From: a virus
Strand: one strand, 5' to 3'
Virus record (IMG/VR): IMGVR_UViG_3300012929_000018
Span: 18,503-82,502 of that record
Length of the DNA stretch: 64,000 nucleotides
In this document: one piece after another, positions 1 through 64,000 of the stretch
Layout of the letters: the number at the start of each line of letters is the position of its first letter
Position numbering within the stretch: the first letter of the stretch is position 1
Position numbers and translations under genes: made by a program
The notes under the pieces: model-generated
What the model saw: the letters and a program-made list of their open reading frames with translations, nothing else
The model's database searches: none
What the model was told of the DNA's origin: nothing

Positions 1-776
1 CGATAGCTCTCGACGTTGATTTCTCCCCAGCCTTTCTTCGGCTTCCAAAGCTTCGCGAATGGGTCGAAATAGCCGGGCGGGTTGGCAAGGCCGATAAATT
101 GGTGCTTCGGGTTGGTGCACAGGTTTCCGCCCGGTAGGGCATATTCCAAGATCGCCTCGGTGAGTTCTGACAACTCATCGCCGACGATGATGACTTCCTC
201 GTTGTGCATACCGATCAGTTTACCGACGGCCTCTTTCGCCTTCGAGCGTTCCGCCGCAATCAACGCCAAGCTGCTTTTGTCAGACGACACAAACGTCGGG
301 GAAACGTAGCGAATCACGTTCAACGACGCCATGACTTTGAGAGGCAGCGCCGGGACCGCGTTCACCAAATCCGTCATAGAGCCCCAGATACGACGCTTGG
401 CCGCCGGGATCGAGGTTGAGAGGACGCCGCCGAGAATCTTGCGCGCGTTCGCGAGATACTTAACTAGCAGCCACAAACCCGCGGTCTCTGATTTAGTCGT
501 GCCACCACCGCCGCCGAAGGCTGCGTAGGAATAATGGCACAATTCTTCAATCATATCCTCGCTCCATGGGTTGCGGACGAAAATTTTTGTGCGGTTGTTT
601 ACGACGTTCTTTGGGCCCCAAACCATTTCGACGACCTTCCAAAAGTGTTCGGCTTGGCCGAGGCCGCCCTTGTCAACGGGGTGCGCGATCCGAAAGCAAT
701 AAAGCTCTTGGTCGAGGCGACTCCACTTGGGCGAGAACTTTAGCTCATACCGCTGATTCGTCTGTTCTGTAGGCAT
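1..776 (-). CDS. terL: Terminase large subunit, N-terminal ATPase part (truncated by window edge)
   Basis: Manual minus-strand translation from ATG 776 (MPTEQTNQRYELKF...) stays open to the edge. Contains Walker A-like AFGGGGGTTKS, Walker B VIIVGDE preceded by GMHN, and motif III-like IGLANP. Absent from the ORF track because no stop lies in the window. Confidence 0.85.
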   Translation of the reverse strand, partial: MPTEQTNQRYELKFSPKWSRLDQELYCFRIAHPVDKGGLGQAEHFWKVVEMVWGPKNVVNNRTKIFVRNPWSEDMIEELCHYSYAAFGGGGGTTKSETAGLWLLVKYLANARKILGGVLSTSIPAAKRRIWGSMTDLVNAVPALPLKVMASLNVIRYVSPTFVSSDKSSLALIAAERSKAKEAVGKLIGMHNEEVIIVGDELSELTEAILEYALPGGNLCTNPKHQFIGLANPPGYFDPFAKLWKPKKGWGEINVESY

Positions 777-788
777 CTGCGAGGTTGC

Positions 789-839
789 AGCTTACTCTGA
801 AAAATAATTGTTGCAACTGTTCATCGAGTCTGTCATTGT
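789..839. promoter_or_regulatory. Divergent sigma70-like promoters sharing a palindromic TTGCAA -35
   Basis: + strand: TTGCAA(811-816)-17 nt-CATTGT. - strand: TTGCAA-16 nt-TAAGCT. Lies between the terL and ruvC starts. Confidence 0.45.
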
Positions 840-850
840 CGGAAACACAA

Positions 851-1294
851 ATGATTGCTATCGATCCCGGTGCATCTGGCGGAATGGTTTCAGCAGGACT
901 CGCTCTCATCGCGACTTCCATGCCGAAAACCGAACGCGATATTGTCGACTTCATCAAGTCTGACTCTAACGGGATTCATGCTACCGCTTATCTCGAAGAT
1001 CTTGTGAAATACACGGGCAGTAATATGCCTTCGTCGAGCATGGCGGTGTATGCCTCAAATTGGGGCATCATCAAAGGTTGCCTACTTACTCTCAACTATC
1101 GAATCGTATTGGTGCCGCCAAAGAAGTGGCAAGCTGCCCTCGGTCTCGGCTCCGCAAAAGGATTAACAAAAACACAATGGAAAAACAAACTGAAACAGAA
1201 AGCACAGGAACTCTTCCCCCAGCTACCGGTAACTCTTTCGACGGCGGATGCCCTCTTGATCTACGAAGCCGCCCGCCGCAACTTGTTAGGTTAA
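851..1294 (+). CDS. RuvC-like Holliday junction resolvase
   Basis: MIAIDPG start, central YLE, VPPKKWQ and C-terminal ADALLI match the phage RuvC catalytic pattern. Confidence 0.85.
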   Translation: MIAIDPGASGGMVSAGLALIATSMPKTERDIVDFIKSDSNGIHATAYLEDLVKYTGSNMPSSSMAVYASNWGIIKGCLLTLNYRIVLVPPKKWQAALGLGSAKGLTKTQWKNKLKQKAQELFPQLPVTLSTADALLIYEAARRNLLG

Positions 1295-1599
1295 AAGGCG
1301 ATAAGATTTTATTCATCGGCGGGCCGTATGATGGGCAGAGAAAGTGCCTGCCGAGAAACAATTATCCGATGACTCAAATCCACGGCTACGTGCCGCATGG
1401 CAACAATGCCGCCATTGACTCCGCGTGTGGAATCACCACCATCGACTATAACGTCGAACGGATTCGAGACGGTCACGGTAACTACTACGAAGTTGCAGTA
1501 GACCCGAAAATCAAGAATCTCATCGAAGCCTTAATGAAGGGCTACCATTATCATCGCAGGGATGCAGGGTTGCGGGGCTGCAGGCGCTCACGCTACTAA
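1177..1599 (+). CDS. Hypothetical protein (LFIGGPYDGQ motif); start uncertain
   Basis: The GGPxDG motif recurs in ORF 44466-44705. The nearest upstream ATG (1177) overlaps ruvC. Confidence 0.45.
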   Translation: MEKQTETESTGTLPPATGNSFDGGCPLDLRSRPPQLVRLKGDKILFIGGPYDGQRKCLPRNNYPMTQIHGYVPHGNNAAIDSACGITTIDYNVERIRDGHGNYYEVAVDPKIKNLIEALMKGYHYHRRDAGLRGCRRSRY

Positions 1600-1601
1600 A
1601 A

Positions 1602-1778
1602 ATGAGTGGCGAGGCAGGAAAAGGATTCCGCGGTGGACGGCCGGTGAACCAAAAGGTTTACGGACCCAACTTCGATTTTATTAACTGGCATAAAGGTAAA
1701 CAGGTCACACTCCCATGCGGATGCGCCGGAGATAAAGACGGTCCTGTGTTCTTGTGCCCTACCCACAGAAGTAAATGA
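1602..1778 (+). CDS. Small hypothetical protein (58 aa, MSGEAGKGFRGGRPVNQKVYGPNFDFINW...)
   Basis: Manual translation fills the gap exactly; ATGA overlap with the next gene. Confidence 0.6.
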   Translation: MSGEAGKGFRGGRPVNQKVYGPNFDFINWHKGKQVTLPCGCAGDKDGPVFLCPTHRSK

Positions 1779-2368
1779 ACGAGACTGCAAAAGCAATGCG
1801 CCGTCGATATGTCGAGGACGCGACCGGAATCTTCCCTTGGATGAAGATATTCAGGGGCAAAGGAATTGACGTAGGCTGCGGCCCCGACAAACTCCCATTC
1901 GCGGATTGCCGCGGGTTTGATCTATCCGACGGCGACGCGAACCTCCTAGCCACCTATTTTGTGGAAGGAGAGTTCGACTACCTTCACGCATCCCAATGTC
2001 TTGAACATATGATCGACCCTAAGCTTGCACTGCAGACTTGGGCACAGGTAGTCAAACCCCGCGGATACATCATCTTCACCGTTCCAGATTGGGTGCTCTA
2101 CGAGGGCTGCAAATTTCCTTCCCAATATAATCCCGATCATAAGTCCACGTGGTCGATGCTCTACAAAAAGAGCAACGCCCCTATTCATGTCCATGTGCCA
2201 ACTATGATTCGGGAAGCTTTGCCAAAGGCCGAAGTAATGCGGGAGATGTTGATCGACAACAACTATAATTACAATATCGGCACATCAGTAGATCAAACCT
2301 TTGACGAGTCTGATGGAGTAGAAGCTTTCATCGAAGTCGTTCTTCGACTTCCGCCCAAATCTAAATGA
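1775..2368 (+). CDS. Class I SAM-dependent methyltransferase
   Basis: GIDVGCG SAM motif, FDYLHASQCLEH, VKPRGYIIFTVPD. Confidence 0.85.
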   Translation: MNETAKAMRRRYVEDATGIFPWMKIFRGKGIDVGCGPDKLPFADCRGFDLSDGDANLLATYFVEGEFDYLHASQCLEHMIDPKLALQTWAQVVKPRGYIIFTVPDWVLYEGCKFPSQYNPDHKSTWSMLYKKSNAPIHVHVPTMIREALPKAEVMREMLIDNNYNYNIGTSVDQTFDESDGVEAFIEVVLRLPPKSK

Positions 2369-3762
2369 GTAGATCAACTTACCTTCCCGCCGTAATAGTT
2401 CGCTGTGACGCACAGGCTGTGCAAGTAGACCGTTTGGTTCGACATTGCCGCGAACTTGACGGCACTGAATTAATCGTGATTGAAAATCCCGACAAGAGTG
2501 TGGCCGATAAAGGCTCATTCGAACTCAATCAGATTGCCGCGAACGCCCTGCATCTGGCATTGACCCAAATGAAGGGCCGTCCGTTCATTTGGTTAGAGGC
2601 TGATTCAATTCCGCTTCGCTCAGGGTGGCGAGCAGCTATTTCCGCTGAATACAAGAAGGTTGGAAAACCGTTTCTTCTACCTGACATGACTCGGTGCGCG
2701 AAGGAAGATATGGCTTCCGGCATCGGCGTTTACCCCGGCGATTCTCATTATCTAATTCCCAAAGGATTCCCTACTCACGGTTGGGATGCGTGGGTTGAAA
2801 AACATTTGCAGCCGGTGATTGGGCGATCGCGGCTGATTCAACATCGTTACGGCAAATATTTCATGGGCGACGCCGTTCCGTGGGAGTTCCCACGCGACAA
2901 ATCCATTCTTGACCCCGACGCCGTGATATTTCACAAAGACGGCGCACAGTCTCTAATCGACTGCTTTAGCCCTTCACCGTATGCCCTCGACTTTGCGACC
3001 GTAACCGGCCGTAAACCCGAAGCGCCTTTGTTCCGGCACGCCGGAGATATTGGCGATGTGATCGCTGCGCTTCCCATCTTTCGTGCAATGGGCGGCGGAA
3101 ACTTGCTGCTTTTCCACGACAAGGATGCGAAACCTGGAATGGCGCCGCGCGAGTCGATGGAAGGTAAACGCTTCGAAGCTATCAAGCCCCTACTCGAAGC
3201 TCAGCCATATATTTACAGTGTGGAGTGGGGCACGGGAGTCTCAACCAAAGGATTCCGCGAAGTCCTGCGCCCCCGCTTCGAGAGCCTCACTGAGCGGCAG
3301 GCCAGACATATCGACCAATGGCCGGTTGACCTTTCCCCATGGCTCACTGTGCCCGGCGACGTGCAGCCCACCGATCGGGTAATCTGCTGCCGGTCTCCGA
3401 GATACCACAACCAATATGCGTTCCCATGGAAAGCCGCGGCGGAAGCTTACGGTAACCGACTTCTTTTCATCGGTTTGCCAGACGAACATTCTGCGTTTGA
3501 AGGGATGCTGGGCTGCAGGGTTGAACACGCCAAGACGGAAAACTTTCTTGAAATCGCCCGCATCATGGCCGGAGCAAGACAGGTGATCGCCAATCAAAGC
3601 TCCCCATTATGGGTCGCGATGGGGCTCGGCAAAAAGGTGATCGTCGAAGGATGCTATCATTGCCCCAATACCGAGATTCCGCGTCCCGGTAGTTACTGGG
3701 CTTATTCACCCGAGCAAAACGAAGTCGTTCGCCAAGCGTTCGCGGCCGTGGCGCGCAAATGA
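2365..3762 (+). CDS. Two-domain glycosyltransferase-like protein (GT-A-like N-term, GT9/heptosyltransferase-like C-term)
   Basis: N-term FIWLEADSIP (DxD-like) and AVIFH. C-term GDIGDVIAALPIFRA, LLFIG and ARQVIANQSSPLWVAMGLG resemble the GT-B/GT9 fold. Confidence 0.65.
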   Translation: MSRSTYLPAVIVRCDAQAVQVDRLVRHCRELDGTELIVIENPDKSVADKGSFELNQIAANALHLALTQMKGRPFIWLEADSIPLRSGWRAAISAEYKKVGKPFLLPDMTRCAKEDMASGIGVYPGDSHYLIPKGFPTHGWDAWVEKHLQPVIGRSRLIQHRYGKYFMGDAVPWEFPRDKSILDPDAVIFHKDGAQSLIDCFSPSPYALDFATVTGRKPEAPLFRHAGDIGDVIAALPIFRAMGGGNLLLFHDKDAKPGMAPRESMEGKRFEAIKPLLEAQPYIYSVEWGTGVSTKGFREVLRPRFESLTERQARHIDQWPVDLSPWLTVPGDVQPTDRVICCRSPRYHNQYAFPWKAAAEAYGNRLLFIGLPDEHSAFEGMLGCRVEHAKTENFLEIARIMAGARQVIANQSSPLWVAMGLGKKVIVEGCYHCPNTEIPRPGSYWAYSPEQNEVVRQAFAAVARK

Positions 3763-6359
3763 AGAAACAGCTTTATCCTGAGCAGGTAGCGCACGCGGGC
3801 CTGCTGGCAAAATCCATTGAGCGCAATAACCATGCTCTCGACGGAAGCTCAACCGGCTGCGGCAAGACCTTGATCGCTTGCTCATTGCTCGCGCAATACA
3901 AACGCCCCGCGCTGGTAGTCGGCATGAAAAGCACCCTGCCTATGTGGGAGCAGGAAGTCAGGCAAACTTTAATCGACGCGAAGGTGAAGCCAAAAGACTG
4001 GCCCAAAGTTGGCGTCATCAATTATGAGAAGCTTCGCCGCGGCAGCGCGCAGTGGGGCGATTGGATCCGCAAGGGGCAGTGGCAGTGGAACCTGCCGAAA
4101 GATACCATCATCGTGTGGGATGAATTCCAAAACTGTCAGGGAATGAACACCCTCAATTCCAAAATGATGATCGCAGCGAAACCCTACACGAATATCCTGC
4201 TATCCGCCACCGGCGCCGAGGATCCGACAGATATGCGTGCCAGCGGCTACATCCTTGGCCTGCATGGGTTACGCGACTATTGGCAGTGGTGCCGTAAAAA
4301 TGGGTGCAACCCGAACCAATGGGGCGGGCTCGAGTTTGAGGGCGGCGACGAGATAATGGACCGCATTCACAAATACATTTTCCCCAACCACGGCAGCCGC
4401 CTCACGCTCGAAGACATGAAGGCGCACTTCACCGAGACCCAAATTGTTACCACTCCGCTGAACTTCGGCGAGGAGATTGAACAGATTTACGAGGAGATGG
4501 CGAAGGAAATCGCCAAACTCGAAGAGATTATGACCAGCGACTCCGATCACCCGGCGGCGCAAGCCCTGATCGAGAAGCTGCGCGCGCGGCAGCGGGTGGA
4601 GTTTTTGAAGGTCCCGACCATGATCGAAATGGCTGGCGACCTAATCAAAGAGGGGCGCAGCGTGGTGATTTTCGTCAATTTCCAAGAATCTATCAATGCC
4701 ATTCGCGAGCGGTTCCCCGGCTCGTTGGAAATCAGTGGCCGCGTGACCGGGCAGCCACGGCAGGACGCGATCGCTGCGTTCCAAGAGAACCGGTGCAAGT
4801 TGCTCGTCTGCAATTCTCAGGCCGGGGGCGTCAGCCTAAGCCTACACGACTTGGATGGTAACCATCCACGCACCGCGATCATATCGCCCGACTGGAACTC
4901 CAAACGTATTCTACAAGTGCTGGGCCGCGTGCACCGCGCCGGAGGCAAGTCGAACACCCAGCAGCACGTTTTGTTCGCCGCTGGCACCGTCGAGGTTCAG
5001 GTGGAGAAAGCTGTGCGCCGCGGGATGGAGCGCATCGGAATCTTCAATGACGGGTTGAAAAACGATTACGGAGATGGAAATCCTGTTATTATTGCACCAC
5101 CGGCGCCGAAAATTATTATTCCGGTTCCGACCACAACCCCCAACATTGGCTTGTCAGAAAAAGTGATATGTTTTTCCGACAATTCTATTGCATTTAATCA
5201 GCCTTTACGCGACAATAAACCCACAATGACGGATGAGAAACCAGTGCCCGCGGAGTCTCTCGAAGAGCCAGCACACGCCGAGTTCAGCCCCTCAAGTCTC
5301 TCGATGTTCGAGAAGTGCCCCGGCTGGCGCAACCGAAACGAAACCACTCCCCAATCGGAAGCGGGCACCCGCATCCACAAGGCGTTAGAGAAGAACGATA
5401 TTGAGTCTCTACCGAATGACGAGGAGAAAGCTGTCGCCCAGTCATGCCAAGATTTTATGGATTCCCTCATCGCGGAGCGCGGAGTTCCAGACACAGACCA
5501 TCGCGAAGTTCGCCTCTATATCGACCTTGGCGCTGAGCTAAAAACTTTCGGAACCTGCGATCGACTTATGACGTGGGGCAAACTCGGTATCCTAACGGAC
5601 TACAAATCGGGCTACCGACTAGTCGCCGACGCCGAGGAGAATGCGCAGGGATGGTCTTACATCATCGGCACCTTCCAGCGGCCGGATATGGCTCACTTGG
5701 AAGAAGTCATCATTTACTTTCTTATTCCCAACCGCGACGAGATTTCGAGCGCAGTGTTCAAGCGCAGCCAACTCCCGGCGATGCAGCTTCGGTTGAACAC
5801 CATCGTTCGCCGCGCCATGGCCGACAACGAATCGCAATACAACCCGCAGCCTGAGTTATGCGAGTATTGCGCCAGACAGGAGACTTGCCCGGCTCTCGCG
5901 TTGAAGGCTCTCATGATTTCCAAGCACATTGCAGCAGGGCTGCCTGTGCCAGCAAACGCCAGTGTGTCGAAAGACCGTCCGGCGGACATTCCGCAGTTGC
6001 TCCGGCTCGCGCCTCTCATGGAAGCGTGGGCGACGGGCGTGCGCAAAGAGGCGCTCAGACTGCAGATGGAAGAAGGCGTAGACGTTCGTGGGTTCAAACG
6101 TATCGAACGCTCCAACCCTCGTTCCGTCAACTCTGTAATCGGCACATGGAAGGTTATCAAAAACAAAGGCGTCAGCCTTGAAGATTTTTTGGACGCTTGC
6201 GGCAGCGTAAGCATCCCCAGTTTAGAAGAACTTGTCGCGTCACTAGCGGTGCGCGGTCAAAAAGGACCTGCAGCCAAGCAGTTCATCAACGACCTGCGCA
6301 CCGCGGATATTCTCAATGAAGGTGGAAAATCGTTCTACCTGAAAGAGCAGAAAAAGTAA
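3759..6359 (+). CDS. SNF2-like helicase fused to a Cas4-like PD-(D/E)XK nuclease (DUF2800-like)
   Basis: Helicase motifs STGCGKT, IVWDEFQ, LLSATG, QVLGRVHRAG. C-terminal half has FSPSSL..FEKCPGW, GTRIH, GTCD, DYKSG and CEYC....CP (Fe-S cysteines). Confidence 0.85.
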   Translation: MKKQLYPEQVAHAGLLAKSIERNNHALDGSSTGCGKTLIACSLLAQYKRPALVVGMKSTLPMWEQEVRQTLIDAKVKPKDWPKVGVINYEKLRRGSAQWGDWIRKGQWQWNLPKDTIIVWDEFQNCQGMNTLNSKMMIAAKPYTNILLSATGAEDPTDMRASGYILGLHGLRDYWQWCRKNGCNPNQWGGLEFEGGDEIMDRIHKYIFPNHGSRLTLEDMKAHFTETQIVTTPLNFGEEIEQIYEEMAKEIAKLEEIMTSDSDHPAAQALIEKLRARQRVEFLKVPTMIEMAGDLIKEGRSVVIFVNFQESINAIRERFPGSLEISGRVTGQPRQDAIAAFQENRCKLLVCNSQAGGVSLSLHDLDGNHPRTAIISPDWNSKRILQVLGRVHRAGGKSNTQQHVLFAAGTVEVQVEKAVRRGMERIGIFNDGLKNDYGDGNPVIIAPPAPKIIIPVPTTTPNIGLSEKVICFSDNSIAFNQPLRDNKPTMTDEKPVPAESLEEPAHAEFSPSSLSMFEKCPGWRNRNETTPQSEAGTRIHKALEKNDIESLPNDEEKAVAQSCQDFMDSLIAERGVPDTDHREVRLYIDLGAELKTFGTCDRLMTWGKLGILTDYKSGYRLVADAEENAQGWSYIIGTFQRPDMAHLEEVIIYFLIPNRDEISSAVFKRSQLPAMQLRLNTIVRRAMADNESQYNPQPELCEYCARQETCPALALKALMISKHIAAGLPVPANASVSKDRPADIPQLLRLAPLMEAWATGVRKEALRLQMEEGVDVRGFKRIERSNPRSVNSVIGTWKVIKNKGVSLEDFLDACGSVSIPSLEELVASLAVRGQKGPAAKQFINDLRTADILNEGGKSFYLKEQKK
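5188..5216 (+). promoter_or_regulatory. Internal sigma70-like promoter in the helicase-nuclease linker
   Basis: TTGCAT-17 nt-GACAAT, ending 9 nt before in-frame ATG 5226. Preceded by the inverted repeat TTGTCAGAAAAA/TTTTTCCGACAA (5151-5182). Confidence 0.45.
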
Positions 6360-6400
6360 CCCAAACCAAATAGAGAAAGGTAATGAAAACCAAATAAGAT

Positions 6401-7207
6401 ATGGCAACCACATCATTCAAACCCAGAGTAGCAAAAGCAGACCCGGCCCCTCAGGCCGAACCCGCGTCCGTGGACAACGGCGGTCTTACCCGCGTGAGCG
6501 AGGAGACCACAGATAGCAAAGCAGTCGCAGTCCGTGAGGACCGCGCACCGGCTTTAGCTAATGGCGATCAAGCTTTCGCCGGAGCATGGGATCGAGACGA
6601 CATTCGCTTGCCACGAATCAACCTCGTCCACAAAACCTCAGATAACGAACTGATCAAAAAGTTCGGCATCGGCGGTTTCTGCTTCAACAAGGAAGTGAAA
6701 CTCAGCGACGGTGAAGCGCCAGGCATCACGGTTGTAGCAGTTCGCGCAGCCAAGGATTATGTCCAAAAACTGCCATACGGCTCTCCGGAAATGCCAGCGG
6801 TATTCAAGAACGCTGACGAAGTCGAAGCCAATGGCGGCTCTTTGAACTACAAAGACGCCGACAGCGGTAACTTCTTCGGCCCGCGCGCGCACATCCAACT
6901 CCTGATCGCGGCTCCGGAAGGCGCCAGCGATGCGGACTTGGCGTTGTTCCCTTACGACTTCAATGGCAAGGCGTATGGCTTCGCGATCTTGACGGTAGCG
7001 TCGAGCGCATTCACGAGCGTCGGCAAAGAACTGGCGACCCTCTGCAACAACAATAAGGTCATGCGTAAAGGGATGCGTTACGGCGCCCTCGCACTGACGA
7101 GTGAGATTCGCAAGAATGCGAAGAACTCGTGGCACATCCCGGTGATTAAGTTCACTGGCGAGAATGACGCGAAGCTCGTCGAGTTCATCGAAGGCTTACT
7201 GGCCTAA
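6401..7207 (+). CDS. Hypothetical replication protein, possibly ssDNA-binding/annealing
   Basis: Good RBS. Sits between the Cas4-like nuclease and PolA, where SSBs usually lie. DIRLPRINLV motif. Function is inferred from position. Confidence 0.55.
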   Translation: MATTSFKPRVAKADPAPQAEPASVDNGGLTRVSEETTDSKAVAVREDRAPALANGDQAFAGAWDRDDIRLPRINLVHKTSDNELIKKFGIGGFCFNKEVKLSDGEAPGITVVAVRAAKDYVQKLPYGSPEMPAVFKNADEVEANGGSLNYKDADSGNFFGPRAHIQLLIAAPEGASDADLALFPYDFNGKAYGFAILTVASSAFTSVGKELATLCNNNKVMRKGMRYGALALTSEIRKNAKNSWHIPVIKFTGENDAKLVEFIEGLLA

Positions 7208-7247
7208 TTCAAACCCTGCGCCTGCACTGCGGGCGCAGTCTTGAATT

Positions 7248-7499
7248 ATGAACATGTCCAAAAAGATCAATATCACAGGCGACTTCGTCGACTTCAAGAG
7301 AGTGTGGTCTGACGACGGCCAGAACCTTACCGCTGAAATCGGCGGCCAAACCACCAAAGGAACGTTCGTGAAGGTCAACGTCAAACTTAACTTCGATTGC
7401 TTGGCATACATCATGCCCGGCGTCAAAAAAGCATGGGAGACCGAGCGCGAAATCAGACAGGGCGCTATTCAGTCCATCGACAAAGCTCTAGGAATATGA
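7248..7499 (+). CDS. Hypothetical protein
   Basis: Operon-packed ORF; ATGA overlap with the next gene. Confidence 0.6.
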   Translation: MNMSKKINITGDFVDFKRVWSDDGQNLTAEIGGQTTKGTFVKVNVKLNFDCLAYIMPGVKKAWETEREIRQGAIQSIDKALGI

Positions 7500-8035
7500 A
7501 ACTAATCGGATTGGTAGGACGCAAGAGCGTCGGAAAAGACACGGCAGCCATGGTGCTCACGCAGCAGGGCTACCAGATTGCAAAGTTCGCGGGCGGGCTG
7601 AAAGCCATGATCGCGGGATACCTCGCATACATCGGCGTGCCGGAAGACGCTATTAAGGCGATCATTGAAGACTACCGGGTGAAGGAAACTCCAAGTGGCT
7701 ACTTCGGCGGCAAAACTCCGCGCTATGTCATGCAGACCCTCGGCACCGAATGGGGCCGTGACCTAATCGCCCCGCAACTATGGGTGCAATCCTGCCTATG
7801 GCACTGCGAAAGTCTTGGCAAAGCCGTCATTACAGACGTGAGGTTTCCCAACGAAGTTGCCGCGGTCAAAGAACAAGGCGGCACAGTAATACGCATTGTG
7901 CGTAACGCATCACGCGTAGACAACCACGCCTCAGAAAATTTTATAGATTCCCTTGCAGTTGATCACGAAATCAGCAACAATGGAACCATCGACGAGCTTC
8001 ATCAGAAGCTTTTAACCATAGTGAAAGGACAATAA
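7496..8035 (+). CDS. Deoxynucleoside monophosphate kinase
   Basis: MKLIGLVGRKSVGKDT P-loop, TPRYVMQTLGTEWGR, VITDVRFPNE, HASE. Confidence 0.92.
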   Translation: MKLIGLVGRKSVGKDTAAMVLTQQGYQIAKFAGGLKAMIAGYLAYIGVPEDAIKAIIEDYRVKETPSGYFGGKTPRYVMQTLGTEWGRDLIAPQLWVQSCLWHCESLGKAVITDVRFPNEVAAVKEQGGTVIRIVRNASRVDNHASENFIDSLAVDHEISNNGTIDELHQKLLTIVKGQ

Positions 8036-8036
8036 C

Positions 8037-8546
8037 ATGGACGGAACAAATAAATATGACGACACAGCCAAAGGCGGATACTCCTACGCGGAGAAGCTTG
8101 AGGCAGTAGCGGCGGGCAATATGGCCCCCGAAGAAATCGGATTGGCAAGCGCCGAGGAAGCCCAGCTTCAAATAGTGCCGGACGAGAAAAAGAAACCGGT
8201 ATTCGGAACGACAATGATGTTCCGCGCTGGTGTGGTTCCTCTGGAACTGCGCGCGTTTTGGGCAGAGCAGGAATACAAGCAGGAGCGTAAGATCGTTTCT
8301 GCCGACTCCACCTTCGACAAGGATGCGTGGATGAAAGAGCACGAGAATGAATTTCCAATTCAAGGCGATCTGATCTGCGGACAGGCCGCGGCCAAGTTTT
8401 CTCGAAATTTCAAAGACCCGATTCTCGGAATGTGCCAGATGCTCCGCGTAGCAGCGGACATGTTGGAAATGAAATATACGGAAACCGACGCGCCACAAAC
8501 GCCCGCAACCGAACAGCAAAATGAATCACCGGCTCAAACTCAGTAG
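8037..8546 (+). CDS. Hypothetical protein
   Basis: RBS AAAGGA upstream; tightly packed. Confidence 0.6.
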   Translation: MDGTNKYDDTAKGGYSYAEKLEAVAAGNMAPEEIGLASAEEAQLQIVPDEKKKPVFGTTMMFRAGVVPLELRAFWAEQEYKQERKIVSADSTFDKDAWMKEHENEFPIQGDLICGQAAAKFSRNFKDPILGMCQMLRVAADMLEMKYTETDAPQTPATEQQNESPAQTQ

Positions 8547-8706
8547 TCGTAAACGCGACCGGACATTCTACACACCGAAGAAAGCCGCCCCAAACTCGGG
8601 GTTGACCGATCGGTATGGCAGAATCTACGTCACTGAGGCATCGGGCGCGATTCGCCTGATTAAAGATATTCTAACTGGCCCCGACGATCCGCGTCGGCGC
8701 AACTAA
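8521..8706 (+). CDS. Small basic hypothetical protein
   Basis: GLTDRYGRIY...SGAIR motif is shared with ORF 23772-23945. Confidence 0.5.
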   Translation: MNHRLKLSSRKRDRTFYTPKKAAPNSGLTDRYGRIYVTEASGAIRLIKDILTGPDDPRRRN

Positions 8707-8709
8707 TCT

Positions 8710-8828
8710 GGAATGCGCGCGAATGGTGTGCAGGCCGCAAGGCCCAGCGAGATGCTGCAACGGGTTCCTAGCTACGGTTTGCTGTCCGTGGCTTGTCTCA
8801 TAGACCCTGTGAAACACGTGCGCATTCC
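8710..8828 (+). ncRNA. Structured RNA element upstream of the DNA polymerase
   Basis: Closing helix GGAATGCGCGCG/CGTGCGCATTCC. Internal hairpins GGCC-GCAA-GGCC, CAGC-GAGAT-GCTG and GCTACGG/CCGTGGC. Possible GAGAT:GTCTC pseudoknot. Confidence 0.65.
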
Positions 8829-8837
8829 TTCACTTTT

Positions 8838-10709
8838 ATGAAAAATTATGCAATCGATTACGAAACGTTCTACTCCAAGGAGTATTCCATCAAGGACCTT
8901 GGAAACTGGGCTTACGTCCACCACCCTGAGTTCGACGCTTACATGTTGGCGGTCTCATGTGAAGAAGGAGACTGGGTGGGCAGGCCATCGGATTTCAATT
9001 GGGAACTTCTCAGAGGCCAACGTGCAATCGCTCATAATGCCGGATTCGAACACGCAGTAACCACCCGGCTCATCGAGCTTGGAATTATCCCTTACGTGGA
9101 GTTCGGCGACTTCGTCGACACCGCGGACCTTGCGGCCTACCTCGGCTTTCCGCGCAGCTTAGCGTCCGCCGCCAAAGGATTGCTAGGCGTGGCCGTCGAT
9201 AAGACCACCCGCGCGACCATGTGCGGCCAAAAGTGGGATGAGATGACGCCCGACTTCCAAGCCGAAGTAACCGCTTACGCTGGGGAAGACTCCCACCTTG
9301 AGCTTCGGCTCTGGAATGAACACGGCCACCGCTGGCCGGAAAACGAACAACTAATTTCAAAACTCACTCGCGAGATGTGTTGGCGCGGGCTACCTATTAG
9401 CATACCGCGTATTGAGGAAGGTATTGGAATACTCAGCGCCGCGTTGAACCGCACCCGCGATCGCATCCCGTGGATGAAACCGACGGGCAATCCGAAGATC
9501 GACAAGAAAAAGAGGCCAACCTCTCCCAAAGAGTTCAAAGCCGCCTGCCACAATGCAGGAATCGAGGCGCCTTCATCATTGGCGAAAACCAGTGAAGAAT
9601 TTGACGCATGGTTGAAAGAACATGGCGCGAACCTTCCGTGGGCCCGAGCGGTCGGCGAGATGCGCTCGCTCAACATGAAGTTGAAGAAACTCGAGACCAT
9701 GCGGACGCGCGCGAATGGCAGCATATTGCCATACTCGCTCAAATACTGTGGCGCCCATACTCTGCGCGACTCAGGTGACGCCGGTTTCAACCCGCAGAAC
9801 CTGGACCGATTGCCGATGTTCATTACGACCGAGAAGATCGTGACGGACGACACCGAGATTAAAGATTTCATGGTCATGCGCAAAGCAAATCAGATGCCCG
9901 CGGACGTGGGTGTGATCGACATGCGCGGCATGCTCGAAGCGCCAGAAGGAAAGATCTTCGGCGTCGTCGATTTGTCAGCGATTGAACCGTGCGTCATCGT
10001 TACCCTCGCAGGCGACTATGCGATGGTCGCGATGCTCAAGGCCGGAATGGACCCGTATGAGGCGCAGGCGCGCGCAGACGGCGAGTTCGGTGGCGAGGGC
10101 ACTCTCAAAGATTTCGACAAGGAAAACGGCACCCAACTTCGCCAATATAACAAGGTCAAAGTCCTTGGTTGCGGATACGGCGCTGGGCCTGAGAAGGTGC
10201 AGTTTATTGCAAAGACAATGGTCGGGCTCGATTTGGAGTTCAACGTCGTTGCGGCACTGGTCTCCAAATTTCGCTCGCGCGAGTTCATCCCGAACTTGTG
10301 GAAGCGGCTCGAATGGGATATGCGCCAATCCACCGGCGGCGATTATCAGATGGTTTTGCCAAGTGGCAGGGCTATGCTCTACCGCGACGTTAAGACGTGC
10401 GGGGGAATCACGGCGGTCATTCCGCGCAACGGCGTATTCATGCGCCTCGGATTCTGGGGCGGAACGCTAGCAGAGAACGCGACGCAGGCGGCAGCACGCG
10501 ACGTATTCATGGATCGAGTGATCGCCGTGAATGCCGAGAACTACGACATTCGCCTCCGAGTGCATGACGAAATCGTCACACTACTCGACGAGGAAGTGGC
10601 CGAATCAGATTTGAAAGTCATCACAAACATCATGGGAACCTCCCCGGCTTGGTGGCCTGAGCTACCGGTGCGCGCGGAAGGTCACCTCTGCAAGATTTAC
10701 CACAAATGA
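8838..10709 (+). CDS. polA: DNA polymerase family A with 3'-5' exonuclease
   Basis: Exo I AIDYET, Exo II AHNAGFE, motif A VVDLSAIE, motif B RQYNKVKVLGCGYG, motif C VHDEIV. Confidence 0.93.
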   Translation: MKNYAIDYETFYSKEYSIKDLGNWAYVHHPEFDAYMLAVSCEEGDWVGRPSDFNWELLRGQRAIAHNAGFEHAVTTRLIELGIIPYVEFGDFVDTADLAAYLGFPRSLASAAKGLLGVAVDKTTRATMCGQKWDEMTPDFQAEVTAYAGEDSHLELRLWNEHGHRWPENEQLISKLTREMCWRGLPISIPRIEEGIGILSAALNRTRDRIPWMKPTGNPKIDKKKRPTSPKEFKAACHNAGIEAPSSLAKTSEEFDAWLKEHGANLPWARAVGEMRSLNMKLKKLETMRTRANGSILPYSLKYCGAHTLRDSGDAGFNPQNLDRLPMFITTEKIVTDDTEIKDFMVMRKANQMPADVGVIDMRGMLEAPEGKIFGVVDLSAIEPCVIVTLAGDYAMVAMLKAGMDPYEAQARADGEFGGEGTLKDFDKENGTQLRQYNKVKVLGCGYGAGPEKVQFIAKTMVGLDLEFNVVAALVSKFRSREFIPNLWKRLEWDMRQSTGGDYQMVLPSGRAMLYRDVKTCGGITAVIPRNGVFMRLGFWGGTLAENATQAAARDVFMDRVIAVNAENYDIRLRVHDEIVTLLDEEVAESDLKVITNIMGTSPAWWPELPVRAEGHLCKIYHK

Positions 10710-10963
10710 TCTGTGACGTTATTAATGGCAGCTTCGAATTGGTCGGCGGAATCATGACTTGGTTCAACGTCCGGCGGCTGCTCAGAGACAAGAAGGTCCG
10801 CGGGGTCGACTGGCGCATCGCCGGATTCTGGTCCTCGTGGAGCATCTGGAACATCTTATACTACCCGCTGCTCAATCAGCCTATGTCGTGGTTGGCCGGG
10901 TTAGTGTTAGCAGTTGGAAACTTGGCGTGGCTTGGCCTCGCCTACATTTACAGAAACGCATAA
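10706..10963 (+). CDS. Small membrane protein (about three TM segments, PQ-loop-like)
   Basis: Hydrophobic Trp-rich segments; translationally coupled to polA. Confidence 0.65.
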   Translation: MICDVINGSFELVGGIMTWFNVRRLLRDKKVRGVDWRIAGFWSSWSIWNILYYPLLNQPMSWLAGLVLAVGNLAWLGLAYIYRNA

Positions 10964-10964
10964 T

Positions 10965-11597
10965 ATGATCGAACAACCTGATATTGAAAAACCTCAAGAC
11001 TACTTGAAAGACCGGATTCCGGAGCCGGTTCTCGGCGGGTGGTTCACAACCTATTCCGGCAAGAAGTGGTATATCCTTGAGCCACGTCCGGAAGATGTAA
11101 ACATCAAAGACATTGCCCACGCGCTCTCGCTCATCTGCCGGTTTGGTGGGCATTCTCGAAATCACTACTCGGTAGGCGACCACTCAGTAATGTGCCGTAT
11201 TCGGGCAATCGAACTTTGGCCGACGGACTGGATGCTACAACTTCACATCCTTCTCCATGACGCCTCCGAAGCATACATCGGCGATATGGTTCGCCCGATG
11301 AAGGAAACAATGCCTGCTTTCAACGCTCTCGAAGACAAAACTCAGACCGCGATCTATATCGGGCTTGGGTTGCCAAAACCGACTGACGCTGAATATACTA
11401 AGATCAAGCGAGTCGACAACGAGCTTCTCATGGCCGAGCGCCGGGATATTATCAACAACGGCGGTCACGAATGGAACATTCCAGCCGAAGCATGGGATTT
11501 TCCGATTGGGTCTATGACTCCTGAGCAGTCCGAAAGCGCCTTTCTAAAGATGTATGGATTCCTTCGCTGGGCAGTTGGCCAGTCCGCGTCTCGTTAG
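10965..11597 (+). CDS. HD-domain phosphohydrolase (YfbR/YfdR-like deoxynucleotidase)
   Basis: DIAHALSLICRFGGH, YSVGDHS, LLHDASEAYIGD, IKRVD. Confidence 0.88.
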   Translation: MIEQPDIEKPQDYLKDRIPEPVLGGWFTTYSGKKWYILEPRPEDVNIKDIAHALSLICRFGGHSRNHYSVGDHSVMCRIRAIELWPTDWMLQLHILLHDASEAYIGDMVRPMKETMPAFNALEDKTQTAIYIGLGLPKPTDAEYTKIKRVDNELLMAERRDIINNGGHEWNIPAEAWDFPIGSMTPEQSESAFLKMYGFLRWAVGQSASR

Positions 11598-11626
11598 CTC
11601 TAAGTAGTTAGCTCTGAGTCGTTAGC
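11593..11626. repeat. 14-bp tandem repeat x2.4
   Basis: GTTAGCTCTAAGTA GTTAGCTCTGAGTC GTTAGC immediately before the endonuclease ATG. Confidence 0.75.
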
Positions 11627-11627
11627 A

Positions 11628-12200
11628 ATGAGTCATCCACTTGAAGATCTATGGGGAGAGAGCGCGAGCACTATACTCGATGCCATTTACTCATCGGGTG
11701 GTTACACTCAGCGCAGCGTCCGTGGAGTATTAGGCGAGCATTTGTTTAAGCCAATCCTCGTCGCTACCATGCCCGAATGGATAGTTGCTAAGGGTGACGG
11801 CAAAGGTGCAGTCGATTATAGTCTATCGCGTGGAGACGAAGAGCTTTTTATTCAGTGCAAGGTAATGCGATCCCAGAAGGGCAAGCCGTTGTATAAGGAT
11901 GGCTGCCCTGTCGTCGAATGCCAGAAAACCAACGGCAAGGTTAAAGGCACCCGCACATACAAGCAAGACCAGTTCGATATATTAGCCGTTAGTTTGTGGC
12001 CTATCTCGCAGAAGTGGGATGATTGGGCCTATTGCTGTGCATACCATTTAGAACGCCAACCCCGCCGAGCGCATGAAATTAAACCCATGCAGTCGATTGA
12101 CCTGCCACATGGATTATGGTCGAAGGACCTTAGGGTTATAGTTAGCAGGGCTGCAGGGAAGCGGGCTGTCAGACAAACTCAGCGACTTTTCAAAATATGA
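11628..12200 (+). CDS. PD-(D/E)XK restriction-endonuclease-like protein
   Basis: RGVLGEH, VDYSL, FIQCK, VECQKT, Y...QFDILAV pattern of type II REase-like or homing nucleases. Confidence 0.6.
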   Translation: MSHPLEDLWGESASTILDAIYSSGGYTQRSVRGVLGEHLFKPILVATMPEWIVAKGDGKGAVDYSLSRGDEELFIQCKVMRSQKGKPLYKDGCPVVECQKTNGKVKGTRTYKQDQFDILAVSLWPISQKWDDWAYCCAYHLERQPRRAHEIKPMQSIDLPHGLWSKDLRVIVSRAAGKRAVRQTQRLFKI

Positions 12201-12502
12201 CCAAAGCAACCGACCCAATCCTCCAAGGCATCCGCGACGAACTGGATTCGCTCGACGAACAAATTGTAAAGCTCCTCGTGAAGCGTCACGCGGTTGCGGC
12301 CAATTGTTTGAAGTGGAAGCACGACAACAACCTCCCGCTTCACGCGCCCGAGCGTGAGTGGAGAATCACTCAGCGTGCGATTAGACTTGCACATGAACTG
12401 GATTTCCAGGAAGATGACTTCATTAGAGCGATTTACTGGCTGATGCTGGCGAATCCGTTCAAAAAATATTATGCCCACCACTACTGGGTCGAAACAGCAT
12501 GA
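12197..12502 (+). CDS. Chorismate mutase type II (AroQ fold)-like protein
   Basis: LQGIRDELDSLDEQIVKLLVKR...K...P...ERE matches the AroQ helix 1-2 pattern. Confidence 0.8.
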   Translation: MTKATDPILQGIRDELDSLDEQIVKLLVKRHAVAANCLKWKHDNNLPLHAPEREWRITQRAIRLAHELDFQEDDFIRAIYWLMLANPFKKYYAHHYWVETA

Positions 12503-13341
12503 CCGAGAAGCTATTCCCACATAAGGACTGCCCGACCGCCGGAACTGGATGCCATTCGTGGCTCTATTACATGGCGCACAAGGTGAAAAAGCACGGCGTC
12601 TCAGACGAAGTGGCGATTCCTTATATCACCGAGCGTATGTCGCGCCCGCCTGCGCCGCCGATGGAAGTCGAGCACGCGCTGGATGCGGCCCGCGGTGACG
12701 CCGGAACCCGAGTTACCCAACGGTGGCCGTCCAAGAGCTTCAAGCTCGTCCAAGAGATTTTCAAGAAACGGATCCCCGACTGGAAGCCCTTGCCGATTGA
12801 CTGCGAAGAGGCAATAGACCGTTTGTTTCCCGGCAACCCACTTCTATGCGTCGGGCAAGCCTCATTCAATTTTTGCACCCGGCCCCGCGAAGCCCTGCGT
12901 GGTAAGCTAGGAATGCGCGCGCTCATTGTTCCCTCCCCGATGAGCGAGCGGTTCGGCTACACGCAGGCAGCGCGCCGGGAACTGGAACAGGGCAAGAAGT
13001 TCGTCAGAAAGAGCGAGCACTCGCTTGAAAACACCGGGCCGCGCCACTACCTTATCACCGAGTGGGATTGGGGGACGCCCGACAAACACATGCTCCTAAT
13101 CCGCTACCTCGCACAGTTCTGGCCTCTGGCTTGCGTCGTTCACAGCGGCGGCAAAAGCACGCACGGCTGGTGGGATGTGCGAAACATTGATGAACAGAAG
13201 GTTAAAGATTTTTTCATGTTGGCCGCCGAGTGTGGCGCCGACACACGACTATGGCTGCGAAGCCAGTTCTGCCGGATGCCGGGCGGAACCCGTGACAACG
13301 GCAAACGGCAGGAGATACTTTACATAAACCCAAAACTATGA
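12499..13341 (+). CDS. Primase (RepB/AEP-like)
   Basis: YLITEWD, VVHSGGKSTHGWW, CRMPGG; adjacent to the SF3 helicase. Confidence 0.7.
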   Translation: MTEKLFPHKDCPTAGTGCHSWLYYMAHKVKKHGVSDEVAIPYITERMSRPPAPPMEVEHALDAARGDAGTRVTQRWPSKSFKLVQEIFKKRIPDWKPLPIDCEEAIDRLFPGNPLLCVGQASFNFCTRPREALRGKLGMRALIVPSPMSERFGYTQAARRELEQGKKFVRKSEHSLENTGPRHYLITEWDWGTPDKHMLLIRYLAQFWPLACVVHSGGKSTHGWWDVRNIDEQKVKDFFMLAAECGADTRLWLRSQFCRMPGGTRDNGKRQEILYINPKL

Positions 13342-14765
13342 GCATTCTAGGAGACGACGATTCTCAAGATCAATTCGCGGCTGAGGGCGGATTTGCCCCC
13401 ATGACCGACAACCCAAAAGAGGCCAAAGCATCCAAGTCCGCCCAGAAGGAAGCGATGAAAGCGGAGCAGGACCAGCAAGCGCGCGAGGCTTTGCAAACGG
13501 CGCTTCGCGACCTACATATGCATTTCGACGGCGAGAAGTATTGGTCGAAGCTGGAAGATGGGCGATGGGTCTCCGACACGGCGGCGAATGCGGCCGCGAA
13601 TGTGCGGCAGGACTTCAACCTCTACAAACCGGACTACGTCGAGCAGGTGCTTCACCGGGTCCGTAAGAACAGCCGCATCGACGGCGTCTTCCCCTATATC
13701 CATAACAAGCAGGAGATTATGCGGGAAGAAGGCGGCACCTTCCTCAACATTTCCCGGCGGCAGGTCATTGCTCCCGCACTCGAGCCCGGCGAGTTCACGT
13801 GGCTGCAAACCTATTTCGACAACATCTTCGATCCAGCCCAGCCGATCCAACGCGATCTGTTTCTGGCCTGGTTCCAGCGGCTGTATAAGTCGTCCCTCGA
13901 AGGCAACCTGTTGGCTGGCCAAGCCGTGATTATCGCGGGGCCGACCGGCACAGGCAAGACGCTGATGAACTACAAGATCATCGGCGCGGCGCTGGGCGGC
14001 CATACAGATGCGGCCGAGTATCTGCTGGGCAAGACTGCGTTCAATAAGGAAGCGGCCGAGACCGCGGTGTGGTGCGTCGACGACAACCGCGGCGGCGCCA
14101 CATGGGAGAAGCACGACGAGTTCGCGAACGCCCTCAAACGTTACGTGGCCAACCCCAAGATTCCCTATCACCCGAAGTTCTGCGATGCCACAACCGTCAC
14201 ATGGCGGGGCCGAATCGTCGTCACCTGCAACTTGGACGAGAAGTCGCTTTCTATTCTGCCGGAACTGGACGACTCGATCGTCGACAAACTGCTGTGGTTC
14301 AAGACTTCATCATTCCGACCGGACTTCAAAGACGTGGAAGCCGTAATTGAACGTGAGCTTCCTTTCTTCCTGCGCTGGTTGATCGACTGGGCACCACCCG
14401 CCGACGTGATCAAAGGCGATGAGCGGTTCCGGATCCTGCCCTACCAGCACCCCGACTTGGTTGCCGCGGCCCGAACGGCCAGCGCCGACTATCAACTTTC
14501 TGAGATGCTCCGGATCGCGATCCACAAGTCGATCATCAACGACAAGAAAGAAGTCGAACGTTGGATGACGGCGTCGGAGATTCGCGAGTGCCTCGATATT
14601 GAGGGGCTGCGTGGGTCGCTCGCCAAATTTGCCAACAATCGGCTGGGTATCGCCCTGTCCAAATTGTCGGAAACCGAAGATACCAAGCACCTTGTCCGCG
14701 GCGTCCGCCGGATCAAAGGGTTCAAGCAGTACCTTCTGACCCTCGACAAGACCGCGTGGCTGTAG
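13338..14765 (+). CDS. SF3/D5-like helicase (DUF5906-like)
   Basis: Walker A GPTGTGKT, Walker B WCVDD, sensor IVVTCN. Confidence 0.8.
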   Translation: MSILGDDDSQDQFAAEGGFAPMTDNPKEAKASKSAQKEAMKAEQDQQAREALQTALRDLHMHFDGEKYWSKLEDGRWVSDTAANAAANVRQDFNLYKPDYVEQVLHRVRKNSRIDGVFPYIHNKQEIMREEGGTFLNISRRQVIAPALEPGEFTWLQTYFDNIFDPAQPIQRDLFLAWFQRLYKSSLEGNLLAGQAVIIAGPTGTGKTLMNYKIIGAALGGHTDAAEYLLGKTAFNKEAAETAVWCVDDNRGGATWEKHDEFANALKRYVANPKIPYHPKFCDATTVTWRGRIVVTCNLDEKSLSILPELDDSIVDKLLWFKTSSFRPDFKDVEAVIERELPFFLRWLIDWAPPADVIKGDERFRILPYQHPDLVAAARTASADYQLSEMLRIAIHKSIINDKKEVERWMTASEIRECLDIEGLRGSLAKFANNRLGIALSKLSETEDTKHLVRGVRRIKGFKQYLLTLDKTAWL

Positions 14766-15125
14766 CCACCACCGAAAAGGGTAGTGGCTACCTTAACCAC
14801 CACCAAGCCCACTTTCGTCGCAAGTGCTTTTAACGAATGGCCTTACGTGTATTTTGGGCACAAAACAGTGGTGGTAGCCAAATTCAAACCCTTCCGGCCG
14901 GAAGCTTGATTTTGAGCATAATATGATTATTTTTTTTTTCCAATGGAAGAAATAAGAAATGCCACTACCCACTACCTAAATCGAGAAGCCCTGCAACCCT
15001 GCTACATTCTACGCAATACCTATGATAAACGTTACCAAATTACAGGGCTGCAGGGCTTTAGGGAAGTAGGTGCCTAAGCAGGCAGTTACTCAGGGTGTCA
15101 AAATGGCACACTTCTTATATTTGCT
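14762..15125. other. Putative replication origin
   Basis: Non-coding region after primase-helicase with repeated CCAC(C/T)ACC / GGT(A/G)GTGG units in both orientations, a T10 tract in an AT-rich core, and inverted CAGGGYTG doublets. Confidence 0.5.
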
Positions 15126-15266
15126 GTTCGCGAATATCGAATATGAGAGGATTTGTAAAGGTTTCCGACGCTTTTCTTGAAACACTGTGGAGTTGGTGTC
15201 CGAATGCGCCAGTTTCTTCCGAATCGCGCCATTAATCCCGCCATTGTGTCGCGATTGGATGACGAG

Positions 15267-15339
15267 AGCCGGAGACAGGCTTCGAACCCGTGACCGTCGG
15301 TTTACAAAACCGCTGCTCTGCCGACTGAGCTACACCGGC
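15267..15339 (-). tRNA. tRNA-Thr(UGU), no encoded CCA, atypical
   Basis: GCCGGTG TA GCTC..GAGC A GCGGT TTTGTAA ACCGA CGGTC ACGGG TTCGAAG CCTGT CTCCGGC T. T:T mismatch in the acceptor stem, G:A in the anticodon stem. Confidence 0.8.
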
Positions 15340-15543
15340 TCTCGTCGCCCTTAGCCGCCCTTCGCGTCTTTGCTCGGGAGGATATATTTGATCACAGCCG
15401 CAATCGCTTGCCCCGCCTTGTGGAGAGGATTTGCTTACGCCGGAACCGCCGCGACCATACTCGCAGCCACTAAACCGATCGTGATAAGTTTCTTCATGAG
15501 CAGCAGCCTACTCCCCGCCCGGCGCCGCGCAACTACTAATTTC

Positions 15544-15571
15544 TTGAAAAATAGTAATTGGGGCGTATGCT
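15544..15571 (+). promoter_or_regulatory. Sigma70-like promoter
   Basis: TTGAAA-16 nt-TATGCT, ending 8 nt before ATG 15580. Confidence 0.45.
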
Positions 15572-15579
15572 CCCGGCCT

Positions 15580-15735
15580 ATGGCAGCTATTGTAACCCGC
15601 CCTGTGTGGCAACTGCTTCTGGCGATCTACCTGATCCTCGTTTGCGTCAACGCCTTCGTCGGCCTTGGGTCCGCGGCAATTATTGTCCCGATCCTCGCCG
15701 GTCTCGCTGGCCTCCTGATGCTTGTTGGAAAGTAA
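15580..15735 (+). CDS. Small two-TM membrane protein
   Basis: MAAIVTRPVWQLLLAIYLIL...LAGLAGLLMLVGK, entirely hydrophobic. Confidence 0.65.
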   Translation: MAAIVTRPVWQLLLAIYLILVCVNAFVGLGSAAIIVPILAGLAGLLMLVGK

Positions 15736-15738
15736 CCC

Positions 15739-16182
15739 GTGAAGCTCAAACTTATTTCTGAGGCCGGGCTCGGCTTAGCCCTGCTCTGCGCCCTCGTTGT
15801 AGTCCCGATTCTTCAACCGAAGCCCTATCGCCCGACTGGGCCGGACCCTGATGCCGACTCGCCTATTGTCATTTTACAGAGAATTGACGCAGACTCCGTG
15901 CAATGTAAGGCCAAGCCGACCTGTGTTTGGAAACGACACGGCGATGGGCACACTGCAACCTTTCATCTCGAACTTACTACCGTATGCCCGGCCGCTGGCG
16001 CCGACAAAACTTACGTTTCTCGCGAGGCTACCGTTGATGCGGCCAAGGACCAATCCGGTGAGGTTGGCGCGGCCCTTCTCGTGATGATGGCGAATGAAAT
16101 CGTCGCGGCGGCTGGGAAAGACGGATTCGAGATGACTCCTAAAGCCTTGCTGCAGAGTTGCAACATGGAAGAAGTGAAGTAA
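15739..16182 (+). CDS. Membrane-anchored hypothetical protein
   Basis: N-terminal TM followed by a Cys-containing soluble domain. Confidence 0.55.
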   Translation: MKLKLISEAGLGLALLCALVVVPILQPKPYRPTGPDPDADSPIVILQRIDADSVQCKAKPTCVWKRHGDGHTATFHLELTTVCPAAGADKTYVSREATVDAAKDQSGEVGAALLVMMANEIVAAAGKDGFEMTPKALLQSCNMEEVK

Positions 16183-16339
16183 TATCCCTCATGCCTGCTG
16201 AGAGCCAAGCCCAACGTGGATACCTGAATGCAAGATTCGGTCACGCATGGGTTAAGAAACATCATTTCGATAACAAGGGTGCTCTCCCCGCTCACGTCAA
16301 GCCAAAGCCGCGTAATCAACACGGCATCGGCCATTGACT

Positions 16340-16412
16340 AGGGCAGTAGCTTAGCGGCTAGAGCATCTGGTTTGGGGCCAGGGTGGCGTGAGTTCGAATC
16401 TCACTTGCCCTA
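16340..16412 (+). tRNA. tRNA-Pro(UGG), no encoded CCA
   Basis: AGGGCAG TA GCTT..GAGC A TCTGG TTTGGGG CCAGG GTGGC GTGAG TTCGAAT CTCAC TTGCCCT A. Confidence 0.85.
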
Positions 16413-16421
16413 GTCAGCGGC

Positions 16422-17273
16422 CTAATAATCCATCCCGCACACGAACGCGCGAGCAATTATCTTGAGAATCTTGCGCCGGTTCCTGCGGTGCTTCCGGCTT
16501 TCCTCGCCGAGCAGCCTCATCATCGCGGGCATCCTTGTGGCCCTGTGATACTTCATCGCCAATCGGTCGTTTGCGTTTGCCCAGCCTTGTCCCGCCCACT
16601 TCATTTCGCGGTAGCTGGCGCCGAGGCGCGGGTGCCACAGGTGAAGGATTTGGTTGCGAGTCGATTTGTGCTTGGCGTAAAGGGTGTCCAGAGACCGGAG
16701 CAGAGCCACATCCTCGCCGCCCCAGCCAACGAAGCGTTCGTCGAACCCGCCGAGAATGTTGTAAGCCTCGCGGGGAAACATCATAATCATCGCGCCATAC
16801 CGGTGCCCGTAACTGGCTTTGGTCGTGCTCTCAACATCGCATGCGTCCGGCGGTGTCGGAAACTTGTATGGGAACTTCGGCGCAGAGCCTAGCACTTTCA
16901 AAGTAGCGGCCTCAGTCAGCCGATACAGCTTTCGGTAAGGAACGAACCACAGTCGGTTGCCTTCTTTCTGCTCCTCGATGATGCGGTCGGCGCACCTATC
17001 AATCACGTCAGCGTCGATATAAGCGTCAGCGTCCAAGATCACGAGGACTTTACCGTTGGCCCGGCGAGCGGCTCGGTTCATCGCGCGCGTCTTGCAGAAA
17101 GGATTCCCTGCAGCCCTGCCGATGATAATCTCGCAGTCAGGCAGCGCGTTGCGCATATACTTAATCACCCAGCGTAAGATTTTGCGCCGATACTTGTCAC
17201 GCCCATGGAAGGGAATGAGCAAGCTGATCTTCGGCCGCCGGAGCTTGTGCTTATCTAAAATAGTTTTCCACAT
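16422..17273 (-). CDS. Glycosyltransferase (GT2/GT7-like)
   Basis: ISLLIPF, FCKTRAMNRAA, VILDAD (DxD), GGFDERFVGWGGED, HLWH. Confidence 0.9.
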   Translation of the reverse strand: MWKTILDKHKLRRPKISLLIPFHGRDKYRRKILRWVIKYMRNALPDCEIIIGRAAGNPFCKTRAMNRAARRANGKVLVILDADAYIDADVIDRCADRIIEEQKEGNRLWFVPYRKLYRLTEAATLKVLGSAPKFPYKFPTPPDACDVESTTKASYGHRYGAMIMMFPREAYNILGGFDERFVGWGGEDVALLRSLDTLYAKHKSTRNQILHLWHPRLGASYREMKWAGQGWANANDRLAMKYHRATRMPAMMRLLGEESRKHRRNRRKILKIIARAFVCGMDY

Positions 17274-17988
17274 CTTCAAATACCTCGAACAGTTGGTGCT
17301 GTAGATCGCTGATCTTGTGCGGGTCGGCAGTCATCAAGACACCAGGTTGAAATTTCATCCCTACACTAGCATGATAATCCCTCCACTTAAAGTCTCCACC
17401 TTCTTGATGGGCGTGGGTGATCATTCGCGGCGCCAACTCGATCCGGCGAGGGATAATGAAAGCGTCGGCAACGATCGCTCCGTGAAGGGAAGAGGTTACG
17501 ATCTTTTTGCACCGGCTGATTTCGCGAAGCACTTCCATCGGGTCTTGGGAAACGTCGATGATCCTCGGGTTGAATTTGGTGAACCGCGGGTCAAGAGCCA
17601 ACGTCTTGTCGGTCCAGTGGGGCACGATGCCAAGGTCGTATTCCTTATCGCGGTAGCCTACCAGTTCGTCTGCGAGTAAGCCGGGGTCGGCCATAACCAC
17701 ATCCCTCTTCAAACCTTTGGCGGTAAGGGGCCCGCGCACGGCAAGAAAAGTAGCGTGAGGTAGGTCAATCACGGTGCTTTCGTGGAGCTTACCTACCCCG
17801 GCAACTACTCCGGTCCAGTTCTTAGGTAGATGCCCTAGAATGGATCCGATCACAACTAGCTCAGCTTCTTCTGGCTTCGCCCAAACAGACTCGAGATTTG
17901 CGAATCTTCGGAGCAACATGGTCGCCAGCCGGTCGCCGAAGTTTGGTTTGTCTTTCCAAAAATATGCTTTTACGGCGGCGTGGATCAC
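17251..17988 (-). CDS. Polysaccharide pyruvyl transferase family protein (ExoV-like)
   Basis: PNFGDRL, VIGSIL, AVRGPLT, ADPGLL, GIVPH, TSSLHGAIVADAF. GTG start at 17988 is inferred. Confidence 0.88.
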   Translation of the reverse strand: MIHAAVKAYFWKDKPNFGDRLATMLLRRFANLESVWAKPEEAELVVIGSILGHLPKNWTGVVAGVGKLHESTVIDLPHATFLAVRGPLTAKGLKRDVVMADPGLLADELVGYRDKEYDLGIVPHWTDKTLALDPRFTKFNPRIIDVSQDPMEVLREISRCKKIVTSSLHGAIVADAFIIPRRIELAPRMITHAHQEGGDFKWRDYHASVGMKFQPGVLMTADPHKISDLQHQLFEVFEDVENYFR

Positions 17989-18039
17989 AACATTTAGTGT
18001 ATCACGGCTTCGTCCGCTTGCTGTGAAAAAGAAAAATTC

Positions 18040-18068
18040 TTGAAAAGTTTTTTGCCGGGGAGTAGATT
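18040..18068 (+). promoter_or_regulatory. Sigma70-like promoter
   Basis: TTGAAA-17 nt-TAGATT upstream of the GGAGGT RBS of ORF 18136. Confidence 0.5.
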
Positions 18069-18135
18069 TTCTCAGCCCGAAGTGGATTAAAGGCTGAACA
18101 GGTCCCAGCAGAATTGGACCCAACGGAGGTAATGA

Positions 18136-18672
18136 ATGAAGAAAGTAATAATCGGAACTCTGTGCAGCGTGGCCCTAGCACTAGGCGCCTATGCGCAGAC
18201 GAATGAGGTAAGCATCAAGCAAAGTGAACGCGGCCCAGCGATGGGTCAACATGAGCGGGTGCAAACCAAAACGGAAATGCGCGGGTCTCCCCGGCAAATC
18301 CATCGCATGCAGCGAGACCAAATCCGAGAAACCGCAGGTGAGAACCGGCGTATCGAGGAGCATGGAAACGCTGTAATTGAGCGCGGCCATCCACGGACTG
18401 AGGTGCGCTCGGAGCAGCGCGTTGAAACCCGCGGTGATCGGTTCTTCTTCTTCGGTGGGCGAGAGCTTCACCGTCGAGGCGACTTCGACCGTAACGACGT
18501 GCACTTCCGCATCGGATTCCACCCTCGATTCTGGTGGACCCAGCACTACACCAACATCGTATTGATCAACGGGTGTTGGTATTACGAGGACGGCGGGTTC
18601 TTCTATCCGGCATACGGATACGACCCTGATTGCAGTTACCCTGACCAAGTGATCTTCTCATTTGGCGACTAA
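18136..18672 (+). CDS. Secreted protein with aromatic-rich C-terminal domain (host-like)
   Basis: Signal peptide MKKVIIGTLCSVALALGAYA; WWTQHY..IVLINGCWYY..GFFYPAYGYDP; strong RBS. Confidence 0.75.
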   Translation: MKKVIIGTLCSVALALGAYAQTNEVSIKQSERGPAMGQHERVQTKTEMRGSPRQIHRMQRDQIRETAGENRRIEEHGNAVIERGHPRTEVRSEQRVETRGDRFFFFGGRELHRRGDFDRNDVHFRIGFHPRFWWTQHYTNIVLINGCWYYEDGGFFYPAYGYDPDCSYPDQVIFSFGD

Positions 18673-18688
18673 GGGCGGCGGTTAGATA

Positions 18689-18727
18689 AGACGCGTAGTT
18701 GGCAGAATCTGTCAGCTACGCGTTTTT
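18689..18727 (+). terminator. Rho-independent terminator
   Basis: ACGCGTAGTTGGCAG-AAT-CTGTCAGCTACGCGT followed by a T tract. Confidence 0.85.
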
Positions 18728-18767
18728 ACTTCTAGCATAATTTGGCTAATTTGTGTATAATTCGCGC

Positions 18768-18845
18768 ACCGGGATAGAGCAGCCTGGCCAGCTCGTCACG
18801 CTCATAACGTGAAGGTCGTGGGTTCAAATCCCACTCCCGGAACCA
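18768..18845 (+). tRNA. tRNA-Met(CAU), initiator-like, with CCA
   Basis: A1:A72 mismatch, GAGC/GCTC D stem, CTCATAA loop, TTCAAAT T loop, ACCA end. TGTGTATAAT extended -10 just upstream. Confidence 0.9.
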
Positions 18846-18850
18846 ATTGT

Positions 18851-19111
18851 ATGCGCTTTATACTACTGTTCTTATTGCTGGTCTCACGCTTGACTTACGC
18901 CGGTGATACCTACGACTGCATCAACTCGAAGGGTGACTACATCAATTACGGACCGCCCGCACCGCCGCGGAACACCTCAATCGTTGGCGCGATCGATTCC
19001 CGCCGATACGACCGGTGGCTCCCGATGTTGAGCCAAGAAGATGAACGCCGCCTGCTGTTTATACAGGCTGCTCGACTGCGCGAATACGCCATTCTTTATG
19101 CCAACCCCTGA
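18851..19111 (+). CDS. Small secreted hypothetical protein
   Basis: Signal-peptide-like MRFILLFLLLVSRLTYA. Confidence 0.5.
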   Translation: MRFILLFLLLVSRLTYAGDTYDCINSKGDYINYGPPAPPRNTSIVGAIDSRRYDRWLPMLSQEDERRLLFIQAARLREYAILYANP

Positions 19112-19340
19112 ACAACGCGATGAAGGCCGCCCCTGTGATTGGGAGCCAGAAGAACACGACCCGATTATGGTGGCCGCAATCAAGCGGCTTACTGATGAAG
19201 TTCAGCGATTGAAGCGTGAGGAACGCGAGAAGGCCATCAATGCCGTCTCGGAACAATGCACCTGCACCGCCCTTTTCACGAACGCCTTATGCCCAATTCA
19301 CGGCCCAGCGTTCACTCGCCACCTCGAAAATAGAAAGTAA
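19098..19340 (+). CDS. Hypothetical protein (CTC...CPIHG Zn-finger-like)
   Basis: Packed ORF with a Cys/His motif. Confidence 0.55.
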   Translation: MPTPEQRDEGRPCDWEPEEHDPIMVAAIKRLTDEVQRLKREEREKAINAVSEQCTCTALFTNALCPIHGPAFTRHLENRK

Positions 19341-19342
19341 CT

Positions 19343-19603
19343 ATGCCCTCCCTCGTATCCGTATCCGAAGCAACCCGAGCCATTCAAAGCCCGTTGTTGC
19401 GCGCCATTGAAACCGTCGTCTCCGAAGAGATTGAAAAAGTCATCGAAGACGCGAAACGCAAAGTCGAGCAGAGAGTTCGCGGTGAAGTCGGTGCCATAGC
19501 CGCCCGTGTCCTTGAGAAGTTCAGCTTCGAGAGGCTGGGGCAGGAGTTAGTGATTCGTGTTGAATTCCCTGGCGCTAAGAGTAAGCTGCCGGGTGATCTG
19601 TAA
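19343..19603 (+). CDS. Hypothetical protein
   Basis: AGAAAG upstream; helical 86-aa ORF. Confidence 0.6.
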   Translation: MPSLVSVSEATRAIQSPLLRAIETVVSEEIEKVIEDAKRKVEQRVRGEVGAIAARVLEKFSFERLGQELVIRVEFPGAKSKLPGDL

Positions 19604-19886
19604 ACCCGTAACCCCGATCCTCGAATGCCCGGTTTGTCCGGCGACGTGGGATCTGGGAAAGGTAGGAGTTCGCGGGCTCGATTATCAAGTGCCGATGCAT
19701 GTCCGAGTTCAATTTCGGGCACCGGCGATTCTCTGCGCGGGCTCGCACAAGAAGCTTCCGCTAACCTTTTACGACGCCGCGCCGTTGTCTCATGGCGAGC
19801 CACTGGCCTAACCGCCGGTGCGTGAACTGAGACAAGTTGGCTCCCTACGTTGGAGAGCGACTTTCTGTCTCACTGGCGATTAAGGT

Positions 19887-19958
19887 GTGACCGTAGCTCA
19901 ATTGGCAGAGCCCTCGGTTGTGGACCTTGAGGTGCGAGTTCGATCCTCGTCGGTCACC
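19887..19958 (+). tRNA. tRNA-His(GUG), degenerate (possible pseudo-tRNA)
   Basis: GTGACCG/CGGTCAC acceptor, C73, TTGTGGA loop. Anticodon stem CTCGG/CCTTG has two mismatches; T instead of G at -1; followed by CCT rather than CCA. Confidence 0.7.
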
Positions 19959-19970
19959 CCTTAGTCGCTC

Positions 19971-20001
19971 ACCTTCGGGTTTTTATAGGAAAAAATTTTT
20001 T
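19971..20001. repeat. T-tract/A-tract motif, copy 1 of 3 (others 32862-32890, 36794-36825)
   Basis: ACCTTCGGGTTTTTATAGGAAAAAATTTTTT vs ACCTCGGTTTTTTGAGGGAAAAAATTTTT vs ACCTCGGGTTTTTTGGGAGCAAAAAATTTCT. Confidence 0.7.
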
Positions 20002-20102
20002 AACCTCCCCTCATCACCTACACACCTGCACGTGCGGGGGCCCGCGGGGGTAGGGGTGGGTCTGCTTCTGGGAGCAGGCATAAGCGCGCTCGCGTGATGC
20101 CT

Positions 20103-20115
20103 GCGCATAATGCGC
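20103..20115 (+). promoter_or_regulatory. GCGCATAATGCGC palindromic promoter/operator motif, copy 1 of 7
   Basis: Other copies at 20688, 20886, 22711, 32005, 33559, 36860. All are intergenic or at gene ends and lie upstream of a purine-rich RBS. Confidence 0.8.
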
Positions 20116-20128
20116 GGGAGATGGTCGA

Positions 20129-20671
20129 ATGAAAATCACACGAACAAGTCCATCGCTCAAACAATCGAACATCAATCACGTGTGCGAGAGCGCACGTATG
20201 CACGGTCGAACACGCTCGCCTCATTGGAGTTGGAACGCCGAAGCAGAAGTCAATTCCCTACGGGAAAACCGGCACGATTTCAGAATGCCGAAGGCATTAG
20301 ACCGGAAAGCCCAAGGCAAATGGGTGAACGAATACACGCCTAAGGTGCAGCCCTGCGACGGTGTAACCGTGACGCCTGTAAAGGGAAACAGGGTTGCATG
20401 GCTGAGTGAGGAACAAACTAAACGTTTCAAAATCACAATCACGAATGACGCAGGCGTTGAAGAACAGGCACGCATGAGCATGAAATTCACCACCTTAGCA
20501 ATTCTTACTTACGGAAAAGTAGTAGAATTTGTTCGCTGCCACCGCGGCGTAAACGTGCGTGACATGCGCACAGACACGCTCAGATCACCCGCGTATGTCA
20601 CCGCTGAAATTCGCCGCTTAATTCCGGTTAATGCGGAACAAGCGATTGAGCAGCTATTCGCGACTGAATAG
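20129..20671 (+). CDS. Hypothetical early protein
   Basis: Directly follows motif copy 1 and GGGAG; start may lie downstream. Confidence 0.55.
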   Translation: MKITRTSPSLKQSNINHVCESARMHGRTRSPHWSWNAEAEVNSLRENRHDFRMPKALDRKAQGKWVNEYTPKVQPCDGVTVTPVKGNRVAWLSEEQTKRFKITITNDAGVEEQARMSMKFTTLAILTYGKVVEFVRCHRGVNVRDMRTDTLRSPAYVTAEIRRLIPVNAEQAIEQLFATE

Positions 20672-20687
20672 CACGCACATCACGCTT

Positions 20688-20700
20688 GCGCATAATGCGT
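20688..20700 (+). promoter_or_regulatory. GCGCATAATGCG(T) motif copy 2
   Basis: One mismatch; followed by GAAGAAAG and ATG 20716. Confidence 0.75.
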
Positions 20701-20715
20701 GTGAAGAAAGTAACC

Positions 20716-20850
20716 ATGAAAAACAAATTATCTGAAATCCTGTTCGATCTGAGTGAGCGCCTGCCTAAATGCCTGAACGCATTAGCGTGGACGCTCGACC
20801 GTGTGAGCCGCGCTATGGTAGCGAATAGCGTTGACTCAATCGGACTTTGA
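20716..20850 (+). CDS. Small hypothetical protein (44 aa, MKNKLSEILFDLSERLPKC...)
   Basis: Manual translation; motif plus RBS upstream. Confidence 0.55.
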   Translation: MKNKLSEILFDLSERLPKCLNALAWTLDRVSRAMVANSVDSIGL

Positions 20851-20885
20851 CTGTCACACGCCTTCGAGCGCAGCGCGCTATGTGT

Positions 20886-20898
20886 GCGCATAATGCGC
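20886..20898 (+). promoter_or_regulatory. GCGCATAATGCGC motif copy 3
   Basis: Exact copy, immediately before structured RNA A. Confidence 0.8.
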
Positions 20899-21386
20899 TC
20901 GAAGGAAGTGACCGCCAGTCGGTTGCTCGGAAATGAGCGAAGCAGAGTAGCGAGTGAATGAAAGCGGGTAGTCGCATGAGTCGCCACAGCGTCAATCTCA
21001 TGTGTAAGCTGCGAATAGCTCGTGAGGGTAGCTACAAGCGTGTTCTAGTCCGGAAAATTAACCATCCGGTTTCGTAAGGGTGTTCAATGATGCTACACCC
21101 ACGGTGAGGCCCGAACAAACGGGTGCGTAGAAGCGAGTTGGCTCTCGTGGAACGCATCACGCAAAAGCCTGATCGTCGGATATTAAAAACCAAATTCAAC
21201 ACGCATACGAGTGACGCGACGTTATTCGTAGATGGCTGCGCGACGCAGCTATCAGCGTGCAGCCCTGTGGCCCTGCTACAATGTTCCAGAATACGCGTGA
21301 TGCGTAGGACGGCAGCATTTCAGGGACACTAGCCAGTGCATCTCACACGTGACGTGTGACGTGTTACAGGGTTGCAATCTGATACC
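20899..21386 (+). ncRNA. Large structured ncRNA candidate A (~490 nt)
   Basis: No credible ORF. More than 10 helices, including the 11-bp ACGCATCACGC/GCGTGATGCGT enclosing a three-way junction with two 10-bp hairpins. Confidence 0.7.
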
Positions 21387-21815
21387 ATGAGTGATTTAAC
21401 CATTCAAGCGAACGGTCAGGCTCTAACGCTCGGAAACTTCGGCGGGGTCACTAAACCCGACTTCCGAACGAAAAACGCGAAGGAGTATCTGTCCGCGCAT
21501 TTCGGTGTCACTGTAGTCAAAGGCATGAAAATGCCTGACGTGAAAGCGGCTGTCCTCGCGACGGGCGTTACGGAAGCGAATTTCAAACTCGCCCGTAAAA
21601 CCTACGACGGGAACAAGCAACAGTATCACGTCGAGTGCCGCAAAGTGACGGCGCTTCTCGCGGCTGACCCGAATTATCGGCAGTCCATTCGCAAGATGAA
21701 AACGGGTGCGGTTGTGACGTTCCGTAAAATCGGGGCCGTTGCTGCCAAGCAATCTGCCGCCGCCCGTATCGCGCAGTTGGAAGCGAAGCTCGCAGCGGCG
21801 GGCATCGCGGCCTAA
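21387..21815 (+). CDS. Basic Lys/Ala-rich protein (142 aa) between two structured RNAs
   Basis: Clean ORF, many K/R residues, C-terminal coiled-coil-like AAARIAQLEAKLAAA. Confidence 0.8.
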   Translation: MSDLTIQANGQALTLGNFGGVTKPDFRTKNAKEYLSAHFGVTVVKGMKMPDVKAAVLATGVTEANFKLARKTYDGNKQQYHVECRKVTALLAADPNYRQSIRKMKTGAVVTFRKIGAVAAKQSAAARIAQLEAKLAAAGIAA

Positions 21816-22326
21816 TCGCGTCGGCGCGACTTCGGAGTGTGAATGTCTGTGGGTGCGCAAGCGCCCACAGCAATTCGCTCTCACCTAAGGTGAACAGCTA
21901 GGCATACGCTATGAAAACAGTGCGGCTTTAGGGAACGATAGCGAAGAAAAGTGGCGAAGCGTAAATCGGGTTGGCCCGTAAAGCCTAACGATCAGGCGCG
22001 CGCAAGTCGCACCCCGCGACTAGGCCCCAAACGGCGAAAGCACGTTGCAACGTGCCCGCTGCGTTGGTCAGCGGCGGGTGTGCGGCGCATGTTGAGTGCT
22101 CAGTCAGGCTGGGTGGAAGTAGGCGCGTGAACATGACGCGCGCTGAGAAGCGGCGGGCCAAAAGCTCGCAAAATAGGCCCATGCTGCCGCGCGGTGGCAT
22201 GTGACGCACCCGGCCTGACTGCGCACAAGCGTAGTAGATGTGATTTCGGTTACAGCTAGTTCTTTGAATTACAACTAAGATTACGTTCTCACTGGCACGC
22301 TGGCTCTGCCTAAACCAGCACAATTT
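21816..22326 (+). ncRNA. Large structured ncRNA candidate B (~510 nt)
   Basis: More than 12 helices, including the 15-bp CAGTCAGGCTGGGTG/CACCCGGCCTGACTG closing a multibranch loop of four hairpins. GNRA loops (GCAA, GAGA). Confidence 0.75.
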
Positions 22327-22521
22327 ATGAACCATGCAATGACACCACGCGAAAACTATCGCCCTTATACGCCTGCGGAAATCCAGGCTATTCGTGCGGC
22401 CGGGCGCATCACGCGCGCCGCGCGATGGGACTGCGCCAACCTCGAACAAAGGATGGAAATGCACCCTGAATTGAACCCGAACAAGCGGTGGTTTGAGCAG
22501 AAGGCGTGGAAACTACTATGA
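22327..22521 (+). CDS. Hypothetical protein
   Basis: Packed small ORF. Confidence 0.55.
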   Translation: MNHAMTPRENYRPYTPAEIQAIRAAGRITRAARWDCANLEQRMEMHPELNPNKRWFEQKAWKLL

Positions 22522-22718
22522 CCATCGAAGTAAAACGAGACGGAAAGACGGTCTGCACGATCATCAAAGGCTCGGGCAGAATTAGCAGCGACAAGCTGAA
22601 ATTGCTCGCGATCAGATATAACGCGGGCCATTTAAGCACTTTCAACGATATGCGCGAGGTAGTTCGACAGGCGAAAGTCATTCGCTTGGAGAAAGCTCTC
22701 GCGGTAATGTGCGCATAA
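22518..22718 (+). CDS. Hypothetical protein
   Basis: Overlaps the previous stop; ends within motif copy 4. Confidence 0.55.
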   Translation: MTIEVKRDGKTVCTIIKGSGRISSDKLKLLAIRYNAGHLSTFNDMREVVRQAKVIRLEKALAVMCA

Positions 22719-22723
22719 TGCGC
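22711..22723 (+). promoter_or_regulatory. GCGCATAATGCGC motif copy 4
   Basis: Exact copy upstream of GAAAGGA RBS and ATG 22756. Confidence 0.8.
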
Positions 22724-22755
22724 GCGAAGCAGATAACCAACAACGAAAGGAAACC

Positions 22756-22947
22756 ATGAAACACACCATCACACTGACAAAGGACAAAGAGACGAAGAAC
22801 AAAATTCGTTTCTCGAACGAACCCACCGACGCGATTAGCGGAAGCTTATACATCGCGAAGGAACTCGTCGGCAACGTGAATGCGATTCAGTTCGCAATCG
22901 AGTTGCCCGAGGTTGCGGTGACTGCTCCGACTCCGGTCGAAGCGTAG
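22756..22947 (+). CDS. Hypothetical protein (KETKNKIRF...GSLYIAK)
   Basis: Strong RBS. Confidence 0.7.
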   Translation: MKHTITLTKDKETKNKIRFSNEPTDAISGSLYIAKELVGNVNAIQFAIELPEVAVTAPTPVEA

Positions 22948-22997
22948 TTGATACGCAGCGCCCCGTGTGATAACGTGGGCGTTGCAATCAGTTACGT

Positions 22998-23073
22998 TGT
23001 AAGGTAGCTCAGTTGGTAGAGCAGGCGCCTGTTAAGCGCCGCGTCGTAGGTTCGACTCCTACCCTTACAGCCA
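22998..23073 (+). tRNA. tRNA-Asn(GUU) with CCA
   Basis: Canonical cloverleaf: TGTAAGG/CCTTACA, GGCGC CTGTTAA GCGCC, GTAGG TTCGACT CCTAC, G73 CCA. Confidence 0.95.
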
Positions 23074-23077
23074 ACAC

Positions 23078-23148
23078 ACAGGGGGCGAAGGCAGTAGCGC
23101 GAACTCCAAATCCGCGTGTGATGAGTTCGATTCTCATACCCTGTGCCA
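23078..23148 (+). tRNA. tRNA-Trp(CCA) with truncated D-arm
   Basis: ACAGGG/CCCTGT acceptor, CTCCAAA loop, ATGAG TTCGATT CTCAT, G73 CCA. Only 14 nt between acceptor and anticodon stems. Confidence 0.7.
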
Positions 23149-23176
23149 CTTTTTGACTAGGTTGGTTGCGCAACAA

Positions 23177-23268
23177 TGACCTGCACCTTGCATCGCGGTA
23201 GCCGTTGCAGCGGTGGAACGAAGTAAGAGCGTTGTTGTCGATGGTCCGATTCCATCGCTGGTCACCCA
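23177..23268 (+). ncRNA. tRNA-like RNA with 8-bp acceptor, T-arm and CCA end
   Basis: TGACCTGC/GCTGGTCA, GATGG-TCCGATT-CCATC, C-CCA end. Oversized first arm and no canonical anticodon loop. Confidence 0.55.
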
Positions 23269-23272
23269 CTTT

Positions 23273-24432
23273 ATGAACGAGACAGACGAACGCCTGCAAA
23301 GGCAATGGGCGCAGATTGAGAGCAATCGACGCGCCGACAAGATCGTGCGCCGTCGTAAGATCGCGCAAGTCACGGGCGGCTGTGACCGCTGCCCGCCTCA
23401 CGCGAAGGAGAACGCGCGCCTCAAAGGGCGTAAGCCGCGCGAGGATAAGCACAAGAATCACCGCACGGTTAAGTGGAGTAGCCACCATTCCGTGCCTATT
23501 TACTAATTTATGAACAGAGGAAACAGACAGGCGGACATACAGTTCCGCGATATGCTGTGGCGTTACGACCCACGGTCAATCGAAAGCGATACACCCACGG
23601 CCGAGTGGACGTGTGCGCCCGAACCTAAGTGCGTTGTCGCACGTAGTTTGGGTGAAAGTAGAGTTGTGAACGCACGGGGCGTTCGCAGAGCAGCATGAGT
23701 TGGGAAACAATCGGGTGGCTATTGACGATACCGGGATGGTGCGTTATAGGCATCACAGCAATCATCAAACTATGCAAACCACAATAGAAACGCTCCCTAA
23801 GCGCCGCGGCGTTGTCGCGCGAGCTAACGGGATTACGGATAGCTACGGCAAGCAATATATTCGCATGAGCGATGGTAGCTTGCGCAAATTAAACGCAGTT
23901 ACTGAGCCGCAACAGCCGCTCGTTCTCGGTGGGTTCGAGGTATGAGTGAGATTCACACAGATGAGTGGAAGCATCGCCGTGACACGTTGGTCGGATTCGT
24001 GATTATGTGCAATAACAACAATTGCTCTAATCGCCCATTCGATGACGCGCGCAGCGTGCGACCTGTGATCACCTGTGAAAACGTGCTCGAAGCAATGCGC
24101 GAGCGCATGCCGGACATTACGGCAGCGCAGCGTGTGGATTTCGTGCATGTCGCGAAGGGATTCATACCAATCAAGTAGGAGACAAAACTATGGCAAATCG
24201 ACAGACAAGGTGGTTGCTCGCCCACGGGCGCGGCACCAAAAACGTGGTGGGCAGCAGCCCAGCGCGTGCAGAGCATATTGACCGCCCGCTATTTCATGGC
24301 GTGACGTGCAATACTGCGAACAAGAAAACCAAGCCGCGTGACTCACTCGGCAAGTTGCGGACGTTGAGCAGCAAGCGAGTGCTCGACAAGCGCATCACGG
24401 CTTACGCGGTCAATCCAATTTACGCATCATGA
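23273..24432 (+). other. Cluster of five small hypothetical ORFs (23273-23506, 23510-23698, 23772-23945, 23942-24178, 24190-24432)
   Basis: Tightly packed co-oriented ORFs; several are Arg/Lys-rich. Confidence 0.55.
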
Positions 24433-24459
24433 AGCCGCCGTTCTGGATTTTCTACCAAG

Positions 24460-25038
24460 TTATGATGGTAGTGATACTGGCGCTGTCGGCGCTGGTAGCT
24501 GTGCCGTTGTGGGCGGCGTTTGAGTTTGCGATGCTTCCTTGGCATCTTCACCGGATGCATCGGAGACAATCTCGCCCTCGATCACGACGGGAGTAGGTTC
24601 ATCGTCGGCGCTCATCGCCTCATTGATGTTGATGAGTGTCTGTGATACCACATCCTGAGTGTCGAGACCTGCGGCGCGCCGAGCAATTTTGTCAGCGAGT
24701 TCAGCTTCGCGGAAATTGCTCGGCGCCTTGGCCTTCATCAATTTCAGCGAATCATGGGCTAAGTTGAAAGCTACCTTGCGGTGGTTTTCACCTTTCTCCA
24801 ACCATTCATCGGCTTTCTTGGCAATGGCATTCTCAGCGGCCTTTTCAGCGGCTCGCGTTTGGATAGCCCCGATCATGCGTGATACGAGCGTCAATCGCTT
24901 GCGGTTCACCCGCCTGCGAATGGTGTTCGCCGATACGCCAAATCGGGCCGAAAGCTCCTGAATGTTAAGGCATTCGGCGGTGGCTGCATCTTGAATGGCG
25001 ACCCAAGGGATACCTTTGGTGGGCGGTCTCTTCTCCAT
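24460..25038 (-). CDS. HTH protein, probable terminase small subunit
   Basis: N-terminal HTH (IQELSARFGVSANTIRRR), helical oligomerisation-like middle (DKIARRAAGLD), acidic tail with VIEGEIV typical of TerS. Confidence 0.6.
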   Translation of the reverse strand: MEKRPPTKGIPWVAIQDAATAECLNIQELSARFGVSANTIRRRVNRKRLTLVSRMIGAIQTRAAEKAAENAIAKKADEWLEKGENHRKVAFNLAHDSLKLMKAKAPSNFREAELADKIARRAAGLDTQDVVSQTLININEAMSADDEPTPVVIEGEIVSDASGEDAKEASQTQTPPTTAQLPAPTAPVSLPS

Positions 25039-25066
25039 GTGTGACCGCAACCTTACGACAAACTTT

Positions 25067-25545
25067 ATGGATAAGCAAGACGAAACGGTAGATCGTTGCA
25101 CCCGCATACGCGCGCCATGGACAAAGTGGCGTTTGTGTGTCGGCGTGGAGACGAAATACATGCCGATCGTTATGGCCGGGCTCTCTAACGAGGGCGCGCT
25201 CAAGGTCGGCATGATTACAGCTTGCCAGAGCAAGCTTGAGGGCGGGATTATTGTTCTACGCCCTTTACACGGAGCAAATTGATGGACATAAATCAAACGC
25301 ACGACGCCATCCAGAAGGCGATGAGCGACGCTAGGGAAACTCCCGAATACAAGCAAGAAGGCGAGGAACTGAAAAAGTTTAACCCGCGGAAGCGCGGTGG
25401 CGCTGCGTATCCTAAACGCAGCGGCATGTCACGGCGCAAGCTACGAGCAAAACAACTCGCGCCGCCGATCACACAGGAGCGCACGAATGCGTTGCTCGAC
25501 GCTGCGCTGAAAGTTTGGAGTTTGAAGCATGGATACACAGACTAA
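25067..25545 (+). other. Two small hypothetical ORFs (25067-25282, 25282-25545)
   Basis: Coupled TGATG junction. Confidence 0.5.
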
Positions 25546-26278
25546 CGACAGACCCAAGATGCGGATAGACTTCCCATCGCAATACGCGTGGGAACAATAC
25601 CTTCGCGACCAGCCTGTGCCAGCATTACTCGGCTATCGTTCGATGCTAGAAGTGGCACTCGACGCGCCAACCCCGCCCACGCAGCTACGCCTGGATATGC
25701 GCACGCGCACAGGTAATGTGCCGCATCATGCCAGTGCTGATGTGGTGAAGTCGGATTACTTGTCGAATGTTATGTCACCCATCGGGTTACAGAAGGTCGT
25801 GCGTAAGGTGTGCTCGGTCATTAAGAAAAGCGGCGTCGAGTTCGATTCGATTGCATTCCGTGGATTCAGTGGAGCGTTGGTTGCGCCGCTGGTCGCCTGT
25901 CGATTGAAGAAAGGATTCCTCGCGGTGCGCAAGCACAAGGATAACGAGGATTGTCATTCGAGCTATCCTGTCGAGGGCGCAGTCAAAGCGCATTGCCATT
26001 ACATAATCATTGACGACATTATCAGCAGCGGCGCAACCGTCTGGAACATCGTTACCGAACTCAACACTTTCAAATATATTGATGTTTCCACTAACGGGAA
26101 CACCGACTACCAGATCTTCAAACGCAAGTGCGTGGGTGTGTTCCTTTACAACTCATGGGTGAGCGATAAGGGTAAGGGACACGGCTTCGACTTCGAGACG
26201 CGCGAGATTCATGCTGCCTACGGTGCTGACACCGAGGATTCATTTCATCTGCCTGTTTGGTCGTTCTCGGCAAAATAG
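25529..26278 (+). CDS. Type I phosphoribosyltransferase-domain protein
   Basis: PRPP-binding motif YIIIDDIISSGATV; upstream FDSIAFRGFSGALVA and AVRK. Confidence 0.85.
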   Translation: MDTQTNDRPKMRIDFPSQYAWEQYLRDQPVPALLGYRSMLEVALDAPTPPTQLRLDMRTRTGNVPHHASADVVKSDYLSNVMSPIGLQKVVRKVCSVIKKSGVEFDSIAFRGFSGALVAPLVACRLKKGFLAVRKHKDNEDCHSSYPVEGAVKAHCHYIIIDDIISSGATVWNIVTELNTFKYIDVSTNGNTDYQIFKRKCVGVFLYNSWVSDKGKGHGFDFETREIHAAYGADTEDSFHLPVWSFSAK

Positions 26279-26280
26279 GC

Positions 26281-26310
26281 TTGACAACAACTAACGAAAA
26301 GGAGTAGAAC
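26281..26310 (+). promoter_or_regulatory. Sigma70-like promoter
   Basis: TTGACA-18 nt-TAGAAC. Confidence 0.5.
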
Positions 26311-26453
26311 GAATTTATGACCAGATTAAAACAATGGATTGCGTGGCGCTATCGCCACCACTTCGTGTTCAAGTGCATTCATCCACGCGGCTGTGAGTTC
26401 TGCTCGTGGTGTGGGTTTGGGCACTACCGAAGCAAGTATTGGGCGGGACACAG

Positions 26454-28406
26454 ATGAACGGACGAAACAAAAGCACTGCAACCCTGCCACCCTGCAACCC
26501 TGAACGGGGTAATCCGAACTTCGTGAGCATCATTGCTCAGTCACTGTGGTTCGTGGAAATGATGCCGCAGGGCTACAGGCACGGAGAGGAACGGCGCAAT
26601 GAGGTGTTCATGATGAACGTGACACCCGCTGAGTTCCAATGCCTGCAATACAAGAAGATGCGCGACTTCAAGCGAGTTCGCTTAGGTGAACAGGCGCTCG
26701 CGAATCATCGCAAGATCGACAATTTCAGGCCGATGTTCGGCACTCTGAGTCGGAGTCAACGACTCGCAAAACGGGAAAGGAAGAATGAAAGACGTAAAGA
26801 TAAAGCTAACGTTCCAACGTGTGCATAACATAGGCCGCGGCGGAACGGTCAACCAAAAGTATCAACTCAATCAAATTGAGAACGCGGTGACCGCGCGAGT
26901 TGCTAGCCCAGAGGCGGGCGCGTGGACGATCTATCGCGTGGGTGACATAGTGTCAGAGGCCCACGTGCAAGAGTTCGTCGCCGACAAACACTTCTACGAA
27001 GTGAAGGTGAAGTCATGACAGTTCAAGAATTCTACACCGACGAGAGTAAGTGGTGCAAGGACACGCTGTCAGACGGCAAAGGGGCGACGTGCCTACTCGG
27101 CGCGCTGTCCTCGTGTCATCAAACGAAGGGCGCCTACACGCAGGCATTGGGACAGCTTGTAGCTGCAATCCAAGCCTACGTGGGCTACACTTCGGTTGCT
27201 CGATTCAACGACGCCGAGACAACCACCTTCGCGGACATTGTGAAGGTAGTGAGAATGGCGGGTGTATAATGGAATCAATCAAAATGATTAAGCGTGACGT
27301 GGTGGGCGCGGGCACCGGGCCTAAGTTGTGCCCGGTCGCACGCGCGTTGAAGCGCCACTTCGGAGCGGAGCAATCAAGCTGTGGCTTCACAACATGCAAT
27401 ATCGAGATACGGAGCGGCCCTCGAACAGTCGAGCGGCGCTACTTCGATTTGGATAATAAAACTGCGGTGAAGATTCACAAATTCGAGGATATGCCGGGAA
27501 CTGAGGTTGGGCCTTGGCGCCTGCCTCACACAATCAAACTAACGGAGACCACATGAGCGTGGATACCAATCAAGATGAAACCAACCTGCGCTATGCGCTC
27601 ACACAACCAGACCGCACCGTGTATGAGAAACTACGCGCGCACCTGATTGAGCAGCATGGCTATGATGGGTTTCGTGAGATTCAAAGGAGTGCATTTCGCG
27701 TGCTCGCGAGTTTGTGCTCAGGATAATTTATGTTACTAAGCGAATGCTGTAGCGCCCCACCTTGGGGCACCGAAGAATACGGAATCTGTGGTGACTGCAA
27801 AGAGCATTGCGGATTCTATGACGACGAGGAACCTGTGCGCGAGCGCATGGAGTTCTCACCCGAACAACAGGCAATCATCGACAAGTTGATGCTGCCGGTA
27901 TGCGTGGAGTGCGATCAGCCAGTGGCTGTATTCAGCGACGGCGGCACACTCCACCACAACAACAGCGGACAGATCGACGCCGAGAGCGACGCCGATCATG
28001 CGCCGCGCATCAAGGAAGGTTGAATGAGCACATGGGCCAAGACTTTTGCGGCGGACCAGCACGCTAGGCGTGTATCTGGAATGCGAACATGGTCAGTGCG
28101 GTGCGATCAATGCGCCGTGCTGGTTATCAACAATGTGGTATGCCATGAGCACGGCTGCCCAACACAACGAAAGAAACGATGAACACAGAACAACGCAGAG
28201 ATGTGCGCGGGGCGCTGATTAAGGTCGGCTTCAACCGCGGATATAGCATCGGCGACGATCAGATCGAACGAGTAGTCCATGCCGTCGCCGGTGTGGAAGG
28301 TGAGCGCCGCAAAGGGTGTTACACCGAGCTATTCAAACACCCAGACGGGACGCTCGTGTCGGTAACGTGGGCTGAGAAAAGCCACCTTCCGTCGAGGAAC
28401 TGCTAA
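26454..28406 (+). other. Cluster of small hypothetical ORFs (26454-26828, 26785-27018, 27015-27269, 27269-27556, 27553-27726, 27730-28023, 28179-28406)
   Basis: Overlapping start/stop codons. 27015 carries W.K....G..CLLGA...FND, a pattern common in phage hypotheticals. Confidence 0.6.
26471..26502. repeat. 8-bp-period repeat array (CAGGGYTG family, 4 units)
   Basis: AAGCACTG CAACCCTG CCACCCTG CAACCCTG. Confidence 0.75.
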
Positions 28407-28412
28407 CAATTT

Positions 28413-29111
28413 ATGGCAAGGGAAACCAAACAACAAAGAAAAGAATCCAAGCTACAACGCGACCGCTTGCGGATTCTGCTAGACGTAGTGTCGCAACTAG
28501 ACGAGCACAAGCTCATAGCTGAGCAGGGCGTCTATGTTAAATTCAGCCCGAAGGTGTCCAGTCGTGCTATCAACAAGCGCGGCGACATGCAATCGAACCT
28601 CAATAACCTCGTGAGCAAGCGTAAGCCGTGCCGAGTGTGCGCGCTTGGCGCATGCTTCATCAGCGCGGTGACGTTGTTCGACAAGGTGCAGACTCAGGAC
28701 ATTCTGGCTGAGGAATTGCTTCTCAAGACGAACACTCGTGACGGGATTCGGCACGACGTTGAAGAAGCCAACATGCGCGAGAAGTTGCTGCCTTACTTCA
28801 ACTCGTTGGAGTTGGGCGTAATCGAAGCCTTGTTCGAGGACAAAGCGAACTTCATCGGCGGTGAGACGCAAGACTTCCCCGATCAAGATTTCGAGGATGA
28901 ACGTCAAGCATACGACGACGCGGCGATACTTCAACAATTGTTGAATGCGACCGACTCGACGGCTGACCGGCTGCGTTGGATTATGAACGCGGCGGCGAAC
29001 CTCGTCCACACTGGCAAAGCGATCAACGTGCGTGGTTTCAGAGACCAAGTGCTCGTATCGCTTGGCAGCGATGATTGGTTCAATTCAGTTCGAGACAGCA
29101 ACGACCTGTAA
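28413..29111 (+). CDS. Hypothetical protein (CRVCALGA motif)
   Basis: 232-aa ORF with RBS. Confidence 0.7.
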   Translation: MARETKQQRKESKLQRDRLRILLDVVSQLDEHKLIAEQGVYVKFSPKVSSRAINKRGDMQSNLNNLVSKRKPCRVCALGACFISAVTLFDKVQTQDILAEELLLKTNTRDGIRHDVEEANMREKLLPYFNSLELGVIEALFEDKANFIGGETQDFPDQDFEDERQAYDDAAILQQLLNATDSTADRLRWIMNAAANLVHTGKAINVRGFRDQVLVSLGSDDWFNSVRDSNDL

Positions 29112-29143
29112 TCATGTCAGCGCCTCGGTGACGGGGCGCTGCA

Positions 29144-29656
29144 ATGATTATGAGCAAAATACAACTAAAACCAGAAGCTGTGCGCCTATTGCGCGCAGTC
29201 CAAAAACAAATCCGTAAGGCGCCCACATCTTTCGATATGAGCGTCATCGCGGAGAAAGCCAAGTATAAGGAAATCACGGCAAGCGTGATTCTAAACAACG
29301 AGCTACTTCCGCCTTGCGGCACGACGGCGTGCATTGCAGGCTGGGTGCTGATCAAAAGCAATCAACCGTTCGAGGGTAATTCCCCGTTGAGTCGTGCTGC
29401 TGATATACTCGGCCTCAACAACGAAAGCGACGGAAGCGACTACGGACAGTTGTTCCTGTCGAGCAAGTGGCCCAAGTATAGTAAGCGCGACAATCAGCTT
29501 ATGCATAAGCTGTTTCGGTTGGACAAGATTCGCGACGACAAGCTCATCAACGGGCGGTCCACGCGTATCATCAACAGTCGCATCAAGCGGGTGATTAAGG
29601 AGCGCGGTCAGTTAGCGATCAAGCGCATCGACCTGCTGATCGACAAAGGAATATGA
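29144..29656 (+). CDS. Hypothetical protein (CGTTACIAGW motif)
   Basis: Motif recurrent in phage hypotheticals. Confidence 0.7.
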   Translation: MIMSKIQLKPEAVRLLRAVQKQIRKAPTSFDMSVIAEKAKYKEITASVILNNELLPPCGTTACIAGWVLIKSNQPFEGNSPLSRAADILGLNNESDGSDYGQLFLSSKWPKYSKRDNQLMHKLFRLDKIRDDKLINGRSTRIINSRIKRVIKERGQLAIKRIDLLIDKGI

Positions 29657-30558
29657 TTACAAAGCCGATGCTGGCGGGCAAGTGCTCGTCAGCAGCGCGC
29701 CTCACCTACCCGGTGCTGGCGACGCCCAAGTTAGATGGTATCCGCTGCCTTATCATCAACGGCAAGGCGGTGAGTCGGGCATTCAAAGCAATCCCGAACG
29801 ATTATATCCGATACACGATAGAAGCGTGTATAAATAGCTATCAATTCGATGGTGAAATCATCATCCCGAATCGAAGCTTCAACGACCTAAGCGGCGACGT
29901 GCGCCGTAAGGACGGGCGACCAACCAATTTCGAGTATCATGTATTCGATTACGTGCAGGAGTCCACGGCCTCATGCAACGGGTTGAAGGTCGTTTACAGT
30001 CAACGCATGCGCAACCTTGCAGCCCTGCAGAACCTAGCCCCGTTCGTGGTGAAGGTGCTGCCGGTTACAATCGCGAACGAAGCGGAGCTTCTCGCGTATG
30101 AGGAAGCCCAACTCGCTCTCGGTTACGAAGGCGTGATGGTGCGCGGGCCGAACAGCCCATACAAGTGCGGCCGTTCGTCGGAGAACGAAGGCTACTTGCT
30201 CAAGGTCAAACGATTCGAGGACAGTGAGGCCGTCGTCGTAGGGTATGAGGAACTCATGCACAACGATAACGTGGCTACGCGCGACGCCTTCGGGCGCACC
30301 GAGCGCAGCACGAACCAGGAAAACCTACGCCCCGCGGGCGTATTGGGCAAGCTGGTGTGCCAGTATCGCAACGCAGCCGGTAACATGGTTGAGTTCGGTA
30401 TCGGCACAGGGTATGACGCCAAGACCCGCGCGGAGTTGTGGGTTAAGCGCGACAAACTCAAGAACAAGATCGTGAAGTTCAAGCACCAGCCAAGCGGCGC
30501 CGACGAGCGCCCGCGGTTCCCGGTGTTCCTTGGATTCCGCGACAAGTGGGATATGTAA
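29653..30558 (+). CDS. ATP-dependent DNA ligase
   Basis: KLDGIR adenylation motif, FDGEI, YHVFD, EGVMVR, LLKVK, C-terminal OB fold PRFPVFLGFR. Confidence 0.95.
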   Translation: MITKPMLAGKCSSAARLTYPVLATPKLDGIRCLIINGKAVSRAFKAIPNDYIRYTIEACINSYQFDGEIIIPNRSFNDLSGDVRRKDGRPTNFEYHVFDYVQESTASCNGLKVVYSQRMRNLAALQNLAPFVVKVLPVTIANEAELLAYEEAQLALGYEGVMVRGPNSPYKCGRSSENEGYLLKVKRFEDSEAVVVGYEELMHNDNVATRDAFGRTERSTNQENLRPAGVLGKLVCQYRNAAGNMVEFGIGTGYDAKTRAELWVKRDKLKNKIVKFKHQPSGADERPRFPVFLGFRDKWDM

Positions 30559-30560
30559 TT

Positions 30561-31526
30561 ATGAACACAGGACAAATCATAGTGAGGGAAACTACCGCCA
30601 AACACAACGGACGTAGAATCGTCATGGTGTTCGGCGTGCTCGCGTTGGATGAGAACTCCAACCTGAAAGGCGAGCATCAATACACGGTGGTCGGCGGTGG
30701 CGGAAGCCTTCGCTTCGACGACCGTGATGGAAAGGACATGACCGCGCGGTCAATAGGCAACACGCCTGACGGCTTGCTGCGGGAACCAATATGGAAAGTA
30801 TGAAGATGACATTTGAAAGTGAAAATCGAAAATCGATCACCAAACCTAGATCATTGATCTGGCAGTATGGGGTTGTTGATAATGCCGACCGGGTGCGATA
30901 CCCTGCTCGGCGCAGCAAGATCACAGGACGGGTGCAGGTTAAGCTGCGCCTGTGTAATTGGGTAACCATTAACGAGAGATGGATGTTCAATCCAGCCCTT
31001 TGGGTTGACTTCCGATTATTTCTATGAAACTAACACTCGAACTGACAGAGGACCCCGAAGGCGGGTTCACAACCCGACGTGAGTGGTCGGGCACGAAGGA
31101 CGCGCCGCCGCTATTCATCAAAATAGCCCAGCGCCTCGAACTCGCGGTGCTGTCAACGCTAGACATGTTCAGCCATTCGCTCGGCACCGGCGAAGGCAAG
31201 ACCGAAGAAGAAGCGCGAATCAAATTAGACATTGACCGCTCCATTCGTAAGGCAGGGGAGCCCGAATAATGTTTACGTGGCATCCGATAAGCGAAGACCC
31301 GCCGCGCACCGGCTACTACGTGTTGGCGCACTACGGGACAATGACAGCGCACAACTTCTGGCGCGGGCACGACAAGCCGTGGATTAACCCCGAGGGGATA
31401 AAATACGGATGGGTGTCTGACCAATTCGGCAGAGACCCGTTGGCGTTCCGCCCTACCCACTGGATGTTCGTGCCATTTCCACCTTGCGAGGTTCCGCCAT
31501 CATGGGAAGCAAGACCAACAGGTTAG
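30561..31526 (+). other. Four small hypothetical ORFs (30561-30803, 30791-31027, 31024-31269, 31269-31526)
   Basis: Coupled ORFs; the last has a DUF551-like W.PI...PP...PTHWM pattern. Confidence 0.55.
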
Positions 31527-32002
31527 GAATTAAGACGGCGGTTAGCGATCGTGAAGCACGAACGCTCCGCTCGCTCGCGACCGGCCAGAGGGTGATCGAG
31601 GTAGGCTCGTTGCTCGGCTATTCAACTATCACGTTGGCTAGCCGGGCGACGCACGTTGACGCGATTGACCCGCACAACGGCTACCCATATTACAACCCTG
31701 TTCCCACGCTGCCCTGCTTCCTTGCAAACCTGCAACGGTGGGGCGTGGACGCAAAGGTGACGGCGCGGGTAGGGTTGGCGCAGGAGTGGCTGGATAAGTT
31801 GAAGGCCGACATGGCATTCATCGACTGCACCGGCTTCTATGAGGACACTAAGTTTTGCCTCAACCATGCGCAGGCAGCTGTAATAGCGGTGCATGATTTC
31901 GGGCGGCGGGGCTGCGATGGCGTGGCACGCGCCGTAATTGAATTTGTTAGAGAAAGAAACCGAGAGTTGTCGATGATCGACACTCTTGCAATCATCACAT
32001 GA
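31502..32002 (+). CDS. Class I SAM-dependent methyltransferase (Methyltransf_24-like)
   Basis: VIEVGSLLGYST, AIDPH, MAFID, IAVHDF. Confidence 0.85.
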   Translation: MGSKTNRLGIKTAVSDREARTLRSLATGQRVIEVGSLLGYSTITLASRATHVDAIDPHNGYPYYNPVPTLPCFLANLQRWGVDAKVTARVGLAQEWLDKLKADMAFIDCTGFYEDTKFCLNHAQAAVIAVHDFGRRGCDGVARAVIEFVRERNRELSMIDTLAIIT

Positions 32003-32004
32003 GC

Positions 32005-32017
32005 GCGCATAATGCGC
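32005..32017 (+). promoter_or_regulatory. GCGCATAATGCGC motif copy 5
   Basis: Exact copy before GAAAGGGA RBS and ATG 32032. Confidence 0.8.
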
Positions 32018-32031
32018 ACTAGAAAGGGAAA

Positions 32032-32572
32032 ATGAGATACAACATAATCGACAAGAAAAAGCCAACGTCGGTTGAGCCGACCGTCAACCTCTCGTTTGAG
32101 CGTGAGGAAGATGGTAGTGTAAACGTAATGGCGGATAGATGGTATATCCTTACGTTTGAAACCAATGGCAAAATCCAACGCTGCGCGTCTGTGCCCTCGG
32201 GCATCGGCTTCAAGGTGGATGAAAAAGGCCACGTGCTCACGACCAAGGAACTATGAAACCGCTAACAAGAAAGGTAACATGAAACAAATCAGAGAGTTTC
32301 CGTCGAGCTTAATGACGGGATACCAAACCTACACGCCCGGCAAGCTGCTCGACATTGCCGCGGAAATGACCCGCTCGGGTATCGAATCCATCGACTTCGA
32401 AATCGAAGAAGTATGGGAAAATTCCCACAGCATTCAATGTCGCGAGCGCAGGCTCGAGACCGATCAGGAATACATCGAACGCATCGAGAAAGATCGCAAG
32501 TTCGACGAACAGCGCGAGCAGTATGAGCACGCGACGTATCTCCGTCTTCAACGCAAGTTTGGAAAGCAATAA
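32032..32572 (+). other. Two small hypothetical ORFs (32032-32256, 32279-32572)
   Basis: Both have a GAAAGG RBS. Confidence 0.6.
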
Positions 32573-32872
32573 ACTATGAAATGGAAAATAAACATACTGT
32601 TCCCGTTCCTGATCGCATTCACGATCTGGGCGGGAGTAACCGGACACGTATCGTGGTGGACAATCGCCCTGATCGTGGCTAGCCATGCCGAAGTGAACGT
32701 TCACTTCACGATATGAGCGAAACCAACAATCAAGTAGCGGCGCGGGCAGTCCGTGATCTGCGCAGGCAAAAGCAACATCGACCCCAAGTATGGCGGACTG
32801 TGCGCGGCGAGCGCCGCGTCTACGTCTCCGACGGCGGCGGGTGTGTTGAGAGGGTAGAGTAACCTCGGTTTT

Positions 32873-33475
32873 TTGAGGGAAAAAATTTTTAGCGAAATAA
32901 CTAGCAAAAGTTTAATGAACCTGCCAAAATCGAAATCACTAATGAATGCGTTACTCTACTCACCAACGGGCGTGGCAGAGTATGACCCATCACGGGGCAT
33001 ATCCTACCCGCTTCCATTTGAACCTAGTCCCGAGGACTTTGCCTCTGGCCTCGTCGAGGAAAACCCGACGTTGCCTGACGAGGACACCGGCTCTGACTAT
33101 GCTACCTCTGATTATATGCAGCCCGAGTGGCGATCACTCCGCTCTGTGCTCGACCGTAACTTCGGCCCCGGCGGCGGTCGCTTCGTGTGGTATACCCACA
33201 CCGGCGAGGCGATGGACCCGGCAGACATGGCGACACCGCACGTATTCTATGCTCTGCGCATGGTCTGGAATCACAGCGTGCCGCGGGTAATGAAGGTCGG
33301 CGACGGCCCGAACTACCCTGACGTGCGCCTTTGGTGCGACGCCTACAAACAGGCAGCGATCACCACACTCGCGAATGAACTCGCGCAGCGAGACGACGAA
33401 CTGAATGAAGATTTGCGGATGGAGTTGTTCGAGATGGTTCAAAAGACCCTCGTCATTCTCCAACTCGGCCTGTAA
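32873..33475 (+). CDS. Hypothetical protein (start uncertain)
   Basis: Long ORF followed by a terminator. Confidence 0.6.
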   Translation: MREKIFSEITSKSLMNLPKSKSLMNALLYSPTGVAEYDPSRGISYPLPFEPSPEDFASGLVEENPTLPDEDTGSDYATSDYMQPEWRSLRSVLDRNFGPGGGRFVWYTHTGEAMDPADMATPHVFYALRMVWNHSVPRVMKVGDGPNYPDVRLWCDAYKQAAITTLANELAQRDDELNEDLRMELFEMVQKTLVILQLGL

Positions 33476-33496
33476 TTTCTCCCGTTGGTAACCCGC

Positions 33497-33533
33497 GTGG
33501 CGACGCTCGCAAGGGCGTCGCCACTTTTCTTTT
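33497..33533 (+). terminator. Rho-independent terminator
   Basis: GTGGCGACGCTC-GCAA-GGGCGTCGCCAC followed by TTTTCTTTT. Confidence 0.9.
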
Positions 33534-33558
33534 AACGATACAGGAGTATCATATCTGC

Positions 33559-33571
33559 GCGCATAATGCGC
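33559..33571 (+). promoter_or_regulatory. GCGCATAATGCGC motif copy 6
   Basis: Directly after the terminator and before the GAAAGGA RBS of the rII operon. Confidence 0.8.
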
Positions 33572-33590
33572 GCGAAAGGATCGAAATGAA

Positions 33591-33788
33591 ATGACTATGC
33601 TCAAACTGCGGCTGATGTTGTGGTTCGCCAAACAATTATTTAACTTGATCGTGACGTGGGAAGGCCCCAACGGTCGGGCTGTGATGTTCTTGGCAGCCAA
33701 TATACGCGACTTGAACTGCGGAGTGCGCAGCTACGTGGAAGCGTTAGACCAATCTTATATCGACAACGATAACAAACAGAAGGAGTAA
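33591..33788 (+). CDS. Hypothetical protein
   Basis: RBS-preceded ORF. Confidence 0.5.
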   Translation: MTMLKLRLMLWFAKQLFNLIVTWEGPNGRAVMFLAANIRDLNCGVRSYVEALDQSYIDNDNKQKE

Positions 33789-33790
33789 AC

Positions 33791-35962
33791 ATGAAAGTAG
33801 TGAGTGAGGGAACAGCATCCCTACTCGGCGGGACGGATGCGCCTATCAATATGGGCATATCCACAGACCCCGAGGACCAGCTTATGATCTTGAACGTGTT
33901 GAGCAATTCGCTCTACACCGACAAGGTCGCAGCCGTGTTAAGGGAATACGGATGCAATGGGTTCGACGCCAACGTCGAAGCAGGCCGAGGGCATCAGCCC
34001 ATCGAAATTCGCCTGCCCAATAGGTTAGACCCGACGCTAGCAATTCGGGACTTCGGCTACGGCATGAGTGAGGCTCAGATTCTCAACGTGTTCTGCCGAC
34101 TTGGGCGCTCGACCAAGCGCCAGTCCAATACCTTCACCGGCATGTTAGGTATCGGCTCGAAGGCGGGCTTCGCTTATGGCGACAGCTTCGTCGTGACGAG
34201 CTTTAACGGCGGCAGCAAGACAGTGTATAATTGCTTCCGCGATCAGGGCGCACCACGCCTTGCCAAGATGCACGAAGAACCGAGCGACTCGCCGGATGGA
34301 ATCGAAGTGAAGGTGCCGATTAGGGTCGGTGACTTCCAAGAGTTCATCACCAAAGCCGAGCGTATCTATCGTTACTTCAAGGTGCGGCCAATCATCCACG
34401 GCGTAAGCGGGTGGACGTGGGCCGAGCGCGGCGTCGCTGAGTTCTCCGGCACAGGCTGGCGATACACCGGCGTCGGCAGTTCCGTGGCAATCATGGGCAA
34501 CGTGGGCTACACGCTCACCGAAGCAGCCCTGCCACAGTCGGTCGATGCTCGCCTGCGAACGTTGATTAACCTCGGGGTCGAGTTGGACTTCGAGATTGGT
34601 GACCTTGAGATTGCTGCCAACCGAGAAGGTTTGCAGTATAAGGAGCACACAATCAAGTCGATTGTAGCGCGGCTCACCATTGTAGCCGACGAGGTTACCA
34701 AGGTGTTCACCGATCGCATTGCAACGGCGCCGTCCCTCTGGGATGCGCACCGTATGTATGGCGACAACTTCGAGAAGATGGGCCAGTCCCAATACGGGAT
34801 GCGCACGTTGAAAGAAGTAGTGAACAAGGGCATCACGTGGCAGGGTAAGAAGATCACGACGGGCCGGTTTGCATTGCTGCCGAGCCAGTGGGTCGGGGTT
34901 ACAATGCCGGGTGTGCACATCGTTGAGTATCACAAGGACAGATACTACGCGAGCCGCACGCAGAAGCGTGACAATCCTGGTGACACCTACGCGTCGGAGA
35001 AAACGCAGCTTTGCTTCAATGATCTGGCGTCGCAGACCAACAGTCCGTCGAGGGTGAAGGGGTTCTTTGAAACCAAGACCACGTTCGAGCGGTTGGTGAC
35101 GTTCACATTCGAGAACGATACCGCGAAGAAGAAATACATCAGGCTGGTTCAACTCGACGGAGCGCCGACGATAAACCTGTCGTCAGTTCCGCCGTCGATC
35201 ATCGTGAGCACGAGCAGCGGCAGCAGCGGGCCGAGTGAGCATCGCGCTAAACACAGCGCCAAGGTGTTCGAGTTGGCAGCAGCGCGCCCGGTGCAGGGCT
35301 CGTCGGTCAGGAGCAAGTGGTGGGAAAAGACGGAAGTCGATCTTGAGAATGACTCGGGAATTTACGTGAAGATTCACAAGTTCTCCGCGTTGCTCGCCGA
35401 CGGCCCGATTGAACCGACTCAGTTCTGGAATGACTCGCGGGCCTTAATCAAGGCAGGCATCATCACCGGCAAGATCGTGGGTCTCAAGCAGGCAATGGTG
35501 GATAAGATCGGCAAGGGATGGGTGTCCCTCGAAGATCACATCAAAGCGAATCTCGATCAATGGGTGACCGCCAACAAGCAGACGGTAGCGGATGCTGACG
35601 GGGCGCTTGCGCATAAGGAATGGATTCCGAAGAAGTGGGCGCGGCATTTCAGTCCGAAGTCCGCGATGCATCGGTATCTGCGAGCGTTCGAGTTGATGGT
35701 TGAGAACGGCAAGAAAACCTCGGACATGGTTGATTCCATTCGTCGCGGGTATAACTGCCTGCTCAAGAAGTCAGTGCTCGACAAGCTGCCGAGCCCGACG
35801 CATGATTTGGATAAGCTCAGCAAGGAAGCGTTGAACACGTATACGTTGCTGGCTATCCTGAACAAGCAGTCGCCCTACGTGTGGGATGAACGCCATCACG
35901 TCGGGGGCAATGCTTCACTCTTGCAATCGTGCAAGGAATATGTTCAACTAGTAAACCAATAA
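33791..35962 (+). CDS. rIIA: rIIA-like protein (GHKL ATPase N-terminus)
   Basis: LSNSLYTDK.AAVLREY..NGFDA, IRDFGYGMS, STKR.SN...GMLGIGSK, ANREGL.Y. Confidence 0.88.
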   Translation: MKVVSEGTASLLGGTDAPINMGISTDPEDQLMILNVLSNSLYTDKVAAVLREYGCNGFDANVEAGRGHQPIEIRLPNRLDPTLAIRDFGYGMSEAQILNVFCRLGRSTKRQSNTFTGMLGIGSKAGFAYGDSFVVTSFNGGSKTVYNCFRDQGAPRLAKMHEEPSDSPDGIEVKVPIRVGDFQEFITKAERIYRYFKVRPIIHGVSGWTWAERGVAEFSGTGWRYTGVGSSVAIMGNVGYTLTEAALPQSVDARLRTLINLGVELDFEIGDLEIAANREGLQYKEHTIKSIVARLTIVADEVTKVFTDRIATAPSLWDAHRMYGDNFEKMGQSQYGMRTLKEVVNKGITWQGKKITTGRFALLPSQWVGVTMPGVHIVEYHKDRYYASRTQKRDNPGDTYASEKTQLCFNDLASQTNSPSRVKGFFETKTTFERLVTFTFENDTAKKKYIRLVQLDGAPTINLSSVPPSIIVSTSSGSSGPSEHRAKHSAKVFELAAARPVQGSSVRSKWWEKTEVDLENDSGIYVKIHKFSALLADGPIEPTQFWNDSRALIKAGIITGKIVGLKQAMVDKIGKGWVSLEDHIKANLDQWVTANKQTVADADGALAHKEWIPKKWARHFSPKSAMHRYLRAFELMVENGKKTSDMVDSIRRGYNCLLKKSVLDKLPSPTHDLDKLSKEALNTYTLLAILNKQSPYVWDERHHVGGNASLLQSCKEYVQLVNQ

Positions 35963-35992
35963 CAAAACAACAAGAAAGGGAAAGCAAAGAGA

Positions 35993-36745
35993 ATGAGTAA
36001 GTTAAGTTACATTATCACCGGCCAAGGCATTACTGCCGTGGTTGACGGTGAGACCATGACCATCACTTCGGACAATCCAAGTTACGGTCAGGTGTTAGAC
36101 GCGATCAAGGACGGTGAGGAACCGTATCGCATCGCAGAGTTGTTCCGCGCGGCCAACGCCGTGAAGCGGTATCTGCAAGGCGTTGTCGAAGTCGACGAAC
36201 TGATGGGCGAAGTCACCTACAATGGTGAGCCTGTTGCGAACGTCATTGTCGACCGCATCCTGCAGTTCATGTCGGATGGATTGCCAGTCAATCCGCTCAT
36301 CAAGTTCCTTGAGAACCTGATGTTGAACCCGAGTCGCCGGTCGATTCAGGAACTGTATAAGTTCCTCGAACACAAGTCGTTGCCCATCACGGACGACGGC
36401 TGCTTTCTCGCCTACAAAGGCGTGGACGACAACTTCAAGGATTACCACACTGGTAAATACTCGAACACCGTCGGGTCGATCAACAAGATGCCTCGCGGCA
36501 CTGTTGATGATGACTTCCGTGTATCCTGCGGCACCGGCTTCCATGTCGGCTCGCTCGAATACGCGACCACATTCGGCAACGGTAACACCGTCGTCGTGTG
36601 TAAGGTCAACCCGAAGGACGTGGTTGCAGTTCCGGAAGATTCGTCTTGCCAGAAATGCCGCACCGCGGAGTATGAGGTAGTTGACCTGTTCCAAGGTGCG
36701 ATCAATCGCCCACTGGTTAATTCGGCCTCGCCGTATAGCTACTAG
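35993..36745 (+). CDS. rIIB: rIIB-like protein
   Basis: FLENL..NPS, LPITDDGCFLAYKGV, CGTGFHVG...YA, KVNPKDVVAVP; follows rIIA. Confidence 0.9.
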   Translation: MSKLSYIITGQGITAVVDGETMTITSDNPSYGQVLDAIKDGEEPYRIAELFRAANAVKRYLQGVVEVDELMGEVTYNGEPVANVIVDRILQFMSDGLPVNPLIKFLENLMLNPSRRSIQELYKFLEHKSLPITDDGCFLAYKGVDDNFKDYHTGKYSNTVGSINKMPRGTVDDDFRVSCGTGFHVGSLEYATTFGNGNTVVVCKVNPKDVVAVPEDSSCQKCRTAEYEVVDLFQGAINRPLVNSASPYSY

Positions 36746-36758
36746 TCGTTAGCGGAAA

Positions 36759-36792
36759 CAAGACACGCGCTGTTCTATCCGGTGCGTGTCTT
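36759..36792 (+). terminator. Hairpin after rIIB (probable terminator)
   Basis: AAGACACGCGC/GTGCGTGTCTT. Confidence 0.6.
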
Positions 36793-36859
36793 AACCTCGG
36801 GTTTTTTGGGAGCAAAAAATTTCTGAAATTTTGCGCCCTTTAGTTTAACACGAACCTGC

Positions 36860-36872
36860 GCGCATAATGCGC
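36860..36872 (+). promoter_or_regulatory. GCGCATAATGCGC motif copy 7
   Basis: Exact copy before GAAAGGA RBS and ATG 36887. Confidence 0.8.
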
Positions 36873-36886
36873 GTGAAAGGATTGAA

Positions 36887-37102
36887 ATGAAGATTGAGAT
36901 TTACAAGACAGCACTGTGTCGTGGATGCTTTAGCCGAGCGGCCATACTTCAAGTGCTGTATGAACCACATGATGTGCCATCTACAGGCATGTCCTTTTGG
37001 TTCTCGACCGTGCCTCGCGATCAAGGGGATGTGCTTGCCATCAACAAGCAGGCAGAGACCATCGCAGATCGGGTGAACGCGGAACGAGATGGAACAATAT
37101 GA
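36887..37102 (+). CDS. Hypothetical protein
   Basis: Motif plus RBS upstream. Confidence 0.6.
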   Translation: MKIEIYKTALCRGCFSRAAILQVLYEPHDVPSTGMSFWFSTVPRDQGDVLAINKQAETIADRVNAERDGTI

Positions 37103-37803
37103 ACTACCTAAGCGTTGGCGTAGACGCCAAGACAAAGAAAGGTGAGAAGCAAGGATACCTCACAGGTATTCTTTACATGGCCCCGGCACAGGTGGCAGGC
37201 GGACGTAACATGTGTCCGTTCTCCACGGCGGGGTGTCGAGCGGTGTGCCTTTACACGGCAGGCCGCGGCGGTTTCAACAGCGTGCAAGAGGCGCGCATCA
37301 GGAAGACGTTGGAGTTCCAGACGAACCCCGACGAGTTCTGCAAGCTCATCATCGAGGACATTGTGTCGCTCGTGAAGAAGGCAGCGAAGCAGGATATGAT
37401 TCCGGCGGTGCGGCTCAACGGCACGACTGACATTGAGTGGGAGAAGTATGGTATCATGGAACAGTTCCCTGACCTACAGTTTTACGACTACACGAAGTGG
37501 CCGTGCGGTAGGCGAATGGGTATTCCATCGAACTACCATCTGACCTATTCGTTTAGCGAAAGTCCGAAGGCGGAACTCAATGCGATCGGTTGGAAGATAC
37601 GTGGGTTCAACACAGCGGCGGTGTTCGCTGGTGGGTTGCCGACTCACTTCAAGATAGGCGAGACGGGCGTGCCCGTGATCGACGGTGACCTTAGTGATCT
37701 TAGGTTCCTCGACCCGAAGGGTGTCGTCGTAGGTCTCAAGACCAAGGGCAAAGCCCGCGGTGTAGTAGATGCTGGCACGGGCTTCGTGCAGAAAGGAATA
37801 TAA
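37099..37803 (+). CDS. Gp88-like phage protein (Cys-rich, radical-SAM-like)
   Basis: MCPFSTAGCRAVCL, VRLNGTTD, FYDYTK, YHLTYS, VIDGDLSDLRFLDP. Confidence 0.75.
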   Translation: MNYLSVGVDAKTKKGEKQGYLTGILYMAPAQVAGGRNMCPFSTAGCRAVCLYTAGRGGFNSVQEARIRKTLEFQTNPDEFCKLIIEDIVSLVKKAAKQDMIPAVRLNGTTDIEWEKYGIMEQFPDLQFYDYTKWPCGRRMGIPSNYHLTYSFSESPKAELNAIGWKIRGFNTAAVFAGGLPTHFKIGETGVPVIDGDLSDLRFLDPKGVVVGLKTKGKARGVVDAGTGFVQKGI

Positions 37804-39379
37804 TGAACAGAGAAGCAGCGGTCATCAAAGCCGCAAATGTATTAGGAAAAGCAAGCGAGCACCTGCGCAACAAAGGTTATGCAGGACTCGCATCGGAATG
37901 CGACGGTGCGATCAAAGACTTGCAGGCAAGTGTGGCGGAAAGCCGCGCGCTTGATGAAGCGTCGGTCAGCGAACTGGTGCGCGCGGCAACGCTGTGCGTG
38001 AAGCGGTTCACAGCCATAAGACTATGAGCTTCCCGTATCATAAATCACACGTGTCGCCGCTCGCGCTCCACATAGCTATCCACTATGCCACGCGATGTAA
38101 CGACTTCGAGAACATGTGGTCGCCAGCACAGATCACCATCTTCAAGCAGTTCGTGTTGCAGGGAATCCTGCGAACACCAACGGACGCGGAGCGCGAGGCT
38201 GGTTGGGATAACAAGTATATCGCTACGGATAAGTGTCGCGCATGGGTTGAACTCCTGTGCAAGACACCGTTCCCAATCCAGATGTGGGTTGACCCACGCA
38301 CCGAGGAAATGGTATGAAGTGGATACTCATAGCGATTGCTGTGACGGCCTTCGCCGTTGCACTCCGCGACTACTCTCGAACGCCCACTCCTACTCGGGAG
38401 TATGAGGAGTTCGACACGCCGCGCTTGGAACCAACTCCATCACAGGAAGAAATCAATGAGCGCGTGACGAAGGCGTTGCGCCTGAATCCACCACTATGAA
38501 GATACACCTGCGAGGCGATTGGGGTATGACGAGGTGCGGCCTTGAGGGTTGGCGCCGTTTGTGGGGTGGATGGGATAGCAAGTGGGCGCTGCCCAACACC
38601 GACGACAGAAGAAAGGTTACGTGTCGCAAGTGCAAGCGAACCAAGAAAACAAAATTCACACTATGAACGAATGGAAACAACTAGGCGCTGACCAGTGGGA
38701 GTTCACCGGCGAGACGACAACTCACAAGGATGGACTGGAATCTACCTTCACCGCGACGGTGCAGTGGATTGAACGGCGTTACCGAGAGTCCAAGAACTTT
38801 AGGTTCGAGGCAATCATCGGCGACAAGAGTTATTACTTCCGAACGCTCGCAGGAGCGAAGCGATTCGTGGAGAACTACGCAATACAGAAAGGCAAACTTG
38901 AAAGATAACAACGGAATAGTAATTGAGGTAGGCGATCTAGTCGCCTACAATCGGAGCGGTGACGTGGTCAAAGGCGTCGTCGAGAAGTTTGGTCGGGTGC
39001 TGCCGATGGGTTGGCAGACACGCTCGCGTGACTTACTCAAGTATACTTACGTGCGCAATCAACGCGATAAGAAACTGTCGAAGGTAAAGCGTCCGCAATC
39101 GTTGATGGTGATTGGGAAGATGGCTACGACTAACCAAATCGGCGAGCCCATCTGGCGACCCATGTGGTATCTATGAACTGGATGCTTACTTGCTTCAAGA
39201 TACTCCGATGCTTCGGAGAAAACGAAGGCACGTGGTATAGTATAGATTGGGAATATTACGGCATCACACCCGCCGAACAAGAACACATCAGAAAGGAGTA
39301 TCAGCTATGGGTAGACAACTTAACGTCCTCATCGCCTGCGAAGAATCAGGCGCCGTCAGAGACGCCTTCCGAGAGCTAG
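37803..39379 (+). other. Cluster of small hypothetical ORFs
   Basis: Packed ORFs such as 37803-38027, 38314-38499 and 38663-38908. Confidence 0.5.
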
Positions 39380-40098
39380 GGCACAACGCGTGGAGTTGCG
39401 ACCTGCAGCCCTGCGACCCTGCATCCAAGTTCTCGGGCTACCATTTGCTGGGCAACGCGATCACGGCTGCATGCCAGCCTTGGACGTTCCCATCGCTGCC
39501 GACCGTAGTGATGGGGCCGTGGTGGGATCTGTTGATCGCGCACCCACCTTGCACCTACCTATGCAACAGTGGGGTGCGGTGGTTGTTCCGCGATACTCAG
39601 CCATTCGTCAGTTCTTTGACCCGCTCGTGCAATACACGCATCGCAACAACGATGGGTATGGTTACTCGCAAGGGGAAGTTCACACGCCCAGCCAACCGCA
39701 CGCGGGTAGCATTGATGCATGACGCAGGGACGCTGTTCCGCATACTCTACAATCAAAGCTACATCGCACACATCGCAGTCGAGAATCCGATCATGCACAG
39801 CTACGGCAAGCATGCGTGCGGCGTCGGCAAACCGTCACAGGTAATCCAGCCGTGGATGTTCGGGCACTCGGAGAACAAGGCGACCTGCTTGTGGTTGAAG
39901 AACCTGCCGAAGTTGACTTACGACAAACAGAATGCGGAGTTCACTAAGAACATGATGGTTTACTTGCCGAAGAAGATGACCAATCGCATCCACTATACGA
40001 GCCCCGGCCCCGAGCGGGCGAAGCTGCGGTCCAAGACTTACCCCGGAATTGCGCTTGCAATGGCGACGCAGTGGTCCGACTATATTCAAAGCTTATGA
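39307..40098 (+). CDS. DNA cytosine-5 methyltransferase-like protein (short phage type)
   Basis: VLIACEESG (motif I), WSCDL, DLLIAHPPC (motif IV), AVENP (motif VI), K.TCLWL, RSKTYPGIA.AMA.QW. Confidence 0.8.
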   Translation: MGRQLNVLIACEESGAVRDAFRELGHNAWSCDLQPCDPASKFSGYHLLGNAITAACQPWTFPSLPTVVMGPWWDLLIAHPPCTYLCNSGVRWLFRDTQPFVSSLTRSCNTRIATTMGMVTRKGKFTRPANRTRVALMHDAGTLFRILYNQSYIAHIAVENPIMHSYGKHACGVGKPSQVIQPWMFGHSENKATCLWLKNLPKLTYDKQNAEFTKNMMVYLPKKMTNRIHYTSPGPERAKLRSKTYPGIALAMATQWSDYIQSL

Positions 40099-42883
40099 AC
40101 CTCACCGACAAAGACCCACTTCGAATGTTCGAGGACGAAGTCGAAGCCGAGATAGATGAGAACGAGCGCATCATCCTTGACGCGTGGAAGGATGCTGAGG
40201 AGAAATACTACCGACAAATTTATGAAGACGAACACTACAACTCACCCGAATGTAACCAGTAAACTATTTGCGTCATGGTCAGACCCCGTGTGGGATGGGC
40301 CGCCCAAGGCTGCCTCGAAAGAGGGAAGGGCGGCCCGCCCACACGAACCGGGCTATGCGCAATTCATCGGCTTGTGCCGACTCAACACAGAAGGAGACGA
40401 ATGATAATAATTGAACCAGAAAATCTCGTGCTAGAAGGGCTCGATGAACCCGCGAACTTCATCGTGCGTAAAGCACTTGCCGCGGCGTTGACGGCCGACC
40501 CATTGTTTCAAGCCGCCTATGAAACCGTATATCAAGCTACCATCGCCGAGATACTCCACGGAGTGACGCTGTGAAGTATCCAGACCAATGCGCATGCGGC
40601 GGCTTCTTCGCGCACAGTAGTAAGTGCCCGAAGTATCAGACGCCTGCCGAAGCCCACAAGCAATGGCTCGCAGAGCAGAAAGCGAAAGCGCCCAAGGATA
40701 ACTATACTTATACCGATGTGGTGAATCCCGCGGTCGCCGTAAGGATATGACGACCATCGAGTGCGCGGCTGTGCAGCTACGCGACGGGCGCATCATCCGA
40801 GAGCGGACACATCGCGCGTGCTGGCAGATGATACTCGCGGGCGTGGGCCACGACCCCGACATGCTCCCGAAGGGACGCGAGGGATTCGTGACCAGCGGGG
40901 GAGACTTCGTCAACCCGTGGGCGGCTGCAACGTTGGCGCGAGCCGCGGGCACGTTCATATCTGACCCGAAGAAAGGGCTGCAAGACCACGATTTAGATTG
41001 CTATTAAACACAAAAAGTAGGAGAATCAAACCAATGAAAATCATGACCACGGCGATCCTCGCCATCACCTTAATCGCGAGCGAGTTTGCCTTTGTGCAGC
41101 ACGAGCGCGCGCAAGCCGAAGCCCTCGAAGGCGCCTTCAAATTGATGGTGTTTTCCCAAGCCCTGCGTTCTGCCCTGCCCCCGGCTGCGCAACCGCACAA
41201 GCCTGTATTTCCAGGTGGAGCGCAACAGGAAACGCTGTAATGATCGGCCCGACAAGCGAGCCGAATCAATGCATGGGGTGTCAAAGCAAGTGGCCCATAC
41301 TACGCGGAACTTACGACAGGCATATAGTTCCCGGCGGCTACCCCGGCGAAATGATTTGGTGCTCCAAAAATACTTATGACTTACCCACACCGGGACACTG
41401 CTCCTTGGGAGCGTGTCGTCCGAGAACCGATGATCGGACAACTGATGCCACTTCAATACCGGCGGGTATTGCTTGCGCGGATTTTGCTGCGCCCGGCACG
41501 AAAGACCAGACTGTCCTCTTTACGCACGTCACTGAGGAAGATTTTACTTTGATGCTCGAAGTCGACGTGGCCTTTATCGACTGGCTTCGGAGACGTTGTA
41601 TAATTTTATGAGCGACAACACACCAGCAGAACCATTGTTCAAAGCCCCGCCGTCTTTATTGGAGACGTTGCTGGGTTTGATGAAACGCGGTAGATCAATG
41701 CGCCAAGTGGTGCAGATCTTACGCACGCAGCGTAAACGCCAACCCCTCGGGTATGGAGCGAAGCTCCGCATGCGCCGGATGGATTGGATTCGCGAGTCGC
41801 AGACCCAAGGTATCGCTGTCGCCCTCGACCGCAAAGTTTGCAGATCAGAAGGGCGGCTCTCCGCGCATCTAACGGCGTATTACCCGATGCATCGCCACAC
41901 TAAAGCGGACCTGTGGGATGTTCGACGAGCCTAAGGTCGACGACATATACCGGCACAAGGTGACCGGCCTGACGTATCGCGTACTCGAAGTCACGTTCTA
42001 CAAGGTGAGCGCGGTGCAGGAATGTCCCGTCCCTAACTGGTCGTGGCGTGGAGACCGTGCAGATTTCTTGATCGACTTTGTGCTCATCAATCACCACGGC
42101 TATTCGCATCAACGCATATGAGTTGGCGCCCCGAACCAACTGATTGGCGTGGGTCGACGCGTAAGCGTCACATGGTGAAGTGGGACCCGCGGCCGGGATG
42201 GAAGCGCGCGTGCGAATGGCCGCTGCGAAAGTTCTATCTTGTGGTTTACGACCCGTTTATCTGGGTTCCAGAAGAAGAACTGGTGTGGGACGATCAGCCG
42301 CATGACGCGGCGCGCGAAGGGCGTGCAGCTTTAGCATTGCTCTTTGCCTTCTTTGCTGCGATACTGGCAGCGATTTGGATTATGAGTTTCATTTTCAGAT
42401 GATAACACTAGACGAAACCGATCGCGCCGCCTTGACGTTGTTCGCATGCATCATAGTATTCGTCGGCAATATTTGGATGGCATTCTTTCGAAAACAATGA
42501 ACACACAACAAACATCCGCCAGTAAAATTGAGGACCTGCCCCCGGCCAAATCACAACGACACGAACTTCATCTACGCATCTGTATGGATGATTTTCGTGG
42601 AGACTTCGCGGGAAGGCGTGCGCTCGAAACCACATTCGAACTCATTGAGAAGGTGAAGGCAGCGGTCTTTTCCAAGGGCGGCAAGATCATGTCATTCAAA
42701 TTCGACAATACTCCGACGCGCGATGCCAATCCAGGCGGCGACATTGCCACACTAAGCTTCGATATTCGCACGCCGTATCATTGCGTGGCTACGCTTGAGT
42801 ATTTATTCTACAGTTGGGTTGAGCCACTGAGTCCACAGGGGCATCAGTCCACGGTGGCTATCAACTTCAAGGTTCAGCTATGA
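40095..42883 (+). other. Cluster of ~12 small hypothetical ORFs
   Basis: Continuous co-oriented small ORFs with coupled start/stop codons. Confidence 0.5.
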
Positions 42884-43734
42884 GGAAATTCTTTTTGATT
42901 TGCTTGCTCGCTGTAAGTCTGTGCGGTGCTGTCGCCGCACAGACGCCTGCGTTGAGCGGATTCGTTTACGACGGCGGCGTGTTCACCGATGGAACGACTT
43001 TGATCCTTGGCCAGACCTACACGGTGTGGGGAATGGCGAACGCCGACGCGCACAGCGTTGTGTTCAGCAAAGACGGCGTCACCATGAAGGTCGATCAGAC
43101 AGACCCTTACTCTTTCACGTGGGCACCCAACGCACTAGGCGCTCACATCATTGCCGCAAGGCCGTGGAGTTCAACAACTGGCACGGGAATCTTCGGCTCA
43201 GTAATCCTAGTGCACTACAATGTAATCAATGCTACCCAAACACCTACCCCAACACCGACGCCTACCCCTACAGGAACTCCGACACCATCTCCAATTCCGA
43301 CTCAGTCGCCAACGCCAACAGCGACGCCGACTCCTACAGGAACTCCAACACCAACCATTTCTCCAACAGGAACTCCAACTCCGACGCCAACAGGAAGTCC
43401 GACGCCGTCTCCGACTCCTACTGGGACCCCAAGCAGTACTCCGATACCTACCCCCACACCTATCGGTGGAACCAAAGTCGTCACTTTCGCATGGTCCGGC
43501 ACCGCTGACACCTTATGGTATGGAGCTAAGAGCGAGGCAGTGGTTCAGAACTATACCGGTGTCATCTGCGCACCTGCCACAACGTGCACAGGCACAGCCT
43601 TCCCACTCTCCCATAGCCTCGTGCTACCCGTAGGAGTGCAGACGGTTAAGGTCAGCATGGCTACGGGGCAACATTACTTCGTTGTCGTTAGCAACGCTGG
43701 CGGCAACAGCAACCTGATTGAATTTGATTTATGA
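42880..43734 (+). CDS. Secreted protein: Ig-like (Big) domain + Pro/Thr linker + FN3-like domain
   Basis: Signal peptide [20 protein letters not shown]; VVFSKDG...D...PYSFTW...G.H.I.A; (TP)n linker; VTFAWS...YFVVV. Confidence 0.8.
43232..43461 (+). repeat. Pro/Thr low-complexity coding repeat
   Basis: About 75 aa of TPTPTGTP repeats. Confidence 0.9.
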
Positions 43735-44070
43735 TTAAAACATTAAAAGCAATCCAAACATCGGTTTGGGTTCTAGGTATTTTCATCCTCGTCGCCATCA
43801 CAGGAGTTGCGATTCAAGTCGACAACATCGAACGAAACCTGACCCGAACCGACAAGGCACTTACCGCAATCGAAAAGAAATTAGGTATTGAGCTATGAGC
43901 GAAGGAAAGCCGCAGGCCCATGTGGTTCTTGGTCGGGGTGGATATAACCAATCCATTCTGCCTGCGGCGTTCCTTCGCTCACGCCCCAATGGGCCACCTC
44001 AATCTCCTGTGCCGGGCCTTAGCCGCCATGAATGTCGGGATGGTTGTTGCGTCATCTACTTTCGATAATT

Positions 44071-44705
44071 ATGAAAGAGTTAAAAAACTACGAGGTAAAG
44101 ATTCGTCAGTTCAACGGTCACTATGATGTGACCATCACTGATGTTTCATCTAACGAGGCTTTGATCGCCTCACAGAAGATGCGGCTGAACTCCCCAGACG
44201 TGGACTTGAAAGACGACGAGTCACGGCGCCGGGCGCTGGACGCGTTCTTCTCGAACATTTCCTACATCTTGCGGCAGCGCACATTCCCCAATGACACGTT
44301 GGTCTACGACACGGTCGAGAGTGTCCACGGTAAGAAGCTCATCAACCCGCGCTACCCTGCGTTGTGTGGTTGTCCGTCTGGAAAGCCTGGTGAAAAAGGC
44401 CCAGAGGGGCTGCCTCTGCATCTCAAGAAAGACTTCGGCTGCTACGTGCCGGGATCGGATGACTAATGAGAATCATCAAAGAGACTGACAAATACGTGAT
44501 CGTGCGCTGGCACGAGGATTATGACTCGCTCAACGATAGCAAAGAGCAGAAACTACTCTGCATCGGCGGGCCGTTCGACGGCCAGATGAAAGCTGGTTGT
44601 CAGATTGAAGAGGCTTATTGCCAGTATAACCGCGGCGAGTATCGTCGCAAAGGCACACCGCATAAGGCTGTCTACATTCACGCCGCGGCGTTGGTATCAG
44701 AATGA
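44071..44705 (+). other. Two hypothetical ORFs (44071-44466, 44466-44705)
   Basis: TAATG coupling. Confidence 0.55.
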
Positions 44706-45073
44706 TTATCGCGATCGACTTCGACGGGACGTGCGTCACGCATGAGTATCCTCAGATCGGCCGTAGCATCGGCGCTGAGGATGTGCTGCAAAAACTGGTA
44801 GCGGCGGGGCACAAGCTTGTTCTTTGGACAATGCGCTCGGGTCCATATCTCGAAGACGCTAAGCTGTGGTTCGAGGCGCGAGAGATTCCCTTGTTCGGTG
44901 TGAATGAGAACCCTAATCAACACGTGTGGACAGATAGCCCGAAGGCTTACGCGCAACTCTACATCGACGACGCGGCGCTTGGCGCACCGTTGATTGAGCC
45001 ACCCGGCGAACGATTTTATCTTGATTGGGGTGTCACTAAGATGTGGCTTTACCGGGACGGGGTGTTATTTTGA
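44702..45073 (+). CDS. HAD-superfamily phosphatase (BT0820-like)
   Basis: IIAIDFDGT, LVLWTMR, K.YAQLYIDD. Confidence 0.88.
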   Translation: MIIAIDFDGTCVTHEYPQIGRSIGAEDVLQKLVAAGHKLVLWTMRSGPYLEDAKLWFEAREIPLFGVNENPNQHVWTDSPKAYAQLYIDDAALGAPLIEPPGERFYLDWGVTKMWLYRDGVLF

Positions 45074-45898
45074 ATCGAGTGCTCGTCGGCAACTACGTGC
45101 TCGGTGCGGAGCGCGTCGAACTCTACGTGGACTACGAGCAGCAAGGCGCCAACCTATGCCTGTGTCCCGAGACTGGCTTTCCATGGATTAGTCTTGGCTT
45201 CGACTTCGCGGACGTTGAGGAGCTAGTCGACTGGCAGCACATCTATGCCAGCCTTATGCATGAGGTATTCGAGGCTGCAGCTATGCGCATGGGGCTGCGC
45301 CTGTCGGACACGCAGCAGGTATCAATGTCCACCAGCCGGTTCATCTTCCTGATGACACATGAGCAGTTCGAGGAATGCTCGACGCGCACAGCTTATTACA
45401 TGGCCGAGTGCGAGCCCGCGCTCAAACGACTTTTCATTCAGTGCAAAAAGAAACCAGTAAAAAGAAAGGCAATAATTGAAGCTCTTAAAATTAAGACAGA
45501 TCGAAAACGGTAAGGAGTTCTACGTGAACGCGGACGAGATTGCGTCCGTCAATCCGGTGTCCAAACTTACAGCCGAAGTAATCGTCGGCCAAGACAACAC
45601 CATCAACTACACCCTCATCACGTTGAAGAACGGAGTGAAGGTGAATGCTAAGGAATCGCCATACCAAATCGCGAACTCGGGAATCGCTGAGTTAGTCTTT
45701 CCTTATGGAGTGAAGGGCGACGGAGCATCCGGCCCGAAGGCGGACTACACGGCGAAGCATGGACATGGCACCCAGCCGTGGGCCCCTGACGCCAACCTCG
45801 AACGGTCCAGAGTTTGCTGTGCGACCGGGCCGGTAGAGGCTCCTGCAGCAAAGGACGCCCTCCTATCGGTATTGAACCCGGTTCAAGACAAGCCGTGA
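45043..45898 (+). other. Two hypothetical ORFs (45043-45513 with LMHE..E metal-binding-like motif; 45476-45898)
   Basis: Packed ORFs. Confidence 0.5.
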
Positions 45899-46485
45899 AC
45901 CCACAAGTAATTCCAACCGAGCCGGAGCTTGCCCATCTGGGCGGCTACGTGCCCGGCGGCGATGAGGCAACGTGGTATCCGGACCTGTGGCGGTATCTCG
46001 TTAAGAAACTTGACGTGCATACCGTGGTTGACGTGGGCTGTGGCGACGGCCAGGCCATCAAGTTCTTCCGCGATGAGTTAGGCTGCAAGGTATTAGGCCT
46101 CGACGGACTGCCGCAAGAGGACCCCGACATTGAAGTCTGGGACTTCGTGAAGGGTCCGCGGCGAGGCGTGCCTGTGCCCCGGTGTGATTTGATTTGGTGC
46201 TGCGAGTTCGTCGAGCACATTCCGGAGGAGCACATGAAGAACTTTCTTCGCGCGTTTCAAGCCGGAACGTATGTTGCGATGACGCACGCTGAGCCGGGGC
46301 AGCCGGGGCACCATCACGTGAACTGTAAGACGAGCCAGTATTGGATCGGGGCGCTAGCCGCGGCCGGATATGGCTTCGAAGACATACTCACTAAATGCGC
46401 ACGCATCGCTGCCTCAACCAATGAGAGTCCGTGGAACCACTTCAAGCGTTCCGGCCTCGTGTTCAAACGCCATGACGTGTCCTGA
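45895..46485 (+). CDS. Class I SAM-dependent methyltransferase
   Basis: HLGG, VVDVGCGDG, CDLIWCCEFVEHI, PGQPGHHHVN. Confidence 0.85.
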   Translation: MNPQVIPTEPELAHLGGYVPGGDEATWYPDLWRYLVKKLDVHTVVDVGCGDGQAIKFFRDELGCKVLGLDGLPQEDPDIEVWDFVKGPRRGVPVPRCDLIWCCEFVEHIPEEHMKNFLRAFQAGTYVAMTHAEPGQPGHHHVNCKTSQYWIGALAAAGYGFEDILTKCARIAASTNESPWNHFKRSGLVFKRHDVS

Positions 46486-46619
46486 GTGCGGCGGAACGTG
46501 GGTGTTTTACAACGAGGGTCACGACCCCGGTGATGCGCCGTGTTTAAGAAATCAAGTTCGGAAGCTTTGCAAACGGGTGAAAGAACTCGAAGAAAAGGTA
46601 GAGCAGATTCTACCTACGC

Positions 46620-47237
46620 TTAACTAGATGATTCATTCACACCACCACGAAGCTTCCAACAATTCGGATTCGGAGAGTAATCCAAGTCGCCCGTCCCTGC
46701 TCGAAGTGTTTCTATTGGGATATGCACTTGAGTTTTGTTCTCGCAACCGCATACTCCGCAGTTTTGCAGCCCTGCATCTTGCGAAGTGCTGCGCTGCAAT
46801 ATGGTCGCACGAAAAGCGTCGACGGTTGCGCGGCACACGCCGCAGCCGTGCATGCCCACGTTCAGTGGACACTGAGCACAGATTGACGCGCGCCTCTCTG
46901 CTTCCGCCTGAGACACAAGCTGTCCTCCGGAGGCAATGAAAGCGCCTGTCGTCTTGAGAAACGATTCAACCTGCCGCCAGCTAATGCTTGTAACCAACCG
47001 GGCCCCAGTGTCGCAGTAATTCATGCGATCCTCAGTGCTCATATTTTCGCACATCTGCGCCTCAACCTCACTGGCTAAGCCCTCATCAAACGGAAGGTTA
47101 TTATTGTTCCGATGCTGCGCGACCTTGTTGACGAGGGACTGCCACGTAATCCCGGTCATCGTATGATTCGTTTCCTTCTGCGTGTAACGCCACCCGCCGG
47201 GCGGCCCAACAGTTAAGTCTCTTATATGATTAGCCAT
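46620..47237 (-). CDS. Cys-rich hypothetical protein at the end of the virion operon
   Basis: PPGGWRY, RRASICAQCPLN, CGVCGC. Confidence 0.75.
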   Translation of the reverse strand: MANHIRDLTVGPPGGWRYTQKETNHTMTGITWQSLVNKVAQHRNNNNLPFDEGLASEVEAQMCENMSTEDRMNYCDTGARLVTSISWRQVESFLKTTGAFIASGGQLVSQAEAERRASICAQCPLNVGMHGCGVCRATVDAFRATILQRSTSQDAGLQNCGVCGCENKTQVHIPIETLRAGTGDLDYSPNPNCWKLRGGVNESSS

Positions 47238-47327
47238 TTATGAACCACAATGTTTGTTTGCCCATCCAAATCGTTAGCGTCGTGACACCAATCTACATCG
47301 TTTTCTGCGCTGTGAAAGCATTGTTTC

Positions 47328-50300
47328 TTATTGGAAGTCCGACAGCTTCGGCTTCTTCGCATTCTTATGCAGCAGTTTCACCAACGCCGAATCGGATACT
47401 TTCATCTGGCTCAGCGTCGAGCGCAGCAAGTTCGCATTTGTTTTATGATCTGCCTGCGCTTCGTTGTAAACCTTTCTTTGATCTGCGGTCAACGCATGCA
47501 AGAACAGCTTCTCCGTATCGGCCTTGCCCGAGAACTTCTCCGGCGCAATCCCACCGTGGGTAATACCCACAGCCTTCTTGATCTGCTCCTCGGTCGCACC
47601 GCGGGCGGCTAGCAGTTCAATCTCCGATTTGACTGCACTGGTGTTGCGGTTGTCGAGGGCTGATCGCAGGTCACGATAGACCGGCGGGCTGTTGTCACCA
47701 TAGCTCTTGTCATCACGGAAGCGATGGGCCAGCGCGAACATCTCACCACGCGGCGTCTGCGACGCATTCAGTTTGAAGCCCGCGGATTGAAACAAAGTCT
47801 TTTCCCACGCCGCCGGTTGCCGGGTGACGCGAAAGCCGAGCAACTGTCGGGGGTCACGCTCGACGGCTGCGCCTGCCAGTGGTGGCAACGGGATGAGGGA
47901 TTCCAAAGCAGCCTTCGCCCGGTCGGTGCTATTGGCAAACCGCTTGCCGGAGTAGTCGCGGTTGAGCAGAGTGTTGACTGCGCCATGCGCCACGGGGTTC
48001 AGCTTATTAAAGAGGATGCGCTGCGCAATGTCGAGCGGTTCCATGTGCTGCGAGCGATAGCGGTATGCCATGAAGGCGTATTCAGAACCAATCTCAAGTG
48101 GGTTGAACTCGAACTCGCCGCGCCCACCGATCTGTGGGATGTGCAGCGCGAACCAATCGCCCTTCTTATTTTGGAAAGTAGAGTGCCCGTTCATGGCGAG
48201 GCTCATCACCTGCATGGCGACGAACGTGCCGAGAACGGCCGTGATCTGCCCCTGCGCCACGACGCCGAGCCGCGCCTTGCCTTGGAGCAAGTCGATCGGT
48301 GCCCTGAGAAGCTGCCCGTAGCCGCGGAACTCTTGGGTTAGCTGACTCTCGGCCCACTGTGGCGCGAGCAATAAGGACCGCAGCATGTTCTGAGTCTGAG
48401 GATTCTTGAACACGGATTGCAGTTGAAGGTTACCGAAAATTTCATTGGTCTCTTTGGCGGTGCGCCGAAGGATTTCGTCACGGCTGAGTTCGCCGAAGCG
48501 CGATTGATTGCGTTCCAGGTTCGCGAGTGCCGTCTGTAGCATGGCCCCGCGGCTCAGTTTTTTGAACACCCACGAGTTGAACCCATTCAGGTAGGGCGCG
48601 AGATATTTCGTCAGTTCCGCGTCCATGTTGTCAGAAATCTTGGCGACGTTGAGGCCGCTACGGATGAGCGACTGCGCATTCTCGTAGTGCGTCAGCGCGT
48701 AGTCATGCTGCTCTTTGCTAATGTCGCCTAGCGCGAGCGCCTTAGCCAAGTCCGGCTTGGAGTATTCGAGGATCGACAGACCTTTGCCGTAGCCGAAGCG
48801 AGCCGCGCCCTTTGAGAACGCCGCTTCCTTGAACATGATTCGGCCCACGTGGAAGGTATCGAGAACCAAAGTGTTTCGCTTCATGAATCCCGCCCACTTG
48901 TTGAGGGCGTTGCGCTGGCTGTCGCCGTAGATCGCCTTGAACAGAGGCACGTAGTCCTCGTGCACGACGAGCGGCGCGCCACTCGGCACGTTCACCAGAC
49001 GGTAGCCTTTCGGCACAGCCTTTTCCTCACCGTGATAAAGCGTTGTGCGAGTGTCCATGGTGTCGATGATGGGTTTGCCATCCGGCGCCAACACTGACCG
49101 CAATGATTCGTGGTAAATTTTTTGCTGAATCAAACGCTCGCCTGCCTCGATGCGGTGTGCATCCAGTTCGGCAATATCGAGAGTCTTGGGTGTGAACCCG
49201 GCCGCGATTGCATCGGACAAAGTTTCAAACGAACGAGCTTTAGTGAAGTAACGAAGTCCGCCCTTGCCGTCCGGCACAGCAAACATATCGTTCTCGCTCA
49301 CATCAGGGCTCTTCAAAATTCGCGTCACGTAGTCTTCCAAAAGCGGAGTGTCAATACCGTAGGTGTGTTCGCGGTCGGCAATGTCTTTCATCGCCTGCGT
49401 GTGTGCCTCTTTACCTACGAGCTTATCGAAATTTTCAATGGCGTGGTCATAGAGGGGCAGGTATTTCTTGCCAGACTCTGCACCGTTGGCGATCTGATCG
49501 CGGCCAATCTCGAGCCGTTGCAGGTCTTTGCCATGGTCGATGATGAGAGTTGAGGCAGAACGATCCTGCATGACTTCCTTGCCTGGTTTTGCCACGCTGC
49601 CGTAATCCTGCGCCACACGATTTGAACCTTGTTCCGCTAGGATTCGAGGAATGTTGTTTGCCGAGTTCGCTCCGGCCACCACGATTTCCTTGCCGCTGTC
49701 TTTGAGTCGCGCCACGTTGCCGGTGATTGGGTTCTTAACTTGGAATCGCTCGACTAGCGTTGGCTCTTGCAGCCTCGCTGAGATAGTCAGTTGATCCTTG
49801 AGGGCGCTCTTAGTTGCGGGTGACGAACCTGTGTCGTCGTCGATCTGTTTGCTGAGTGCCTCGACCTGCGCCTTGTTCGGAACGCCTTCGATTGAGATGT
49901 TGCGCTTGCCGCCAACGCGTTGTGCATATTTGATCTTGGCCTGCTCATCTTCCTCGGGGGCTGGCTCAGTTGCGGTGCCGCGCGGCTCGGAGAATCCTAG
50001 CGCGTCAGCGCCGCCTTGAAGATGTGCGGGACGATACAACTCCTTGAGGGAGTTCCGAGGATCGCCGGTCTCGCGATCGTGAATTAGAGTGCGTCCGTTA
50101 TCCTGCGCATGGTTCATCAGCAGCTTCTCACCGGCGGTGTTACCACGCTTACCGGTGAAGTAGGTGTTCGTGTTGTCGTGCAGCACACGCAGGAAGCCGC
50201 GGGCCTCTAAGAAATCTTTAACGTCACCTTCGGACATATCCAAGACAGAGCCGTAGCCTTTGTCCTTAGCTGCCTGATCGAAGGCGGAAGCGAGTTCAGG

Positions 50301-53300
50301 TTTGGACTGAATGTATTCCCACGCGGCGCTGCCGTGGCTGCCGTGTCCGCCGAACACCAATGGGTTGACGCCAGCGGTCAGACCTTGGTGAAAACGTTCG
50401 TCGATGGGCAGGAACTTTCCTTCCGGCGTGACCCAGCCGTTGCCTTCAACATGATTCAAAAGATTGAGCACCGGCTTCCGTGCCTCGCCGGTCAACTGCG
50501 GTTCTTCTGCTGGCGGCTCTTCGTCGCCCGCGATTTCCGCATTCAACTCCTCTTGAGTCATGCCGGTTTTGCTTTCATCGGCCTGACGTGCGTTGACTTC
50601 GGCCAGCTTGGCCCGGCCTTCGGCGGTGAATGTCTCGGGTGCTGAGGCCAGACCGATACGTTTGAAGTCGGCGGTGATTTCCTCACGGCGCTTCTCGTAT
50701 TCCTTCATCACATCGAAGCCCTTGCCTTGGCGCTTAGCTTCTGCTTGAGCTTCGGCGTATGCTTGCTTGTTGATCTTGCTGCGCTCAGCGCGGTTGAGTC
50801 CTTGCTTATCCTTGATCTTATTCAGATCCGGCTTGTATTCCTTACCTTTGTTGGCCTCGTCGAAAAGCTTTTGCATTTCCTTCTTAGCTTCCTCGGCCCC
50901 TTGGAATTTAATATTCTCCTGCCGGGCGCGCTCCACCACAATTTCACGCACCGTTTGTTGCGCCTTACCTTCTTTGATTAGAGTGAACATGTTATCGAGA
51001 GCTGCGCGCAGTGGCGAGGTAGAAGTGATTTCCTTTCCGCCTAACAGAGTCATGATTGCGCTTTTGACTTTGTCTAGGATGTGCTCGAACTTCGACTTAC
51101 CAAGTGCTTCTCCTTTTTGCCATCCAACAGTAGCATCCTCAAGTCGAACTGGTTCTGAGTGCTCGAGATTATTCAGGAAGTTTTGGAACTCAGGATTGGT
51201 CAACGCCTCGGTAACAAATTCGTGAAGGTTGGATAAGCCGTAGTATAGTCGGCCAAGATTATCTGGATGCTCGTAGCGTCCGTATTGAGCGTCTTGAAAA
51301 TCTGCCAACTCTTTTGCAGACTCAGGTAGCCGACCTTTAGCCCGTTCAAAAATGATATTTGAAATGTTGTCGTGCAGCTTACTCAACACATCATAAGCTC
51401 GTTGTTCAGCCGGATTGCGCTTGGCATCCGGCTCTAGTTTAGCGTCCAAGATTCCGTGGACTAGTTCATGCATGAAGGTAGTTTTGATTCCACCAAGATG
51501 CCGACCGCCCGCGAGATTAAACTCCATCGTGTCGGATGTGTGCCAGTATCGACCGCCGTAACGCTCGTTCGGGTTAGACACAATCTTAATACGAATGTGG
51601 GATAGATCGAAGCCGGAGCTTTGAATTAGCTTGGCAACCTCACGCATGAAAGCTGGGGTTTTAGGATCGGCGATAACGTGATCAAGCGTGTCATTGAGAC
51701 TGATCCGCGTTCTTCCCTCGTGTTGTATAAGACCCATATCGTCGGCTTCATCCGTCTGCTCTTTTACGATCTTTGCGTCAACTCTACCTGAAAGTTTTCT
51801 GAGAAATTGCTCCGTTTCCTCTATCACACCAATCTCAGTCTTAGGCCCTTCTTCGGGAGCTGAATCATACTGAATAGCATCATCCGGTATACCGCGATCT
51901 TCCGACTCCTGTCGAACGGCTTCGTTGATTGCTTCGAGTTTGTCACCCACTGCGATGTGCGCGTGAGCCTTGCCGAATGCATCCTGCTCTTGGCGAAGCT
52001 GCGTATAGGAACGCTGCTGCTCCCCAGCCCTGACGCCCTGACTCCCTAAAGCTTCTTCATGAGATAATTGCACCCGGCCCAGCGAGGTATCAACGTCACC
52101 GACGTAGTATTGCTTGGCTTCGGGGTCCCATTTCATATGGTCGCTGATCGCGGGGTTGACCTTCTCGTCATCGAGTAGCGCGTCGGGAATGTAAAGTCGG
52201 TTGCCTGCGTCATTGCTGAATAGACCTTGGTCTTTCTGCTGCGCAGTTATGTCGGGATCGTTAGTGAACTGCGGGCGAGTGCGAGTAACACCGTCGGCGT
52301 CCTTCGTCTCGATCATCGGCAGTTCTTCCTTCGTGTAATCGTGCTCGATGTTCGTAACCTTCGAGCCTTCGGGAACGGCTTCCGGCGGGTATGCGCGTTC
52401 CAGTTCCTTCTGCAAATTGGCGCGCAAGTCCTGAGCGGACGTAATATCCATGGCCGGATGCGCTTCTTGAATCTCGTCGAGGCTCGGCACCACGCCACGT
52501 TTGATCGTGTCGCCGGTGATCTGGGCCTTGGCTTCCGCCATACCTGGGGCTTCGGCGCGCGCTTCTTTGCGCTTGGCGGATGCAGCCTGTTGCTCGGCGC
52601 GGTGGGCAGCCTTGTTCGCTGCGCTGCGCTCGGCGCGGGTCGCACCTTCGCCAGCCTTGGGAATTTCCGGCGCGGGTTTGGACCTAGCCGCTTTCAGCAA
52701 TTCAGCGCGGCGCGCGTTGTATGCCGCCGTAACATCAAAATCTTTTCCCCGGCCTGACTTGCGCTTCATGTCCTGTGCGTCGGCGTATGCTTGCTTATTC
52801 AGCGCGCTCATCTCTGGCGTCTCTAACTTACGCTCAGTCACAGAACCGCGAGGTTCAGTGCCAGCAAACTTGTCGCGCAGTTCGATGCGTCGTTCCAGAA
52901 GATCGTGGAGCGAGGCGTTAGTCGGAACTTCAAAGGTAGCGCCGTGTGACGGAGAACGTGGGTCAATCTCGGTGAACTGTTCGCCAACCATTCCACGGCC
53001 ATCGTAGGTCAGGTCTTTCAGGTTGCCGTTGTTGATTGCCTCAACTGCTTCCTTGGCCACCGGAGTCTTGGGTTGAGGATTGCGTTCGGCGATACGTGCC
53101 TTGTGCTGCTCGTTCTGAGCTTCACGGGCGGCGACTTCATCCGGCGCAACTTCGGTGGCAGACGCGCGAGGTTCTTGCGGAACCGGCGACTCCTTGATCG
53201 TAACGTCGTTAGCTTTCAGTTTCTCACGGACTCCGGCCAATGCTTCGGCGGGAGTCATCGTGCTCGATTTGCGAAATTGTAAATCTCTGATGAGCGGGTG

Positions 53301-55292
53301 ATCGCTCGCTATTGTGTTTTGTTTGAAAGCTTCGTAGACCGCGCCCACATCCCTGCCTGCTTTGAGTGAGGAAATTAAAGATTTGATCGCGCCCTGTTCA
53401 CGCTCGTTAGGTCGGTTGTCTGTGGTCTCGGTGACCTTTCTGCTTGAAGCGCCGCGTGTAAAGATTCCATCTTGGCCCTTAGTATAGGTTACGCCTTTGA
53501 TGACTTTGGTTTCAGCAGGCTTCTCCACGCTAGTAACGTGGCTTGGGCCGAACTTCAACTCTAACTTGGCGTCAGGCTCGACTGCCGACTTGGGAGCAAA
53601 TGCTTTTTCTTTCTCGGCGATTGCTTCGTCGAGTTGGCGGTGAAATTCATTAGCTTCCGCGGAGTCCTTCGGATAGCTTGCGTCGACTTCTTTCTTGGCC
53701 GCCTGCAAATCTGCAACCTCAGCACCGGCTGGGATTTCAATCTTCGGTGTGCGATCGCCGCTGGTATCCGTTTCAAATCCCAAAGTCACTTCCTTGGCAG
53801 CAGCGGGGGCTTCGACTTTCTTGCCGCCCTTAGTTTCAATCGTGACCTTGCCGGTTTTCATCTGAGTCGTGCCTTCTGGCAACGGCTGGTTGGCTTGATC
53901 CTGCATCACCTTGGCGACTTCGGGCGAGTCCGCGGCTTGCGCTTGATCGGCGGCCGCTTGTGCAACATCTTTGCTCACCTGCGCTTTGGCTTGTGCCTTG
54001 TCGGGTTCGGAAACCTTAACACCCAATGTAGGTTTGCCCGCCTCACTCGCCGAGTGCATAGAAGCGTAAACTAAATTGAAAGCCTCGGTGGACGGGTCAG
54101 TCGCTTCGGTGAAAGCGCCTACAGCCTTAGCAACCTTCTCACCGGCGGGTGCGGTAGCCGCAGCTTCGACGGCTTTGTTGATTCGAGAACTGGTTTCGTT
54201 AGCCGTAGCACCGCCCATGAAATGCGAGAGATACTTAGTCATCACGGTCGCGCCTTGAGGCAGCAACTTAGCAACACCTAACGCAGCGAGCTTGGACATT
54301 CCGCCGAACACAGCCATACCCAAAGCAGAACGCACAGCAGTTTGCTCGGCTTCTTTATCCGACAAACCAGCGGCCTTTGCATCGGCCTCGGCTGCAGCGC
54401 CAGCGTGAAGAATGACTAATGGAAGTGCGACGATACCTTCGGCGGCCATTGCCGTGCCTGAGCCAGCACCGCGAGCCATTGTCGCAGGGATTGTTTCAGT
54501 CAAGCCGGGATCGACAGCAGATTCTTTCGGCGCCGTTTTCACACGGTTAGCCCAGTAATCGGCGGCATCCTTCGCCATGCTTGGACCGGAAACTCCTGTG
54601 ACGCCCATAGCGGCGTTGGCTTCCTTGCCCATCTGATCGAGGATGTTCGCCCCGCCCGACAAGCCTTTGAAAATAAATTGCCCTGCATCCGTGCCGAACT
54701 CTCGCATGGCATTGAGGGTCTGGTGACCGACACCGTAATCAACCTCGGGAGTTTTGTCGAGGTAATAAGCGTGAGCAATATCAGGGCCTAAGGGCTGCAG
54801 TTTCGCACGCACGTCTGCCTTCGAAAGTTTAGTCGAGTCACCGACAGCAGCGTCAGCGATCTTCACGCGAGCTTGGTCGGGTGTGATTCCACCAGCGGCG
54901 GCACTCAATTCGTTTTGTCGAAGGGCCGCGCCCTTATTGAAAGCGTCTTTGACCGTGCCCCAATCTGGGTGGTCCTGCAACATATTGTAGGTCGAGTCGT
55001 GCCAGCGCGAGAACGCAACAAGCTGTTTCTCAGGGGTCGCAGCTTTATATTCAGGAGTCGCGGTCACATCGTTCCATGTCGGATGATCTTCGGCTGGGGC
55101 CTCGGCAGCCTGCGGGGCGGGCGGAACTGAGACCTGAGTGATTGATGGCGGCGGCGCTGCATTCGCATTCACCGGCGCGGCGGGCGGCTGCGGCTGTTGC
55201 GGCGGGGCGTCAACGCGAGCGTTGACCTGACTTTGAAGGGTATCGAGCCCCTGCTCTAACTCAGCAGTGCGCTCAGTAATCGGATCGGCCAT
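47328..55292 (-). CDS. Giant (~2650 aa) internal virion/ejection polyvalent protein with a zincin-like metallopeptidase domain
   Basis: Size and position at the end of the virion operon. FMHELVH...HEFVTEALTNPEFQ.FL metallopeptidase pattern; Ala/Gly-rich N-terminal region. Confidence 0.75.
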   Translation of the reverse strand: MADPITERTAELEQGLDTLQSQVNARVDAPPQQPQPPAAPVNANAAPPPSITQVSVPPAPQAAEAPAEDHPTWNDVTATPEYKAATPEKQLVAFSRWHDSTYNMLQDHPDWGTVKDAFNKGAALRQNELSAAAGGITPDQARVKIADAAVGDSTKLSKADVRAKLQPLGPDIAHAYYLDKTPEVDYGVGHQTLNAMREFGTDAGQFIFKGLSGGANILDQMGKEANAAMGVTGVSGPSMAKDAADYWANRVKTAPKESAVDPGLTETIPATMARGAGSGTAMAAEGIVALPLVILHAGAAAEADAKAAGLSDKEAEQTAVRSALGMAVFGGMSKLAALGVAKLLPQGATVMTKYLSHFMGGATANETSSRINKAVEAAATAPAGEKVAKAVGAFTEATDPSTEAFNLVYASMHSASEAGKPTLGVKVSEPDKAQAKAQVSKDVAQAAADQAQAADSPEVAKVMQDQANQPLPEGTTQMKTGKVTIETKGGKKVEAPAAAKEVTLGFETDTSGDRTPKIEIPAGAEVADLQAAKKEVDASYPKDSAEANEFHRQLDEAIAEKEKAFAPKSAVEPDAKLELKFGPSHVTSVEKPAETKVIKGVTYTKGQDGIFTRGASSRKVTETTDNRPNEREQGAIKSLISSLKAGRDVGAVYEAFKQNTIASDHPLIRDLQFRKSSTMTPAEALAGVREKLKANDVTIKESPVPQEPRASATEVAPDEVAAREAQNEQHKARIAERNPQPKTPVAKEAVEAINNGNLKDLTYDGRGMVGEQFTEIDPRSPSHGATFEVPTNASLHDLLERRIELRDKFAGTEPRGSVTERKLETPEMSALNKQAYADAQDMKRKSGRGKDFDVTAAYNARRAELLKAARSKPAPEIPKAGEGATRAERSAANKAAHRAEQQAASAKRKEARAEAPGMAEAKAQITGDTIKRGVVPSLDEIQEAHPAMDITSAQDLRANLQKELERAYPPEAVPEGSKVTNIEHDYTKEELPMIETKDADGVTRTRPQFTNDPDITAQQKDQGLFSNDAGNRLYIPDALLDDEKVNPAISDHMKWDPEAKQYYVGDVDTSLGRVQLSHEEALGSQGVRAGEQQRSYTQLRQEQDAFGKAHAHIAVGDKLEAINEAVRQESEDRGIPDDAIQYDSAPEEGPKTEIGVIEETEQFLRKLSGRVDAKIVKEQTDEADDMGLIQHEGRTRISLNDTLDHVIADPKTPAFMREVAKLIQSSGFDLSHIRIKIVSNPNERYGGRYWHTSDTMEFNLAGGRHLGGIKTTFMHELVHGILDAKLEPDAKRNPAEQRAYDVLSKLHDNISNIIFERAKGRLPESAKELADFQDAQYGRYEHPDNLGRLYYGLSNLHEFVTEALTNPEFQNFLNNLEHSEPVRLEDATVGWQKGEALGKSKFEHILDKVKSAIMTLLGGKEITSTSPLRAALDNMFTLIKEGKAQQTVREIVVERARQENIKFQGAEEAKKEMQKLFDEANKGKEYKPDLNKIKDKQGLNRAERSKINKQAYAEAQAEAKRQGKGFDVMKEYEKRREEITADFKRIGLASAPETFTAEGRAKLAEVNARQADESKTGMTQEELNAEIAGDEEPPAEEPQLTGEARKPVLNLLNHVEGNGWVTPEGKFLPIDERFHQGLTAGVNPLVFGGHGSHGSAAWEYIQSKPELASAFDQAAKDKGYGSVLDMSEGDVKDFLEARGFLRVLHDNTNTYFTGKRGNTAGEKLLMNHAQDNGRTLIHDRETGDPRNSLKELYRPAHLQGGADALGFSEPRGTATEPAPEEDEQAKIKYAQRVGGKRNISIEGVPNKAQVEALSKQIDDDTGSSPATKSALKDQLTISARLQEPTLVERFQVKNPITGNVARLKDSGKEIVVAGANSANNIPRILAEQGSNRVAQDYGSVAKPGKEVMQDRSASTLIIDHGKDLQRLEIGRDQIANGAESGKKYLPLYDHAIENFDKLVGKEAHTQAMKDIADREHTYGIDTPLLEDYVTRILKSPDVSENDMFAVPDGKGGLRYFTKARSFETLSDAIAAGFTPKTLDIAELDAHRIEAGERLIQQKIYHESLRSVLAPDGKPIIDTMDTRTTLYHGEEKAVPKGYRLVNVPSGAPLVVHEDYVPLFKAIYGDSQRNALNKWAGFMKRNTLVLDTFHVGRIMFKEAAFSKGAARFGYGKGLSILEYSKPDLAKALALGDISKEQHDYALTHYENAQSLIRSGLNVAKISDNMDAELTKYLAPYLNGFNSWVFKKLSRGAMLQTALANLERNQSRFGELSRDEILRRTAKETNEIFGNLQLQSVFKNPQTQNMLRSLLLAPQWAESQLTQEFRGYGQLLRAPIDLLQGKARLGVVAQGQITAVLGTFVAMQVMSLAMNGHSTFQNKKGDWFALHIPQIGGRGEFEFNPLEIGSEYAFMAYRYRSQHMEPLDIAQRILFNKLNPVAHGAVNTLLNRDYSGKRFANSTDRAKAALESLIPLPPLAGAAVERDPRQLLGFRVTRQPAAWEKTLFQSAGFKLNASQTPRGEMFALAHRFRDDKSYGDNSPPVYRDLRSALDNRNTSAVKSEIELLAARGATEEQIKKAVGITHGGIAPEKFSGKADTEKLFLHALTADQRKVYNEAQADHKTNANLLRSTLSQMKVSDSALVKLLHKNAKKPKLSDFQ

Positions 55293-55293
55293 G

Positions 55294-56220
55294 TTAAGGG
55301 ACAAAGGATGCGGCGGGCTTCAATGCAGGTGCGGCGGAAACTGCAGGTGTTCCGCCTTTGCCGGGAACTGTGCCGCGCGCGATATTAACTCGGGCGGTTC
55401 GTAAAGCTTGTTTCATCAAAGCAACATCAGGATCGTTAGGATCCAAATCGGGGTCGGCGAGTGCGGCTTTCATTTCCGCGGCGGTCTTGTGAGCAGCAGT
55501 CATCTCAGCGGTCTCGGCCTTGTTGCCATAACCGGCGGCTTTCTTGGCCGCGGACTGTTGCGTAACGTAATCCAGATTGTAAACGACATTACCAGTTCGA
55601 GGGTTTCGTTGAAGATATTTGGGCATGGCGCTTTTACCGTCCCATACAGGAAAGTCCTCGTTGGTTAGAGAACCGTCGGCGATACCGGCAGCGATAACCT
55701 TCGACGCTTTTTCTTGATAGGCTTCTTCCTGCTTCGCATTCGCCTCGGTGAGCGCCAAGTGTTTTGCATTCGCGTTGAGCTTCATGTTCAGCGAATGAAT
55801 CACACTCGGGTCGGAGGCGGCGCCTGGATTCTTGGCGAGGATCGCGGCGGCCTTGTCTTGCATCTGAGGATCGTCGATTGCCACGTGCGCGAAATCGGTA
55901 TGGAAAGCACCCGCGTCCGCCGCAACGTTGGCTTGGTGGAGCGCGTCGTGAAAGTATTTGGCGGTCTCCGCATAGTTCTTGGCGTCGTTGAGCGCCGTGT
56001 TGTGGGCGTGCATGGCATTGCGATAATCCTGCACTTGACCGCGATCCGTGAATCCACCGTCAGGGCGCGTCGGCATCTCAGGGATTGGGCCGGGAGCGTT
56101 CGCCGTGACGTTTTCGTAATTGGCGGTAGCGGCCGCAATCGCCGCTCGCGGGTCACCGGGAGCATATTGCTGCACATCCTGAAACTTGTTGGGGTCGTTA
56201 CCTGTGAAATCGGTTGGCAT
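55294..56220 (-). CDS. Putative ejection/internal virion protein
   Basis: Ala-rich helical ORF directly upstream of the giant protein. Confidence 0.6.
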   Translation of the reverse strand: MPTDFTGNDPNKFQDVQQYAPGDPRAAIAAATANYENVTANAPGPIPEMPTRPDGGFTDRGQVQDYRNAMHAHNTALNDAKNYAETAKYFHDALHQANVAADAGAFHTDFAHVAIDDPQMQDKAAAILAKNPGAASDPSVIHSLNMKLNANAKHLALTEANAKQEEAYQEKASKVIAAGIADGSLTNEDFPVWDGKSAMPKYLQRNPRTGNVVYNLDYVTQQSAAKKAAGYGNKAETAEMTAAHKTAAEMKAALADPDLDPNDPDVALMKQALRTARVNIARGTVPGKGGTPAVSAAPALKPAASFVP

Positions 56221-56221
56221 A

Positions 56222-56722
56222 TTAGTAGTTGCGGGCGATGGCGCGCTTGCGGGCGACGAAGAGATTCTGAGCGGGGGCGACCGGCGGGGCCGAGAATCGA
56301 GCCTCAGTGGCTAAAAATTCGGGGGAGGGCTCCTGTGTGGGTTGGGTAGAACCAAATAATTTGGCAAATCCTTGAGCCACACGATCAGACAGAGCACCCG
56401 CGCGCTGGGCCAGCGTTGGCTCTGGCGGCGTCGCACCCTGTTGCTGGGGTGGAAGTGGCTGCTGGGCTAGGATAGGCTGTCCTGCGCGAGCCTGAGCGAC
56501 GGTCGGGACCGTCTGGCCGGGAGCCATGCCCGCGGCGACAGGCGCCGTGCCGGGAATGGTATCGGCAGTTGGCTGCGCTGGTTGGCCTGACACGACAGGC
56601 AACGGCGGTGCAACCGGGAGGGGCTGCGTCGGGGTCGTGTTCACGCTGACCGTGGTGGGTGTAGCGGAACCCGTCTTGTTCGCCAGTTCGTTCGCTGCAT
56701 CAATGGAAAAGGGTGAGGCCAT
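56222..56722 (-). CDS. Pro/Ala-rich putative virion protein
   Basis: Packed in the operon. Confidence 0.6.
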   Translation of the reverse strand: MASPFSIDAANELANKTGSATPTTVSVNTTPTQPLPVAPPLPVVSGQPAQPTADTIPGTAPVAAGMAPGQTVPTVAQARAGQPILAQQPLPPQQQGATPPEPTLAQRAGALSDRVAQGFAKLFGSTQPTQEPSPEFLATEARFSAPPVAPAQNLFVARKRAIARNY

Positions 56723-56725
56723 AAA

Positions 56726-57640
56726 TTAATAGTGGCTGGTGAAGCGGGGTGTGGTCCCGCCGGGGTAGACGAAACGAACCACCGGGATGGAATTGTTCGA
56801 GTTCACATCACCGAGTTCGAGGTTGAGCATGTTGACCGCGTCGTTTTCGTATCGGTCTGCGAGGGTAATGTCGTTCTCGGCACGATATTGCAGCGAGTCC
56901 ATCATGGACTCAAGCGCGCTGACATTGGTGAAGGGGATTACATCCTGATCGTTCGTGAACTCGATGTGGCGCAACTTGGCTAGCACGAGGATCGTCGCCG
57001 AAGCTGTGCCGACATATCTGTCGACTGCATAACGCCGGTAAAAAGATTCCTCGGTCGTCGGGTTCATCCACGCCACATTCGTAACGGTCGCGTCCAGCGC
57101 CGTGTGAAAGACTCGCACGGAGACAGGACCTTGCTCCTTGTGAATGCGGTCGATATGATGGAAAGGGTTGGCTGCCGGAGCGTCGGCTTTGTTATTGATC
57201 TGCAATTGAACCGGCATTCCATCGGCATCGGTTCCGTAGATGGTGACTGGATGGTCGTCCGTCCCGGTGTAGTCGATGCTGAGGGTGCCGTCGAAGTTCG
57301 TTCCGTAAAGTGTTGCGTGCCCGTCACCTAGATCGCGAAGGATTTCTAGGTTGCATCCGGCGGACAGTGCAGCCCTGTGACCCGGCAGAAATTGATACCA
57401 CTGATTGCCAATATCCATCACGTAGTCTTGCCCCTCGTCGATAACCCCCTCGACCGTCCGATAGTTCTGAGGGAGAACCGTTAGGCCATTGAGAACCAGC
57501 AGCCTCAGATCATGAAGAGACCCGACAAAATTACCGTTGAGCATGAGCCGCTCGCAACAGCGATTGATCCTGTATTCGAGCTTGTCCTCAGGGCTACGGT
57601 GTCGCAGGGCTTCCTTCGCCCGAAGTAGTGTTAGACGCAT
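56726..57640 (-). CDS. Putative virion adaptor/tail tubular-like protein
   Basis: N-term RINRCCERL and C-term A..YE..AV.ML..EL pattern like head-tail adaptors; function inferred. Confidence 0.5.
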   Translation of the reverse strand: MRLTLLRAKEALRHRSPEDKLEYRINRCCERLMLNGNFVGSLHDLRLLVLNGLTVLPQNYRTVEGVIDEGQDYVMDIGNQWYQFLPGHRAALSAGCNLEILRDLGDGHATLYGTNFDGTLSIDYTGTDDHPVTIYGTDADGMPVQLQINNKADAPAANPFHHIDRIHKEQGPVSVRVFHTALDATVTNVAWMNPTTEESFYRRYAVDRYVGTASATILVLAKLRHIEFTNDQDVIPFTNVSALESMMDSLQYRAENDITLADRYENDAVNMLNLELGDVNSNNSIPVVRFVYPGGTTPRFTSHY

Positions 57641-57649
57641 GCTGGTGGA

Positions 57650-57678
57650 ATGTTACAGGGTTGCAGGGGTTTAGTCAA
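57650..57678 (-). promoter_or_regulatory. Sigma70-like promoter with a CAGGGYTG doublet as spacer
   Basis: Minus strand TTGACT-aaacccctgcaaccctg(17)-TAACAT, ending 9 nt before ATG 57640. Confidence 0.6.
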
Positions 57679-57681
57679 GGG

Positions 57682-58638
57682 TTAGCCGAGAGGATCGTTA
57701 AGTTGGGCTCCCGTGGTGGCGTCGTAAACGGGGTTGCCTTGGCTATCAGAGAATGGGAAGAAGGCCGTGGCAGTTAGTTTCAACGTGCAGGCAGACCCAG
57801 TTAGGGAGTATGTAACATTGGGGTCGATAATTTGCACAGGGATATTGAAAGGGGCCGAAACCACTGGATCGACTACGATATTGGCATTCGGAGAATTGCT
57901 GGGGCCTAGGAAGAACTGGGAATTAGTGCCAAATACCGCGGATGCCGTGCACGAAATTCGTGGTGAAAAACGGATAAGTGCAGGATCGGCGTCATCAAAA
58001 TATTCAATCATGTCCGCGCCTTGATTTTGCCACGTGTAAAAAGGATTGGAAGCCGCGTCGTAGTCCCTCATAAATTTCAGAAATATATTACTTTCATCGC
58101 TGGCGGAAGGTGTGCCGTTAAAGACAAACGCTCCGTGCATCACAATAGTAGGGAAGGGAACCGTCGGATTAGGTGGGGTAATGTTTGGGACAAGCCCGAA
58201 GTCATGCAGAGGCATGTGATTACCTGTGATGATACCAACGTCTTGCATATACAAAGGAGTGATGTGATCAGCGGGTGTAAAATCTTGGCGCATTTTATCT
58301 ACCTCGTCAGTAATCGGGCCATGATAAGTAGCTATATCATTTTGCACCCATAACCAACCCGCTGTGATCGGGGTGTTAATTAAAGTTAGTACCGCAGATT
58401 TAGTATTGGTGCCATCTGTAGAGGACGCACTCCATTGCCCTGTTAACTCCCATGCTCGAACACGCCAAGTTACCGCCATTAGTTGATCTAAAGTCAACGA
58501 AGTATTCCATTCTACCGCAGCTATCGGCGTAACTCCGCGAGTCCTAACTGCGGCGAACACCGTGGGGTCTACTGTAGGCCAAAGCTGGTGATCGCGATAA
58601 CGAGTATTCCCGATTAGAATTGGAATCTTTTTACCCAT
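57682..58638 (-). CDS. Putative virion/tail protein (lower GC)
   Basis: Beta-rich composition; in the virion operon. Confidence 0.6.
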   Translation of the reverse strand: MGKKIPILIGNTRYRDHQLWPTVDPTVFAAVRTRGVTPIAAVEWNTSLTLDQLMAVTWRVRAWELTGQWSASSTDGTNTKSAVLTLINTPITAGWLWVQNDIATYHGPITDEVDKMRQDFTPADHITPLYMQDVGIITGNHMPLHDFGLVPNITPPNPTVPFPTIVMHGAFVFNGTPSASDESNIFLKFMRDYDAASNPFYTWQNQGADMIEYFDDADPALIRFSPRISCTASAVFGTNSQFFLGPSNSPNANIVVDPVVSAPFNIPVQIIDPNVTYSLTGSACTLKLTATAFFPFSDSQGNPVYDATTGAQLNDPLG

Positions 58639-59295
58639 TTAGATAGCACTCACCCAGCCGGAGTAGACCGCTACAGGAATAACGGCTGGTTGCCCGTTGT
58701 TCGCTCCGTAGATAAGCTGGAAGTTAATGTCGCCGCACTGTGTGTTGACCGGGGTAAAGCTAGAGATATGACCATTAACGTCGAAGTCTATATACGTGCG
58801 CCCAATCTCAACACGGAATGTGCCGAGCGTAGGATCAGCAACATCGGCTTCCACTGCAAAAGTAAGTGATGTGATGGCTAGTGTGCTAGTGTCATAAGTC
58901 ACGATCAAGTTAATGAAGGCGCCGTCATACACGTCGAGTGTGTATTCATCGGTGCCCATTCCCGGTGGCCTCCCTCCGATCACTTCAACATCGCGAATCA
59001 AAACTTTAGGGTTGTCTGCGTTGACCGGGTCAATGAACTGCTCTAACAAGAACGAGAAGAATACCGTGTTTCCGCCGCCATCCTTCAACGGATCTTTTAC
59101 CTCGGTAGGGACGATGCTGGTGGGGGCCTCAGATACGGGCATAGCTTCTACCGTGGCTCGCGGCCACGTCACCGGCGCTTGTTCACGATTTGTCTGAGCA
59201 TTGTTTCCGCGGATTCCGTAGTTATCGTTCTGCCAAGTAGGCTTGGCTGCTTCGAAGAACTTTCGAAAATCCGGATCATCCGGCATGTTATCCAT
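58639..59295 (-). CDS. Putative virion/tail protein
   Basis: Packed ORF; ATG 59295. Confidence 0.6.
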   Translation of the reverse strand: MDNMPDDPDFRKFFEAAKPTWQNDNYGIRGNNAQTNREQAPVTWPRATVEAMPVSEAPTSIVPTEVKDPLKDGGGNTVFFSFLLEQFIDPVNADNPKVLIRDVEVIGGRPPGMGTDEYTLDVYDGAFINLIVTYDTSTLAITSLTFAVEADVADPTLGTFRVEIGRTYIDFDVNGHISSFTPVNTQCGDINFQLIYGANNGQPAVIPVAVYSGWVSAI

Positions 59296-59297
59296 AA

Positions 59298-61271
59298 TTA
59301 AGAGGGTATGCGGGCGTAGATTAGTTCCTGCACAAACAAACCAAACCGCCACCGAGTCACGGGGGCCGCAATTAGAATCTCAGTTCCAGGGGTCAGCACA
59401 CCGGGAGTGCTAAGTGGAATGTCCACAACAAGGCGGCCCGACGTGCTAACGACTCGGGAGACCGAGATAGGTAAACCTTGATCATCTGTAACGCTTGCTT
59501 GAACCGTGACCGGGAACGTTGCAAAATTTGGGTTATTGATGAAGTAGTTTCCTGTTAGAACGGGGCCGAGGCGGAAAGGAATAAAGTGTGCGGTCGAACT
59601 AAACAAGCTATGCGCATAGTCAGTGCCGTCGCCGCCCTCTTCTTTCACAGTGAGCGCGCGGATGTAGGCCGTGCCGTGAACCGGGTTAATCAAAGTAGGA
59701 ATCGGAACGTTGCCCAACCCCGGCGCGTTAGGTAAAAACTTCCGGACGATGCGGGTGCGCACTGGGCCGGAGTATCCACCGGCGATGCGAATTAAAATAT
59801 TTCCTACCGGACTAGAAAGCGCGATCACATCGCAACGTGCGAACTTAGAATCATCATTCTGGTGAGTAGATGAATACTCAACCGTGGGCTCCCACTCACC
59901 GGTCACACCCAAAAGAACGTCGGGGAAGCTGTAGTTCTGCGTCGAGCCGTATTCAAGATCGGGCGGCAGGGTGTTCAGGTCAACCTTGCTGGTAATCTGA
60001 ATCGAGCGCCAGCGATCATAAGGCATCACATCCACATAGCCTGCGACAATAGGGCCGAATGCAGCATTAAGAGGATCGATCACCTGCTTCTTCACATTGA
60101 CTGCGATACCTTCCTGCGGGTCGACGGTGCGCTCGAATAGTATTGGCCAGTCGGTTACTTTGTGAGTGATCTTCTCTGAATTGCCGTCGCCTAAAAGTTT
60201 AACTTCCGCGTCGGTAACGAACTTGCCAACCTCGAGATTTTGGTCGCCCACTGCAACCGTCTTTTCAATGACGCCTTCGCTGGAAAAGCCTTCGCCGAAA
60301 CGCCCTTGAGATAAATGCTCAATGTCTTTGTCGATCATCGTCTTCGGCAGAGGCACGTCTGCGCGCTTCGTGACCGAGGTGCGTTTAACAAATTCGTCTT
60401 TCTGCGCTTCGCTCTTGGCTAGTTCGCCCGTGCCGAGAGTTGGAAGAACGGCGTCGCCTTCAACATCGAGAGCCTCGGTGACTGTGGGAATCAATCCGCG
60501 GAACTCCGGCGGCATCAAGTCAGGGCGCTCAATCAAGTGAGCGTCGGCAGGAAACACGTCGGGCACGGTTCCGGTAGTCACCTTGGCTTTCGCCGTAGTG
60601 GTGCGCTCCACCTTGAGGACTTCCGTTAGCGCGCTCGACGTGGGAACGTTTTCAGTCACCACTTCCTGCGTGTCGATAGCGATGATCTGCTTTACCGGGC
60701 TCTGCTCATAGGAGCGGATGATCGGCGACGGCAGGCGCTCGTAGACGCGCTGGACATTAACGAAAATGGAATCAAGGACCGGGTCGTCAAACCGAACAAC
60801 CTTGTGGTCAATCAGAAGTAAGTTTGGATAAACTGGATCAGCCGAATCAGCCGCGGGTTCGTCGGGTAGAGAAGGGTCGTCAGAAAGTTCGTCATCCACA
60901 ACCAAATTCGGGAACGCTTCGGTGCGGAGTCTGGTGTAGGTGCGGGTGACTTGCGGGTAATCTTTGTCGACATAAGGATAGGTTACAATCGCGTTGTAAG
61001 TGTCCTCGTTCGAGCGTTCATCGAGGTAATACCAATCAACCCATCCAGTTTGGTCGCTGGGCACCGCCGTTGCAAATACAAAACCTTCAAGCTTCTGCGC
61101 CTCGGGGCCGTCATACTTGTCGCCATGAGCGGGCAGCACGTAACCACCGGCGCGGCTGTCCTTTCGCACCACAAAAATGCGATCCGTCAGGTCGGGCGTC
61201 GGATAGGATTTGACGATCGGCTTGCCGGGCTTGGGATACGTCGCGGCGTAAGGGTCGGGTTGGCTGGCCAT
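59298..61271 (-). CDS. Putative virion structural protein
   Basis: 657-aa ORF rich in V/T/P/D. Confidence 0.65.
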   Translation of the reverse strand: MASQPDPYAATYPKPGKPIVKSYPTPDLTDRIFVVRKDSRAGGYVLPAHGDKYDGPEAQKLEGFVFATAVPSDQTGWVDWYYLDERSNEDTYNAIVTYPYVDKDYPQVTRTYTRLRTEAFPNLVVDDELSDDPSLPDEPAADSADPVYPNLLLIDHKVVRFDDPVLDSIFVNVQRVYERLPSPIIRSYEQSPVKQIIAIDTQEVVTENVPTSSALTEVLKVERTTTAKAKVTTGTVPDVFPADAHLIERPDLMPPEFRGLIPTVTEALDVEGDAVLPTLGTGELAKSEAQKDEFVKRTSVTKRADVPLPKTMIDKDIEHLSQGRFGEGFSSEGVIEKTVAVGDQNLEVGKFVTDAEVKLLGDGNSEKITHKVTDWPILFERTVDPQEGIAVNVKKQVIDPLNAAFGPIVAGYVDVMPYDRWRSIQITSKVDLNTLPPDLEYGSTQNYSFPDVLLGVTGEWEPTVEYSSTHQNDDSKFARCDVIALSSPVGNILIRIAGGYSGPVRTRIVRKFLPNAPGLGNVPIPTLINPVHGTAYIRALTVKEEGGDGTDYAHSLFSSTAHFIPFRLGPVLTGNYFINNPNFATFPVTVQASVTDDQGLPISVSRVVSTSGRLVVDIPLSTPGVLTPGTEILIAAPVTRWRFGLFVQELIYARIPS

Positions 61272-61305
61272 TGAAGTTACCTTATACGATGGAACGGGCT
61301 AATTA

Positions 61306-61440
61306 TCAAGGGCTGAGTGGGTCCGGCGGGATTGGATCCGGCGGCGGTTCGGGACGCGGCGCGCCGTAGAATGGGCGCTTCTTGAACTTCTTCCAGTGCT
61401 TGCTTTCGCGTGGACGCCAAGGGCGTTTATGGTTGCTCAC
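61306..61440 (-). CDS. Small basic/Pro-rich peptide (44 aa)
   Basis: Manual translation VSNHKRPWRPRESKHWKKFKKRPFYGAPRPEPPPDPIPPDPLSP; GTGA coupling. Confidence 0.4.
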   Translation of the reverse strand: MSNHKRPWRPRESKHWKKFKKRPFYGAPRPEPPPDPIPPDPLSP

Positions 61441-61739
61441 TGAGAAATCGGCTCATTCATAGCCTCGTGGTCGTCAGGAAAGTCGATCTTGGTAAGCTCG
61501 TGCAGTTCTACAGCCGCGGTATGGATAATCTCGGCGTATTCTCGCACACAATTTGCTTCCCACCGCTCATTCGTCTTAGCGCGGGCTTCGTGTTTGCGTT
61601 TCTTGAAGTGAGCAGCGTCCGCTAAGTGTGTGCGTAAACTTGCCCACGCAAGGTCAATACTCCTAGCGAGATTGGTTCGACGCTCGGCGCGCTCTTGTTT
61701 GGGCGAAAGCTTACGAGGTTTATGAGATGTTCGTGCCAT
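61437..61739 (-). CDS. Hypothetical basic protein
   Basis: Overlaps the endolysin stop. Confidence 0.55.
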   Translation of the reverse strand: MARTSHKPRKLSPKQERAERRTNLARSIDLAWASLRTHLADAAHFKKRKHEARAKTNERWEANCVREYAEIIHTAAVELHELTKIDFPDDHEAMNEPISQ

Positions 61740-62382
61740 TGGCGATCAGCGGTGGGTTGAAATTCCAGTTTGCGACCGCGATCTGGGCGAGAAAGAAATC
61801 CGGACGATAGAGCGTATTGACTAGCGGCTTTCCTTTGCTGGCCAGCCACGCGCGCCGGGTTCCAAGATATTCGTGAATCCAAGTCTTCTCATCGCCGCCG
61901 TTGTCGGGTTTGCTTTCGGAGAATCGGGCCATCAGAAATTGTAACATCCCGCCTGAATGGAGATAGCTGTCAGCGATGACCGCTACAGAGAGTGGTAATT
62001 CAAACTGGTGTCTGGCCGCCCAGTCGAATGCGGGCTGTAGATAAACCTCGGTGAAGAGTTCATCCTGCGCGTCCCTCATAGCCTGCTCCGTTGAAGCCCT
62101 GTGAAGGAGCGACAGGAGTTCCTGGTCGTCAGGCTGCAGGGCTTGGTGATCGGCGAATTGTCCAGACAGCGCGCCACCCTTGGAAATGTATCGGTCAATC
62201 ACCTTCTTGAGATTGCCGCCGTCGGCGGTAAATCCACGGCCTAAAGTGATTTGGCGACGGTTGCCGTTTCCATCGTGGTAAATATAGATCGCGCCGTAGT
62301 TTGTTTCTGCCGAAGCGTCGTCGTTCTCGAAGGCGTTCAGCATGCGGGCGATGTGGCGAATAAGGTCGGGGGTCGGAGTCAT
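61720..62382 (-). CDS. GH46 chitosanase-like endolysin
   Basis: NAFEN...NYGAI....DG....ITLGRGFT..GG.L..VI..Y, MRDAQDELF..VY..PA, DSYLHSG; next to holin-like genes. Confidence 0.8.
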   Translation of the reverse strand: MTPTPDLIRHIARMLNAFENDDASAETNYGAIYIYHDGNGNRRQITLGRGFTADGGNLKKVIDRYISKGGALSGQFADHQALQPDDQELLSLLHRASTEQAMRDAQDELFTEVYLQPAFDWAARHQFELPLSVAVIADSYLHSGGMLQFLMARFSESKPDNGGDEKTWIHEYLGTRRAWLASKGKPLVNTLYRPDFFLAQIAVANWNFNPPLIANGTNIS

Positions 62383-62801
62383 TAGGGCACAATGGCGGCA
62401 GGGGTGAAGGGTGGTTGGGCCGGTGCTCCCGTCGAAGCTGGCGTCACCACAGGCGGCCCGGTCGGGCCCGTAGGTTGTGGGCAAGGGCCGGGGCCGGTTG
62501 GGGCGCCTGTTGGCGGGATCGGTTCGGCGATGGTTTGGGTCTGCTGCAGCACGCTATTGGCCTTGTATTCAACCGCGGCCTGCGCGCCCGCGTAGACCGC
62601 CACCAAGCCGCTGACGGCGGTAATGGCGACGTTTGCGAGGGGTCCGATGTGTCCGGCAATCTCCGGCTTGATATAGCAGGTGGCGGCACCGGCGCAGAAC
62701 AGACCGACAACGGTCCACATTCCGTGGGCCACCATGCGGTATTTTTTCGATTCCGCTGGCTCGGTTGCCAACTGCTCGCGTACTAAACCGAACAGGTCCA
62801 C
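62382..62801 (-). CDS. Holin-like two-TM protein with Pro-rich tail
   Basis: Two hydrophobic helices, YAGAQAAVE pattern; adjacent to the endolysin. GTG start is inferred. Confidence 0.6.
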   Translation of the reverse strand: MDLFGLVREQLATEPAESKKYRMVAHGMWTVVGLFCAGAATCYIKPEIAGHIGPLANVAITAVSGLVAVYAGAQAAVEYKANSVLQQTQTIAEPIPPTGAPTGPGPCPQPTGPTGPPVVTPASTGAPAQPPFTPAAIVP

Positions 62802-62805
62802 AGAT

Positions 62806-63033
62806 TTATTTCTTAGCGTCGAGTTCGGATTTGAGTCGCGCGATGATGCTTTTGGCATCCGCGATGACTTTCTGAGCGGCCTCGGCTACATCAAGTTTAT
62901 GGCCCGAGATAGCATCTTCCGCTTCCTTGACTGCGTTGCTAAGGCGCCGTTCCTGAATGGCGATCTGAATCTGCTTCCGATAGACGTAGACGGCAATAGC
63001 CGCCCCAATAACCAAGAGTAAAAGTAAGAGCAT
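62806..63033 (-). CDS. Small membrane-anchored protein (lysis cassette)
   Basis: N-terminal TM plus short coiled coil. Confidence 0.55.
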   Translation of the reverse strand: MLLLLLLVIGAAIAVYVYRKQIQIAIQERRLSNAVKEAEDAISGHKLDVAEAAQKVIADAKSIIARLKSELDAKK

Positions 63034-63077
63034 GGCCCAAGATCGCCGAGACCTTGGGCCATGTCAAGACCACCCCG

Positions 63078-63701
63078 CTACAAGTAAAATAATAGAAAAG
63101 TTGACACCGCGATCGGCGCTGCGATGGTGAGGTATAGGATGGGCGGCGTGAAAGCTGCAAAGTGGAACAGCGAATAAATTAAAAACAACGTCGCAGCCGC
63201 CGCTACTCCTATAATCCAGAATTTCAACTTGTGGTATTTCCCGACTGCCACGTCTCGCTCTCCGATAGCGGTGTTCAATTCCCCGATCTTCGTATTAAGA
63301 GTTTCCGTCTGGTCGCTCACTTGCTTTTGCAAATTGGGAATGTCGACCGTTTTTGCTTTGGTCAGTTCATCTTGTGCGCTTTGTAACGCAACCTGCGTAT
63401 TAAGTAGCTCGTCCGTGAGGCCGTCGATTTCCTGTTTCAAACTCAGGATAAGCTCAGCGTTTTCGGAAGTCTTCGGCACGATCTTTTCGATTTGCTCCAC
63501 CTTGGTTTTGGCGACCTTGGCATGGGCCTGCGCTTTGGTTGTGCTGACCTTGGCGGCGGTGATTTTTTCGCTCGCGGTGTTTACCCGCTGGCCGACAACG
63601 GCTGTGCTCGGCGCCACATAGTTACCGCGCTGGCCGGTCGTGCCGCACGCAGTGAAAGCGAGGGCAACCGCCATCGCGAGGATGGGTAGGAATTTCTTCA
63701 T
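63078..63701 (-). CDS. Lipoprotein with coiled coil and C-terminal TMs (unimolecular-spanin-like)
   Basis: MKKFLPILAMAVALAFTAC lipobox, heptad region, two C-terminal hydrophobic segments. Confidence 0.65.
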   Translation of the reverse strand: MKKFLPILAMAVALAFTACGTTGQRGNYVAPSTAVVGQRVNTASEKITAAKVSTTKAQAHAKVAKTKVEQIEKIVPKTSENAELILSLKQEIDGLTDELLNTQVALQSAQDELTKAKTVDIPNLQKQVSDQTETLNTKIGELNTAIGERDVAVGKYHKLKFWIIGVAAAATLFLIYSLFHFAAFTPPILYLTIAAPIAVSTFLLFYL

Positions 63702-63744
63702 TGTTCTGCGATGATATGAAACTTCCGGAAATTCTGCAACAGAA

Positions 63745-63999
63745 TTATTTATCTTCCGGCTTGCCTGTTTTCTCGTCAACAAGAGGGCCTTGATAAATAG
63801 GCGACTTGGACTTGCCGTTCGAGGGTTTGGGAAAGGGTGTTGCAGTCGGCGCGGCAGATGCGCTGGGCGCCGGTGCTGGCGTCGGGGTAGGAAACTCAGG
63901 AATTGGAACTGCGATGATGACGGGTTCCTCTTGAATGCGAGTGGTGTGATAGTGGTGCCGATTCCGAACAACGACCCGAACCGGCTCGCTGGCCGTGCA
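63745..63999 (-). CDS. Partial Pro-rich protein (start outside window)
   Basis: Manual translation CTASEPVRVVVRNRHHYH...PTPTPAPAPSASAAPTATP...KPEDK*. Confidence 0.55.
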   Translation of the reverse strand, partial: CTASEPVRVVVRNRHHYHTTRIQEEPVIIAVPIPEFPTPTPAPAPSASAAPTATPFPKPSNGKSKSPIYQGPLVDEKTGKPEDK

Positions 64000-64000
64000 A

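Follow-up and report, generated by a model that had tools for sequence, protein, structure and literature searches.

The cassette described here is carried by an uncultivated soil phage genome of 82.5 kb (IMG/VR virus record). The window, the whole 64,000-nt stretch of this genome that was analyzed, holds on its + strand, in order, a promoter-like motif, block A, the gene of a 142-aa basic protein (P0001) and block B; coordinates are given in Table 1. Two ORF-poor blocks on either side of a 142-aa basic ORF had been described in the original prediction, and both this anatomy and its coordinates were borne out. Each of the six reading frames of block A is interrupted by stop codons, in the window as well as in the two full homologues (L002 and L003); the longest stop-free run was 95 codons, and none was conserved among these three. 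Block B is likewise without a conserved ORF. The 64-aa gene behind block B is probably on the block A transcript, since no motif copy lies between the two. The cassette had also been placed just upstream of a tRNA cluster. The proximity to tRNAs was retained but the placement was not: with tRNA-His upstream of it and tRNA-Asn downstream, the cassette lies within a tRNA island. No repeats or iterons were found in the cassette.

Folded as single sequences, the blocks exceeded chance moderately (MFE z -3.0 for block A and -3.8 for block B; 0/100 shuffles of each folded as well as the native sequence). When 1647 windows of 200 nt from the whole genome were ranked in a GC-corrected fold scan, the middle of block B came 1st, the start of block A 3rd and the 3' half of block A 5th.

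Table 1. Features of the cassette and its surroundings (positions in the window).
Feature	Position	Strand	Description or basis
tRNA-His	19887-19960		upstream of cassette; ARAGORN
12-bp inverted repeat around motif	20861-20905	+	arms 20861-20872 / 20894-20905, 100% complementary
Oriented element GCGCATAATGCGC, 5-bp stem + TAA loop	20886-20898	+	presumed phage-specific promoter/start signal
Block A, conserved structured RNA of ~490 nt, 21 predicted helices	20899-21386	+	three-homologue alignment, RNAalifold
Block A domain 1	20941-21033	+	predicted consensus fold
Block A domain 2	21038-21204	+	predicted consensus fold
Block A, two hairpins	21206-21230, 21234-21250	+	predicted consensus fold
Block A domain 3	21251-21383	+	closing helix 17: 21251-21269 with 21365-21383
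Gene of P0001, 142-aa basic protein	21387-21815	+	conserved ORF, no known family
Block B 5' part: small hairpin and ~20-bp hairpin behind stop codon	21816-21883	+	three-homologue fold
Block B hypervariable middle, stable helices	21884-22235	+	closed by inverted repeat 22096-22115 / 22207-22226
Block B 3' part: three small hairpins ending at next start codon	22236-22326	+	consensus fold
Next small gene, 64 aa	22327-22521	+	ORF list; syntenic in L002 and L003
tRNA-Asn	22998-23073		downstream of cassette, beyond three small ORFs; ARAGORN

Promoter-like motif upstream of block A

Block A had been said to start right after a promoter motif, and an exact copy of GCGCATAATGCG does begin at 20886. Seven exact copies of GCGCATAATGCG were counted on the + strand of the window against 0.59 expected (0/100 shuffles reached 7), the tally for the whole 82.5-kb genome being seven on the + strand and 0 on the minus strand. 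Each of the remaining copies has an SD-like GAAGGA or AAAGGA and then an ATG behind it, within about 15-40 nt. The same copy precedes block A in L002 and L003. At 20886 the oriented element GCGCATAATGCGC is set within a 12-bp inverted repeat, which L003 keeps with one compensatory and one wobble change as judged by eye. From 20886 to the AUG at 21387, no further motif copy, sigma-70-like site or terminator-like site was found on the + strand. T7- and N4-type RNA polymerases were sought with Pfam PF00940 (a search in which no positive control scored), PHROGs and Pfam, and the 2658-aa ORF was compared with PDB sequences without a match to either polymerase type. Because no RNA polymerase gene was identified in these searches, the GCGCATAATGCGC element can only be presumed to be a promoter or the start of the block A transcript.

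Structure and conservation of block A

Block A was aligned from three metagenomic homologues (window, L002 and L003); L004, a near-identical and error-ridden copy of the window, was left out as an independent sequence. The RNAalifold consensus holds 143 pairs, with 97.9% of cells paired in the three homologues. Compensatory double changes were found at 23 pairs, against 0-6 in six slid controls, and the observed pairing and covariation values were reached by 0/500 shuffles. A more distant soil contig adds one compensatory pair, in which 21079 G>A is matched by 21099 C>T. G-U pairs had been taken to favor the + strand, and they do: 50 of the 425 pair cells are G-U, the fold pairing 97.9% of cells on the + strand versus 86.1% on the minus strand, and from these 50 cells the RNA is therefore assigned to the + strand. 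The GNRA loops invoked for the same purpose fared less well, as the one GAAA loop (20930-20933) is not conserved in L002; the apical loops that do recur fit the description of CGA/UGA triloops better, and similar versions of these cap four of the hairpins.

Nucleotide identity of block A to the window was 91.3% in L002 and 79.0% in L003, versus 65.5% and 50.0% at the third codon positions of the adjacent gene. Unpaired junction columns were conserved like the stems (72% versus 69% invariant); a proposal that linkers are more conserved than stems was dropped on the same figures (p 0.57). Of the 21 predicted helices, about ten are local hairpins or arms, and no gene lies in between. All 23 compensatory pairs sit in such local hairpins or arms and 0 in long-range helices, covariation being confined in this way because only three full sequences were available. 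The long-range helices 4, 5, 9, 17 and 18, on which a multibranch fold would depend, show no compensatory change, and 45/50 of their columns are invariant. Helix 17, whose 19-nt 3' strand ends 4 nt before the AUG, comprises 17 pairs, 13 of them invariant, 2 with one-side changes, 2 broken in L003 and 0 compensatory. On this comparative evidence, block A is a genuine, conserved and covarying structured RNA encoded on the + strand.

Family and literature searches

Block A alone gave 0 matches to Rfam at E<=10, in keeping with the original prediction of a new system, and the GOLLD, ROOL, group I/II intron, RNase P and tmRNA models had no match to the cassette at the same cutoff. The whole window at the Rfam gathering score returned only 5 tRNAs; positions 20600-23300 at E<=10 returned a tRNA and two chance-level matches, and block B alone 3 matches at E 4.8-8.4, none of them GOLLD or ROOL. 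No tmRNA was reported by ARAGORN. Two DNA patterns derived from block A had 0 hits each in IMG/VR, the GTDB genome contigs had 0 matches by protein patterns and 0 by DNA pattern, and blastn against GenBank phages gave only tRNA-Asn matches. Two IMG/VR loci matching a 17-mer of the leader 3' strand were read as chance (L008 looks coding by eye; L007 is a minus-strand tRNA array). Public sequencing runs with matches yielded soil-metagenome DNA contigs only, and stretches without cover in soil runs X2-X4 were not counted as evidence. The accessible part of a published IMG/VR survey lists candidate RNAs of only 29-151 nt (PMC10690425). A description of such an RNA was not found in the literature, with the qualification that the supplementary tables of that survey might list overlapping sub-motifs. 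The best reading of these searches is that block A belongs to no known RNA family and is previously undescribed, though absence from print is not proven.

The basic protein P0001

The ORF had been called Lys/Ala-rich, which its composition confirms (26 Ala, 15 Lys and 7 Arg in 142 aa; pI 10.1). Nine homologues at 54-92% identity were collected, and a profile search gathered 55 cluster representatives at E<=1e-3. The family is uniformly basic (pI 9.2-10.9, median 9.9, 63 sequences). Identity at codon positions 1/2/3 was 91/93/66% to L002 and 82/84/50% to L003. P0001 had no match above noise in Pfam, PHROGs or the PDB sequences, and no reverse-transcriptase or homing-endonuclease domain was found in Pfam. 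The ESM Atlas model of the protein is poor (pTM 0.33), and fold or domain evidence of RNA binding was found in none of Pfam, PHROGs, PDB sequences or this model. Protein patterns searched in IMG/VR returned no locus for the close family of P0001, none for one distant subgroup and one (L006) for another distant subgroup. No match was found by tblastn of P0001 and P0015 against GenBank phages. A further candidate from a metagenome scan (L005) was dropped as a bacterial contig sharing one short peptide.

Linkage of block A to the protein gene

Motif, block A, gene and block B stand in the same order in 3/3 loci with DNA (window, L002 and L003; L004 being a near-duplicate). The frame ahead of the P0001 AUG reads RVTGLQSDT. 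Related residues were found in the over-extended N-termini of P0005 (77% identical; VTGLQSDT), P0011 (46%; VTGLQSDT), P0012 (44%; FTGLQSDT) and P0017 (36%; AGLQSD), and the last ~25 nt of block A are thus seen again, as translated read-through sequence, in four additional homologues of P0001. As the 3' strand of block A is present in four homologues that have diverged to 36-77% identity, RNA and gene travel together. Physical and evolutionary linkage of block A to the conserved basic protein gene is supported by these sequence comparisons.

A related 79-kb phage (G001), whose DNA polymerase is 52-55% identical to that of this phage, carries a distant homologue (P0029, locus L006, the furthest diverged of those examined) among ORF-poor, very strongly folded flanks. 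Its positions 4472-5470 gave a fold z of -7.5 (-5 to -9 in 300-nt windows), and very stable hairpins crowd its early region. Covariance models of block A domains 1 and 2 found nothing credible beside P0029 or in its whole genome, where the best score was 11.6 bits (E 0.5), no higher than that of chance hits in the window. Because no credible match lies near P0029, the RNA family would be either narrower than the protein family or too diverged to be recognized.

Block B as a spacer

Block B had been predicted to be a second large noncoding RNA, a view that its conservation contradicts: only its two ends are conserved, and the middle is replaced or shortened. In the 5' part, 22 pairs were called in the three-homologue consensus fold, 5 of them with compensatory double changes. 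No T-run follows its hairpin, and no intrinsic terminator was found by a + strand scan of 19800-23400. The 3' part comprises 18 pairs, 1 of them compensatory, and is 85% (L002) and 66% (L003) identical. Between these ends, the middle varies in length among relatives, from as little as 12 nt up to about 435 nt. The window and L002 are 53% identical there with 88 gap columns, the closing helix being conserved in L002, where one G-C pair is swapped to C-G; the middle of L003 is only about 120 nt and shares with L002 a module that the window lacks. In two contigs of soil run X4 other letters stand in this place, 12 of them between 21883 and 22236 in the first contig and 150 between 21883 and 22209 in the second. 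Judged by these comparisons, block B is a variable, hairpin-rich intercistronic spacer, not a second large RNA gene, and its hairpins are probably mRNA-end or processing signals.

Pairing between the blocks and accessibility of the start codon

Base pairing between blocks A and B, which the original prediction suggested looking for, was not consistent among homologues: full-length MFE folds gave 34, 32 and 5 A-B pairs, in different places in each. Twelve complementary A-B 7-mers were common to all three homologues, one with a compensatory change. A consensus fold of the coding region had a covariation term of +3.8, and about 37/122 of its pairs had a broken or gapped cell; a global fold of this region was rejected on its positive covariation term and many broken pairs. 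Windows of 300 nt over the coding sequence fold well (z about -4), and no run of at least 6 codons was identical in all three homologues. The suggestion of one RNA with an ORF looped out of it was thus not supported, the A-B pairs differing among the three homologues and the coding region being without a consistent structure.

The unpaired probability at positions -22 to -4 relative to the P0001 start codon was 0.24-0.32. Among 22 other genes the mean was 0.46 (sd 0.20), and 2 to 6 of them were as low or lower depending on the homologue compared. At positions -20 to +12 it was 0.34-0.45 versus a mean of 0.51. Accessibility of the start site is low but in the range of the 22 other genes, and masking as an outlier was dropped.

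Interpretation

An even chance is given to the reading that block A is a new structured leader RNA, coupled in function to the basic protein encoded behind it. An early phage transcript would start at the GCGCATAATGCGC element (20886), and block A would form the 5' part of a transcript that also carries the P0001 gene, the start codon of which abuts the predicted last helix of block A. The structured leader in its own mRNA would be the most likely binding target of P0001, and RNA and protein would act as one functional unit, an autoregulated pair with control exerted on translation. The insert between the conserved end hairpins of block B would be dispensable. Block A and the P0001 family may also constitute a dedicated early phage ribonucleoprotein of a novel type, acting in trans on host or phage RNA metabolism, which is considered unlikely; such a particle would, for example, handle tRNAs or neutralize RNA-directed defense, and would be made as one unit inside the tRNA island.

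A somewhat unlikely, if readily conceivable, alternative makes block A a large ornate RNA in its own right, resembling GOLLD and ROOL and acting in trans, abundant, made in the tRNA island and serving in assembly or as a cage, a decoy or a tRNA-related factor, with the protein gene merely downstream or released by processing. A length of ~490 nt, a large number of helices and unpaired junctions that are conserved (72% invariant) would suit such a molecule, as would the position of block A inside the island, and the unremarkable masking of the start site weakens a purely cis role. The RNA nevertheless matched neither GOLLD, ROOL nor any other Rfam family at E<=10, and it runs right up to the start codon, neither a promoter nor a terminator intervening. 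Co-conservation of its 3' strand with the gene in distant homologues argues for coupling and against chance neighborhood. It is improbable that both blocks are simply series of stable hairpins by which the ends of early mRNAs are marked, protected or processed. Such a reading would account for the restriction of all 23 compensatory pairs in block A to local elements, for the simple conserved hairpins and dispensable middle of block B and for the very stable hairpins that fill the early region of the related 79-kb phage. A processing signal, however, normally consists of one hairpin placed between genes, and block A has about ten local hairpins or arms without a gene between them, inter-hairpin sequence conserved like the stems and far above synonymous sites, and strands of proposed long-range helices that are 90% invariant. 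Such hairpin signals explain block B well and block A poorly.

Action of the conserved element as DNA, through extruded hairpin promoters of the N4 type or as a replication or packaging site, is judged very improbable. The 5-bp stem and 3-nt loop of the motif resemble an N4 early promoter hairpin, four block A hairpins have similar CGA/UGA triloops, and the motif copy at block A lies inside the 12-bp inverted repeat. Against this, the 50 G-U cells among 425 would be A-C mismatches on the other strand, no T7/N4-type RNA polymerase was found (Pfam, PHROGs and PDB; PF00940 without a working positive control), the genome as a whole shows no enrichment of the 7-mer CGYGACG (31 found versus 39 expected), and the cassette has no repeats or iterons. 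Least credible of all is a group I/II intron or mobile RNA element composed of block A, the ORF in a loop and block B. Only the layout suggests it, since a small ORF is flanked by structured RNA and block B contains a peripheral region that varies. Rfam models of introns, ribozymes, RNase P and tmRNA gave no match at E<=10, and ARAGORN no tmRNA; no host gene is split, the cassette being flanked by the promoter-like motif and separate small ORFs; P0001 has neither a reverse-transcriptase nor a homing-endonuclease domain by Pfam; and A-B pairing is not consistent.

To our knowledge, it is rare for a large and highly structured RNA to have no known family, and phage examples are few (GOLLD, ROOL). 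The picture of a second RNA block is corrected here, block B being a hairpin-rich spacer rather than an RNA gene. Hairpin-rich spacers in this phage lineage are evolutionarily fluid, which is useful to bear in mind when phage genomes are mined for RNA genes.

Comparison with known systems

The preferred reading, a leader coupled to the protein that it precedes, has its model in the autoregulated structured mRNA leaders of RNA-binding proteins, such as ribosomal-protein leaders and the T4 gene 32 leader. As in these, a structured 5' leader stands before a small basic protein and its predicted last helix reaches the translation start region; block A is co-inherited with the gene in 3/3 loci with DNA, and its 3' strand is inferred in 4 more. 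Unlike these, block A is ~490 nt and several times larger, P0001 is a putative binder and the masking of the start site is no outlier. The early polycistronic mRNA of T7 carries RNase III processing hairpins. The end hairpins of block B are comparable in being stable, conserved, without a T-run and at cistron boundaries, although only the 5' hairpin fits the description of a long single conserved hairpin without a T-run at such a boundary. Block A differs from T7 hairpins in its ~490 nt, its 21 predicted helices, its conserved junctions and the lack of a cistron inside it. RNase P RNA with RnpA and tmRNA with SmpB each pair an RNA of 350-500 nt with a basic protein of ~120-160 aa. A structured RNA with a basic protein in a tRNA-rich context recalls these pairs by analogy only, in layout and not in ancestry; block A has no Rfam match at E<=10, and P0001 resembles no solved chain.

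Early promoters of coliphage N4 are described, in the accessible part of the source, as hairpins with a 3-nt loop centered at -11 (PMC4496689). The repeated element GCGCATAATGCGC, a putative promoter, likewise consists of a short inverted repeat around a 3-nt loop, has a strict orientation and lies before early genes; unlike in N4, it also holds a -10-like CATAAT, and no virion RNA polymerase was recognized in this genome. GOLLD and ROOL are phage and prophage RNAs often found near tRNA islands, their function being given as unknown in the accessible part of the preprint (bioRxiv 10.1101/2024.12.08.627333). Block A is like them large, many-helixed, phage-encoded and in a tRNA island. It differs in matching neither Rfam model and in abutting, and being co-conserved with, a protein gene, where GOLLD and ROOL are without a known protein partner. 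A covariation-supported RNA of GOLLD/ROOL-like size, tied to one unannotated family of basic proteins, offers a concrete, testable pair.

Locus layout and homologous loci

The window, bases 18503-82502 of an 82.5-kb IMG/VR virus record, encodes phage functions including a helicase, DNA polymerase, ligase and RIIA. On the + strand, small ORFs each preceded by GCGCATAATGCG were followed by block A, the gene for the basic protein P0001, block B, 3 small ORFs and tRNA-Asn, with tRNA-His, Met and Pro upstream of the cassette. The original observation of ORF-poor, folded blocks flanking a 142-aa ORF after a motif copy was confirmed, with the motif at 20886 and moderate single-sequence fold z values (block A, -3.0; block B, -3.8). 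In a GC-corrected scan of 1647 genome windows, the middle of block B ranked 1st, the start of block A 3rd and the 3' half of block A 5th; 300-nt windows across 21001-21750 gave shuffle-based z of -3.5 to -4.7. The decisive evidence for structure is comparative, beyond single-sequence folding.

P0001 homologues (n = 9) were 54-92% identical. Three metagenome contigs carrying a protein homologue were retrieved: L002 (92%), L003 (73%) and L004, a near-duplicate of the window. L002 and L003 share one arrangement, running from the motif through block A, the protein gene and block B to the next gene.

Features of the cassette and copies of the motif
Feature	Position	Strand	Description
Block A	20899-21386	+	488 nt, without credible ORF
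P0001 gene	21387-21815	+	142-aa ORF
Block B	21816-22326	+	511 nt
Motif GCGCATAATGCGY	20103, 20688, 20886, 22711, 32005, 33559, 36860	+	then GYGAARGGA and ATG (20886 copy: block A instead)

The motif was present in 7 exact copies in the window, on the + strand only, against 0.59 matches expected, with zero copies on the minus strand of the whole genome. Copies other than that at 20886 were followed ~15-40 nt downstream by GAAGGA or AAAGGA and ATG; the copy at 20886, enclosed by a perfect 12-bp inverted repeat, was followed by block A instead. Syntenic copies were found in L002 (5) and L003 (2). The set has the look of an early-gene regulon under a phage-specific promoter or operator; no gene for a phage RNA polymerase could be recognised in the genome.

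Two tRNA-like elements were noted by eye behind tRNA-Asn: one with a CCA-anticodon-like loop directly 3' of it (~23075-23145), and a longer one also within 23075-23270. ARAGORN and Rfam called neither. A second strongly folded + strand stretch (24451-25650; z -4 to -7.4 in 300-nt windows), overlapping a minus-strand 298-aa ORF (24460-25356) with weak helix-turn-helix matches, may represent a further structured RNA region or a cluster of hairpins.

Block A and its linkage to the gene

Block A was aligned across 3 sequences (504 columns) and folded into a consensus of 21 helices and 143 pairs, 23 of which carried compensatory double changes among these three sequences. Six slid controls gave 0-6 compensatory pairs and 27-44% pairing, and 0 of 500 column shuffles reached any observed measure. 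A more distant soil contig supplied an extra compensatory pair (21079 G>A / 21099 C>T). Block A was 91.3% identical to L002 and 79.0% to L003, compared with 65.5% and 50.0% at the third positions of codons in the neighbouring gene, and stops closed all 6 frames in 3/3 sequences. Invariant columns were equally frequent in unpaired junctions (72%) and stems (69%). The best-supported reading of block A is a large structured RNA that founds a family of its own, is read from the + strand as the 5' part of the conserved basic protein's mRNA, and is co-inherited with the gene.

The + strand between 20886 and the AUG contained no other copy of the motif and nothing resembling a sigma-70 site or a terminator; the gene is therefore probably transcribed through block A. 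The last consensus helix (21251-21269 with 21365-21383) ends 4 nt before the AUG, and the frame preceding this AUG translates as RVTGLQSDT. In four homologues with gene calls begun too far upstream, residues of this frame precede the true start: VTGLQSDT in P0005 (protein 77% identical) and P0011 (46%), FTGLQSDT in P0012 (44%) and AGLQSD in P0017 (36%). Because the window does not code for protein in this stretch, the 3' strand of the leader (block A as 5' part of the mRNA) appears to be kept at the nucleotide level where the protein has far diverged. The P0001 start site was no outlier in thermodynamic modelling, so translation control is plausible but unproven.

The 17-mer of the leader 3' strand also occurred, antisense, in an unrelated IMG/VR fragment, within a ~160-nt gap between tRNA-Asn and tRNA-Phe of a minus-strand tRNA array (L007, 4131-4289). 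Coincidence, or else an odd tRNA that went uncalled, probably accounts for it.

Block B and pairing across the ORF

The ends of block B were conserved and structured, with a post-stop hairpin (22 pairs, 5 compensatory) and three small hairpins before the next gene. The middle was 53% identical to L002, with many gaps, and was reduced in L003 to ~120 nt, which included a module common to L002 and absent from the window. In soil contigs, 21884-22208 was swapped for 150 other letters, or 21883 was joined to 22236 via 12 letters. A long closing helix (22096-22115/22207-22226) persisted in L002 with one swap. Since only its ends are conserved and its middle is variable, block B is taken as a plastic, hairpin-rich intercistronic spacer and was rejected as a second conserved RNA gene. 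Of the two large ncRNAs proposed originally, block A was thus supported and block B was not; block A was retained in L002 and L003, block B at its ends.

The multi-hairpin module (~70 nt; L002 5470-5545, L003 1386-1455) lies in the block B spacers, which such modules apparently enter and leave over time.

A single RNA with the ORF looped out, also suggested originally, was unsupported: full-length folds paired A with B at different positions in each homologue, and the coding-region consensus fold gave a positive covariation term. Complementary 7-mers between A and B numbered 12 shared, with one compensatory change.

The basic protein and a distant relative

Identity at codon positions 1/2/3 of the P0001 gene was 91/93/66% with L002 and 82/84/50% with L003, and P0001 is under purifying selection. 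Its pI is 10.1 (family, 9.2-10.9). Searching 1.84 billion representatives with a profile identified 55 proteins at E<=1e-3, of which 18 also passed E<=1e-10; their lengths all fell within 121-223 aa. Pfam and PHROG gave a consistent family in 0 of 42 scanned members, PDB sequences gave 0 profile matches at E<=10, and Atlas yielded nothing usable.

Within the coding sequence, a GAAA-loop hairpin (21521-21534; GGCATGAAAATGCC) was kept in 3/3 homologues with one wobble change, inside a 32-nt run almost invariant even at synonymous sites.

A 26% identical homologue (P0029) was found in a complete 79-kb IMG/VR phage (L006; IMGVR_UViG_3300047471_000466), whose DNA polymerase is 52-55% identical to that of the window. 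The flanks of its gene were ORF-poor and extremely structured (z -7.5 for the 1 kb behind the gene; 300-nt windows at z -5 to -9 across several kb). Domains 1 and 2 of block A, searched as covariance models, had no credible match in this phage. Over L006 3300-8400 (~5 kb), most 300-nt windows, coding parts included, had z of -3 to -9 (4951-5400, ~-1 to +0.5), and many inverted GCAATGC/GCATTGC-type words were seen by eye.

Interpretation and comparison with known systems

The original observation was confirmed and its interpretation partly supported. We put at about an even chance that leader and protein form a functional couple, in which the block A leader would be bound by the basic protein encoded on the same mRNA, its predicted ligand, and would govern that protein's expression. 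Hairpin arrays for mRNA processing are an unlikely alternative. In their favour, the compensatory pairs of block A all fall in local hairpins or arms; invariance (45/50 columns) is the sole support of long-range helices 4, 5, 9, 17 and 18. A DNA-level element is considerably less probable still. Standard pairs filled 97.9% of 425 pair cells, and because 50 cells are G-U, pairing would drop to 86.1% on the minus strand, which bears out the + strand as the RNA strand. Least probable, to the point of being hardly credible, is an intron-like element; searched by itself, block A had no Rfam match at E<=10, and the wider region and window gave tRNA and chance-level matches only.

The strongest competitor to the functional couple, though still doubtful, is a stand-alone GOLLD/ROOL-like RNA. 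No published account of an RNA-protein cassette like this one came up in our literature search, which does not prove its absence from print, and the elements in the available part of an IMG/VR structured-RNA survey span 29-151 nt only (PMC10690425). Covariance models of GOLLD and ROOL were without match in block A, but as far as the accessible portion of their description goes (bioRxiv 10.1101/2024.12.08.627333), block A resembles these RNAs in size class, phage origin and tRNA-island context.

Follow-up and report, generated by a model that had tools for sequence, protein, structure and literature searches.

The window analyzed here is a stretch of 64,000 nt from an uncultured soil phage (positions 18,503 to 82,502 of IMG/VR record IMGVR_UViG_3300012929_000018). 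The ~490 bases from 20899 to 21386 hold a non-coding region of ~486 nt, referred to herein as RNA A, which lies between a promoter-like motif and the gene for a basic protein of 142 amino acids (aa) (Table 1). The 5' end of RNA A is placed ~7 nt after CATAAT, and on the 3' side the region continues into the start codon at 21387. A whole-window scan found five tRNAs in 15266-23073, and RNA A, flanked by tRNA-His (19887-19960) upstream and tRNA-Asn (22998-23073) downstream, lies inside this tRNA island. In L003, one of the relatives described below, tRNA-Met and tRNA-His are found upstream. The flanking genes are small unrelated ORFs, the upstream one without conservation in L003, and none of the seven small proteins neighboring RNA A belongs to a PHROG family. 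A consensus scan for terminators of the intrinsic type found no terminator-like site on the + strand in 19800-23200, including the junction between RNA A and the gene; an antiterminator would thus find none to override in this interval.

Table 1. Coordinates of RNA A, its parts and its neighbors in the window
Feature	Coordinates	Strand	Basis
Promoter-like motif GCGCATAATGCGC	20886..20898	+	exact copy of GCGCATAATGCG, one of seven in the window
RNA A, conserved, non-coding, multi-domain structured RNA	20901..21386	+	non-coding frames, conservation, covariation, strand
Two small 5' hairpins (20910-20924, 20925-20938)	20910..20938	+	invariant pairs
Domain I, branched stem with end hairpin 20973-21004 (GCATGAG/CTCATGT)	20941..21033	+	covariation
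Domain II	21038..21204	+	helices 14-16 covary; 100% L003 identity in 21000-21099; paired change in run X4
Conserved A-rich stretch, predicted single-stranded	21177..21197	+	alignment, consensus fold
Two adjacent 10-bp hairpins (21206-21230, 21231-21253)	21206..21253	+	G-Y-G-A-Y apical loops, covariation
Domain III, long closing helix 21251-21269/21365-21383 enclosing two arms	21251..21383	+	helices 19-23
Gene for 142-aa basic protein (pI 10.1)	21387..21815	+	directly after RNA A in every locus recovered

The motif before RNA A and the gene after it

All seven exact copies of GCGCATAATGCG in the window lie on the + strand. After the copy that precedes RNA A come GAAGGAAGTGACC and GCC, without an ATG, whereas each of the remaining copies is followed by a GAAAGGA-like sequence and then by an ATG within ~25-45 nt. 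This copy is kept at the same place in the relatives L003 (2499) and L004 (417), and the ATG is absent throughout. RNA A starts exactly at the oriented motif, which, judged from its sequence, may act as a promoter. Hairpin promoters read by an N4-like virion RNA polymerase were considered for the GCGCA-TAA-TGCGC motif; however, the palindrome is broken (TGCAC) in both L004 copies, which argues against a required hairpin. A 2658-aa ORF had no match in Pfam, PHROG or a phage database, and a search with PF00940 gave no match in the record, a result made uninformative by a control search that likewise matched no genome.

The 142-aa protein has nine homologues (54-92% identity) among 5.8 billion proteins. 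No Pfam family was found at the cut-off for any of 10 aligned homologues, and the matches below it were at chance level; nor did the protein have a sequence match in the PDB. Its AlphaFold model (mean pLDDT of 73.6) had no match in a Foldseek search of the PDB and BFVD at E values up to 0.001, its best VIA-align Z score was 4.5, to generic helical hairpins only, and the ESM Atlas gave no usable match. No Pfam, PDB or fold match links the protein to RNA binding. In the homologue P0004, an N-terminal extension ends in VTGLQSDT, which matches the read-through translation of the 3' end of the window's RNA. The idea that the 142-aa gene is unusual for lacking a Shine-Dalgarno sequence was dropped, as a Shine-Dalgarno 4-mer precedes the first start in only 14 of 73 ORFs, against a background of 13%.

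Conservation, covariation and strand

A metagenome scan returned four loci, L003 to L006. L006 was excluded as a relative, because it is a bacterial membrane protein with only one short peptide in common. The alignment used below (A2) thus has four rows, namely three diverged lineages from soil metagenomes (the window, L003 and L004) and L005, a near-duplicate (99.5% identity to the window) that contributes almost no variation. RNA A lies directly before the 142-aa gene in the window and in all three relative loci recovered (L003, L004 and L005), in every case between the motif and the gene. Contigs from four soil metagenomes hold diverged relatives, in fragmentary form, in runs X2, X4 and X5. 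Elsewhere, no relatives were found by blastn of 20600-21900 or tblastn of the 142-aa protein against GenBank phages, by scanning IMG/VR for peptide patterns of the 142-aa protein, of the upstream 180-aa protein and of alignment A1, by scanning GTDB genomes for those of A1, or by exact-pattern scans of conserved RNA blocks in IMG/VR (three blocks) and GTDB genomes (one block). The distribution of RNA A is very narrow, in soil metagenomes only.

RNA A is 91% identical to L003 (445/487) and 79% identical to L004 (378/478), while the 142-aa gene reaches 83% and 68%, respectively, at the nucleotide level. The gene's third codon positions (66% in L003 and 47% in L004) diverge far more than do positions 1 and 2, and RNA A, conserved above the gene as a whole, is at least equal to the latter. 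Upstream of the motif, the L003 sequence aligns poorly (85 and 112 gap columns in the nearest two bins), and the L004 alignment is broken by indels.

Such conservation is not that of a coding sequence. Each of the six frames of 20899-21386 contains all three stop codons, no conserved ORF was found on either strand among the aligned relatives, and a 56-aa ORF on the - strand is broken in relatives. It might still be argued that the region holds translated micro-ORFs or the remnant of a pseudogene, with hairpins that are incidental. The window, L005 and L003 all have an unbroken 39-aa ATG ORF (20958-21077), and a frame of 17-21 codons from the GTG at 20908 is open in each of the three lineages, even though L004 carries a 3-nt insertion and a 1-nt deletion. 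However, the 39-aa ORF is frameshifted in L004 by a 1-nt insertion, and a 69-aa ORF is broken in both L003 and L004, with substitutions spread evenly across its codon positions (8/10/9 in L003 and 21/20/17 in L004). Coverage by translated micro-ORFs, named in the sequence-only reading as a possible refutation, is to that extent contradicted by the relatives, as computed from sequence. Moreover, 21000-21099 is 100% identical to L003, as compared to 66% at the neighboring gene's third codon positions, the reverse of a coding pattern, and gene decay would not leave a region better conserved than its intact neighbor. This explanation is most improbable.

The RNAalifold consensus of A2 has 163 pairs, 23 of which are changed on both sides. 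In this fold 98.3% of cells are paired, and the 23 compensatory pairs compare with 0-5 when partners are slid by 1-3 columns; none of 500 shuffles reached any of the observed pairing measures. These counts were made on the same alignment that gave the structure, with three diverged lineages and one 99.5% near-duplicate, and so few lineages, with structure and counts from one alignment, ruled out an R-scape-type statistic. When placed on A2, the 76 pairs proposed in the sequence-only reading showed 95.7% pairing and 13 compensatory pairs; the slid controls had 0-2.

Folding energy tells less. The + strand folds to a minimum free energy of -176.3 kcal/mol, whereas 100 dinucleotide shuffles average -158.3 +/- 5.9 and none is as low (z -3.03), so that RNA A is distinguishable from shuffles, as the sequence-only reading required. 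Against the genome background, however, it is unremarkable, ranking 66th of 521 same-size windows of the same phage after GC correction (z -1.1). When folded singly, L003 and L004 gave z scores of -2.14 and -4.41, and the same hairpins and the core of helix 19 recurred. By itself, folding energy is weak support for the fold, whereas the comparison among relatives is strong support. An energy criterion set against the genome background would have missed RNA A, and it is the comparative signal that carries the case.

The signal is also oriented. The consensus fold of the + strand has an energy of -186.8 kcal/mol, whereas that of the - strand is about 41 kcal/mol weaker (-145.7), and 21 pairs that change on one side only are still paired via G-U on the + strand only. 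These observations bear on the proposal that the inverted repeats are sites in DNA rather than RNA helices, for example a cluster of protein sites marked by the genome-recurring words CAGGGTTGCA and GCGTGATGCG, or a single-strand initiation or origin region. Recurrent words do exist: TTACAGGGTTGCA (up to two mismatches) occurs 10 times in the window versus 1.15 expected, with three octamers in tandem at 26477-26505 and one copy (57653-57665) that separates two late genes; a word of 14 nt with complementarity to 21292-21305 occurs again at 7905-7918; and related GCGCATCACGCG words lie at 22404. Nonetheless, the covarying helices are unrelated in sequence between lineages and keep the pairing alone, the G-U changes and the fold favor one strand, and RNA A begins exactly at an oriented promoter-like motif. 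A DNA-level element is thus quite improbable.

The gene-beating conservation, the 23 compensatory pairs, the + strand energy and the lack of a conserved ORF together support a folded + strand RNA under selection, in line with the folded non-coding RNA or long regulatory 5' leader first proposed from the sequence. On this comparison of sequences, RNA A is a genuine folded RNA of several domains, conserved in evolution and specific to the + strand.

Domains and hairpins

The 5' half of RNA A is nearly invariant, and its pairing is predicted from the model. The two small 5' hairpins are without covariation because their paired positions are without variation. In Domain I, helix 9 has two compensatory pairs with 100% of cells paired. 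Domain II contains two invariant hairpins, 21050-21069 (CCGGA/TCCGG) and 21078-21100 (GGGTGT/ACACCC), and a long, irregular arm that spans 21101-21176 and comprises helices 21101-21110/21167-21176, 21120-21128/21152-21161 and 21133-21137/21144-21148. Helices 14, 15 and 16 have one, three and four compensatory pairs, respectively, while the closing helix of the domain (21038-21044/21198-21204) is weakly supported. Among the differences listed for one relative's contig in run X4 are 21079 G>A and 21099 C>T, which maintain a GGGTGT/ACACCC pair.

Helices 17 and 18, which form the two adjacent 10-bp hairpins, have four and three compensatory pairs with 100% of cells paired. In Domain III, the first arm (21271-21325) carries a GTGAT-loop hairpin at 21292-21306 and the second arm a hairpin with a GTGAC loop at 21338-21364; helices 21, 22 and 23 have three, one and two compensatory pairs. 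Helix 19, which closes the domain, has no compensatory change, two one-sided changes, and two pairs broken in L004. Its core has a pair probability of ~1.0 in each sequence folded alone and stops 11 nt before the ATG, and its weaker outer five pairs, which reach -3, have probabilities of 0.1-0.6, so that occlusion of the start site would be partial at best. In a candidate loop-loop pairing between TTGGCT (21141-21146) and AGCCAG (21331-21336), only a 4-bp core is invariant and the flanks are without covariation.

The + strand has nine hairpins in which a G-Y-G-A-Y loop tops a stem of at least five pairs, versus 2.08 +/- 1.42 in shuffles. Five of the nine (four non-overlapping) fall within 21206-21367, and the loops of these four hairpins remain G-Y-G-A-Y in L003 and L004 while their stems covary.

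All 11 helices listed in the sequence-only reading are present in the window where it placed them, and seven are conserved or covarying. GCATGAG/CTCATGT, TACGAGTGAC/GTTATTCGTA, GATGGCTGCG/CGCAGCTATC and TCACACG/CGTGTGA are backed by covariation, CCGGA/TCCGG and GGGTGT/ACACCC are invariant across A2, and TTCTA/TAGAA is retained, with a single wobble and a single gap in L004. The other four are not conserved: AGCTG/TAGCT has two of five pairs and GCCCG/CGGGT three of five pairs broken in L004, CACGC/GCGTG is weak, with one pair lost in L003 and one in L004, and the "perfect 11-bp" helix (21152/21295) acquires one mismatch in L003 and three in L004. Both arms of the last pair locally instead, the first in 21120-21128/21152-21161 (three compensatory pairs, 100% of cells paired) and the second in the hairpin 21292-21306 (one compensatory pair, 100% of cells). 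Thus, the enclosing 11-bp helix drops out of the architecture, and the local alternatives are what is conserved. The CAGGGYTG motifs are real, and form arms of helix 21251-21269/21365-21383 and of 21271-21275/21321-21325.

A leader or an RNA in its own right

A cmscan of the whole window with Rfam 15 (4227 models) at gathering thresholds returned only the five tRNAs. At E values up to 10, there were two chance-level matches in 20000-23000, both outside RNA A, and none in 20880-21400 (521 bases). RNA A, having no match, appears unrelated in sequence to described RNA families. A group I or group II self-splicing intron was rejected, given the lack of an Rfam match and flanking ORFs that are unrelated small genes with no split host gene. 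The RNA of a type III toxin-antitoxin (ToxIN-like) system was also rejected: a direct-repeat search of 18000-30000 found no repeat family inside 20899-21386, and the hairpins of RNA A have loops in common, not repeat units. A search for trans targets found at most 15 nt of complementarity with other transcripts (57651-57665), where ~0.06 such matches are expected by chance, a borderline value.

We favor, with a probability of about 40%, the reading that RNA A is a co-transcribed regulatory leader or a protein-binding platform for the basic protein. RNA A would be transcribed from its own phage promoter-like motif jointly with the 142-aa gene, as a 5' leader, and would act as a regulatory platform that binds protein. 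The four G-Y-G-A-Y hairpins would be the sites of an RNA-binding protein, for which the downstream basic protein is the most economical candidate. Binding might stabilize or remodel the 3' domain, whose closing helix lies 3-11 nt from the start codon, and the remodeled domain would set the output of the basic protein (autogenous control). Dense folding may in addition keep so long an untranslated RNA from being degraded or terminated prematurely.

Such an arrangement appears to parallel the nutL-N leader of lambda. In the account given by PMC5725501, nutL lies ~200 bp upstream of N with a highly structured leader in between, and N, which binds its own leader, represses N translation together with Nus factors; N proteins recognize the boxB pentaloop, according to PMC9074901. 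As far as these accounts go, both loci would have an early promoter-like site, a long structured leader, pentaloop hairpins and a gene for a small basic protein, whereas RNA A is ~2-fold longer and far more elaborate, with four G-Y-G-A-Y hairpins versus one boxB. No relation to lambda N is detectable in the 142-aa protein, which has no Pfam family at the cut-off, and the intrinsic-type scan of 19800-23200 found no downstream + strand terminator-like site at the RNA A locus. Phage cis-regulatory leaders offer a second likeness. Fremin et al. (2023) report 10,006 candidates from a screen of >5 million viral sequences, among them cis-regulatory candidates upstream of gp32 and gp20; as in RNA A, a conserved structure is found consistently upstream of one gene family in phages (PMC10690425).

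RNA A, with ~486 nt and three branched domains, differs from translational operators, which are tens of nucleotides long. Its length and high conservation are far beyond the needs of a simple translational operator, and fit a role of the RNA's own. It could accordingly be read as a stable stand-alone phage RNA of ~490 nt that acts in trans, alone or as a ribonucleoprotein (RNP) with the basic protein; its position before the gene would then reflect co-expression rather than regulation, and its role would be analogous to those of ROOL and GOLLD. These RNAs are phage- or prophage-encoded, often near tRNA islands, and of unknown function; according to PMC12286853, ROOL has no identified protein partner, and the functions of OLE, ROOL and GOLLD are poorly understood. 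ROOL and GOLLD resemble RNA A in being phage-encoded, several hundred nucleotides long, multi-domain, in or near a tRNA island, and without a known protein partner or function (PMC12286853). Homo-oligomeric assembly from RNA only, as a nanocage, is a further trait of ROOL and GOLLD.

The large size and multi-domain architecture of RNA A, its conservation above that of the adjacent gene (including the block identical to L003), and its place inside a tRNA island, near which ROOL and GOLLD are described (PMC12286853), all speak for a stand-alone RNA, and the loop sequences common to the four hairpins could be protein sites or tertiary contacts. On the other hand, RNA A matches none of the 4227 Rfam families, the source of the published ROOL and GOLLD profiles as PMC12286853 presents them, and shows no similarity to the Rfam models of either. 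It borders directly on a protein gene, its last helix lies beside the start codon, and it has neither a + strand terminator-like site nor a recognizable 3' end before the gene; the closing helix, which comes as close as 3-11 nt to the start codon, points to coupling with the mRNA. Its distribution is also narrow, with nine protein homologues and none in IMG/VR, GTDB genomes or GenBank phages. The stand-alone reading is a close rival of the leader, with the odds somewhat against it, and its fullest form is slightly less likely still: RNA A would found a new class of phage RNAs that are large and ornate, would be made early from a phage-specific promoter inside the tRNA island, and would act in trans as an RNP with the basic protein, beyond the tuning of a single gene. 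If the RNP reading were true, a host RNA-binding machine might be sequestered or remodeled, or the phage's unusual tRNAs handled.

Few bacterial or phage non-coding RNAs longer than ~400 nt with a conserved intricate structure are known. RNA A is a new, sequence-unrelated example of a large structured RNA, from uncultured soil phages. Unlike ROOL, it has an obvious candidate for a partner protein, as well as a defined start at a promoter-like motif, and both the regulatory and the RNP hypotheses are thus directly testable with a cloned 1-kb fragment.

Genomic setting and conservation

The source IMG/VR virus record (82,502 bases, of which the window covers 18503-82502) is rated complete by CheckV. 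Genes for a family-A DNA polymerase, a ligase, a helicase-nuclease, and an rIIA homologue lie in the window. The structural genes of the window, one of them a 2658-aa ORF (47328-55304, - strand, late region; searched against the phages by tblastn), had no match in Pfam, PHROGs, or 50,697 GenBank phages, and four late ORFs neighbouring the 2658-aa ORF belong to no PHROG family. RNA A (20899-21386) lies in an early-looking region, where very small + strand genes stand among five tRNA genes (15266-23073), and has stops of all three kinds in 6/6 frames. A consensus scan of 19800-23200 found no sigma-70-type promoter or terminator-like site on the + strand.

Immediately before RNA A stands GCGCATAATGCGC, a copy of a motif, GCGCATAATGCG, that has seven exact copies in the window, all on the + strand (20103, 20688, 20886, 22711, 32005, 33559, and 36860). 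The other six are followed by about 4 nt, GAAAGGA-like purines, and then ATG. At RNA A the purines (GAAGGAAGTGACC) are kept, followed by GCC, without ATG. Because the purines are present here and the ATG is not, we infer that the motif is a phage-specific promoter or 5'-end signal, which would place the start of RNA A near 20901. Written as GCGCATAATGC, the motif stands at a fixed short distance from GAAAGGA-like purines and an ATG; every copy is on the + strand. The palindrome is broken in both copies of L004, a related soil locus, where the motif reads ...TGCAC, so that linear sequence, and not a hairpin, seems to be the conserved feature. ATCACGC-like words lie directly upstream of two motif copies.

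GenBank phages, IMG/VR, and GTDB genomes, searched at the nucleotide and protein levels, yielded no relatives. Among 5.8 billion proteins, the 142-aa protein encoded directly 3' of RNA A had nine homologues (54-92% identity). Scanning JGI metagenomes for patterns from the alignment of this protein gave four loci, one of which (L006) was rejected as unrelated; the others are 88% (L003), 74% (L004), and 99.5% (L005, a near-duplicate) identical over the region. Contigs of four soil metagenome runs showed further diverged relatives, as fragments, in X2, X4, and X5. RNA A is identical to L003 at 445/487 positions (91%) and to L004 at 378/478 (79%), with 100% identity to L003 over 21000-21099. The corresponding values for the 142-aa gene are 83% and 68% overall, 92% and 79% at codon positions 1+2, and 66% and 47% at position 3, a substitution pattern that shows purifying selection. 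By these values, the conservation of RNA A equals that of the protein's constrained positions. The upstream small-ORF region could not be aligned in L003, and the downstream non-coding 21900-22200 is 54-77% identical to L003 and gap-rich.

A stretch occupied by translated micro-ORFs is unlikely, since none of the ORFs in the stretch persists across the relatives: both L003 and L004 interrupt a 69-aa ORF, a 39-aa ORF has a frameshift in L004, and a 56-aa ORF on the - strand is interrupted in L005 as well as L004. The frame from GTG 20908 (20908-20961), directly after the purine run at the 5' end of RNA A, remains open in each of the three lineages (17, 17, and 21 codons), even though L004 has a 3-nt insertion and has lost 1 nt. 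Translation from this GTG is unlikely because it lies only 1 nt from AGGA; a leader peptide is conceivable.

Consensus structure and strand

The sequence-only proposal of a folded RNA is supported by covariation among the relatives. RNAalifold, run on a four-row alignment of the window with L003, L004, and L005, gave 163 pairs, 23 of which had pair-keeping changes on both sides. In a separate count, 98.3% of 635 cells were standard pairs and 23 pairs were compensatory, versus 0, 5, 1, 1, 3, and 2 when the 3' partners were slid by -3 to +3 columns, and 0/500 shuffles matched any observed pairing measure; these counts draw on three diverged lineages only and on a structure from the same alignment, and the shuffles ignore phylogeny. 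The structural case, a comparative one, rests on three lineages.

All 11 helices listed from the sequence alone are present, and most of the structure so proposed is right (76 pairs, 95.7% paired, 13 compensatory pairs). AGCTG/TAGCT and GCCCG/CGGGT, however, are not conserved, nor is CACGC/GCGTG, which is weak. The 11-bp helix 21152/21295 is mismatched once in L003 and three times in L004 (90.9% of cells paired, 1 compensatory pair); its arms instead form two local helices, each 100% paired and covarying (compensatory pairs, 3 and 1). The RNA may switch between these arrangements in the window's own lineage, but such a switch is not conserved. One arm of the 11-bp helix is ACGCATCACGC, and related words recur elsewhere in the window, among them GCGCATCACGCG at 22404-22416; a 14-nt stretch at 7905-7918 is complementary to 21292-21305.

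Absent from that list was a long helix, 21251-21269/21365-21383, built from the words CAGCCCTG and CAGGGTTG, which closes the 3' domain. Its 11-12-bp core has a pair probability of ~1.0 in each sequence folded singly; for the 5 outer pairs, extending to position -3 of the start codon, the probability is 0.1-0.6. Since its changes are only one-sided, the helix is consistent with covariation rather than proven by it. In the aligned set, no variation occurs within the 5' third of RNA A or within hairpins 21050-21069 and 21078-21100. Among the differences listed for the X4 relative, 21079 G>A and 21099 C>T, on one contig, keep a pair of hairpin 21078-21100.

An element acting at the DNA level is unlikely. 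The consensus fold is stronger on the + strand (-186.8 kcal/mol) than on the reverse complement (-145.7), and 21 pairs with a one-sided change stay paired through G-U, which on the opposite strand would be A-C mismatches. Together with the oriented motif, these features point to a + strand RNA.

Folding energy, proposed earlier as a check, set RNA A apart from shuffled sequence and did not set it apart from its own genome. The + strand folds at -176.3 kcal/mol versus -158.3 +/- 5.9 for 100 dinucleotide shuffles (z -3.03; - strand, z -2.21), and L003 and L004 folded singly gave z -2.14 and -4.41, with hairpins and 3' domain as in the consensus. Among 488-nt windows across 64 kb, GC-regressed, RNA A ranks 66/521 (z -1.1). 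The energy signal is therefore weak in genomic context and, alone, would not single out RNA A. The stablest such windows lie immediately 3' of RNA A (21717-22450), starting at 21839, 21717, and 21961, around a second non-coding stretch 3' of the 142-aa gene (21816-22326). Unlike RNA A, this stretch is poorly conserved, and it is only ~240 nt long in L004.

Features of the RNA A locus and recurring words (window positions unless a relative is named; compensatory pairs from pair-counting on the four-row alignment)
Feature	Position	Strand	Compensatory pairs	Remark
44-aa ORF	20716-20850			upstream flank
Motif copy before RNA A	20886-20898	+		
Helix	20973-20980/20997-21004		2	
Helix	21101-21110/21167-21176		1	
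Helix	21120-21128/21152-21161		3	
Helix	21133-21137/21144-21148		4	
Helix	21206-21216/21220-21230		4	
Helix	21234-21240/21244-21250		3	
Helix	21280-21287/21311-21319		3	
Helix	21292-21297/21301-21306		1	
Helix	21338-21348/21354-21364		2	
142-aa ORF	21387-21815			downstream flank
TTACAGGGTTGCA	14992-15052			inverted pair 14992/15040
TTACAGGGTTGCA	20386-20398			
TTACAGGGTTGCA	21364-21376			
TTACAGGGTTGCA	26477-26505	-		three tandem octamers
TTACAGGGTTGCA	31723-31735			
TTACAGGGTTGCA	57368-57380			
TTACAGGGTTGCA	57653-57665			
GCGCATAATGC in L003	1505, 2122, 2321, 2499, 4410	+		
GCGCATAATGC in L004	231, 417	+		

Repeated hairpin loops and recurring words

Four non-overlapping hairpins within 21206-21364 end in a G-Y-G-A-Y apical pentaloop with a C-G closing pair. 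Across the genome there are nine such hairpins (stem of at least 5 pairs) on the + strand and one on the - strand, versus 2.08 +/- 1.42 in shuffles, and five (two overlapping) fall inside one 160-nt stretch of RNA A; 21816-22326 contains none. The loops are G-Y-G-A-Y in L003 and L004 too, and the stems compensate. Loop conservation on covarying stems usually marks a site recognised by a protein or a tertiary contact.

Hairpins with a GCGAC pentaloop and 6-bp stems also occur in the early region at 18473-18489 and 19851-19867, the second 20 nt upstream of tRNA-His. The word TTACAGGGTTGCA (at most 2 mismatches) occurs 10 times in the window versus 1.15 expected; one exact copy (57653-57665) falls between two late genes of the - strand that are 41 nt apart, at 11-25 nt upstream from ATG 57640. 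The word may serve as a site for a protein or be no more than a favoured stem sequence.

Proposed roles: leader or stand-alone RNA

No Rfam family matched RNA A, either at gathering thresholds or at E up to 10 in a scan of 3 kb and one of the 521 bases alone. Membership in ROOL, GOLLD, OLE, RNase P, tmRNA, 6S, introns, riboswitches, and described phage motifs is, at the level of these models, excluded for that reason. The 142-aa protein is basic (pI 10.1; 22 K+R vs 9 D+E); it has no Pfam family above cut-off and no PDB sequence relative, and its model (mean pLDDT 73.6) has no fold match.

We tentatively favour, at a probability of about 0.4, a leader or protein-binding platform of the 142-aa gene. 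The transcript would begin at the motif and run into the gene without a detectable terminator, the last RNA A domain would close beside the start codon, and the four like hairpins would offer repeated candidate sites to the basic protein encoded on the same transcript. Among known systems, lambda pL-nutL-N works most like such a leader. There, as described in PMC5725501, nutL lies ~200 bp upstream of N, the RNA between them is highly structured, and N with Nus factors represses N translation; N is described as recognising a pentaloop (PMC9074901). RNA A is, however, apparently not a member of that system, because none of the tests relates the 142-aa protein to N and the locus showed no downstream terminator.

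A large RNA or RNP that stands alone is possible, and only slightly less likely. RNA A is 486 nt long, has three branched domains, and is conserved at least as well as the protein, so that it looks like more than an operator; its position within a phage tRNA island parallels that described for ROOL and GOLLD (PMC12286853). Both this and the leader reading fit, and the present data do not separate them.

RNA A is not described in the literature searched (large phage ncRNAs, phage structured motifs, and nut-type leaders) or in Rfam. It may be listed anonymously among the 10,006 candidate structured RNAs that Fremin et al. 2023 report as predicted from >5 million viral sequences (PMC10690425). 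RNA A would add to a known kind, the large structured phage RNAs and leaders, an example unrelated in sequence to those described.

Follow-up and report, generated by a model that had tools for sequence, protein, structure and literature searches.

Early polycistronic mRNAs of T7-type phages carry RNase III processing signals between their cistrons, and bacterial genomes contain palindromic intergenic or miniature inverted-repeat elements such as those of the ERIC and Correia types. One account of E. coli RNase III gives its idealised substrate as a helix of 22 bp, or two A-helical turns (PMC3867540). ROOL and GOLLD are large ornate RNAs of phages and prophages that, in phages, are described as often lying near tRNA islands (PMC12286853), and the hyperplastic regions of T4-type phages are described as housing promoter-early stem-loop (PeSL) cassettes (PMC2839356; PMC4122927). 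Phage genomes are compact, and a gene-free half kilobase in one of them therefore calls for explanation. Here we describe such a stretch, 511 nt long, in an uncultured soil phage whose DNA polymerase is 27% identical to that of the nearest GenBank phage and whose lineage has no cultured relative. It occupies positions 21816-22326 of the window, the 64,000-nt part of the phage's 82.5-kb record that was analysed, and lies between genes for proteins of 147 and 64 aa. To judge from related metagenome sequences, base pairing is kept by selection in three of its parts: a bipartite hairpin, an irregular hairpin with a fixed palindromic loop, and a two-turn helix.

The stretch, here called RNA B, resembles the RNase III signals of T7-type phages in that irregular hairpins and helices of about two turns lie between co-oriented genes, and in that a bipartite hairpin with an internal loop comes directly after a stop codon. 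It differs from them in that its long helix closes an insert of 49-91 nt with several hairpins rather than a simple loop, which, to our knowledge, is not how phage RNase III sites are usually built. Also unlike these signals, the gap of 511 nt is far beyond the need of a processing site, and its modules are present or absent among close relatives. Of the RNA families known to Rfam, among them ROOL, GOLLD, HEARO, OLE, ribozymes and riboswitches, the scan advised in the preliminary description found none in the gap: at the gathering threshold the whole window yielded five tRNAs only, and at E ≤ 10 nothing was matched in the gap (search over 14000-26000) or in the corresponding gaps of two related loci, L002 and L003. 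Sub-threshold matches to Clostridiales-1 (19.6 bits against a cut-off of 48) and sR9, obtained at E ≤ 10 over 20850-22400, lay outside the gap or on the wrong strand and were rejected. A retron ncRNA was set aside, as the whole 82.5-kb record has no RVT_1 match, and so was an omega RNA of TnpB or IscB, as the record has no PF07282 match and the neighbouring genes encode 147 and 64 aa.

The upstream gene (21372-21815, + strand) encodes a basic protein of 147 aa, for which nine homologues at 54-92% identity and an alignment were obtained. It belongs to no Pfam or PHROG family, has no tblastn match in GenBank phages, and its AF2 model (mean pLDDT 68.1) matched no fold in PDB or BFVD at E ≤ 0.001; the ESM Atlas likewise yielded no usable match. 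The 64-aa protein encoded downstream (22327-22521, + strand) is conserved in L002 (92%) and L003 (70%). Five tRNA genes form an island at 15266-23073; four of the five are on the + strand, as are all flanking genes. In the window and L002 alike, none of the three + frames of the gap is free of stops, and no ORF on either strand is conserved in L002, which bears out the non-coding character that had been proposed.

Three metagenome loci, L002, L003 and L004, were available for comparison; L004 is near-identical to the window, and the comparison thus amounts to 2-3 independent sequences. The 147-aa proteins of relatives whose gaps differ in content are 72-91% identical to that of the window. The gaps of L002 and L003 measure 589 and 277 nt and are built of different pieces, so that the single coherent 511-nt structured RNA of the preliminary description is not supported. 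At least three replacement or insertion events fall within 511 nt between sequences whose 147-aa proteins are 91% identical: one in the segment V1, one at a module X (L002 4765-4824, matching L003 1388-1447 at 88%), and one covering the distal part of the long helix and its interior. Weak hints of further variation came from single contigs of run X2, at a depth of 4-7 and 80% likeness; in one of these the 5′ hairpin is followed directly by another ATG. Searches with the 147-aa protein and its alignment found no further relatives in viral contigs or genome contigs, those with the alignment of the 64-aa protein found none in viral contigs, and blastn of 21700-22450 gave no match in phages. The flank pattern of the 5′ hairpin hit no stretch in viral contigs and one in genome contigs (L005), which falls within a 610-aa ORF on a GC-rich contig from Phycisphaerales and was dismissed as a chance match. 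The 15-letter pattern of the 3′ module was too loose, at least 120 stretches being matched. When the three gaps were compared with the 121 loci L005-L125, the only blastn match (L107; 22 nt, E 0.01) was likewise taken as chance.

Folding was assessed by comparing the MFE of each module with 300 dinucleotide shuffles, and that of the whole gap with 100. The whole gap reaches z -3.80 on the + strand, with none of the 100 shuffles as good, and the 300-nt segment 22001-22300 (GC 0.60) ranks 2 of 638 on that strand by GC-adjusted MFE. The + strand folds more stably than the - strand in 12 of 12 modules, by 0.2 to 12.8 kcal/mol; the + minus - difference of segment 22001-22300 ranks only 28 of 638, and strand z-scores are not separated in the relatives (L002, -5.68 for + and -6.64 for -; L003, -2.60 and -3.15). 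Every complementary segment listed in the preliminary description can be found, in no case more than a few bases from the place given. As helices they divide: the 5′ hairpin, the hairpin C2 and the 20-position helix are above chance, and the hairpins inside that helix and the segment 21883-22002 are not. Several listed pairs (GGCTTTA/TAAAGCC, AGTCGC/GCGACT and CCCGCTGC/GCGGCGGG) exist in the sequence and are not the pairings picked by the MFE or the alignment fold, both of which render C2 as a single long, irregular hairpin. The long-range closure TACGCT/AGCGTA is absent from the MFE, and its 5′ arm sits in a segment that is replaced in L002. Other helices that would close the whole gap, joining 21920-21953 to 22290-22321, were rejected as unsupported by relatives, V1 being replaced in L002. 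What the relatives do bear out, for parts of the stretch, is that base pairing on the + strand is under selection.

The 5′ bipartite hairpin (21835-21882, + strand; 48 nt) begins 20 nt past the stop codon of the 147-aa gene and folds at z -6.65, which none of 300 shuffles equals. It consists of a GAG/CUC helix (21835-21837/21880-21882), a lower stem (21839-21844/21873-21878), a 2x2 internal loop and an upper stem of 10 bp (21847-21856/21861-21870) capped by GCAA and also found in the single-sequence MFE; the 19 pairs are interrupted by the internal loop and a bulge. The hairpin follows directly on the 147-aa gene in the window and in L002, L003 and L004, four sequences between which its lower stem and internal loop do not differ; it holds this place in two X2 contigs as well. 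In L003 four pairs of the upper stem and one GAG/CUC pair are changed on both sides, no pair is broken, and the loop is UACG instead of GCAA. Two U-G pairs are conserved. The motif occurs once in the window, and CAAUUCGC comes right after it.

The variable segment V1 (21883-22002), which holds TCACC/GGTGA and GGCTTTA/TAAAGCC, gave z +0.53, and 206 of 300 shuffles fold as well. TCACC/GGTGA is paired in the single-sequence MFE at 21881-21885/21889-21893. In L002 the segment is swapped for an unrelated one of 164 nt, itself at z -0.67, and in an X2 contig 94 other letters replace 21885-21947 between near-identical flanks, making a third variant. V1 would be filler or an exchangeable cassette.

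The irregular hairpin C2 (22003-22095, + strand; 93 nt) has z -2.49 (4 of 300 shuffles) and its L002 counterpart z -2.30. Its helices, at 22006-22026/22066-22086, 22032-22036/22057-22061 and 22040-22045/22050-22055, are capped by the palindromic GUUGCAAC. When the structure from the MFE of the window alone was imposed on L002, 30 of 32 pairs in helices 2-5 were kept, five of them with changes on both sides and five with a change on one. None of 5000 permutations of the substitutions broke as few pairs, and sliding the partners left 30-46% of positions paired, against 93% in the true register. Of the two self-complementary loops for which the preliminary description suggested possible kissing-loop multimerisation, UGCA (within GUUGCAAC) is unchanged in L002, and three pairs of its stem are altered on both sides. 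C2 is found in the lineage of the window and in L002 only, and with these two sequences alternative C2 pairings are indistinguishable; its covariance model matched nothing in L003 or elsewhere in the window.

Downstream of C2 lies V2 (22096-22226, + strand), a helix of 20 positions that closes an interior of 91 nt and reaches z -5.35, with none of 300 shuffles as good. Its arms (22096-22115 and 22207-22226) form 4 bp, a T-C mismatch and 15 bp including one U-G, so that 19 of 20 positions are paired; both blocks appear in the MFE (22096-22099/22223-22226 and 22101-22115/22207-22221). The arms are 90% complementary and make up the fourth longest of the 65 inverted repeats of the window. Inverted repeats of 20 nt (at least 18 Watson-Crick pairs, gap 3-150 nt) occur at two places in the window, compared with a mean of 0.015 per shuffled window, and one of this type was present in 3 of 200 shuffled windows. 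In L002 the counterpart (4842-4863/4913-4934) has 21 of 22 positions paired and the same T-C mismatch; its 11 basal positions are the same, apart from one C-G changed to U-G, and its 11 distal pairs are of unrelated sequence. The long helix of the preliminary description is far above chance and recurs in L002. The helices of both sequences have about the two turns (~20-22 bp) of the 22-bp idealised substrate (PMC3867540), with 20 positions in the window and 22 in L002, by an E. coli rule that may not be that of the host. The helix is confined to the lineage of the window and L002 and was not found in L003. It is present in one copy in the 82.5-kb record; the window holds no further copies of the arm motif, and three other one-mismatch matches are isolated.

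The interior of V2 (22116-22206) is another matter. Its four inner hairpins in the MFE (22123-22128/22136-22141, 22142-22144/22149-22151, 22153-22158/22164-22169 and 22180-22188/22193-22201) are at chance level (z -1.00, 46 of 300 shuffles fold as well). L002 has in this place an unrelated 49 nt with z -1.47, and the window's version is carried by L004 up to the end of that contig. The five-way junction that had been drawn from these hairpins is accordingly not upheld, and the self-complementary GCGC loop lies inside this unconserved interior. Like V1, the interior would be filler or an exchangeable cassette.

The 3′ module (22227-22326, + strand) is the 5′ untranslated region of the 64-aa gene. 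It is kept in relatives, with 90% identity to L002 over 112 nt and partial conservation in L003, and folds at z -1.15 (41 of 300 shuffles). A small hairpin (22239-22244/22249-22254) with a UUCG loop is accompanied by an AGUU/AACU stem, and a second hairpin, GCUGG/CCAGC (22299-22303/22315-22319), ends 7 nt before the AUG; no Shine-Dalgarno-like run is present in the module. Among relatives one pair of the small hairpin changes from A-U to G-C, on both sides, and two from G-U to G-C, and its loop reads UUCG, UCCG or UCAG. The single-sequence MFE of the module is unsupported by relatives (P 0.37 and 0.04), and so is the 10-bp MFE helix 22237-22246/22278-22287, which was rejected.

Our tentative reading, to which we assign a probability of about 0.45, is that RNA B is the intercistronic part of a + strand early transcript and that its separable hairpin modules work in cis, with roles in processing of the RNase III type, in message stability and in the start of translation. 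The presumed transcription unit, in a tRNA-rich region of small genes, would run from the GCGCATAATGCGC motif upstream of RNA A (20886-20898, + strand) to the second copy that brackets it (22711-22723). The + strand has no intrinsic terminator (a GC-rich hairpin with a U tract) over 20000-23600 and no sigma-70-like promoter in the gap, which makes it plausible that transcription runs on into the 64-aa gene. Double-strand-specific processing of the RNase III type may take place at the two-turn helix and at the bipartite hairpin; since no RNase III domain was found in the phage, the host enzyme would have to act. Cuts in the polycistronic RNA would fall between cistrons; the upstream message would then end in a protective 3′ hairpin, and both the stability of the downstream message and the start of its translation would depend on the leader hairpins. 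What is shown comprises the helices with their excess over chance, their conservation and covariation, the lack of coding potential and the bias to the + strand; we infer transcription as one unit, cleavage and all of these functional consequences.

Selection for pairing is supported by the 5′ module, with five pairs changed on both sides and none broken with respect to L003, and by C2, with its five both-side pairs and the outcome of 0 in 5000 permutations. U-G pairs, conserved in the 5′ hairpin and occurring in both long helices, support an RNA of the + strand, and the GNRA- and UNCG-type loops of the supported hairpins (GCAA, UACG, UUCG, UCCG) support RNA structure. That the lower stem of the 5′ hairpin and the GUUGCAAC loop are fixed suggests that a protein or another RNA recognises them by their sequence, which RNase III has no need to do; these features count against the processing reading. 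As the long helix and C2 are missing from L003, a processing role, if any, would be dispensable. RNA B would be assembled from modules that relatives gain, lose and swap. If these are processing or stability signals, they would provide an entry point for experiments on how an unknown phage group expresses its genes and would be a case of non-coding hairpin modules exchanged like genes.

Other explanations have to be set against the cis-acting modules. That the gap is an unrecognised protein-coding gene on either strand is extremely improbable: two + strand ORFs (59 and 50 aa) and a - strand one (159 aa) overlap it, but none of the three is intact in L002, where the frame of the 59-aa ORF is stopped and the 159-aa ORF is split into 72 and 52 aa. 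The indels that separate the window from L002 have lengths not divisible by three, and the ORFs match no Pfam or PHROG family. The preliminary description had allowed that the 159-aa ORF might be a real conserved gene; besides being split, it overlaps in its first part the conserved + strand 64-aa gene. An element working at the level of DNA, through single-strand hairpins or palindromic protein sites in replication, recombination or an unusual promoter, appears highly unlikely. In its favour, the cumulative GC skew is lowest a few kb upstream, at about 16-19 kb of the window; proteins could bind at GUUGCAAC and at the fixed flanks of the 5′ hairpin, and G-T pairs are tolerated in DNA hairpins. 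However, the region is GC-rich (0.60 over 22001-22300), without iterons or an AT-rich stretch, and sits between co-oriented genes without a terminator; its stems covary around fixed loops, as in folded single strands and not in duplex operator sites, and the loops are GNRA and UNCG tetraloops of the RNA type. It is rather unlikely, though by no means far-fetched, that RNA B is a hyperplastic, mostly functionless spacer marked by scars of recombination, lost genes and inserted palindromic DNA in a rapidly changing region, with roles only for the 5′ hairpin and the 64-aa leader and with the long helix kept perfect by DNA palindrome dynamics and not by selection on RNA. The mosaic of replacements and insertions described above, the third V1 variant in run X2 and the chance-level folding of V1 and the V2 interior fit such a spacer, as do repeated promoter-like palindromes beside small ORFs, which recall the T4-type PeSL cassettes as described in PMC2839356. 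Like PeSL regions, the locus combines small ORFans with short non-coding cassettes reshuffled between close relatives, and has a promoter-like palindrome repeated in seven copies; unlike them, the modules of RNA B are single-copy and without a sigma-70-like promoter or U-tract terminator, and two show RNA-type covariation. V2 shares with ERIC and Correia-type elements a unit (here of ~130 nt) bounded by inverted repeats (20 nt) that is intergenic, presumed transcribed and would form a long RNA helix, but it is present once in the phage record, and its complementarity in L002 continues into unrelated sequence. Templated palindrome repair is not expected to produce the compensatory and wobble-compatible changes of C2 (U-G pairs), and repair to a perfect palindrome would erase the T-C mismatch and U-G pairs that both versions of the long helix keep. 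The + strand is favoured by all modules, and the phage has no second copy of the long-helix arms, so V2 is not a multi-copy mobile element there. DNA-level palindrome-templated mutation could still mimic part of the "compensatory" pattern of the long helix.

Also to be weighed is an unlikely, if serious, competitor, in which the gap yields one or more free-standing, trans-acting ncRNAs belonging to a new class. Cut out of the transcript, with the long helix as processing stalk, C2 and the long-helix domain would act alone or with the 147-aa basic protein, possibly as dimers through the palindromic loop, as a counterpart of the large ornate phage RNAs that occur next to tRNA islands. ROOL and GOLLD are often near tRNA islands in phages according to PMC12286853, and the stretch is itself part of such an island; like these RNAs it is several hundred nt long, non-coding, phage-borne and adjoins tRNA genes. 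It has one conserved and one less conserved part, a division also described for GOLLD (PMC12286853), and by analogy an intermolecular contact through its conserved self-complementary loop would be feasible in principle. C2 covaries around the fixed GUUGCAAC loop, and the long helix closes off a compact RNA in the manner of a processing stalk; the tRNA-Pro of the same phage is flanked by the two arms of a 17-nt inverted repeat (I12). RNA A, next to the stretch, shares ~93% identity with L002 along its entire length and shows compensatory changes, and the 147-aa protein and the 5′ hairpin occur together in all relatives seen. But unlike ROOL and GOLLD, RNA B has no Rfam model match at E ≤ 10, much of it folds at chance level, and no complex structure is conserved across homologues, whose gaps of 511, 589 and 277 nt hold differing modules. 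An ncRNA also fits poorly with relatives that vary in content, L003 being without C2 and the long helix and an X2 contig skipping from the 5′ hairpin to an ATG, and with an unconserved long-helix interior at chance level, a 147-aa protein without a recognisable RNA-binding fold and a GUUGCAAC whose 3 copies in the window are no enrichment over the 1.5 expected. If released as RNAs, the modules would be a new candidate for the small group of large phage RNAs that lie next to tRNA genes. A bolder version strikes us as doubtful and quite improbable: C2, the long-helix domain, RNA A and the 147-aa protein might together form a new phage ribonucleoprotein, or an RNA-only system of the tRNA island, in which two-turn helices would be stalks releasing compact RNAs, the GUUGCAAC loop would dimerise and the inserts would be specificity cassettes.

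The motif that brackets the presumed transcription unit recurs elsewhere in the window. On the + strand GCGCATAATGCGC has seven copies within one mismatch, six of them exact and one, at 20688, with a mismatch; with up to two mismatches and on both strands there are 17 matches compared with 5.6 expected. An ATG follows within ~15-35 nt in six of the seven copies, and one copy of this promoter-like palindrome lies in a perfect 12-bp hairpin (inverted repeat I23).

RNA B fills exactly the intergenic gap (21816-22326) between a 147-aa gene (21372-21815, + strand) and a 64-aa gene (22327-22521, + strand), in a region populated by short + strand ORFs and five tRNA genes (15266-23073). The source is a tailed phage whose 82.5-kb IMG/VR record is rated complete by CheckV; the window covers bases 18503-82502 of that record. 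Among the genes of the phage are rIIA and those for a ligase, a helicase/exonuclease and a family A DNA polymerase. Against the best GenBank phage the polymerase reaches 27% identity, and the DNA of RNA B matched no GenBank phage; to judge by these comparisons, the phage appears to be without a close cultured relative. Pfam at E≤0.001 gave no family for its 2658-aa ORF (47328-55304, − strand) or for the 657-aa and 318-aa ORFs adjoining it.

The 147-aa protein has nine homologues at 54-92% identity in a collection of 5.8 billion proteins. Scanning JGI metagenome contigs with an alignment of this protein yielded three related loci: L004, near-identical to the window and ending at 22185; L002 (147-aa protein identity 91%, gap of 589 nt); and L003 (72%, gap of 277 nt). 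Further, fragmentary views came from Logan contigs of run X2, a second metagenome. The comparison of RNA B thus comprises two to three independent sequences, which limits the confidence of the readings below.

The Rfam scan suggested in the preliminary description returned nothing for RNA B at gathering thresholds, and at E≤10 it found nothing credible in a 12-kb search, a 1.5-kb search or the relatives. A hidden gene or a DNA-level element is an unlikely explanation of RNA B. In neither the window nor L002 does an open + strand frame cross the gap, and the minus-strand 159-aa ORF that had been raised as a competing explanation is not a gene, being represented in L002 by 72- and 52-aa pieces and matching no family. 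Neither a sigma-70-like promoter nor a hairpin-plus-T-run terminator was found on the + strand between 20000 and 23600.

On the + strand, RNA B folded with a z of −3.80 relative to dinucleotide shuffles (0 of 100 as good), and the excess on the − strand was smaller (z −1.94). When parts were scored separately against 300 shuffles each, the excess was confined to three of them, all given for the + strand: the 5′ hairpin module (21835-21882, z −6.65), the segment C2 (22003-22095, z −2.49) and the long-helix domain (22096-22226, z −5.35). Folds of the segment 21883-22002 (z +0.53) and of the final 100 nt (z −1.15) were ordinary for their composition. Every complementary segment listed previously is present in the sequence, and the majority also appear in the minimum-free-energy fold. 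The four hairpins assigned to a "five-way junction" fared less well, as the 91-nt interior of the long helix that holds them (22116-22206) had a z of −1.00, with 46 of 300 shuffles as good. As a within-genome control, 22001-22300 ranked second of 638 windows in GC-adjusted folding energy on the + strand. The top-ranked 300-nt window, 24501-24800 (+, z −3.05), contains a perfect 14-nt inverted repeat (24676-24689/24713-24726); opposite this 300-nt stretch, on the minus strand, is a 298-aa HTH-like ORF.

Pairing was tested on structures folded from the window sequence only, which kept the relatives from influencing them. Between the 5′ module and its L003 counterpart, 15 pairs are unchanged, 5 differ on both sides and none is broken; none of 5000 substitution permutations gave as few breaks. 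A count for this module put 98.5% of cells as paired, versus 30-54% with slid partners. Its lower stem, 2x2 internal loop and first three upper-stem pairs are identical in all sequences; the loop reads GCAA in the window, UACG in L003. The real helices of C2 kept 30 of 32 pairs relative to L002, with 5 both-sided and 5 one-sided changes, a result that 0 of 5000 permutations equalled; three both-sided changes fall within a six-pair stem beneath an unchanged GUUGCAAC. Excised C2 formed five further end-to-end "pairs", four of which were broken in the comparison, and these are regarded as an artefact of cutting out the fragment. In the 3′ module (22227-22326), a small hairpin (22239-22254; loops UUCG, UCCG and UCAG) has one pair changed on both sides and two that went from G-U to G-C; for the remaining module, the relatives did not support the single-sequence fold.

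The + strand fold was the more stable in 12 of 12 modules tested. U-G pairs are conserved in the 5′ hairpin, C2 and the long helices of both the window and L002; read from the opposite strand they would become A-C mismatches, which favours a sense-strand RNA. Fold z-scores did not separate the strands in L002 or L003, and the plus-minus energy difference of 22001-22300 ranked 28th of 638. Overall, the strand evidence is moderate.

In the window, the long helix (22096-22115 with 22207-22226) consists of 4 bp, a T-C mismatch and then 15 bp. It is the fourth longest of 65 inverted repeats, and repeats of its quality within 150 nt, found at two places in the window, were present in only 3 of 200 shuffled windows. 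The L002 counterpart (4842-4863 with 4913-4934 of that locus) pairs at 21 of 22 positions. Its positions 1-11 match the window, T-C mismatch at position 5 included, except for one C-G to U-G change; beyond them, 11 pairs and a 49-nt interior show no relation to the 9 pairs and the 91-nt interior found there in the window. With the base the same and the remainder different, a helix of about two turns has been kept in place while its outer sequence and content were exchanged. The longest inverted repeat of the window (43887-43990; 31-nt arms, 84% complementary, 42 nt apart) is the only other site there where 18 or more of 20 positions form Watson-Crick pairs. Another long helix around a folded RNA occurs in the same phage at tRNA-Pro (16339-16413), which is enclosed by a 17-nt inverted repeat, 88% complementary (16329-16422), amounting to an acceptor stem lengthened by leader-trailer pairing.

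The window and L002 have four parts in common, namely the 5′ module (48 nt, 98%), C2, the base of the long helix and the last 112 nt of the gap (90%). Sequence between these parts is unrelated, and the place of 21883-22002 is taken in L002 by an unrelated 164-nt segment. Between C2 and the long helix, L002 carries an extra 60-nt hairpin, module X (4765-4824), which recurs in L003 (1388-1447) at 88% identity, with a both-sided change in one stem pair. Module X occupies different places in the two gaps and is not in the window. The L003 gap is made up of the 5′ module, X, about 70 more nt and a shortened 3′ module, without C2 or the long helix. On one X2 contig (depth 4-7), 94 other letters replace 21885-21947, and the flanking sequences on the two sides show 0 and 1 differences. 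A second contig (on 21759-21875, depth 6.6) diverges after 21875 and reaches an ATG eight letters later; on this single contig, the long gap may be missing after the 5′ hairpin in a related phage. Being single contigs of depth 4-7, both are weak evidence.

An intercistronic RNA of separable hairpin modules is a better fit to these data than a single large ornate RNA. The preliminary observation was confirmed in part, and its interpretation is supported in part. RNA B appears to be a new, unclassified set of structured RNA modules, and its functional kind is most likely one already known, that of phage intercistronic processing and stability signals. What is unusual is the exchangeable arrangement of the modules. 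In every relative the 5′ hairpin, whose two-part stem carries an internal loop and directly follows a stop codon, accompanies the 147-aa gene regardless of the sequence downstream. In phage T7, early messages are separated by cuts at hairpins of this type, which stay as protective 3′ ends. The 5′ hairpin and the long helix of RNA B could likewise direct RNase III-type cutting between cistrons, with the hairpin left as a protective 3′ end. At two turns, the long helix matches the idealised E. coli RNase III substrate of 22 bp (PMC3867540). No RNase III domain encoded by the phage was found, so the cleaving enzyme would be host RNase III. No Shine-Dalgarno-like run precedes the 64-aa gene, whose AUG comes 7 nt after the end of a conserved hairpin; this suggests that the leader controls translation start.

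A released, trans-acting RNA would share its tRNA-island location with ROOL and GOLLD (PMC12286853), and both the fixed palindromic loop of C2 and the stalk-like long helix would suit it; yet C2 and the long helix are lost in L003 and the helix interior folds at chance level, which makes this reading unlikely. A functionless hyperplastic spacer is also rather unlikely. The mosaic pattern among relatives speaks for it, as does the repeated promoter-like GCGCATAATGCGC (7 copies), which recalls the PeSL cassettes of T4-type phages (PMC2839356), but it leaves the wobble-tolerant covariation and the conserved T-C mismatch unexplained.

In contrast to RNA B, RNA A (20851-21371), the non-coding sequence that precedes the 147-aa gene, is colinear between the window and L002 and about 93% identical over its whole length. 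Its conservation far exceeds that of RNA B despite a fold z of only −1.82, and several of its stems show both-sided changes between the two (for example, CATGAG/CTCATG versus CATACG/CGTATG). The palindrome GCGCATAATGCGC lies on the + strand at 20103, 20688, 20886, 22711, 32005, 33559 and 36860, followed about 15-35 nt downstream by a purine-rich run and ATG in six of the seven cases. The copy at 20886, which precedes RNA A rather than a gene, sits in the 3′ arm of a perfect 12-bp hairpin (20861-20872/20894-20905).
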